A stretch of 30,486 nucleotides of DNA from Acidobacteriota bacterium (GCA_036507075.1 DASXQR010000178.1:1-30486), one strand, 5' to 3'; counted from the first letter of the stretch, positions 1-30,486 are shown. Made by a program: numbers and translations. Notes: generated from the sequence alone by a model not told the origin.

Positions 1-16
1 CTACGTGTCGTAGACG

Positions 17-59
17 TGGACGGCTTTGAAAAACTTTGCCAAAAAAACAAGAAGTTGCC
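17..59 (+). repeat. Dispersed ~35-40 bp AT-rich motif, copy 1 (TGGACGGCTTTGAAAAACTTTGCCAAAAAAACAAGAAGTTGCC)
   Basis: 17-51 matches 28898-28931 except for one A in the A-run. A related copy lies on the minus strand at 21516-21547. It follows GACGTG-type repeats cut by the window edge. Confidence 0.85.
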
Positions 60-67
60 AACTTGTT

Positions 68-121
68 ACACAAAGGACACAAAGTCCCTCGACTGGTTTT
101 GTGATCTTTATGTCTTCGTGG
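68..121. repeat. Degenerate CACAAAG-family inverted tandem-repeat element
   Basis: ACACAAAGGACACAAAG ... TTTGTGATCTTTATGTCTTCGTGG; same unit as 5929-5993 and 30397-30423. Confidence 0.6.
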
Positions 122-139
122 CGAAAACTCATTGCCGTT

Positions 140-427
140 TCACCGCCGGCTTGTGGTCTCGATTTTGTCTCTGAGAAGATACTCGATGATTCTTGCCTCC
201 TCAGATTCGGTCAGCCCCGGCCTCTGCAGGTATGCGATCGTGCAGCTCCGGCCGCCTTTTTCATCGTTGAAGGAAATGTCCCACCACAGTCCGGCCTCGT
301 CCGGAACGCCGTAGCTTGGCGACGGCTGGACAATAGCTGTGCCTGCCGTCTGAAGCAATTCCAGCGCGCGATCGACCAACTGCTCGATTCGATTCGGCGG
401 CGGCCTATTGGCCATGGTTGAGTTCAT
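140..427 (-). CDS. Hypothetical protein (95 aa)
   Basis: ORF with protein-like composition, divergent from 613-885 across an AT-rich intergenic region; alternative start at Met5. Confidence 0.6.
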   Translation of the reverse strand: MNSTMANRPPPNRIEQLVDRALELLQTAGTAIVQPSPSYGVPDEAGLWWDISFNDEKGGRSCTIAYLQRPGLTESEEARIIEYLLRDKIETTSRR

Positions 428-612
428 TCTTTAGCTCGATTTGTCCTCATCATAGATCGGAATTTTCTATTCGCAATGCTGGGATAAGAAAAAAAGACTC
501 ATTCTTGAGGCCGGTTCAAATAGTTTCTTTTGAAACTTTCACAGCCCGATATTAATCATAAGTTTCAGGGGGCATTAGCCCCCACCGGCAGTCATTTATA
601 TGGAAGGACGAG

Positions 613-885
613 ATGGCTACAGTTGTTACTTTCCGAAATCGCCTGGTGGAGAAGGAGACCATAAGCGAGACTCAGTGCTGTATTTGCGGTCGCAAAATCG
701 AAGCGAAATCTATTAAGGAAGTACGCCCGACAGGGACCGAAGGAGCCATGCAGACCTGGCACTATTGCGGGTCGTGCTGGCATCAAATGCGGGAACTCAG
801 AGCCAGGGACAATGTCGCTGAATTGCGCTCAGGTTCCCAGAGTACCTTGGGCAACGCGGTGCTGAGCACCGTTGATGCCGATTGA
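613..885 (+). CDS. Small putative zinc-finger protein
   Basis: Two CxxC motifs (CCIC, CGSC); GGAAGGA RBS upstream of the ATG. Confidence 0.65.
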   Translation: MATVVTFRNRLVEKETISETQCCICGRKIEAKSIKEVRPTGTEGAMQTWHYCGSCWHQMRELRARDNVAELRSGSQSTLGNAVLSTVDAD

Positions 886-897
886 GCGTGCTTCGGT

Positions 898-974
898 TGC
901 GGATTGCGGAATATATCCATCTTAAATTCGCCAAGTTGAGATCAAATCAATTCCGCATTCCGCATTCCGCATTC
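898..974. repeat. ATTCCGC heptamer inverted tandem-repeat element
   Basis: TGCGGATTGCGGAAT ... (ATTCCGC)3ATTC; same unit forms the outer arms at 22527-22846. Confidence 0.75.
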
Positions 975-1309
975 GTAGACCCTTAGATTCTGACAGGATT
1001 TTGTGTCGCCTAACATTTTGTTGACGCCTCACCCGTCTGTTCAATCCTCCCGCCGCTACCTTCACCAATCTGGATAAAGCATCCTTGACGGCACTTTACC
1101 GCCCTGGATGATAAATCGATGGCTCGCAAAGTTCATTCCGCACATCGGGCATTCATATTGCTATGAGTGCTGCGGGCTCGCCGGATTTTCATCGACGAAC
1201 AACGCTGCAGCTACGCATCTTGCCAGGGCGCTGGGCATACCGAGCCGCCAATACCCGAAAGTCATTCAGCGGAAACATTAAAACGTCAAAAACATCGAGG
1301 ATATTCAAT

Positions 1310-4300
1310 TTGAACACAAAGCTTGCACTCAAATCATTACGCAGCGCCGCGGTTGTCCTTGCCATCGCGGCATACATGGCTTCCGCGCTATTGGCGCAGG
1401 GAGCCGGGACCCTTAGGGGAGAAGTCAGAGATGCGACCGCCGGAGTCATTCCCGGCGCAAAAGTTATCGCCACACATCAGCCAACAGCAGTATCACTGGA
1501 CACCGTGACCACCGCGACGGGAAGCTTCCAGTTCCCCAATCTCTTAATCGGCCCTTATACCTTGTCGGTGGAAGCACAGGGTTTCAAGACGTACGTCCAG
1601 AAAGACATCCAGCTTCTGGCCAATCAGGTGACCGATGTCAATCCCCTCCTGGAGTTGGGCGATCTTGCCCTGACTGTGGAAGTGCGCGCCGGGGGCGATT
1701 TGGTTTCGACCACTACTTCACAACTGGGCGGCTCGGTTCAGCAAAACATTGTGCTGGATCTTCCCAATCCCGCCCTTTCCGGCAATCCGTTGAATCTCGC
1801 TGTACTGTTCCCGAATACCACCACACAGGGAGGGGGCATGCTCGGCGAGGGAGGTTCCATCGGCGGAAACCGAACCCGCAATAACAGCTTTACTATTGAT
1901 GGAGTGGACAACAACGGTTTGCTCAACACGGGCGCCGTGACATCGGTCATTCAGGATGCAATCGCGGAATTCAATCTCCTCACCAATCAATTCTCCGCCG
2001 AATTCGGCCACTCGGCGGGAGGACAATTCAATATTCTTACCCAATCGGGAAGCAACCAATGGCACGGGAACGCTTTTTACTTCGGGCAGAACCGTCACCT
2101 CAATGCCCTCGGTAACCTGACCAAAGCGGCTATCCGCAGGGGTGACATTACCAGAAAGCCGCGCTATGACTTCAACCGCGGGGGCGGAACCCTGGGCGGT
2201 CCGCTGCTCCGCGATCGGCTGTTTGTCTTTGGCGCCTACCAGTATCAGACCCAGGGACGCAACGCGACAGGCGTCTCGGTTCTTGCGCCAACGTCGGAGG
2301 GACTCTCTACGCTCAACTCGATGACGCCGAATGCTCAGGTGCGTGAAATTCTGAGCCATTTCCCGGCAGCATCGAATGCGACCAGGAACGTGCTGGTGAA
2401 CAGCCAAAACATTCCGGTGGGAACTTTCCAGGCATTTGCACCCGGCTACTTCACATTGCACAGTTATCAGATAAACACCGACGCTAATTTTGGAAGCCAC
2501 CAGCTTCGCGGCAGATTCCTCGCCGATCGGCTGCGTTCGCCGTTAAGCGGCGACCTTCCGGTGGCCGAATTTACCGGCACCACATTCAACGACAACCACA
2601 AAGTCGCCATCGCCGACATATGGATCGTATCACCCACGCTGGTAAATGACTTTCGGACGTCCTACTCGCGAAGCAAGACCGGCCTGGCGACCCCGCCGGA
2701 GTTTGCGAACTTCCCAACCGTGATTCTGGACGACCTCGGCCTGATCATTGGCCCTAATCGTAATGCCCCGCAGTCATCCATCCAGAATGTATACCAGTGG
2801 TTTGACAACGTGAGCTACAGCCGCGGCAGGCATCAATGGAAGAGCGGCGCTGAATTTCGCGCGTGGATCGCGCCCACTCAGTTTCTGCCGTTTCCGCGGG
2901 GCCAGTGGGATTACCGCCGTTTGAATTCGCTGGTCAACGATCTGGTTCCTGACGGCGCCAACGGCGCGCAGCGTGGCGCCGGGCTGGGCGTATTCGCGGG
3001 AAACCAGAGAGCCACCTATGGCTTTGTTCAGGACGATGTGAAGCTGACTTCAAATCTCATGCTCAATCTGGGCCTGCGCTACGAATGGACCTCAAACCCA
3101 CGCGATGCAAAGCTCCAGGAATTGAATGCGATTTCCACTATTCCCGGGCTCTTTGAATTTCGAAATCCCAAAACCGACAAAAACAATTTTGCGCCTCGAG
3201 TGGGCTTTGCCTACGCCCCAGGGGTCAGCCAGGGCTGGTTGCGCAAGATTCTGGGCGAGCCCGGAAAATCGTCGGTTCGCGGCGGATTCGGCGTCGCTTA
3301 CGATGTCAGTTTCCAAAATCTGGTGCTTTCACGACTTCCGCCCCAGCTCCAAAGCCAGCAAACGCCCGAGTTGAGCTGCCAGGCGGCAAACCGGCCGGCA
3401 TGGTGTGCAGCACAGGCCGGATTTCTAGCCGGTGGAGGCCTGCTTCAGATTCACGTTCCTCCCGCGACCGTGGCACAGGCGCGTGCAGCAACGTCAGGAT
3501 ACATCGTGGATCAGGTGCAGCCGAAGGTGCTTACCTGGTCGTTGAGCCTGCAACGAGAATTTGCGGGCAATTATGAAGTGGAGCTTCGCTACCTGGGAAC
3601 CCGGGGACTCAGTTTGCCGATACAGATCCGGGAGAACGCGATCACCGTGTTTGAAAAGAATCCTGCTCTGGCGCTGCCGACATACTTTAGCCGATCCGAC
3701 GTTCCCGCGAGCGTTTCGGTCAATGCTCCTTCACGCGCTGCCTTTCTGGCCGCCCGCGGCGCTCGCTTCGAAGAATTCGGCGCCAGTCCGATGACAACTT
3801 ATCCAACGGCGGGCAACTCCAGCTATCACGCCGGCTCGGTGGAATTGAACCGGAGATTTCATCGTGGCTTGTTCGTGAAGTCCAGCTATACGTGGAGCCG
3901 CACGCTGGATAATTCGACCAACGAATTCAGCAGCAGCGTGGTCAATCCCCGGCGCCCGCAGGACCCTTATAACCTCAGAAACGAATGGGGACTTTCGGCG
4001 CTGGATCGGCCGCACAAGTTCGTGCTCGCCTGGGTCTGGGATCTTCCACGGTGGCATGGAGAAAACAGCTTTGTGAAATCCGCGCTCGGCGGATGGCAGT
4101 TGAACGGGACCTACCTGGCCGAGTCAGGCCAGCCCATTACCGCGCAGTCAGGTGTCGATTCCAACGGGGATCGCGATGCAATCGCTGATCGCGCCCTGCT
4201 GAATCCGAATGGCACGGCGATGGTCGGCTCGGGCGTGGACTTTGTTGTCCGCAATCCCGCCACGGGCGCTACTTCAATTTCCAGCACCAATCCCGGGAAT

Positions 4301-4657
4301 TCGCAGGTGGTGGGATATGTCGCCAGGAACGCGAGCGCGCGCTTTGTCGTGGCCGAAGCGGGAACGGTTCCGACGCTGGGCCGCAATACCATTCGGACTC
4401 CCGGCCTGAACAACACCAACCTTTCCGTGTTGAAGAAGTTCAACGTGTCTGACTCAAAACGGATGGAATTTCGGCTGGAGCTGTTTAACGCATTTAACCA
4501 CCGTCAGCCCGGCCTGGGGAGCGGCACAACCGAGCAGTCCACGTCAAACGCGCTGAGCGCGACCTACGCCAACGTGTCGAGCCCGAACTTCCTGAATGCC
4601 GGCCAATTCAGCGGCGGAAGCAGAACAGTCCAGTATGGATTGAAACTGTTTTTCTAG
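1310..4657 (+). CDS. TonB-dependent receptor with N-terminal carboxypeptidase-regulatory-like domain (Oar-type)
   Basis: Signal peptide, GTLRGEVRDATAGVIPGAKV domain, plug motifs (FTIDGVDN, AEFGHSAGG), NNFAPRVGFAY, C-terminal GLKLFF. Start moved from 1163 to in-frame TTG 1310 (GAGG at 1297-1300). Confidence 0.93.
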   Translation: MNTKLALKSLRSAAVVLAIAAYMASALLAQGAGTLRGEVRDATAGVIPGAKVIATHQPTAVSLDTVTTATGSFQFPNLLIGPYTLSVEAQGFKTYVQKDIQLLANQVTDVNPLLELGDLALTVEVRAGGDLVSTTTSQLGGSVQQNIVLDLPNPALSGNPLNLAVLFPNTTTQGGGMLGEGGSIGGNRTRNNSFTIDGVDNNGLLNTGAVTSVIQDAIAEFNLLTNQFSAEFGHSAGGQFNILTQSGSNQWHGNAFYFGQNRHLNALGNLTKAAIRRGDITRKPRYDFNRGGGTLGGPLLRDRLFVFGAYQYQTQGRNATGVSVLAPTSEGLSTLNSMTPNAQVREILSHFPAASNATRNVLVNSQNIPVGTFQAFAPGYFTLHSYQINTDANFGSHQLRGRFLADRLRSPLSGDLPVAEFTGTTFNDNHKVAIADIWIVSPTLVNDFRTSYSRSKTGLATPPEFANFPTVILDDLGLIIGPNRNAPQSSIQNVYQWFDNVSYSRGRHQWKSGAEFRAWIAPTQFLPFPRGQWDYRRLNSLVNDLVPDGANGAQRGAGLGVFAGNQRATYGFVQDDVKLTSNLMLNLGLRYEWTSNPRDAKLQELNAISTIPGLFEFRNPKTDKNNFAPRVGFAYAPGVSQGWLRKILGEPGKSSVRGGFGVAYDVSFQNLVLSRLPPQLQSQQTPELSCQAANRPAWCAAQAGFLAGGGLLQIHVPPATVAQARAATSGYIVDQVQPKVLTWSLSLQREFAGNYEVELRYLGTRGLSLPIQIRENAITVFEKNPALALPTYFSRSDVPASVSVNAPSRAAFLAARGARFEEFGASPMTTYPTAGNSSYHAGSVELNRRFHRGLFVKSSYTWSRTLDNSTNEFSSSVVNPRRPQDPYNLRNEWGLSALDRPHKFVLAWVWDLPRWHGENSFVKSALGGWQLNGTYLAESGQPITAQSGVDSNGDRDAIADRALLNPNGTAMVGSGVDFVVRNPATGATSISSTNPGNSQVVGYVARNASARFVVAEAGTVPTLGRNTIRTPGLNNTNLSVLKKFNVSDSKRMEFRLELFNAFNHRQPGLGSGTTEQSTSNALSATYANVSSPNFLNAGQFSGGSRTVQYGLKLFF

Positions 4658-4840
4658 CCCGGGTTGATTGCGCGCTCTCTGAAACACGCAGGGACGGTCC
4701 GTTGAGCCGTCTATGACGCAGTTCGGGGCCGCGCCCTTCAGTTGCCAATGCGACAGGTACGGCGATTCAGTACCGCACCCCTCTGTCCCGGTACTCGATC
4801 AGCTCATCGACAGGTCTGTAAAGATAGCCACGTTGCATTA

Positions 4841-4926
4841 ACCGCCGAGTCGCAAAGCACGCTGAGATTTCGCAGAGGCTGGACTGCAGACTCTGCGAGA
4901 CTCGGCGATCTCGGCGCCTCTGCGGT
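4841..4926. repeat. CGCAGAG-family inverted tandem-repeat element
   Basis: ACCGCCGAG/CGCAAAG/CGCTGAG/CGCAGAG arm mirrored by CTCTGCG/CTCGGCG/CTCGGCG/CTCTGCGGT. Confidence 0.7.
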
Positions 4927-5051
4927 GAAAGCACTGTGGCGAATCGGCAGCCGCTGGCTTTGAGCAGGCGTGGTTGGAGTCGCAGTTGGTTCTTCAGGTT
5001 TATGAATAATCCGTGAATAGGACGGGCTTGGTCTATCAGGAGTTGCCGCCC

Positions 5052-5312
5052 TTAACCAGGCTCAGGACGTGGTCTTCGCTTTCGTGTTCTTGTGGTTGGT
5101 CGAAAGACGTGTGAGCGGGCCAGTAATCCGTATTTCCATTTCTGGTAGTTGACTACCAGCGCTTCCTCGTACGGTCTGAGGTCGGTAATTCCTATGGCCG
5201 GTCCGCATTCCAGCAATTCCAGCAAATCAACGAGAGCCCTGGTCTGCTCGTTTAAGACCGGCCGTTTCTTAAGCTCCCTGATTTCTCTGATAATCTCCCT
5301 ATCAATTCTCAA
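5052..5312 (-). CDS. Hypothetical protein (~86 aa)
   Basis: Helical, protein-like ORF; likely TTG start at 5312 behind a G-rich RBS (ORF track start 5360). Confidence 0.5.
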   Translation of the reverse strand: MRIDREIIREIRELKKRPVLNEQTRALVDLLELLECGPAIGITDLRPYEEALVVNYQKWKYGLLARSHVFRPTTRTRKRRPRPEPG

Positions 5313-5361
5313 ACTAACCCCCCAAAAAAATCTTAACGTGATTTCCGCCCCGGTCAACACC

Positions 5362-5438
5362 CAAAGGACGGGGTCAGGTCTTGAAATTTGAAATCGCAGC
5401 CTCGATTTTCAAATTTCAAGACCTGACCCCGTCCTTTG
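5362..5438. repeat. Long inverted repeat (REP-like, GGGGTCAGGTCT core)
   Basis: 32-bp perfect arms CAAAGGACGGGGTCAGGTCTTGAAATTTGAAA at 5362-5393 and 5407-5438; abuts the stop codon of the minus-strand gene at 5439. Confidence 0.9.
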
Positions 5439-5840
5439 CTATGAGCCGCCGCCCTTATTTCCCTGCTCGCCAGTCAAACTTCCTGTCCGATTGGAAAAGT
5501 CGTCGTCTTTACTGACAGCGGGTTTGGCGGCGCTTCCGCCATAGCCGAGATTCTCGGCTTCCTCATCACTGTAAATTCCAGGCGGCACTCTTGTTTGCGG
5601 GCGAGCCGCATTGGCGGTGCGGGAATGACTCACCTGTTCCGGGTCCAGAGGCGGCCCGCTCTTTACCGCTTCGTCGTAGCCCGGCGCCGGCGGTTTGTGC
5701 CCCCCTCTGAACTGGGGCCGTGGATCGGATGAAACCTCGTCGGAGCTGAGCTCGTACTCAAGGGCAATATCGTCTGCGCCCGATCCTGATTCCGTCCGTC
5801 CTTTACCCGGAATTTCTCTATTCCTGGTTTTCTCTCGCAT
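5439..5840 (-). CDS. Hydrophilic, probably disordered hypothetical protein (133 aa)
   Basis: GGAGG RBS before ATG 5840 (MREKTR...); rich in G/S/P/E/D. The longer ORF-track start runs through a repeat element. Confidence 0.7.
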   Translation of the reverse strand: MREKTRNREIPGKGRTESGSGADDIALEYELSSDEVSSDPRPQFRGGHKPPAPGYDEAVKSGPPLDPEQVSHSRTANAARPQTRVPPGIYSDEEAENLGYGGSAAKPAVSKDDDFSNRTGSLTGEQGNKGGGS

Positions 5841-5928
5841 CTCGATGTTCCTCCATTGCCGATAGTTTAAGAAAGCTCTTTGCAATCGCTCTCTAAATTC
5901 AGAGTAACATGGAACATTCCCGGAGTGG

Positions 5929-5993
5929 TTTGTGCCCTTTGTGCCTTTGTGGTTCAACGGCTTTTTCAACCACAAAGGCACAAAGAGCACAAA
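5929..5993. repeat. CACAAAG-family inverted tandem-repeat element
   Basis: TTTGTGCCCTTTGTGCCTTTGTGGTT / AACCACAAAGGCACAAAGAGCACAAA, 25 of 26 complementary. Confidence 0.9.
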
Positions 5994-6068
5994 GGAACTG
6001 CAGGAAATCGCTATAATTGACGGGCGGGTTTAATGGATGTAAAAAACCATCAACGAAGGCTTCTCGCT

Positions 6069-7484
6069 ATGCGCTCTCGAACGGCGGCGCTCAGCATCTT
6101 CGCCCTTATCGCGCTTTCATGTCTTTTCCCACTGCGGCTCCATTCCTCGGCGGCTGCCGACGAAGTGAGCTTCACAAATGACATTTATCCTATTCTCACG
6201 GATCGATGCCTGGGCTGCCATCAACCTACCACCAAAAGCGGCGGCCTTGTGATGACTTCCTACGCGGATTTCAAGCAGGGAGGAAAGCACGGCACTTCGT
6301 TCGTGCCTGGCCGGGCGGATGCGAGCGTTGTGATGAAATTCATCAGCGGCGAGCTGGAGCCGCGGATGCCAAAAAACATGGCCCCGCTTTCAGACCTGGA
6401 AGTAGAGCTGATCCGAAAATGGATCCAACAGGGAGCCGTCGACGACACTGCCAGCGCCTCGAGCGCAGACCTTTCCAGTCTTCCGCCGCCCGTCTACAAA
6501 GCCCCACCCGTGATTACGGCTTTAGCATATTCTCCTGACGGAAAAATCCTTGCGGTTTCGGGTAATCACGAGATTCTGCTTCATGCTTCTGATGGCCCCG
6601 GGACGGTGGCACGCCTGGTGGGCCGGGCTGAAAGGATTCACTCAATTGTTTTCTCGGCGGACGGAAGGACCCTGGCTGCCGTAGGCGGCTCACCAGCCCG
6701 CATGGGAGAAGTTCAAATCTGGGATGTGGAAAAACGCAAGCTTACGCGCCATATTCGAGTCGCCGTTGATATGCTTTACGGCGCCGCTTTCTCGCCGGAT
6801 GGTAAGTTCCTCTCCTACGGATGCGCAGACAAAACAATACGAATCCTGTCGGTAGATACGGGCGAGGAAATAAAGAAAATGGAGCACCATGCCGACGGCG
6901 TGTTCGCAACGACCTTCTCGCTCGATGGCAAGCGGCTGGTCTCTGTGAGCCGTGACCATTTCGTCAAACTGACTGAAGTCTCGAGCGGCACGTTCATTGA
7001 GAACCTGAATCTTCTGACCAAGGCCACCTTTGGCGGACAGGGGGAGCTGTTTTGCCTGGCGCGGCATCCCAGATCGGACATCGTTGTCACGGGCGGTGAG
7101 GATCGCGTGCCGCGCCTCTACACGATGAATCGGCCGCGCGCGATCAAGATCGACGACGATTCCTGCCTGCTTCGCGAATTTGAACCGCAGTCAGGACCGG
7201 TACTCGCTGTCGCATTCAGCCCCAACGGTTCGAAAGTCGCAGTGGCAGGAATGAGCGAGCAAATCAACCTGTATGACGCCAAAGACGGCGAAAAGAGGGG
7301 AACTTTTAGCGGTCATCAGGGGGGTATTTACGCCATCGCGTTTCATCCGAATGGAAATGAGTTAGCAGCGGCCGGGTTTGACGGATCTGTTCGTATTTAC
7401 GATCTCACCGGTCAAAAAACAACCCGGGTTTTTGTTCCCGTTCCGGTGGAGAAGAAGATGGCCGAGGCAGGTTCGGGCCGGTGA
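6069..7484 (+). CDS. Planctomycete-type cytochrome c domain + WD40-repeat protein
   Basis: Signal peptide; VSFTNDIYPILTDRCLGCH (CxxCH) and RMPK...LIRKWIQQGA; several WD40 repeats (ITALAYSPDGK, IYAIAFHPNG..AAGFDGSVRIYD). Start at 6069 or 6033. Confidence 0.92.
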   Translation: MRSRTAALSIFALIALSCLFPLRLHSSAAADEVSFTNDIYPILTDRCLGCHQPTTKSGGLVMTSYADFKQGGKHGTSFVPGRADASVVMKFISGELEPRMPKNMAPLSDLEVELIRKWIQQGAVDDTASASSADLSSLPPPVYKAPPVITALAYSPDGKILAVSGNHEILLHASDGPGTVARLVGRAERIHSIVFSADGRTLAAVGGSPARMGEVQIWDVEKRKLTRHIRVAVDMLYGAAFSPDGKFLSYGCADKTIRILSVDTGEEIKKMEHHADGVFATTFSLDGKRLVSVSRDHFVKLTEVSSGTFIENLNLLTKATFGGQGELFCLARHPRSDIVVTGGEDRVPRLYTMNRPRAIKIDDDSCLLREFEPQSGPVLAVAFSPNGSKVAVAGMSEQINLYDAKDGEKRGTFSGHQGGIYAIAFHPNGNELAAAGFDGSVRIYDLTGQKTTRVFVPVPVEKKMAEAGSGR

Positions 7485-7757
7485 TGGAGAGTGTGGGAGT
7501 GGGAGAGTGGGAGAGTGGGAGAGTGGGAGAGTGGGAGAGTGGGAGAGTGGGAAAGTGGGAGAGTGGGAGAGTGGCGAGTGTCCAGTGACGAGTGTCGAAT
7601 GATAAACCGGCGTGCGGCCATAGAGACGGTAAAGTTGGTTAAGAGTCGCAATTCCAGCTCTCTTACTCGACACTCGACATTCGCGATTCGACACTCCCCC
7701 GCTCTCCCACTCTCCCGCTCTCCCGCTCCCCCGCTCTCCCACTCTCCCACTCTCCAT
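7484..7757. repeat. Nested inverted tandem-repeat element (outer GGGAGAGT 8-mers, inner GTCGAGT-like 7-mers)
   Basis: Nine 8-mers at 7501-7572, then 7-mers, a ~60-bp spacer, ACTCGAC 7-mers and RCTCTCCC 8-mers; ends ATGGAGAGTG / CACTCTCCAT. Confidence 0.9.
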
Positions 7758-7767
7758 TGTGGCATCT

Positions 7768-10191
7768 ATGATTAATATTCTCAGATCGATCAGAACAACG
7801 GCGCTGGTTTTTGTTTTTGCCACTGCGCCTGTCTCGGCGGCTCCCTTGCTCAAATCTCTCGACCCGATTGGGGCGCAGCAGGGACGCACCTTCATGCTGC
7901 GCCTGCTGGGCCAGGAATTGAGTGTGGGAACTGAACTGATCACCAGCCTGCCGGCGACAATTTCTCGCCTCGCTCCACCGAAAGATCTCAAGATGCCGGA
8001 AACAGAGATTCCCTTCCTGATCCAATTGCGCAATGACACCGCCGCGGGCATCTATCCGATTCGCGTCAGAAACGTAAGCGGCATCTCCAACGTGCTTCTC
8101 TTCAGTGTGGGCGAGTTCCCCGAAGTACAGGAAAAAAGAAGCCCGGCGGGCAGCGCCGGTGAAAGAACCAATGGCGAGTTCGCCGGCCCCAGCCCGATTC
8201 AGAAGATCGCGCCTCCGGTAGTCGTCAACGGGACCCTGGCGGAGATTGAACAGGATTTATTCAGCTTCAACGCTGTCGCAGGACAGACGTGGGTGTTTGA
8301 GGTGGAGGCCCGCCGCATCGGATCCGCCATAGATCCCACGCTGCGGGTGATGGATGCATCGGGGCGTCAGCTTGGCTTCAACGATGACGCGCCGCTTATC
8401 GGAGTGGACAGCCGCGTTCAGGTGACTTTTCCTAAAACGGGTGAATATCGCGTGGCTGTCCAGGACACGCGCTTCAGCCGTCAGGAGCAGAATTTTTATC
8501 GCCTCAAAATCGGACCTCTCCTTTACCCCGAAGGAATTTTCCCGCTCGGATGGCAAAGAGGGGGGCAGATTGATGTCAGTCTGTTCGGTGGAAATCTTCC
8601 CGGCGTCATTACAATTCATCCGCGACTGGATTTTTCCGCTCCGCAGCCGATAACCCTCATTTCTTTACCGGGCAGGCAGGGTTCTGCAGTTACCCTTCCG
8701 GTGCCGTTCGTGCTGGGAGATTTCCCGGAAATGCTTGAGCCCGGCACCACTGCGGGCAGGGACTTGCCGGCCGATGCGGTCATGAACGGAAGAATCTCTC
8801 AAGCGGGTGAGAAGGACCGGTACCGTTTGAAAGTCAAGCCGGGAGAAAAATGGTTAATCGAAGTCGATGCCGCGGGCCTGGGAACAAGCCGGCTGCATGC
8901 TTACCTTAATATATATGACGCGGCCGACAAGCTGCTCGCCTCGGCTGTGGACGCAAGCAATCTCAACGTCAAAACCGCTTTCAGTTTTTCCACCCCTGAG
9001 AAGGGCGTCGATCCCAAGATTATCTTTCGCGTGCCCGACAAAACGACCGAGATTATTCTCGCCATCGAGGATGCCAACCTGGGCGGAGGTCCGGATTATG
9101 GGTATCGCCTCCGCGCCAGCCGGCAATGGGAGGACTTTCGACTGGAGACGGCAATTCCCTTTGCCAACATTCCCGCCGCGGGGAGCGCGGTTGTCCCGGT
9201 TCGCGCAATACGAACCGGCTATCAGGGACCCATCCATCTGGCTGTTGAAAATGCGCCGGACACCCTGATCGTCGGAGGCGGAAATATCGCCGCCGGAAGT
9301 CGGGAGGGGTTGCTGACACTCACGGCAAAACCGGGAGCCTCCGCAAACCTGCTCAACATTCGTATCTGGGGAGAAGGAACCACTTCCGCCAAACAGACAA
9401 TCCGCAGGCAGGCAAGTGGTCCCGGGCTGGTGACAAGTATTGCCGGCGAGCCCGGAATCTCGATGAAACCGTTCGTGGCCCGGTGGCTGGGCATGGAGTT
9501 GCCGGTGACGGTGACCGAACCGGCGGCGCTCCAATTTCAAATTCCAGAGCGGCAGATCAAAGTAGTGCAGGGGTTGAAGCGGCAATTGGGAGTGCGGCTC
9601 TCTTCCAACGCGCAGGGAAATTACCCGGTCCGCGTCAACATACGCTTGCCTTCGGGAGCAAACCTGAAAGCCAGAACCGTGACGCTTCCCCCAGGCAAAG
9701 AGAATCTCTGGGAAGGCACCCTGGAACTGAGTGCCGAATTTGACACCAGCGTGGGACGATTTGATCTGGTGTTGGAAGCGCGACCGGAGCCACCAGGTCG
9801 CCCGATCAATTATGTGTCGCCTGCCATCCAGGTGGACATCGTGCGGGCGTACGCGCTTGAACTGCCGACCGAGGCCCTGGAGCTCAGGAAGGGGACGGAT
9901 GGGCAACTGACCGGTAAAGTGATTCGAGAATCTCCGTTTGAAGGGGAGGTATCCGTCCATTTAGAGGATCTTCCCGCTCATGTCACCTCGGCCACGGCGC
10001 AGGTAGCAGCCAATGCCTCGGAATTCAGGCTTCCTGTGATCGTCGGCCCGCAAGCGGAACCGGGTGAGTATGAGATTCGCCTGGCCTCACAGGGAAAGAT
10101 GGAAGGAAGAAAAGACAAGGCCGATTACAGCATCCCGGACCTCACTTTGAAGCTGGTTGTGCCGGCAGGTCAGCGATCTGCCGAGAAATAG
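7768..10191 (+). CDS. Secreted PPC (pre-peptidase C-terminal) domain repeat protein
   Basis: Signal peptide; PIGAQQG, VVNGTL..EQDLFSF, FEVEARRIGSAIDPTL, NGRISQAGEKDRY motifs typical of PPC proteins beside DUF1549/DUF1501 genes. Confidence 0.88.
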   Translation: MINILRSIRTTALVFVFATAPVSAAPLLKSLDPIGAQQGRTFMLRLLGQELSVGTELITSLPATISRLAPPKDLKMPETEIPFLIQLRNDTAAGIYPIRVRNVSGISNVLLFSVGEFPEVQEKRSPAGSAGERTNGEFAGPSPIQKIAPPVVVNGTLAEIEQDLFSFNAVAGQTWVFEVEARRIGSAIDPTLRVMDASGRQLGFNDDAPLIGVDSRVQVTFPKTGEYRVAVQDTRFSRQEQNFYRLKIGPLLYPEGIFPLGWQRGGQIDVSLFGGNLPGVITIHPRLDFSAPQPITLISLPGRQGSAVTLPVPFVLGDFPEMLEPGTTAGRDLPADAVMNGRISQAGEKDRYRLKVKPGEKWLIEVDAAGLGTSRLHAYLNIYDAADKLLASAVDASNLNVKTAFSFSTPEKGVDPKIIFRVPDKTTEIILAIEDANLGGGPDYGYRLRASRQWEDFRLETAIPFANIPAAGSAVVPVRAIRTGYQGPIHLAVENAPDTLIVGGGNIAAGSREGLLTLTAKPGASANLLNIRIWGEGTTSAKQTIRRQASGPGLVTSIAGEPGISMKPFVARWLGMELPVTVTEPAALQFQIPERQIKVVQGLKRQLGVRLSSNAQGNYPVRVNIRLPSGANLKARTVTLPPGKENLWEGTLELSAEFDTSVGRFDLVLEARPEPPGRPINYVSPAIQVDIVRAYALELPTEALELRKGTDGQLTGKVIRESPFEGEVSVHLEDLPAHVTSATAQVAANASEFRLPVIVGPQAEPGEYEIRLASQGKMEGRKDKADYSIPDLTLKLVVPAGQRSAEK

Positions 10192-10212
10192 TCTGGCGCC
10201 TGGTGTTGAATT

Positions 10213-12993
10213 ATGCGTGAATGGTTTATGCGAAAAACTCGGCTGAGGCTGTTTCAAAACCCTTGTGGAGACGGCCCGCTGGGCCGTCTCCCTGGAGCTT
10301 GGACATTTCGAGGCGTAGAGACGCGGCATGCCGTGTCAGAGCCTGGCCGCGACATGTCGCGGCCAGCAAAGGGACAGCCGTCGGCAACGGGGCCGCGGCA
10401 TGTCGCGGCCAACTCAGACGCGACATGTCACGTCTCTACGTGGCGCCGCGAAGCGGTGCCCGGAGACGCCCCAACCGGGCGTCACTACAAATGTGGGAGC
10501 ATTTTGAGACAGTCTCAGCTACTGGCGGTGATGCTCCTGCTGGGTCCATTTCTGCAGGCGGCCCAGCACCCAGGCGGTAATGCGAGCCATCCTGCCCGCA
10601 GAGCTGCGCCAACAGCGCGAGGCCGGACAGCAAGCCTGGAGATCCAGCCCGCAAAAATCGTACTCAGCAGCCCGCGCGACCTTGGCCGGGTGCTGGTAAC
10701 CGCTGTCATGCCAGACGGCACGCGACAGGACTTCACGCCCAAGGCGCAATTGAACAGTATCAGTGATGTGATAAACATCGACCGCTCCGGACTGATACAC
10801 CCCCTGAAAGACGGCGCGGCGTCTGTCGAAGTGAGCGCCGGCGACATGAAAACGCGTTTTGACGTGACCGTACAGGGCATGGCCCAAAATCAGGAAGTGG
10901 GCTTTGTCAGGGATGTGATGCCGATTCTCGGCAAAACCGGTTGCAACAGCGGTGTCTGTCACGGGGCTGCCAAAGGCAAGAACAGCTTTAAGCTTTCGCT
11001 GCGCGGTTATGATGCTGCTTTCGACCACGCGATGCTGGTGAACGACTTGTGGGGCCGGCGATTTAATCGCGCGGATCCCCAGCAGTCCTTGATCCTGCTG
11101 AAACCCACCACCAGAGTGGCGCATGGCGGCGGGCTCCGTTTTCCTGTCGATTCTCCTTATTACCAGACAGTGTCGACCTGGATTGCGCAGGGCGCGCGGT
11201 TCAACGACGAAAAAGCCGGAATGGTGGAGAGGTTGGAAGTGCTTCCCTCCGAGATCATGATGGCCAGGCCCGGGCTGGCGCAGCAAATGCTGGTCGTCGC
11301 ACATTACCCTGACGGCTCCAGGCGCGACGTCACATCAGAATCGGTTTTCAGCAGCAGCTCGACCAGCATTGCCGATGTTTCCGACACCGGGCTTGTGACT
11401 TCGATCCGGAAGGGAGAAGCGGTGATCCTGGTGCGCTATCAGGGACAATTCGTGCCCGTCGGCATCACGGCTCTAACCGAGAAGCGTGGATTCCACTGGA
11501 CGCCGCTTCCACAGCACAATTACATAGACCGGCTGATCGACACCAAGCTGAAGCGGCTGAAAATAGCCGCTGCACCGCTGTGCAGTGACGCGGAATTCAT
11601 TCGCCGTGTTTCGCTGGATCTGACGGGCCAGATTCCACGCCCGGAAGATGCGCGCGCGTTCCTGGAAGATCCCGCGGAAAGCAAAATCAAGAGAAGCCGG
11701 TTGGTGGAAAAACTTCTCGCTTCACCGGCCTATATCGATCACTGGACATTGAAATGGGGCGATCTGCTGCAGAGCAACCGCCGTTTTCTCGGCGAAAAGG
11801 GCCTCTGGTCGTTTCGCAACTGGATCCGGCAGTCGATCGCCGAAAACAGACCTTACGATCAGTTCGTGCGCGAAATCATCATCGCGGGCGGCAGCACTTT
11901 CAGAAATCCCCCGGCCAATTTCTACCGGGTGTCGCGCGAGCCCAAGGTTGCGATGGAGACCGCGTCGCAGCTTTTTATGGGAGTGCGCATGATGTGCGCG
12001 CAGTGCCACGATCACCCATTCGAGCCGTGGACGCAGAAAAATTACTATCAGATGACCGCCTTCTTCGGCGGGATCGCGCTGAAGGAAGGTGCGGATGCCG
12101 GCGAGGAAATTGTATATGAAAAGCGTACAGACTTTCAGGTGAAACATCCAAAGTACGGTTACAACGTGCCTGCCGGTTTTCCGTTTGCCGCGCCCGCGCA
12201 CGTGGATCCGGATAGAGACCGGCGCGAGCAGTTCGCAGCCTGGCTCACGTCGCGGGAAAACCCCTATTTTTCTATGGCCATTTCCAATCGAATCTGGAGC
12301 TACTTCTTCGGCCGGGGAATAATTGATCCTGTTGACGATCTACGACCGAGCAACCCCTCTGCAAATCCGGCGCTGCTGGCGGCGCTGGCTAACGATTTAA
12401 AAAAGAACAATTTTGATCTGAAACACCTGATGCGGACCATTGCGAACTCGCGCGCCTATCAAAGCAGTTTCCGCATCAATCAGTGGAACGAAGACGACGA
12501 GATCAATTTTTCGCATCAGCGCCCGCGCCGCCTTCCCGCCGAGCAACTTTTGGATGCGGTCAGCGCCGCTACCGGCAGCCGGATTAGATTTGAGGGACTG
12601 CCTGAAGATTTTCTCGCGGGACAATTGCCCGATTCCACCGCTGGCGCGGGAGGTTTCCTCGACCTGTTCGGACGCCCGGCGCGCGAGTCGGCATGCGAAT
12701 GCGAGCGCAAAGACGATATCAGCCTGGGGCAGACTTTGAATCTGGTGAATGGGGGCACTCTGGCCGACGCGATCGCGGATCCGGCTGGACGCGTTGCCAA
12801 ACTGATTCTGTCAGGCGCTGATGATCCCACCATTGTTCAGGAGTTTTATCTGGCCTCCTACAGCCGGCGACCGGAGGCCGAAGAAATGAAGCGATCGCTC
12901 GCCTATCTGCGCGCGGGAGCAAATCGAGCCGAGCGCGCCCAGGACCTTCTCTGGGCGCTTCTCAATAGTCCGGCGTTTTTATTCAATCGGTAG
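10213..12993 (+). CDS. DUF1549/DUF1553 domain protein with Ig-like domains; N-terminus interrupted in frame by a MITE
   Basis: GCNSGVCHG, FKLSLRGYD, NYIDRLI, EFIRRVSLDLTG, CAQCHDHPFE, NRIWSYFFGRGIIDPVDD, DLLWALLNSPAFLFN. Start at 10213 or 10228. Confidence 0.93.
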   Translation: MREWFMRKTRLRLFQNPCGDGPLGRLPGAWTFRGVETRHAVSEPGRDMSRPAKGQPSATGPRHVAANSDATCHVSTWRREAVPGDAPTGRHYKCGSILRQSQLLAVMLLLGPFLQAAQHPGGNASHPARRAAPTARGRTASLEIQPAKIVLSSPRDLGRVLVTAVMPDGTRQDFTPKAQLNSISDVINIDRSGLIHPLKDGAASVEVSAGDMKTRFDVTVQGMAQNQEVGFVRDVMPILGKTGCNSGVCHGAAKGKNSFKLSLRGYDAAFDHAMLVNDLWGRRFNRADPQQSLILLKPTTRVAHGGGLRFPVDSPYYQTVSTWIAQGARFNDEKAGMVERLEVLPSEIMMARPGLAQQMLVVAHYPDGSRRDVTSESVFSSSSTSIADVSDTGLVTSIRKGEAVILVRYQGQFVPVGITALTEKRGFHWTPLPQHNYIDRLIDTKLKRLKIAAAPLCSDAEFIRRVSLDLTGQIPRPEDARAFLEDPAESKIKRSRLVEKLLASPAYIDHWTLKWGDLLQSNRRFLGEKGLWSFRNWIRQSIAENRPYDQFVREIIIAGGSTFRNPPANFYRVSREPKVAMETASQLFMGVRMMCAQCHDHPFEPWTQKNYYQMTAFFGGIALKEGADAGEEIVYEKRTDFQVKHPKYGYNVPAGFPFAAPAHVDPDRDRREQFAAWLTSRENPYFSMAISNRIWSYFFGRGIIDPVDDLRPSNPSANPALLAALANDLKKNNFDLKHLMRTIANSRAYQSSFRINQWNEDDEINFSHQRPRRLPAEQLLDAVSAATGSRIRFEGLPEDFLAGQLPDSTAGAGGFLDLFGRPARESACECERKDDISLGQTLNLVNGGTLADAIADPAGRVAKLILSGADDPTIVQEFYLASYSRRPEAEEMKRSLAYLRAGANRAERAQDLLWALLNSPAFLFNR
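10242..10519. mobile_element. MITE/REPIN-like non-autonomous element with terminal inverted repeats and six internal REP-like palindromes
   Basis: TIRs GCTGAGGCTGTTTCAAAA / TTTTGAGACAGTCTCAGC (16 of 18); internal mirror order A-B-C-C'-B'-A'; GTAG/GTGG-led hairpins; perfect 24-bp palindrome at 10343-10366. Confidence 0.85.
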
Positions 12994-13004
12994 GCCAGGG
13001 GTTA

Positions 13005-13365
13005 ACGGGTTTACGGGTTACGGGTTCGCGGGTTGCGGGTTTGCGAGTTGCGGGTTTGCAAGTTGCGGGTTTGCGAGTTTCGGGTTTGTTGCGGGTTATT
13101 GGGTTGCGGGTTATCGGGTTGCGAAGTTTCGAGTTTGTGAGTTTCGGATTATGAGTTTGAGAGTTTCGGGTTCGTGAGTTATGGCGAGTTATGGGTTATG
13201 AGTTGCAATGAGTTGCAGGTAGGAGTTACGGTTGCGGGTGCGGAAAAGTGCGACGACATGGTCGTTTTTGCGATCTATGTAACCCGCAACTCGCAAACCT
13301 CGTAACCCGCAACTCGCAACCTCGTAACTCGCAAACCCGTACTTGTGAACCCAAAACTCGCAAAC
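13005..13365. repeat. GGGTTGC/GAGTTGC 7-8-mer inverted tandem-repeat element
   Basis: Long G/T-rich arm ~13005-13240 mirrored by a shorter AACCCGC/AACTCGC arm at 13281-13365. Confidence 0.88.
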
Positions 13366-13390
13366 ACGTCACTTTATGAGGTGAAGAATC

Positions 13391-14845
13391 ATGTTGGTTA
13401 TTCCGCAGAGAATTCGAAAATTGTGTCACGGAACTACACGCCGCGAGTTTCTCAGGGTGGGCGGAGCGGCGATGTTTGGACTCAGCCTCCCGGAATTCTT
13501 TTCACTGAAGGCCCGTGCTGCCGCCCTGGAGAAAACGGCCACGGGCGCACTCAAAGACAAAGGTTTTGGCCAAGCCAAGTCGGTCATCCTGCTCTTTCTT
13601 CAAGGAGGGCCCAGCCATCTGGACATCTGGGATCCAAAACCTGACGCGCCATCGAACATCCGGGGAGAATTCAAGCCCATCAAAACGAAAGTCCCCGGAG
13701 TGCAGCTCAGCGAAACCATGCCGCTGCTGGCCGAACAACTCGACAAGTGTACTCTTATCAGGTCGATGAGTTACACGCCGGAAGGATTGTTCAATCACAC
13801 GGCGGCCATGTATCAGATGCTTACCGGGTATCCTCCCGACAAGGTTTCCCCTTCGGGCCAGCTGGAGCCTCCATCGCCGCGTGACTTTCCAACCTGTGGT
13901 TCGTGGGTTGCAAAACTCAAGCCTCCCGTCGAATCGATGCTGCCGTTTGTGGAGTTGCCGCGCCCGCTTCAGGAGAGCAGTGTAGTGGGTAAGGGCGGCG
14001 CTGCGGGATTTCTGGGACGCGCCTACGATCCTTATCGTCTCTACCAGGATCCGAACAAGCCGATCAGAATCGACGATCTGGCGCTTCGGTCGGATGTCGG
14101 ATCAGAACGGCTCAAGACCCGATTTGAGCTGCGCAAAGGCCTGAACGATTCGATGAAGGACCTGGAAAAAGCAGTCAGCGCCACTGCGGTGGACCAGTAC
14201 TACGAAAAGGCGTTTGATCTGGTGCTCTCCGGAAAAGCGCGCCAGGCATTTGACCTGGAACAGGAGCCTGCCGACATCCGGAATAGATACGGTCGCACCA
14301 CATTCGGGCAGGGAGCTCTGCTTGCGCGGCGTCTCGTGGAGGCGGGCACGCGATTGGTGCAGCTCAATTGGCCATCGGTAGCCAACGGCGATCCCGAAAC
14401 CACCGCCTTTGACACGCATGCCGCCAACTTTGGGCCGCTCAAGAACCTCCACTGCCCGGTGCTGGACCGTACGCTCGCGGCGCTGCTGGAGGACCTGGAT
14501 CAACGTGGATTGCTCAACGAAACGCTGGTGGTGGCGGTGGGCGAATTCGGACGATCACCCCGGCTGGGCGTGAGCACTTCGGGAAATACCAATGCCCCCG
14601 ACGGTCGCGATCACTGGCCATACTGCTATACCGCTTTGATCGCCGGCGGAGGGATCAAGCGAGGCGAGGTTTACGGCAAGTCCGATCAGCATGGATCAGC
14701 CCCCGTAGAAAACCCTGTGCATCCTACAGACCTTTTAGCCACGGTGTATTTTGCGCTCGGCATCGATCCGGAAATGGAGATACTCAACGACATGAACCAG
14801 CCGCGGCCGCTGGTAAAAGGAAATCCACTTGTCCGGCTTTTTTGA
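13391..14845 (+). CDS. DUF1501 domain protein
   Basis: Twin-Arg-like TRREFLRVGG; AKSVILLFLQGGPSHLDIWDPKP, RYGRTTFGQGALLARRLVEAG, GEFGRSP, GRDHW; GAGG RBS. Confidence 0.95.
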   Translation: MLVIPQRIRKLCHGTTRREFLRVGGAAMFGLSLPEFFSLKARAAALEKTATGALKDKGFGQAKSVILLFLQGGPSHLDIWDPKPDAPSNIRGEFKPIKTKVPGVQLSETMPLLAEQLDKCTLIRSMSYTPEGLFNHTAAMYQMLTGYPPDKVSPSGQLEPPSPRDFPTCGSWVAKLKPPVESMLPFVELPRPLQESSVVGKGGAAGFLGRAYDPYRLYQDPNKPIRIDDLALRSDVGSERLKTRFELRKGLNDSMKDLEKAVSATAVDQYYEKAFDLVLSGKARQAFDLEQEPADIRNRYGRTTFGQGALLARRLVEAGTRLVQLNWPSVANGDPETTAFDTHAANFGPLKNLHCPVLDRTLAALLEDLDQRGLLNETLVVAVGEFGRSPRLGVSTSGNTNAPDGRDHWPYCYTALIAGGGIKRGEVYGKSDQHGSAPVENPVHPTDLLATVYFALGIDPEMEILNDMNQPRPLVKGNPLVRLF

Positions 14846-14852
14846 TTTTTGC

Positions 14853-14939
14853 GCACGAATTGACACGAATTTCACGAATTTTCACGAATCTTTCTTTAAA
14901 TGAATTCGTGAAATTCGTGAAATTCGTGTTAATTCGTGC
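14853..14939. repeat. CACGAATTT 9-10-mer inverted tandem-repeat element
   Basis: Four CACGAAT units mirrored by four ATTCGTG units, directly after the DUF1501 stop. Confidence 0.9.
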
Positions 14940-15034
14940 TCAAGCTATTGGTAATGCCAATATTGTTTGCATTCTGCCCTCAAGTTCGTTCATAAATCTG
15001 CCCCAAGGCCCGGCTATCCGGGCAAGGAGAGGGC

Positions 15035-15868
15035 ATGCTTCCCCAACAACTCGCGCTGGTATCGGAAACAAAGAAGATCTCGACTTCTGAACTCACCAAA
15101 GTAGGAGCAGCGCTTCAGAAGCAGGTGATGAGAGACTTTGTACCCGCATGGAAGGTGGAGGCGACCGTCAGTGCATTCGCCAAACTGGAAGATGTGCCGA
15201 TCGGATACTGGCCGATTATCGTCCGCGACGACATCGACACTCCGGGAGCTGCAGGGGTACATGAAGACAAAGACGGCCAGCCTTTTGCACTTGTCCAATA
15301 CGGCAATAGCTGGTCGCTGACGGCGAGCCACGAATGTCTGGAGATGCTGGCCGATCCGTTTGGAAATCGGCTTATCGCCGGTCCTTCAATCAAACCGGAC
15401 CAGGGCCGCGTGGAGTACCTGGTAGAGGTGTGTGATCCAAGCGAAGATGCCGAGTTTGCTTACACGGTAAACGGTGTGATGGTTTCCGATTTCTATACTC
15501 CCCATTTTTTTGATCCGTTACCGGCAACGGGCGTTCAGTACAGCTTCACCTGCGCGATCAAGTCTCCCAGAGAAGTTTTGAAAGGCGGCTACCTGAGCTG
15601 GCATGATCCGGTAACGGATCACTGGTGGCAGCAGATTTACTTCGGATCGAAAAAGCAGTTCAGAGACCTGGGAGTATTCGGTCAACTGACCGAAAGCCTT
15701 CGATCCACCATTGACCGCATGACACCCCTGCCCCGGCAGCAGGGCGGATTGAAGTCGAATAACCCGCTGCTGATGGCCACCCGCGCCGCGGCAAAGACCG
15801 TGGATAAGGCTACGTCTTCAAAAGCCAAAATGTGGCACACCCAAATCAAGCAGTTGTTGAAAGCCTAA
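15035..15868 (+). CDS. Hypothetical protein with HExxE motif (possible metal-binding/zincin-like)
   Basis: AGGAGAGG RBS; GVH, ASHECLEMLADP and EVCDP motifs; no signal peptide. Confidence 0.85.
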   Translation: MLPQQLALVSETKKISTSELTKVGAALQKQVMRDFVPAWKVEATVSAFAKLEDVPIGYWPIIVRDDIDTPGAAGVHEDKDGQPFALVQYGNSWSLTASHECLEMLADPFGNRLIAGPSIKPDQGRVEYLVEVCDPSEDAEFAYTVNGVMVSDFYTPHFFDPLPATGVQYSFTCAIKSPREVLKGGYLSWHDPVTDHWWQQIYFGSKKQFRDLGVFGQLTESLRSTIDRMTPLPRQQGGLKSNNPLLMATRAAAKTVDKATSSKAKMWHTQIKQLLKA

Positions 15869-15896
15869 GTTCTGACTCGAATTTTGAAACTAAGTA

Positions 15897-16079
15897 CTAG
15901 CTTTTCTTTTTCGGCAAATCGAGTTCGCGCATGCGCCTTTGAATAAAACCGCGCGGACTGGTGTCCTGGACTGGAGGGTTTTGCTGCTCTTCTTTTTCTG
16001 AGGAGACCAATTCGTCGATCTTTTTTTGCAACCTCGCGGCCCGGGCCTTTCTAGCCCTGGCATCGTCCTGCAATTTCAT
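15897..16079 (-). CDS. Small basic helical protein (60 aa)
   Basis: GGGGA RBS before ATG; coiled-coil-like N-terminus and SPRGFIQRRMREL segment; fills the gap between the kinase and the HExxE gene. Confidence 0.7.
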   Translation of the reverse strand: MKLQDDARARKARAARLQKKIDELVSSEKEEQQNPPVQDTSPRGFIQRRMRELDLPKKKS

Positions 16080-16130
16080 ATCCCCATGGTGTCATGACGC
16101 GCCGGCAATGGCAAGCATCGTAATTCGTGT

Positions 16131-17861
16131 TCACTGATCAGGGGAGTGGACGCGAATTACGTACTGGTAGTGCTTCTTTTTCTTTTTATCTTTCTTTTTT
16201 TCTCCGTCACGCTCTTCGCGCTTTCCCTTGTCATCATCTTCGTCCAGCTCGCTTTGCTTCTTTCCCCGGCCCCACTGGCTTGGCGCCTGAGGCGTTATGG
16301 TGAGAATTTGATTGGGCCGGGAAACAGAGACAGACGGAGCGGTGAGGTTCTCTGCAGCCCGCGTTGATTCGTTTCCGGAGGCGGAAATGTGCGCGTCCCT
16401 CCAGTCCGGGAGAAGCTCGGCGGCGCGCTGAAATGACAGCGCGGCGGATCTGTACTTCCCTTCCACGCGGTGAATATGACCTTCTGTATAAAAGAATTTA
16501 GCCAGAGTATTGTTGTGGTTCGAACCGAGTTTATAAGCTTTGAAGAAGTAGTCGTTGGCTCTCCTCCAGTCAGCGGTTTTGACGGCGCCGCCGCTGCGGT
16601 AAGCGGAAATCACCAGGTCTGCATTGTTGATCAGCTTTTCGATCAGTCGATGCCTCAGACCAAACGTGCTCAAGCCGACAAAGCTCCGATTTGTCAGGCC
16701 CTGATATTCTTTCCACGCCTGATCGACATCCATCTGCCGATTCTCCAGAAGCTTGCTGGTCTTGGTGGCATCGCCCCACACCAGGGCTTCATGCGTCAAC
16801 CCGAACACGACGGCGATTACAAAAAAGATTACAAACGCCACCAGCGTGTGCCTGAGAGGCTTCTGACGAGGACCCGGATAATAAGCCCGCAAGGCGCGCG
16901 CCGCAAAATCCCTGGCAATCTGCCTGACCGGACGCGCAGCGGTTGCCGCGCGTCTTTGGTAAGTGCGACGGGTAGCCTCGTCGATAATGGCACGCTCTGA
17001 TTCGGCACGCGTGGGCTGGCCTGATACGAAAGCTTCCAGATCCTGCCTGAATTCTTTGGCGGTCTGATAGCGAAGCGATTCATCGGGGGCGAGCGCCTTC
17101 ATGATGATCCGCCTCACAGGCTCGGGACAACCCGGCGGCAGCGGTTCGGGAGACTTACCCGAGCAGATTACCTCTTCCAGTCTGAGCGTAGTTGCGATCT
17201 GGAAGGGCTGGCGTCCGCTTATCATCTCGTAAAGAATCACTCCCAGCGACCACAGATCGCTGCCCTGCGTCACTAGTCCCGTTTCCAATCGCTCGGGAGA
17301 AGAGTAGGGAACGCTGCCATACTCGTTTCGCGTCAACTGGCGGGAGAGTGAAAGCGCCTTGGCAATGCCGAAATCCAGCAGACGTACTTTGCCGGCAGAA
17401 TCGAGGCGGATGTTCTTGGGTTTGATGTCGCCGTGCACAATCCCGAGATATTCTTTGTCTTCCAACACCGTGACAAAAGAGTGCGCCTGGTGCAGCGCGT
17501 CGCACACACCGATGGCAATGGGGATGGCCCTGTCCACCGGCAGAGCGCCTTCGCGCAGCAATTCGGCGAGATCCTGGCCTTCGACGTATTCCATGTCGAC
17601 GTAAAAGTGCCCCTCCATCTCGCCAAACGAATGAATCCCGGCCACGGCCGGATCCACTTCACACAGTCTGGATTGCAGGGCCGCGCCTCTGCGCTCTGCT
17701 TCAATCGATTCCCGAATGTCAGGGTCGGAACTGAACTCGATCAGCTTGAGCGCTACCTTGTGTTCCGCCTGGCGATCATAGGCCAAATAGACATCCGCCA
17801 TCCCGCCACGTCCCAGCTTTTCCAGGATGTCGAAATCTCCGATGACTCGAAGTAAACCCAT
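16131..17861 (-). CDS. Membrane-anchored Hanks-type Ser/Thr protein kinase with TPR-like C-terminal region
   Basis: LGRGGMADVY, VALK, HGDIKPKN, DFG, YSSPE, DLWSLG; one TM segment (LVAFVIFFVIAVVFGL); TPR-like helices; charged low-complexity tail. Confidence 0.95.
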   Translation of the reverse strand: MGLLRVIGDFDILEKLGRGGMADVYLAYDRQAEHKVALKLIEFSSDPDIRESIEAERRGAALQSRLCEVDPAVAGIHSFGEMEGHFYVDMEYVEGQDLAELLREGALPVDRAIPIAIGVCDALHQAHSFVTVLEDKEYLGIVHGDIKPKNIRLDSAGKVRLLDFGIAKALSLSRQLTRNEYGSVPYSSPERLETGLVTQGSDLWSLGVILYEMISGRQPFQIATTLRLEEVICSGKSPEPLPPGCPEPVRRIIMKALAPDESLRYQTAKEFRQDLEAFVSGQPTRAESERAIIDEATRRTYQRRAATAARPVRQIARDFAARALRAYYPGPRQKPLRHTLVAFVIFFVIAVVFGLTHEALVWGDATKTSKLLENRQMDVDQAWKEYQGLTNRSFVGLSTFGLRHRLIEKLINNADLVISAYRSGGAVKTADWRRANDYFFKAYKLGSNHNNTLAKFFYTEGHIHRVEGKYRSAALSFQRAAELLPDWRDAHISASGNESTRAAENLTAPSVSVSRPNQILTITPQAPSQWGRGKKQSELDEDDDKGKREERDGEKKKDKKKKKHYQYVIRVHSPDQ

Positions 17862-18036
17862 ATCCACCCATCGGGGGGCGATTGAAACAAATCCAGGCAG
17901 CTACCGGTAACTGCCCCGACAAACGCCCCTGGAAAGATTTAATCATGGAAAATATTTTTGCCCGCGACTGGAGCCGGGTACAAAAGTGAAGGCTTGATTT
18001 CAGAGAGGTTATGTGGGGGTTTAGCACGTGGGGGTC

Positions 18037-18124
18037 GAGCACGAATTTGCACGAAGTTTCACGAATTTCACGAAATCATTTAAAGGATTCGTGAAATTCG
18101 TGTCATTCGTGCAAATTCGTGCTC
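18037..18124. repeat. CACGAATTT-family inverted tandem-repeat element
   Basis: 19-bp perfect outer arms GAGCACGAATTTGCACGAA / TTCGTGCAAATTCGTGCTC. Confidence 0.9.
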
Positions 18125-18141
18125 AACACATAAACTTCAAA

Positions 18142-19815
18142 CTAGGAAATGCGCCAACCGCGATCTGATGCCATCAGGGCAACACATCGCTCCGCCAGCG
18201 CCGTGATTGTGAGCAATGGATTAATGCCCAGCGGCCGCGGGATGACCGAGCCGTCGCAGACATACAGATTGTCGTAGACATCATTCCCCCGGACCGATGA
18301 AAACACCTGACCTTTATGGTTGACTGCTCCCTGCTCCGCGTTCTCACCCAGCGGACAACCTCCCAGCGGATGCACTGAAATCAGAGACTGGTGATTCAAT
18401 TCATTCCAGAGCGGATCCTGCACATAGATGCCCCCTAATGGCTGTGCCGTTTGCTTCAGTTGATTGTCGATGTGCCGGAATACAGGCTGCGACGCGACTC
18501 CCGGCCATTGGATTCTCACTCGATCGTTTTCAAGAATCAGGCGACCGCCGGCGTCATCGTGGCCCATCACAAGATAAGTCTGGGTATTCTTAATCGCGCC
18601 CGCGTACGGCCCCTCCAGCAGGCTCTCCAGCTCGCGTGTCGCCTTCCGGAAGTCGCCGTTCGGGTGCGCGCCACAAACCGCCGCGCTTGCAGCCAGGGCG
18701 TGAGGAATCAACGCTCCCAGCGCTCCCGGAATTGATCCTTCCTCAATCACAATGCCGTCTTCGAGTTTTGGCCGGCCTCGCAGATCGATGATCCCTGTGA
18801 TGCACGGGCCGACCGGCTCGCGTCCCTGAGGCGAGCGATGCCCGAAGCCGACTCCGCCGATCGTCTCCTCCCCGTTGTAGCTGAAAGCAAGCACGTCGCC
18901 GTTTCCGCTGAACCGATGTCCGATCTTGTCGGAGAGAGGTAATCCCGCCCTCCGGCAGCGAAGCAGAATCTCTGTAGAACCAAGCGTTCCAGCCGACAGC
19001 ACCACCAGGTCGGCTGCCACAAAAAGCTCAGGAGCATCGCAAAACTGGCGGGCAGCGTCCAGCAACTGATAGTAGACCAGCCACCTCCCATTCTCTTTCT
19101 CCAGACGGCGCACCCCTGTTTCCGTGAAAATTTCCGCTCCGTGGTTCCGCGCGTCGGGAAGATAATTCATCAGTACGGTATTTTTTGCTCCGTGATTACA
19201 GCCTGTCACGCAGTCTCCACAAAGCACACAGGCCTGCTGGAGCACTCCAGCGGCATTTACGTTTTGTTTGAAAGTGATGTTGAGCGGCGGCCGATAGAAG
19301 GTTTCATCCTGACAGGCGGCTGACTTCTCCAGGGCTTTAAGTTTATTAAGAGGAGGCGAATCGTCCGGGTAAGGCGCCGGCTGGAGCATCTCTTCGGCGC
19401 GGCGATAAGCTTCACGCAGAACGCTGTTGCGATCGCGGCGCAGCTCTGCAGGCCAGCAGCAATCGTCAAAGACGCGGGGATCGGGAGGCAGCGAGACGTT
19501 GGCATTTATCAGCGAACCTCCGCCCAGACCGCAGCCGAGAAACACATTGAGGTCAGGATTTGCGCGAAAATCGTAAAGAGCGGTCGGCGATCCGAAACAA
19601 CCGTGCGGCGCGTCAAGCTGTGTTTCACGCAAAACCTCCGCTCCCGTGTTCGGATATTCGCCGGGCTGCAATTCCTTTCCCCGCTCCAGCACGCAAACCT
19701 TCCGACCGGCGCGCGCAAGTCTACACGCCGCCACAGCTCCTCCATATCCGGAGCCGATAATCACAACCTGATAGTGATTTTTGATGCTTGACGCCGGGAG
19801 AGAAAGGCGAATCAT
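18142..19815 (-). CDS. GMC family oxidoreductase, cholesterol-oxidase-like
   Basis: IIGSGYGG FAD motif, GLGGGSLINANV, CVLCGDCVTGCN, LSAGTLGSTEILLR, VHPLGG, NPLLTITALAER. Confidence 0.93.
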   Translation of the reverse strand: MIRLSLPASSIKNHYQVVIIGSGYGGAVAACRLARAGRKVCVLERGKELQPGEYPNTGAEVLRETQLDAPHGCFGSPTALYDFRANPDLNVFLGCGLGGGSLINANVSLPPDPRVFDDCCWPAELRRDRNSVLREAYRRAEEMLQPAPYPDDSPPLNKLKALEKSAACQDETFYRPPLNITFKQNVNAAGVLQQACVLCGDCVTGCNHGAKNTVLMNYLPDARNHGAEIFTETGVRRLEKENGRWLVYYQLLDAARQFCDAPELFVAADLVVLSAGTLGSTEILLRCRRAGLPLSDKIGHRFSGNGDVLAFSYNGEETIGGVGFGHRSPQGREPVGPCITGIIDLRGRPKLEDGIVIEEGSIPGALGALIPHALAASAAVCGAHPNGDFRKATRELESLLEGPYAGAIKNTQTYLVMGHDDAGGRLILENDRVRIQWPGVASQPVFRHIDNQLKQTAQPLGGIYVQDPLWNELNHQSLISVHPLGGCPLGENAEQGAVNHKGQVFSSVRGNDVYDNLYVCDGSVIPRPLGINPLLTITALAERCVALMASDRGWRIS

Positions 19816-20001
19816 GACTGCTCGTGGACAACAAAGATTGGAAAGGGAGTGCGAGCCTGGCGGAAACAGCGCCGGCTTCCGATGCCCGCCCTGGCGCGGA
19901 GGGCGAGCCGATTCCCTTTCTCAGAAGCCGGGCATTCCGTTGCTCTGTCGAGCCAGTCCGCCATGAGAGCCAAGCTGAAAGGCGGGCCCGAAAGCTTTCC
20001 T

Positions 20002-20163
20002 CTAGGGGCCTTTGGGCGGCGGCGGCGGCGGCGGCGGATCGCCTCCACAACAGACTTCGTCGTTCGTTTTAATCAGAACTTCCGGCTCGTCCATTGAGAA
20101 GTCGGAAAAGTACGGCATGGTTTCATAGGCAACCAGCATTGCAAGAAACAAAACGAAAGCCAT
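20002..20163 (-). CDS. Small putative secreted peptide, 53 aa (MAFVLFLAMLVAYETMPYFSDFSMDEPEVLIKTNDEVCCGGDPPPPPPPPKGP)
   Basis: Translated by hand (below the ORF-track cutoff); AGGGGGG RBS just upstream of the ATG; hydrophobic N-terminus, acidic middle, CC-GG-D-poly-Pro tail. Confidence 0.75.
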   Translation of the reverse strand: MAFVLFLAMLVAYETMPYFSDFSMDEPEVLIKTNDEVCCGGDPPPPPPPPKGP

Positions 20164-20364
20164 AGAGCCCCCCTAATGAGTGGGAATCCGCATTGCGGAG
20201 TTCACCGGTTGTGATTTGGACCTTAGCCTAAAGGGGGATCCAGTTGCGGCGTAAGCGTTATTGGTTTGTCCAAAACGAAACTTAAAAATTTATTGGCATA
20301 GACAGAATTGCTTGACTTTTTCAAAAACCTTGATTCGCGGCGGGTGTCGGGACTAGTCTTGCCA

Positions 20365-21105
20365 ATGCATTTCACCCAGATTACTCTCTGGATTTCCGCT
20401 TCGGCGCTGCATTTATTGATCTTCTTCCGTGGAATGCATGAGCGAGCGCTCACACGCTACAAGGCCTTTTATGTGTATATCGGCTTTGTGAGCGCGATTT
20501 CGTTGATGCGGATCTGCATTTTCTGGAAATATGGCTGGTACTCACCACATTACTACTACGCATACCACCTGCCGAACCTCCTGATGCCGATTTTTCAATT
20601 ACTGGTTTTGTTGGATTTATACGGACGATTTATTGGCTATTCCAAAATCTCTTGGAAAAAGAGAGTCAAATTCATTACCGTTGCGACATTGATGGCGGCG
20701 CCCGTGGCCTGGAAGGTGTTTACGGTTACAAGCTTCAGCTTCTTCTGGAGGTATGACACCTTTATGCTGCTGCTTCAGGTGGCAGCCTGTTTGATGGTCT
20801 GGCACGCATTTGCCGCCCGGCGTGACACCGACTTCGGGCGCAATCTGAAGGGCATTATGGTTGGAATTGCTTCGCTGCTCGCATTCCAGGCACTGAATTT
20901 TGCGACTTTGATTTTGGGGGGAGGAACTTACCTGGTCTTCATGTTTTTGACTCAGTTCATATACTTCCTTGCCCTGGCGGTGTTTGCCTATACGCTATGG
21001 ACTTTCGACCCGGTGCGAACCCTCGAGCCTGTCGATGAACAGCGATTTGACAAGATCAACCAGGATCTTCAGCAGGCTGTGAAGACATTCCTTACATCCC
21101 GATGA
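20365..21105 (+). CDS. Seven-TM integral membrane protein of unknown function
   Basis: Seven hydrophobic segments by eye, Tyr-rich loops (RYKAFYVY, HYYYAY), short C-terminal helix; ATG 20365 preferred over TTG 20308. Confidence 0.85.
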   Translation: MHFTQITLWISASALHLLIFFRGMHERALTRYKAFYVYIGFVSAISLMRICIFWKYGWYSPHYYYAYHLPNLLMPIFQLLVLLDLYGRFIGYSKISWKKRVKFITVATLMAAPVAWKVFTVTSFSFFWRYDTFMLLLQVAACLMVWHAFAARRDTDFGRNLKGIMVGIASLLAFQALNFATLILGGGTYLVFMFLTQFIYFLALAVFAYTLWTFDPVRTLEPVDEQRFDKINQDLQQAVKTFLTSR

Positions 21106-21506
21106 TTTACGCCTATGTAGTGGCATTGTCGCTGCTGCTGATCGCCTGCACTTTCTATTTCCAAATTTCATCGTTACGCTGGGATGAAAATGAAAGAAGG
21201 CGTCTTGAGCAGGTAGAGCTCCGTCTGGCTCATGTTCTTCGTCTGCAGGAAGCGCCCGACGTGCGCATGATGTTGCTGGATCCAAAAACCCGCCAGTCGC
21301 TATTCCTGGATTTTTCGGATCAGCTCAGGCGGGATATTCTGGACCTGTGGAAATTACGCGCGCTGAAATGGAAATCACTGATATTTGTGGCGCTGTTTTT
21401 TGCAGGTTACTATCTGATGCGGCTGAAATCCAACCTGTTTTGCAGCCCGAACGATCTAAGATTCCTCTCCGGCCTGGAACTGGCGCTGGTACGCACGCTC
21501 GACTGA
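21102..21506 (+). CDS. Small membrane protein coupled to the 7-TM gene
   Basis: ATGA start/stop overlap; N-terminal TM, charged helical middle, second hydrophobic segment. Confidence 0.82.
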   Translation: MIYAYVVALSLLLIACTFYFQISSLRWDENERRRLEQVELRLAHVLRLQEAPDVRMMLLDPKTRQSLFLDFSDQLRRDILDLWKLRALKWKSLIFVALFFAGYYLMRLKSNLFCSPNDLRFLSGLELALVRTLD

Positions 21507-21515
21507 AAGTTCGCG

Positions 21516-21547
21516 GGCAACTTCTTGTTTTTTCGACAAACTTTTCA
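21516..21547 (-). repeat. Dispersed AT-rich motif, copy 2
   Basis: Reverse complement TGAAAAGTTTGTCGAAAAAACAAGAAGTTGCC aligns with 27-59. Confidence 0.75.
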
Positions 21548-21560
21548 GAAGACAAGACCG

Positions 21561-21725
21561 CTCACGTCAACGTCGACGTTTATCGTCTACGGCCACGTGC
21601 ACGTCAATGTTCACGAAGCACGTCCGAATGCTGCTTGACAGAACTTTCCCGGAGGCAAAAAGCGATTGCTTGTCGTGAGCGTGGACGTACTCGTTGACGT
21701 CTATCGTTGACGTGCACGTGGCCGT
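21561..21725. repeat. CACGTC/GACGTG hexamer-based inverted repeat element
   Basis: Perfect 19-bp IR ACGGCCACGTGCACGTCAA (21589-21607) / 21707-21725 within 6-nt-periodic arms; lies between convergent genes. Confidence 0.85.
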
Positions 21726-21820
21726 CCTCGGCTTTTTTGGTTGGGGCCCTACAGGCGGACTGTGCCTCGGCGGTGAGTGCAACGTGGTAATCCCGGCTAT
21801 TCGAGAGTAGGCACGCGCGG

Positions 21821-22396
21821 TTAGCGTGCGAAGAGATGTGACCAGATAATCAAGTATTGCTCGACCAGGCGTGAAAGGTACGGCGGACAACTGCTCACTT
21901 TCAGGAAGAAGTGATATGAACAGTCGCCGTTCCGCCTTTCAAACCAGCACCCCCCCTCATACCTCCGCCCGCTCTCGGTATAAAGCACCAGTCGATCCAG
22001 CAAAAAGTCGCTCAGATTCTGGTGCAGTTGCACCTCGCATTTTCCCTTCCGAACCGACATCAGGACCGCTCCTTCGGCGCCGCTCAGTGAAATGATTTCG
22101 TTGACACGGAATTCCTGTATTCGGCGGATGTAACCGGAATGCCGCAGCACATCGGCTCCAATGTTTTCCACCGGCCACACTTCGCTGATGTCAGCCTCCA
22201 GCACGCCGAGAATTCGAAACAGATTGTCCAGGTTGATGTTGTAATAGCCGTTCTCCATGCAGGCGTACGAACCGAGAGGAATCCCCGCCCGTGTGGCCAA
22301 TTCCTGCATCTTGATTTTCTTGTTGACCCTCAATTCCCGTACTTTTCTGCTGACGAAACTGTTGATAGTCCTTTTTTCGTCTGTCGGATTTCCCAT
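21821..22396 (-). CDS. XRE-family helix-turn-helix transcriptional regulator with unknown C-terminal domain
   Basis: KVRELRVNKKIKMQELATRAGIPLGSYACMENGYYNINLDNLFRILGVL; GGGAGAG RBS before ATG 22396. Confidence 0.9.
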   Translation of the reverse strand: MGNPTDEKRTINSFVSRKVRELRVNKKIKMQELATRAGIPLGSYACMENGYYNINLDNLFRILGVLEADISEVWPVENIGADVLRHSGYIRRIQEFRVNEIISLSGAEGAVLMSVRKGKCEVQLHQNLSDFLLDRLVLYTESGRRYEGGCWFERRNGDCSYHFFLKVSSCPPYLSRLVEQYLIIWSHLFAR

Positions 22397-22526
22397 GTTT
22401 CTCTCCCGGTTTGGCTGAAGCAACGCTCTTGGAGAACTGGCGATCTCAATATTGCTGGAATATTTTGGCCCGGTCGCTCAGTTGCGCTAAATGATAAGGG
22501 AAACTTAGAAGTTTTACCAAGAACTA

Positions 22527-22846
22527 TTCCAATGCGGATTTCGGAATGCGGACTGTGGAATGAAAGGCTGTCGGCAGTCAGTGGTCAGTTGTCCGTTGTC
22601 AGTGGTCCATTGTCCGTTTTTGGTGGTCGGTGGTGGGTGTTCCGTTGCGAGTAGTTTGGTATGTTTGTTCAGCGGTCCGAGTTCGATTCCTAGAGCCTGT
22701 ATGCCTCAACGCAAGCACAACAGACCACCAAAAACGGACAACTAACCACTGACTACGGACAACGGACCACGGACTACGGACAACCTACTACTGACTACGG
22801 ACGGCCTTTCATTCCGCATTTCACATTCCGAAATCCGCATTTGGAA
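22527..22846. repeat. Nested inverted tandem-repeat element (outer GCGGAAT 7-mers, inner CAGTGGT/CCGTTGT 7-mers)
   Basis: Outer TTCCAATGCGGATTTCGGAATG / CATTCCGAAATCCGCATTTGGAA; inner perfect 19-bp IR 22610-22628 / 22723-22741; ~95-bp spacer. Confidence 0.9.
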
Positions 22847-22871
22847 GTCCGGCTCGCATATCCGGCATCGA

Positions 22872-24629
22872 TTACCTTCCGACTCCGGAGTGAATCAACT
22901 TCGAGATGGTCTGGATCAATTCGGCGGGATCGACCGGTTTGGCAAGGTGGACATGAAAACCGGCGGCTTTCGCCCTTCTCCGATCCTCTTCGCCGGCGTA
23001 CCCGGTCAGCGCCACCGCTGGGACATCGTTGCAGCCCGGGTGCTTCCTGATTTTCTCCAGCAGCATATATCCGTCCTCGCGTGGCATGGCAATGTCGAGA
23101 AGGACAACATCCGGGATGGATCGGTGCAGCGAGTCGGCGGCGGCGCTCGAGGTTCCTGCGGCCGTGACAGCCGCGCCGGCCTGCTCCAACAAGGTAGCCA
23201 GGACAGTCCGAGTTTCTGCCTCGTCGTCGGCAAGCAGAACCGTGACGCCGTTGAGGACTTTTCGCAAATCTGGGATCTCCGACGCGGCGAGCGGTCGCGC
23301 CGAGCTGAGCAATGGCAGAAGAATGATGAAGGCAGCCCCTCCACCGTTGCCGGCGCTTTCGGCCCGGACTGTGCCGTCGTGCAATTCCGCCAGTCGCCGC
23401 ACTACTGTCAGACCCAGGCGCAAACCTGCCAGCGCCCGAGAGGTTGCAGAGTCGGTTTGCCGAAAATAGTTGAAAAGGTGCGGCAGGGATTCGGTCGGAA
23501 CCCCGATATCGCTGCCCGCAATTCGAATCTCGGCTTCGGTGGCGGTCTTAGCAAGCGCAATCTGAATCTTGCCGTCCGCAGCCGAAAATTTGACTGCGCT
23601 GGAAAGAAGACTCTCAATCATCTGGCGCAGCCGCCGAGCGTCCCCCTGCACCGGCTCTACAAACCCGTCCACCTGCACTTCCAACCCGATTGACTTTGAT
23701 TCTGCCGCAGGTCGGACCGTCTCCAGGGCCTGATTGATGATAGCGGACAACTGAACCGTTTCCCGCTGCAACTGGACCTTCTCGCTCATCAAATCCGAAA
23801 CGTCGATCAGGTCCTGGATCAGTTGAGCCTGCAGTTTGGTGTTTCTCTCGATTACTTCAAGAGCTTTTGCTTTAGTCTCGGCGTCCAGTTGGCCGGTGCG
23901 CATGATGTGCACCCATCCGAGAATGGAATTCAGGGGTGTGCGGAGCTCATGCGACAAGACGGCAAGGAACTCGTCGTTCAGCCGGCTCGCTTCCTCAGCC
24001 TGGATACGCGCCGCCTGCTCCCGCTTTAAGTCCTTTTCCCGATCTTTTTCAACTTCATTCCTGGAGATGATCGCATCGCAGGCCAGAGCCGGGATACTGG
24101 CCAAATTACGGCCTGAAACCGACAGCCTCTGATGAAAGGCCGTATCGTTCCCCAGTGACGAAGAAAGCTCGGGATCCATTCGATCCAGCGCGGCGCGCAA
24201 ATGGTCCCTTTGCCTCGCGGAGCGAATAGTTTCCCGGATCGATCGATTTAGCTGATGCAGGTTGCCGGAGGCGACAATCCAATAGTTGTCGATCACGGGG
24301 GCTGCAGACAGGTCGCGCCGCAGCGCACCCATCCGATCTGCCTCCGCAATAAAGATCAGATGAGCCATGGAGGCGACCGTGGTCAGGTGTATCGCGGTGG
24401 CGAGCGGCTGTTTTACGTGCGGTCCAATGATAATAATTACCGGTTCCAGTGAAACCGAGATCAGGTCGTGCAGGCAAGCAACGCCTTCTTCCCCTTCCGG
24501 ACAGAGATAAACGTGAAAGTCCGCCTCCTGCCCCTGCCTGGAAATCTGCTCAAGCAACCGCGCGCCTTCTGCCGCGCTGTCGATCAGGAGAACGACCTGT
24601 TCCTTCATAAACCCGACGGCTTGGAACAC
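22872..24629 (-). CDS. Hybrid histidine kinase/response regulator with degenerate HATPase domain
   Basis: HisKA LSHELRTPLNSILG; C-terminal receiver (LADDE, LLDIAMP, AKP); N-terminal receiver-like domain; start GTG 24629 or ATG 24608. Confidence 0.92.
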   Translation of the reverse strand: MFQAVGFMKEQVVLLIDSAAEGARLLEQISRQGQEADFHVYLCPEGEEGVACLHDLISVSLEPVIIIIGPHVKQPLATAIHLTTVASMAHLIFIAEADRMGALRRDLSAAPVIDNYWIVASGNLHQLNRSIRETIRSARQRDHLRAALDRMDPELSSSLGNDTAFHQRLSVSGRNLASIPALACDAIISRNEVEKDREKDLKREQAARIQAEEASRLNDEFLAVLSHELRTPLNSILGWVHIMRTGQLDAETKAKALEVIERNTKLQAQLIQDLIDVSDLMSEKVQLQRETVQLSAIINQALETVRPAAESKSIGLEVQVDGFVEPVQGDARRLRQMIESLLSSAVKFSAADGKIQIALAKTATEAEIRIAGSDIGVPTESLPHLFNYFRQTDSATSRALAGLRLGLTVVRRLAELHDGTVRAESAGNGGGAAFIILLPLLSSARPLAASEIPDLRKVLNGVTVLLADDEAETRTVLATLLEQAGAAVTAAGTSSAAADSLHRSIPDVVLLDIAMPREDGYMLLEKIRKHPGCNDVPAVALTGYAGEEDRRRAKAAGFHVHLAKPVDPAELIQTISKLIHSGVGR

Positions 24630-24742
24630 CGCTCATTGTCACCAGCACCCCGGCGCACCGGACGGAGCGACGCGAGCAACACAAGCGAACGAAGGTAGAT
24701 TCCGTCCTTGTTATAAGGATAGCCTGGATGACAACTCTCATA

Positions 24743-24784
24743 GCGGTTGCGGGTTTGCGTTGCAGGTTTCGAGTTGCGGGTTCG
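24743..24784 (+). repeat. Single GGGTTGC-family repeat arm
   Basis: Same unit as 13005-13240; ends 2 nt before the ATG of the truncated antitoxin. Confidence 0.7.
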
Positions 24785-24786
24785 AA

Positions 24787-24954
24787 ATGAGGAGAAAGAA
24801 TCAGGTAGGGATCAAGGAGTTCAAAGACAGGGTCTCAGCCGTCATTAATACTGTTGTTAAGAGCACACGACCGGTGACGATTACAAGAAACAACCGGGAA
24901 GTGGTGAAGATTATCGCCTCAGAACCTGTCCCTGGCCCGACTTCGATGCCTTGA
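24787..24954 (+). pseudogene. Truncated Phd/YefM antitoxin paralogue
   Basis: First 46 aa are 36/46 identical to 28983-29264; similarity stops at ~24925; no toxin follows. Confidence 0.85.
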
Positions 24955-25012
24955 TGATTGTTTACCATGACATTGATTCCCGCTGGTTCAGCCGATATAA
25001 TTTGACCCCCAC

Positions 25013-25246
25013 GGAGATACCGCGTGCTTCGAATCGGCCAAAGATATTTCCCGCCACGCCTGGCGCGTCTACAGCCTCGACAAAAACACGGGTCGTATCA
25101 TCTGGCAGCGAACCGCACACGAGGGTGTCCCCAAAACCAAACGCCACCCAACCTCCAGCCTGGCCAACCAAACTCCGGCCACCGACGGCAAGCATCTGGT
25201 GGCGTTCTTCGGTTCTGAAGGCCTGTATACCTACGATCACGAAGGA
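25013..25246 (+). pseudogene. Internal fragment of a PQQ-like (BamB-type) beta-propeller protein
   Basis: Frame absent from the ORF track: HAWRVYSLDKNTGRIIWQRTAHEGVPKTKRHPTSSLANQTPATDGKHLVAFFGSEGLYTYDHEG; in-frame TAA at 24998-25000 and no start codon. Confidence 0.85.
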
Positions 25247-25408
25247 GTGAAATCCCCTAGGGTTACGGCAAGCTGTATTCGAAATCGTAAGGATGCAATT
25301 TGTTCAAATTTGCTCCGTGCATTCTACCGAAGGTAATAAAAAATTCTCCCCTCGGAAAGGCAGAGTCTATCCTCGGCTTCTGGGCGCTGGCGGACGCTTT
25401 CCTCCCAA

Positions 25409-28400
25409 TCAGAAGACGAACTTGAATCCTAACTGGATGATGCGCGGATCGCTCGCGGTGTTTACAGTTCCAAAACGCGATGGCGTGCGGCGCGGGTCTC
25501 CGATGGGTGCGTCCAACGGAACTTCCGAGGGTATTACTGCGACCGGGGCTCCGAAGGTCGGGTGGTTCGCCAGATTAAAGAACTCGGCGCGGAACTGAAA
25601 GTATCTTTCCGAGATCTGGAAATTCTTCAACAGCGCAAGGTCGAGCGATTGAGTGCTGTCGGACCGAAGGGTGTTTCGTCCCAGCGCGCCAAACGTGCCC
25701 GTCGCCGGCAGCGTGTAGGGACGAGTGTCGAACCACTGATCGAGCCGGTGGCCGGTGAACTCGTTCGGCACCTCACGGACGTTGGGACGCTGTCCGCCGC
25801 TGCGCCCGGTATTTGCGCGGTCGCTGTTGATCGAGACAGTAAACGGCAGTCCCGACTGCAGCGTAAGGATGCCGCTCGCCTCCCATCCGCCGGCGACCGT
25901 ACGCAGCAGCTGTGATGACGCGTTGCGCGCCACGGGCAGTTGCCATGTCCAGGAACCGACGAACCGGTGCGGGATGTCATTGTCCGACAGCCCGCGGTTA
26001 TTCCGCAGGTCGTACTGGTTGGGAGAGCCGCCGAGCGCGTTGCTGGCGTTATCAATAGACTTCGACCAGACGTAGCTGGCGAGAAAACTCAGTCCCGCGG
26101 AGAGGCGTTTTTCCAGCTTTGTCTGGAATGCGTGATACACAGAATGCGCGTCAAAATCGCCGCGCGCGCTGGCGCCGAAACGCGGATATGGCCGGCGCGC
26201 CTGCGCGCATGCCGTGGTCGAAGCCGGACAGTCATTGAAGTTCTGATTGATCTCAAGGCGCGTTCCCTTCTGCCCGATGTAGCCCACTTCGGCGGCCATG
26301 TTCCAGGGCAGCGCCCGCTGGATGCTGAAGTTCCATTGCTGTGCGTATGAGTTCCGCAGATTCACCTGGCTGGTGAGCAGCGTCGGAAATCCGCCGCCGA
26401 TCGCGGCCTCACTTCCGCCAAATGGATCCGCAAACGTCCGGGTGATGCGCCCTCCGGTCGGAAGAGACTCGTCCTCGTTCCAGACAAACGGCGGAACCTT
26501 GGCGTAGCTGTTGGGGAAATTCGTGTCCGCGAATTCAAAAAAGATGCCGTAAGCGGCGCGTATCACCATCGAGTCGGCGCCGAAAGGCCGCCAGGCAAGA
26601 CCCAGCCTGGGAGACCAGTCGTTGCGATCCGGCGGGCGCACAGAAACCGGCAGGCGGCGCTGTTCCGAGGTTTCAATGATGTCGGCGTAGCGCGGATATA
26701 TGATCCGTGAAACCTGTTGCGCGGCCAGGTCGACATTCCCATTCTGGCTCGCCACGATGATGTGCCCGTTGGAAAAATCGAAGGCGCTCATCTGATTGCG
26801 AATACCCTTGTAGAACGGGTTTTGCTCCCAGCGAAGGCCCAGGTTCAGGGTCAGGTTGCGCGTCGTCTTCCAGTCATCCTGAAAATAGATTCCCCAGAAG
26901 TCGTCGTACACGCCAAACAAGTCGAGCGGATAAGCGCGGCGAACGCGACGGATCGCGCCCAGAAGGAAGTCGGCAAACGCGTCGCCGGTGAAATTGCCAT
27001 TGAAGAAGAACTCGCCCTGGGCGCGGTTGCCGACCACGAATGTGGCCTTCTGGTGGCGCCATTCGAAGCCGGTCTTCATACTGTGCGAGCCGCGGATGAC
27101 GGTGAAGTTGTCATTCACCTGCCAATGATCGATGCGGTTGCGCTTGGGCCGCTGGTCCTGGGCCAGGCCGAGCAACTGTACATAGCCCGACTCGATGAGC
27201 ACATCGGGAAAGGCGGGATACGCGCCGGCCGTATTCGCGAACCCGCGGATACCGGCCGCAGCAGTGTGATCCGTTCCTTCGCCGACGGGCCGGAAGAAGA
27301 GATGCGAACGGTTGTATCCGACGCGAAACTCATTGAGCGTGCCGCTGCCGAGGATGCGCGTATAGCCGAGAGCTGCGTTCTGTGCGCGTACCCGCAGCGG
27401 AGGATAGTCTCCCAGAAGAGGGGAGTCAGTCGGATCGGTCTGGCGCAGGTCCATGTGGCTGTAGCGCGCAAACAGCATGTTGCGGGAATTGAAATTGGTA
27501 TCGGACCGCAGGTTGTAATTGTTCTGCCAGACTCGCTGCACCGGATTGAACACAAAAGCGGGCCTGCCCGAGCTGTCCACGCTGTTCGCCGTCGGGATGA
27601 ACCGAAGGAAATAAAGCGCGGGCGTCGACATGCGCCCGCTCGGAATGGTGTTGTTGGGGAATGCGGCGCGGTTGTTTTCCGGATCATTGATGCGGAAGGG
27701 GAATACACCGCGTTTCATCTCCTCGGTGGGGGCGCGCAGGTTGCGAGTGTCCGCGCGGTGCTGGCGCGTCCCTTCCATGTTGGCAAAGAAAAATGTCCGG
27801 TCGCGCACAATCGGTCCGCCGAGCGTGCCGCCGAACTGATGCCGCGTGAGTTCACCTTTATTCTGGGCGAAGAAATTCCGCGCGGCCCAACTGTCATCGC
27901 GGACAAACTCAAACGCGGTGCCGTGGAAGCTGTTCGTTCCGGATTTGATCGTGGTCAGAATATTCCCTCCGCTGCGGCCGTATTCGGCAGGGATATTCGC
28001 CGTCTGCACCTTAAATTCCTGCACCGCGTCGACCGAAGGGCTCAGGTAAGTTCCTCCAAACTGCGTTTCCGTGATGTCGATTCCGTCCAGATAAAAAGCG
28101 GTTTTGCGCGCGCGCGTGCCGCCCAGATAGACGGACACGAAGTTGGACCGCGTGCTTGGACCCGCCGGCAGGAAGATGGCACCCGGCGTGAGCGCAGCAA
28201 GCTGGTAGAAGTTCCGCCCGTTCAACGGCATGTTCACGATCGCCTCGTTCTGGACCACCTGTCCGACCACGGACTGCTCGGTGTTCAGCAGCGACGCAGA
28301 CTCCGCCTCTACATTTACGGTCTGAGCGACCTCTCCCACGCGAAGCTTTACATCCAACCGCGTGCGTTGACCGACGCGCAGGACGACCTGGTACGTCTCG

Positions 28401-28654
28401 GGAGTAAAGCCGGGCATCTCAACGCGGAGCGTGTACGGACCGATGGCCAAGGCAGGAATTTCGTAGTTGCCGCCTTCGTCGCTCATCACCGAGCGAGACG
28501 CGGCGGTTTCGCTGTGGGCGACGGTAATATGCGCGCCGGGGACGGCCGCCGATTGCGGATCGGTGACCGTACCCAGCAGCGTCGCGGTCGCAGTCTGGGC
28601 CAGGGAAATCGAGGGAGTGACGAGCAGAAGCAGAAGCAGAAATCGCAGTTTCAT
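25409..28654 (-). CDS. TonB-dependent receptor with carboxypeptidase-regulatory-like domain
   Basis: Signal peptide MKLRFLLLLLLVTPSISLA with AAAGGA RBS; MPLNGRNF, PSVDAVQEFKV, KSGTNSFHG, WSPRLGLAWRP, C-terminal GFKFVF. Confidence 0.95.
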   Translation of the reverse strand: MKLRFLLLLLLVTPSISLAQTATATLLGTVTDPQSAAVPGAHITVAHSETAASRSVMSDEGGNYEIPALAIGPYTLRVEMPGFTPETYQVVLRVGQRTRLDVKLRVGEVAQTVNVEAESASLLNTEQSVVGQVVQNEAIVNMPLNGRNFYQLAALTPGAIFLPAGPSTRSNFVSVYLGGTRARKTAFYLDGIDITETQFGGTYLSPSVDAVQEFKVQTANIPAEYGRSGGNILTTIKSGTNSFHGTAFEFVRDDSWAARNFFAQNKGELTRHQFGGTLGGPIVRDRTFFFANMEGTRQHRADTRNLRAPTEEMKRGVFPFRINDPENNRAAFPNNTIPSGRMSTPALYFLRFIPTANSVDSSGRPAFVFNPVQRVWQNNYNLRSDTNFNSRNMLFARYSHMDLRQTDPTDSPLLGDYPPLRVRAQNAALGYTRILGSGTLNEFRVGYNRSHLFFRPVGEGTDHTAAAGIRGFANTAGAYPAFPDVLIESGYVQLLGLAQDQRPKRNRIDHWQVNDNFTVIRGSHSMKTGFEWRHQKATFVVGNRAQGEFFFNGNFTGDAFADFLLGAIRRVRRAYPLDLFGVYDDFWGIYFQDDWKTTRNLTLNLGLRWEQNPFYKGIRNQMSAFDFSNGHIIVASQNGNVDLAAQQVSRIIYPRYADIIETSEQRRLPVSVRPPDRNDWSPRLGLAWRPFGADSMVIRAAYGIFFEFADTNFPNSYAKVPPFVWNEDESLPTGGRITRTFADPFGGSEAAIGGGFPTLLTSQVNLRNSYAQQWNFSIQRALPWNMAAEVGYIGQKGTRLEINQNFNDCPASTTACAQARRPYPRFGASARGDFDAHSVYHAFQTKLEKRLSAGLSFLASYVWSKSIDNASNALGGSPNQYDLRNNRGLSDNDIPHRFVGSWTWQLPVARNASSQLLRTVAGGWEASGILTLQSGLPFTVSINSDRANTGRSGGQRPNVREVPNEFTGHRLDQWFDTRPYTLPATGTFGALGRNTLRSDSTQSLDLALLKNFQISERYFQFRAEFFNLANHPTFGAPVAVIPSEVPLDAPIGDPRRTPSRFGTVNTASDPRIIQLGFKFVF

Positions 28655-28749
28655 CGCGAGATCCTTTCGGAAACGTTGATGTCCAAGATGCACCACTGCT
28701 CCAAACATGTCAACGGGATACAGTGTGCTATGCTGGCGGGCGGAAAGCA

Positions 28750-28799
28750 GGCCACGAATTTCGGCCACGAATTTCGGCCACGAATTTCACGAAATCATT
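28750..28799 (+). repeat. Single CACGAATTT-family arm ((GGCCACGAATTTC)3)
   Basis: Shares CACGAATTTCACGAAATCATT with 18060-18080; no mirror arm seen. Confidence 0.8.
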
Positions 28800-28897
28800 A
28801 CCCGCCACAGGAACGCCCATGATACTGACTGCACAGACAAAGGCAGTGGCGACAGCTAGAAGGACAGTGCCCCATCTCCGCTATTGGATCGTCTCGC

Positions 28898-28931
28898 TGG
28901 ACGGCTTTGAAAAACTTTGCCAAAAAACAAG
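28898..28931 (+). repeat. Dispersed AT-rich motif, copy 3
   Basis: Near-identical to 17-51. Confidence 0.85.
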
Positions 28932-28944
28932 TACCTAACGGAAG

Positions 28945-28981
28945 TTGAAAAGGTAGCTAGTGTAGCTATATAATGTGGCTA
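28945..28981 (+). promoter_or_regulatory. Sigma70-type promoter and probable autoregulatory operator of the TA operon
   Basis: TTGAAA (28945-50), 18 nt, TATAAT (28969-74); GTAGCTA, GTAGCTA and GTGGCTA boxes overlap it; ATG 8 nt after the -10 with no SD. Confidence 0.7.
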
Positions 28982-28982
28982 T

Positions 28983-29264
28983 ATGGGCAGAAAGGATCAG
29001 GTAGGGATTAAGGAACTCAAAGACAGTGCGTCGGCCGTCATTAACAATGTTATTAAGAGCAGACGGCCGGTGACCATTACAAGAAACAACCGGGAAGTGG
29101 CGAAGATTATCCCGTCAGAACAAGACCTGTATACCCGACTGGCTGATTCCGGCCTGATTGGCAGCCGACCGAAATTGGGCTGGAAGTCGCTGCGATTGGA
29201 AAGGATCGGAAAGAGTTCGTTACCAGCCGTTCAGAGCATTGGCTTGGATCGTGAGCAAAGATGA
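28983..29264 (+). CDS. vapB: Phd/YefM-family antitoxin (VapB-type)
   Basis: VGIKELKDSASAVINNV..RPVTITRNNREVAKIIP; ATGA overlap with the PIN toxin. Confidence 0.9.
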   Translation: MGRKDQVGIKELKDSASAVINNVIKSRRPVTITRNNREVAKIIPSEQDLYTRLADSGLIGSRPKLGWKSLRLERIGKSSLPAVQSIGLDREQR

Positions 29265-29713
29265 ATTATCTCTACGTGGATGCCTCGACTCTGGTGTCTA
29301 TTGCTTTGAATGATCCAGCACGGGCGCCTAAGGCGTTAAAGCACATCTCTAAATACGATGAAGTGATGACCAGCGATCTTTCCCGCGTTGAATGCCAGGC
29401 GGGACTTTCTTCGCAGCTTTCCAACCACCCTGATCTTCTGGTGGCGGCAGAACAGAACATGAACCGGGTCCTCAACAGGTTGATGGTCCTGAACATCGCC
29501 ACCAGTGTCGTGGACATGGCAAGAACATTGATAAGGCGACATCGGGTGAGTATCGGTTTGCGGAGTGCCGATGCCATTCATCTGGCATCGGCAAATGAAT
29601 TCAGGCAAGCGGTGGGCCTCACGAATGACCTTCATCTGGAATACCTCACATCGGACAGAAAGCAGCACCAGGCATTCACGGCGGAGGGATTCGAGGGGTT
29701 ATTCCTTCAGTGA
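29261..29713 (+). CDS. vapC: PIN-domain toxin (VapC)
   Basis: YVDASTLV, SDLSRVE, LRSADAIHLASA, LTSDRK acidic active-site motifs. Confidence 0.92.
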   Translation: MNYLYVDASTLVSIALNDPARAPKALKHISKYDEVMTSDLSRVECQAGLSSQLSNHPDLLVAAEQNMNRVLNRLMVLNIATSVVDMARTLIRRHRVSIGLRSADAIHLASANEFRQAVGLTNDLHLEYLTSDRKQHQAFTAEGFEGLFLQ

Positions 29714-29764
29714 GCGCCAATTGTCAGAGGATGCCGTTCCCTTCCAAGGAAAAGGTGCGCCCCT

Positions 29765-30358
29765 GTGACACCGAAAGCAAGAACCACGCCGATGCCGGCC
29801 ACAGCCGGGTTTGCTAAGGTTCCTCTATTCGTTTGCCACGCAAATTGTTGCCGTTCGGCGATGGCCAAATATTTGTACGAAGGGATGTTTGCGGGATCGG
29901 AAGCGCTTTCAGCCGGTATTGAGGTCGGCGAGCAGATTAATGATCGTGCCCTGGCAATGCTGCGCCACTGGGGAGTTGACGGCAGCGCGCATCAGCCGCG
30001 ACGTCTGACGCGTGAGCTATGCGATACCGCCGGCTCAATTTTTCTGATGTCTCCCGAGTACCTGGATCGACTTTTGCAAATCCATGGACGCGATTTGGCC
30101 TCCAAAGCTTACTTGTTCGCCGATCCGTTCAGTGTTCCGGAGTCTTTCGGCAACGGCGGGTACTCTGTATATGATCCGTCGTTTGAAAACAGACCAGTAG
30201 AAGATCTGGCGCAGGAGTTCGACTGGTTTCGCCGGCGCGTTGTCGAAATACACGCCGCACTGGCAAGCGGCGGACGAGTGCTTGTACCCGCCAACCGTTA
30301 CATTCATCTGTTGCTCGAGTCAAAAAGCTTGAACATCGAAGGACGCGAAGAACACTAA
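29765..30358 (+). CDS. Low-molecular-weight phosphatase family protein (LMW-PTP/ArsC fold)
   Basis: P-loop LFVCHANCCRSAMA, SAG, HQPRRLT, VYDP; start GTG 29765 or ATG 29792. Confidence 0.88.
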   Translation: MTPKARTTPMPATAGFAKVPLFVCHANCCRSAMAKYLYEGMFAGSEALSAGIEVGEQINDRALAMLRHWGVDGSAHQPRRLTRELCDTAGSIFLMSPEYLDRLLQIHGRDLASKAYLFADPFSVPESFGNGGYSVYDPSFENRPVEDLAQEFDWFRRRVVEIHAALASGGRVLVPANRYIHLLLESKSLNIEGREEH

Positions 30359-30396
30359 GAGTCTAAGGAGCTACCCTCAAGGGTTAGCGCGTTTTT

Positions 30397-30423
30397 CACC
30401 ACAAAGACACAAAGGACACAAAG
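30397..30423 (+). repeat. Single CACAAAG-family arm
   Basis: CACCACAAAGACACAAAGGACACAAAG; a mirror arm may lie beyond the window. Confidence 0.7.
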
Positions 30424-30486
30424 CGGACGAGGGGCGGGCAGAGTCCGGTCACCTCAAAACACGCCGCAACACCTCACTTTGAGGCC

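Follow-up and report, generated by a model that had tools for sequence, protein, structure and literature searches.

A four-gene cassette at positions 20002-22396 of a 30,486-nt stretch from an Acidobacteriota bacterium (GCA_036507075.1, DASXQR010000178.1:1-30486; this whole stretch is termed the window) encodes a predicted-exported small peptide with a Cys-Cys pair and a Pro-rich tail, a seven-transmembrane (7-TM) protein, a 2-TM partner and an XRE-type regulator. The reading favored here, tentatively and with somewhat less than even confidence, is that the peptide is sensed by the 7-TM protein with its partner, and that the signal passes without involvement of a kinase to the regulator, which would act by binding operators. 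In broader terms, the cassette is probably a kinase-less, peptide-linked circuit from membrane to regulator that is autoregulated. The four protein families are all undescribed, with occurrences so far in Acidobacteriota, and no description of the cassette was found in full-text literature searches. Its components in the window are as follows.

20002..20163, minus strand: small peptide gene, 53 aa; homologous divergent ORF in 14/15 evaluable loci
20168..20173, minus strand: Shine-Dalgarno-like GGGGGG, located 5 nt ahead of the ATG of the peptide gene; relatives have GGAGG there
20261..20273, no strand assigned: putative operator 1, perfect 13-bp palindrome TTGGTTTGTCCAA; equivalent site in 13/14 loci
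20293..20305, no strand assigned: putative operator 2, TTGGCATAGACAG, degenerate here with the left half retained; 32 bp from operator 1
20330..20359, plus strand: promoter-like boxes of the 7-TM operon; conserved blocks in intergenic alignment A9
20365..21105, plus strand: 7-TM protein, 246 aa, no output domain; gene callers, homologues and AF2 model
20633..20645, no strand assigned: operator-like palindrome TTGGCTATTCCAA within the 7-TM coding sequence, at the codons for IGYSK
21102..21506, plus strand: 2-TM partner, 134 aa; adjoins the 7-TM gene in 19/19 close-clade loci
21821..22396, minus strand: regulator, 191 aa, XRE-type HTH plus C-terminal alpha/beta domain; Pfam HTH_3 and AF2 model

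The first-pass annotation had the 53-aa ORF and the 7-TM gene diverging from a shared AT-rich region of about 200 bp, and the region (20164-20364) is indeed 201 bp long with a GC content of 47.3% vs 56.1% for the window. The ATGA overlap it reported between the 7-TM and partner genes is at 21102-21105, and the XRE gene does converge on that pair, its product matching Pfam HTH_3 with an E value of 4.5e-8. The 7-TM ORF extends from 20308 to 21105 on the plus strand, with the start adopted from gene callers and homologues being the ATG at 20365. For the regulator gene, the 5′ end is at 22396, or at 22423 if a TTG start is used.

The cassette is more than a chance assembly, as the same four genes recur, with order and orientation unchanged, in relatives at 26-70% identity. 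Its close clade comprises 19 distinct loci, 16 rows of which cluster in a quick tree (SH-aLRT 94). Conservation of the partner and XRE genes in relatives of the 7-TM gene had been proposed earlier as a check; the partner gene adjoins the 7-TM gene in all 19 loci, in most with a 4-nt overlap, and all 17 loci with DNA at the relevant position have a convergent XRE gene. A divergent peptide ORF of 49-66 aa is found in all but one of the 15 loci with enough upstream DNA, in keeping with the expectation that 7-TM homologues are flanked by a small signal-type ORF with a Cys/Pro tail, and one further locus has a partial copy at a contig end. A metagenome scan yielded three loci, each cut near the cassette. 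In a soil metatranscriptome (one oligo-dT run) there are near-identical contigs over 20240-20553 and 21279-21523, where DNA carry-over is possible, and none over the peptide ORF, the repeat of which was skipped in the search.

XRE controllers are common in anti-phage defence, toxin-antitoxin and mobile-element modules, and a module of this sort with the XRE protein as controller would find some encouragement in the sole PADLOC matches, in which models termed ‘control protein’ weakly hit the HTH (E 8.1e-5 at best). However, peptide, 7-TM protein and partner have no PADLOC match, and the flanking genes are ordinary chromosomal ones that differ between genomes (GMC oxidoreductase, CheY, LexA, Ser/Thr kinase). 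IS elements occur only in the single locus without a peptide gene, in its upstream part. The likelihood of a defence or mobile-element role is accordingly very slight. A hybrid kinase gene at 22872-24629, near the window's cassette, is not kept beside the cassette in relatives.

The 53-aa peptide, MAFVLFLAMLVAY...EVCCGGDPPPPPPPPKGP followed by a TAG stop, consists of a signal-like hydrophobic N-terminus, a variable linker, CC and a poly-Pro run. In the window CC is encoded at 20047-20052, and the Pro run, at 20014-20037, has the codons (CCG)7+CCC. Such a plain (CCG)7 run, together with the presence of longer overlapping ORFs on the other strand, is what would be expected of a chance ORF over a GGC repeat, with just the 7-TM, partner and XRE genes being real. 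What makes that proposition barely credible is the retention of frame, Shine-Dalgarno, CC and Pro-rich tail in 14 loci whose DNA identity is low and in which Pro codons are mixed and differ from locus to locus. The CC is invariant in 14/14 peptide sequences (alignment A7), 35-45 residues from the start, and is followed by a tail of 10-24 aa with 3-11 Pro (14 sequences), while GGAGG precedes the peptide ATG (CCTCC on the plus strand) in 10/10 non-window rows of alignment A9. In one close subfamily N-terminus and tail are conserved and the linker is variable. The CC/Pro pattern is present in 15 of 1770 distinct small ORFs of the loci, 12 of these 15 being the peptide gene, and the family is represented by 22 database clusters of called genes. 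Its MFYKA...CCPEPWPC subfamily is found on contigs of Mb size. On this comparative sequence evidence, the ORF is a real, conserved gene.

The hydrophobic start is 12-17 residues long, and several peptides, including that of the window, have no positive charge before it. Export via Sec followed by cleavage would give a mature part of approximately 35-40 aa. No modification enzyme accompanies the cassette. Bufferin-type RiPPs are Cys-containing, signal-peptide-bearing and have an adjacent MNIO (DUF692) enzyme; neither this modifying enzyme nor a lanthipeptide enzyme is present among the window proteins scanned, the flanks of relatives having been covered as ORFs.

Sister lineages are informative about which genes form the core. 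Lineages L049/L050 and L047, the latter being a paralogue in the same genome as the window's cassette, have a small ORF with poly-Pro, a gene for a 7-TM protein and one resembling the partner gene, but no XRE gene, so the regulator supplements a core of three genes and is not an output on which the core depends. In these lineages the small ORF precedes the 7-TM gene and is co-directional with it, and in L047 it has no signal-like start. Such an arrangement is what a translation-arrest ‘monitoring’ leader would have, with a poly-Pro stall, relieved by export of the N-terminus or by EF-P, regulating a gene in cis. Arrest peptides of the SecM/MifM/VemP type combine a signal-like N-terminus with a run toward the C-terminus that is prone to stalling, and the layout of the small ORF is similar. 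However, unlike in Sec/YidC-monitoring arrest peptides, the main-clade ORF is divergent from the conserved 7-TM gene, and the co-directional downstream gene varies (GMC oxidoreductase here, and CheY-like, LexA or Ser/Thr kinase elsewhere). A pure stall element also has no need of an invariant CC, and several family members with just three Pro, or with a PWPC tail and no Pro run, still have it. A leader function is therefore highly improbable.

The first-pass annotation's statement that the 7-TM protein has no kinase, cyclase or HTH output domain is upheld in a wider form, since there is no Pfam or NCBIfam domain of any kind, nor a PADLOC family match. Pfam analysis of the window protein plus 24 sampled family members, from a family of 427 clusters at E<=1e-3 in a profile search, gave no match, including to 7TMR-DISM_7TM and 7TM-7TMR_HD. 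Unlike 7TMR-DISM-type receptors, with their extracellular and output domains, it is just 246 aa long. The AF2 model (mean pLDDT 84.4) has seven transmembrane helices and a C-terminal helix, with a topology that is predicted to be N-out/C-in. Its best fold match is LYCHOS (8wr3_B), Z 12.5 and rmsd 4.2 over 190 residues, a Z below about 13 being one that can be generic for helical bundles; next come many GPCRs at Z 10-11.7 and 5-15% identity, scores again in the generic helical-bundle range. Foldseek with the model gave no match at E<=1e-3, with rhodopsins weaker than GPCR-type proteins at a TM-score of about 0.5, and the ESM Atlas gave Acidobacteriota ‘hypothetical protein’ clusters only. Going by the model, the protein appears to fold as a GPCR-type bundle, with scores that are possibly generic for helical bundles. 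As in GPCRs and microbial rhodopsins the seven-helix bundle is up-down with its N-terminus predicted to be outside, but there is no retinal Lys in helix 7 (model residues 189-210, TYLVFMFLTQFIYFLALAVFAY) and no G protein is present.

Membership of a characterised transporter or enzyme family, which would have counted against the original proposal, is not indicated by Pfam, NCBIfam, PADLOC, fold comparison or the ESM Atlas. Exosortase, CAAX/CPBP protease, VKOR/DsbD-like thiol enzymes and AgrB peptidase were also considered and dropped, in the absence of a family match and of conserved catalytic residues in the 7-TM family.

The 2-TM partner has a highly conserved charged loop and a C-terminal DLRFLSGLELAL.R.L helix, with one nearly invariant Cys in its C-terminal segment. 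No Pfam family was found in 13/13 members examined, and there was no PADLOC match. For peptide, 7-TM protein and partner alike, Pfam, NCBIfam and PADLOC revealed no kinase, cyclase or known family.

The regulator, with a family of 131 clusters, is modeled with a mean pLDDT of 85.5. Its HTH, about residues 9-76, resembles XRE proteins at Z 11-12, and ComR (5jub_A) and PrgX (2aw6_A) at Z 10.2 and 10.1 respectively. The C-domain, of some 100 aa (about residues 87-188), is modeled as alpha-beta-beta-alpha-beta-beta-alpha and is not TPR. Within the full regulator model it matches Roadblock domains (9m28_A, 6hjm_A, 3kye_A) at Z 9.0-10.8, where 6hjm_A is MglB (Z 9.5 over 100 residues) and 3kye_A (Z 9.0) is a Roadblock/LC7 protein from Streptomyces; the small-ligand GAF domains 2qyb_A and 4mmn_A are at Z 9.7 and 9.5. 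Pfam Robl_LC7 has no sequence match to the C-domain, for which the ESM Atlas gave scores below 0.8 only. As modeled, the regulator would thus be an XRE HTH fused to a Roadblock/LC7- or GAF-like domain. Roadblock relatives bring to mind the Streptomyces ‘conservon’ CvnA-D, proposed as a membrane-sensor-linked, G-protein-like relay. However, unlike in MglB and conservon systems, there is no GTPase gene in the cassette, the Roadblock-like domain is fused to an HTH, and Robl_LC7 is not matched.

Linkage of the XRE gene to the other three had originally been by adjacency only. To this can be added conserved paired palindromes, putatively bound by the XRE protein, in the shared promoter region of the peptide and 7-TM genes, so that the link no longer depends on adjacency. 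The motif, TYGG-N5-CCRA, forms 13-bp palindromes, two per shared intergenic region and 32 bp apart. With a pair defined by a spacing of 31-33 bp and >=7/8 matches in both sites, pairs are present in 12/14 loci, whereas shuffles average 0.008 loci and never exceed 1. The window is one of the two loci that fall below this criterion, its operator 2 being degenerate. The species L006 has a different, single palindrome. One lineage has TCGG..CCGA in both halves and a second pair before its partner gene, which in that case is separately transcribed. Five whole genomes have 13 strict pairs, 8 of them in the module, compared with 0 for a reversed-pattern control, and so the pairs are nearly module-specific genome-wide. 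In genus g18 there is a third pair, whose neighbours are an operon for alternative complex III and a gene for an FAD monooxygenase.

The operator case rests on position and on strict pairs in relatives, and not on counts across the window, where the motif is not enriched (12 matches vs 15 expected, one mismatch allowed), nor on the relaxed pair pattern, which is uninformative in the window's genome (20 and 23 matches vs 11 and 8 for the control). The palindrome inside the 7-TM gene, with a site at that position also in L002, L003, L009, L044 and L045, may be a mere reflection of conserved codons. The XRE regulator is the putative binder of the palindromes. Changes in its recognition helix match those in the half-sites, but as this match tracks lineage it is weak evidence. 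With regard to transcription, TTGATT (20330-20335) and TAGTCT (20354-20359) are separated by 18 nt, the latter ending 5 nt before the 7-TM ATG, with CTTGAY and CTAGTCT as conserved blocks of alignment A9. A generic sigma-70 scan called no promoter in the intergenic region; the two boxes are nevertheless a candidate promoter for the 7-TM operon. The operators are upstream of them, and the regulator may be an activator or a repressor.

A serious, if unlikely, contender to sensing is that the peptide is cargo, client or a small subunit of the membrane pair, i.e. a periplasmic or membrane-tethered thiol peptide acting as a metal or redox buffer or structurally. The 7-TM/partner complex would then insert, hold, export or protect against it, and the XRE protein would be a local regulator responding to another cue via its GAF/Roadblock-like domain. 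Persistence of the peptide/7-TM/partner core without an XRE gene in L049/L050 fits with this, as does the occurrence of tails with four Cys (CC...C..C in L005, and CCPEPWPCFPGEAMC throughout one subfamily) that would suit metal or disulfide chemistry. The partner's nearly invariant Cys, the likeness of the C-domain to small-ligand GAF domains and the respiratory and flavin company of the third operator pair in g18 are also pertinent. However, no His, Asp or Glu is invariant across the 7-TM family, which also has no Cys pair suggestive of catalysis or thiol exchange; the absence of a modification enzyme and the variability of neighbours also count against a cargo role. Further, as judged from sequence and the AF2 model, conserved residues on both faces of the bundle would fit a transducer better than a passive holder, and it is the sensing circuit that is compared with known systems below.

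The nearest architectural parallel is CylR1/CylR2 of the Enterococcus faecalis cytolysin operon, where a membrane protein (CylR1, three predicted transmembrane helices) and an XRE HTH protein (CylR2, a bare 66-aa HTH) mediate a response to a secreted peptide without a phosphorelay (PMC3709268). The signal there is a lanthipeptide made by dedicated enzymes, the system is Gram-positive and its mechanism is given as unresolved (PMC3709268). What is shared is an XRE-type HTH with a multi-pass membrane protein and no kinase, the CylR1/CylR2 inducer being a secreted, Cys-derived peptide of its own locus; also, the CylR regulator acts on overlapping divergent promoters, and the palindromes of the cassette are in a divergent intergenic region. 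Unlike CylR2, the cassette's regulator has an extra 100-aa Roadblock/GAF-like domain, and the place of CylR1 is taken by two proteins, the 7-TM one and its 2-TM partner. Further, unlike in Cyl, lanthipeptide enzymes are absent among the scanned window proteins. The likeness is of architecture, with no known sequence relationship.

Other comparisons are with families in which a tiny gene accompanies its sensor. In RRNPP proteins a TPR domain of some 200 aa binds the peptide after its re-import. Like PlcR, PrgX, ComR and Rgg of that group, the cassette has an XRE HTH gene beside a gene for a small secreted peptide (with export here being predicted), but its C-domain is a 100-aa alpha/beta fold rather than TPR, and two dedicated membrane proteins are conserved. 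In Agr (AgrD/B/C/A) and Com (ComC/D/E) a tiny precursor gene is beside the gene for a multi-pass membrane protein, and there is an autoregulatory loop. The cassette resembles them in gene layout and in its presumed autoregulation. Unlike them, it has no histidine kinase, response regulator, AgrB-type peptidase or double-glycine leader; neither 7-TM protein, partner nor peptide has a Pfam or NCBIfam match to AgrB, AgrD or Com families, and the 7-TM protein is without HisKA or HATPase. The earlier view of the unit as unlike the Agr and Com families thus stands with regard to family matches, lack of a kinase and conservation as a module, and its ligand-receptor element is retained at the tentative strength given at the outset.

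How such a circuit might operate can be outlined. In the mature peptide, the active end would be formed by the 10-24 conserved residues at the C-terminus, and would contact the periplasm-facing 7-TM residues W9, G57, S60, Y63, P113, Q175, N178, F179 and F192. Relay would be via the cytoplasmic face of the bundle (R22, Y38, the G158-N160-G163 ‘GRNLKG’ loop and W212), and would continue through the partner's charged loop to the regulator, with the latter controlled by having its Roadblock/GAF-like domain bound or released at the membrane. Sitting on the operator pair as a dimer of dimers, the regulator would govern how far the peptide gene and the 7-TM/partner operon are each transcribed, and the loop so closed would be autoregulatory, like those of quorum sensing or the sensing of envelope state. 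Since the peptide has two vicinal thiols, the signal may be its redox or metal state rather than concentration alone. An extreme in this regard, and distinctly doubtful, is that the cassette exemplifies a third kinase-free transmembrane route, in which a GPCR-shaped receptor and 2-TM co-receptor read a self-made, exported vicinal-dithiol/poly-Pro peptide, perhaps by its redox or metal state, and directly hold or release a Roadblock transcription factor on paired operators.

Acidobacteriota are among the most abundant soil bacteria, and to our knowledge almost nothing is known of how they sense each other or their surroundings. The cassette is compact, self-contained and testable, with a synthesisable peptide of 35-40 aa, a defined candidate operator pair and 7-TM residues conserved on both faces. 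If the favored reading is correct, a kinase-less design for peptide sensing would be added to the Gram-negative world, a second and independent model would be available for the CylR1/CylR2 problem, and an HTH-Roadblock/GAF fusion would be the output of a GPCR-shaped receptor. The more doubtful direct-release version would, if true, constitute a prokaryotic relay from receptor to Roadblock platform built from four never-described protein families. Even without the signalling interpretation, a widespread family of predicted-exported CC/poly-Pro peptides that has its own membrane pair is new to biology.

The four genes described in the first-pass annotation, a 53-aa ORF, a membrane protein gene, an ORF coupled to it by ATGA and a convergent XRE gene, are confirmed in the window sequence. 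The 7-TM gene is on the plus strand, with its start at ATG 20365 rather than at TTG 20308 according to gene callers and all homologues. Because of that start the divergent intergenic region is 201 bp, and its description as AT-rich and of about 200 bp holds (GC 47.3% versus 56.1% for the window).

Cassette features in the window
20002-20163, minus strand: small peptide ORF, 53 aa, reading MAFVLFLAMLVAY...EVCCGGD-P8-KGP
20261-20273: operator 1, perfect
20293-20305: operator 2, degenerate, at the expected distance
from ATG 20365, plus strand: 7-TM membrane protein gene, 246 aa
from the ATGA overlap with the 7-TM gene at 21102-21105, plus strand: partner ORF, 134 aa
21821-22396/22423, minus strand: XRE-type gene, convergent

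Loci for comparison came from whole genomes of relatives (a match in 8 of 41), a broad profile run phylum-wide (a match in 39 of 401), a scan of species genomes (5 loci, all Acidobacteriota) and a metagenome scan (3 loci). After duplicate removal the close clade comprises 19 distinct loci, with loci of related genomes being non-independent samples; on a tree from a quick search the 16 rows of this clade group together (SH-aLRT 94). The partner gene is directly 3′ of the 7-TM gene in 19/19, in most with the same 4-nt overlap, and each of the 17 loci with DNA there has an XRE homologue that is convergent with the pair. The expected small ORF was also found on scanning the 7-TM flanks: of 15 loci whose upstream DNA is long enough, 14 carry a divergent 49-66-aa ORF, its start some 115-400 bp away from that of the 7-TM gene, and a sixteenth locus has the initial 26 residues of one at a contig end. 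At the only locus without it (L048:1617-3579, genome G327), genes for an IS4-like DDE transposase and an IS200-like TnpA are directly upstream of the 7-TM gene, and no operator sites are left. Two sister lineages have a core of three genes and no XRE gene. In family f13 (L049/L050) the core consists of a same-strand upstream ORF with a signal-like start and the end ...C-PPPPP-xP, then a distant 7-TM gene and a weak homologue of the partner. The other, a paralogue locus in the window's own genome (G000 contig C220, L047:2380-3932), has a 7-TM gene (E 2e-41) overlapped by a 2-TM-like ORF and preceded on the same strand by a 48-aa ORF that contains PIPPPPPPPWPW with a P7 run and is without a signal-like start; this locus has a HisKA_3-like kinase gene close by and lacks the XRE gene. 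Remoter members of the 7-TM family, mostly of family f40, stand alone, and no poly-Pro small ORF was found at their loci.

The flanks of the window (1163-4657, 25409-28768 and 10213-14845) hold two large CarboxypepD_reg plus outer-membrane beta-barrel proteins and a PSCyt2/PSD1 and DUF1501 gene pair, with a WD40/PSCyt1 protein, a Ser/Thr kinase, a GMC oxidoreductase, a hybrid histidine kinase, a PIN-domain protein and a low-molecular-weight phosphatase also present; none of these genes is kept beside the cassette in relatives. A palindromic element of 186 bp (21550-21735; a 19-nt perfect inverted repeat and weaker arms; folding energy -76.9 kcal/mol, z -4.3) takes up the space that separates the partner gene from the XRE gene; given its 56 matches across the window's genome, it resembles a dispersed repeat of MITE or REP type that was inserted between convergent genes.

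The peptides of the 14 loci share one plan: an N-terminal hydrophobic stretch (12-17 residues), a linker that is variable and rich in Ser/Thr/Ala/Pro, a Cys-Cys that is invariant and lies 35-45 residues from the start, and 10-24 aa of Pro-rich tail; in one close subfamily N-terminus and tail are invariant and the linker varies. The tail differs by lineage, being CC..P7-8 in most, CCxDPPP in genus g18 and, with four Cys, CCPEPWPCFPGEAMC in the large-genome genus g26. GGAGG is found 5-9 nt upstream of the peptide ATG in 10/10 aligned relatives, with GGGGGG in the window. The CC/Pro pattern fits 15 of 1770 distinct ORFs (25-110 aa, loci L001-L043), 12 of the 15 being the peptide gene, and the relatives encode their Pro runs with CCG, CCA, CCT and CCC mixed, so selection acts on the protein; that the small ORF arose by chance is unlikely, as is its being an arrest peptide. 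Only the window has the plain repeat, a pure (CCG)7+CCC at 20014-20037, where slippage could change tail length with the frame intact. Neither Pfam nor NCBIfam gave a family match for any of the 14 peptides, and the 22 clusters of the family in public gene calls are all unnamed.

The main alternative, though still a less likely one, is that the peptide with its Cys-Cys is a client or a thiol/metal buffer handled by the membrane pair, the XRE protein being a mere local regulator. Common to the intergenic regions of the divergent genes are two palindromes of 13 bp, T(T/C)GG-N5-CC(G/A)A, with starts 32 bp apart; the pair (at least 7/8 matches in both sites, 31-33 bp spacing) occurs in 12/14 loci, against a mean of 0.008 and a maximum of 1 in shuffled regions. 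In five whole genomes the strict pair occurs 13 times, 8 of them in the cassette, with none for a reversed-pattern control. One species, L006, carries a single palindrome of a different kind. Genus g18 has TCGG..CCGA in both half-sites and, the partner gene there being apart from the 7-TM gene, a second operator pair upstream of the partner. Together with the related intergenic features, paired palindromes at fixed spacing point to a dimeric HTH protein bound as two dimers, with the XRE protein as the only conserved candidate for it. Downstream of the operators, boxes CTTGAY and CTAGTCT are kept in the alignment, the latter ending 5-15 nt before the 7-TM start; judged from sequence, they would be a putative promoter with a very short leader. 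At L016:2242-2640 (genome G252) the operators are set apart from these boxes by an inserted GC-rich stretch of about 225 bp that contains inverted repeats, and they remain about 72 nt from the peptide start.

Genus g18 has a third strict pair outside the cassette (L051:3007-3051, L052:3069-3113, L053:3045-3089; genomes G021, G354, G371), with an alternative complex III operon (ActD/NrfD-type protein) on one side and a convergent FAD monooxygenase gene on the other; an invariant block of 52 nt and a minus-strand TATAAG box adjoin it. The region, which has no Rfam match and was not found in the window's genome, may represent a small RNA or some further target of the regulator. Within the window's 7-TM coding sequence a perfect operator-like palindrome, TTGGCTATTCCAA (20633-20645), spans the IGYSK codons, and five relatives have a site at the same place; the palindrome could serve as a third binding site or be a mere by-product of conserved codons.

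Pfam and NCBIfam scans gave no match in the window's peptide, 7-TM protein or partner, in keeping with the earlier statement that the 7-TM protein has no output domain, and none of 24 sampled members of its family (427 clusters at E<=1e-3, 40 at E<=1e-30) reached a Pfam cut-off. The ESM Atlas clusters closest to the 7-TM protein are unnamed, most of them from Acidobacteriota. In an AlphaFold2 model from 11 sequences (mean pLDDT 84.4) the protein forms seven TM helices and, in addition, a C-terminal helix. Foldseek found no PDB match at E<=1e-3; exhaustive structural alignment placed GPCR-type domains at the top, LYCHOS (8wr3_B) at Z 12.5 with rmsd 4.2 over 190 residues, then EP2, adhesion, class B and Frizzled receptors at Z 10-11.7, values that can be generic for helical bundles. 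Clustering of Lys/Arg in loops 1, 3 and 5 predicts an N-out/C-in topology, with conserved positions in the outer half (W9, G57, S60, Y63, P113, Q175, N178, F179, F192) and on the inner face (R22, Y38, G158, N160, G163, W212). In the partner there are two hydrophobic segments. Its loop, LAHILRLLEAPDVR, is both highly charged and highly conserved, and its C-terminal helix, DLRFLSGLELAL.R.L, is invariant and comes after a Cys that is nearly so. For the regulator, with HTH_3 as its sole Pfam/NCBIfam domain, a model of the whole protein (mean pLDDT 85.5) has an N-terminal XRE HTH (Z 11-12 to ClgR-like and C.AhdI-type proteins) and a 100-aa alpha-beta-beta-alpha-beta-beta-alpha C-domain, similar to Roadblock folds (Rag-like GTPase C-domain 9m28_A, Z 10.8 over 104 residues; MglB 6hjm_A, Z 9.5; Roadblock/LC7 3kye_A, Z 9.0) and about equally to GAF-type ones (2qyb_A, Z 9.7). 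Its family comprises 131 clusters from Acidobacteria, all named just 'helix-turn-helix transcriptional regulator'.

The best-supported reading, to be held tentatively and at somewhat less than even confidence, is a kinase-less, probably autoregulated circuit. Co-inheritance, the operators and the predicted folds have been shown; export, binding, relay and DNA binding are inferred. The CC/Pro-tailed peptide, predicted to be exported, would meet a membrane component of the receptor-shaped 7-TM protein and its co-translated 2-TM partner, and the XRE-Roadblock/GAF regulator would act on the paired operators facing the peptide gene and the receptor operon. No part of the cassette is a member of Agr or Com, in line with the first-pass proposal, or of the RRNPP, rhodopsin or 7TMR-DISM families; nor does any belong to a PADLOC system, and a defence role is unlikely. 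Full-text literature searches found no description of the cassette. The closest functional precedent is CylR1/CylR2 of Enterococcus faecalis, where a membrane protein and an XRE HTH protein answer a secreted peptide with no phosphorelay, by a mechanism still described as unknown (PMC3709268). The cassette is of a known kind, peptide-linked membrane-to-XRE regulation, made entirely of undescribed families; in a bolder reading, a GPCR-shaped receptor may act directly on a Roadblock-domain transcription factor.
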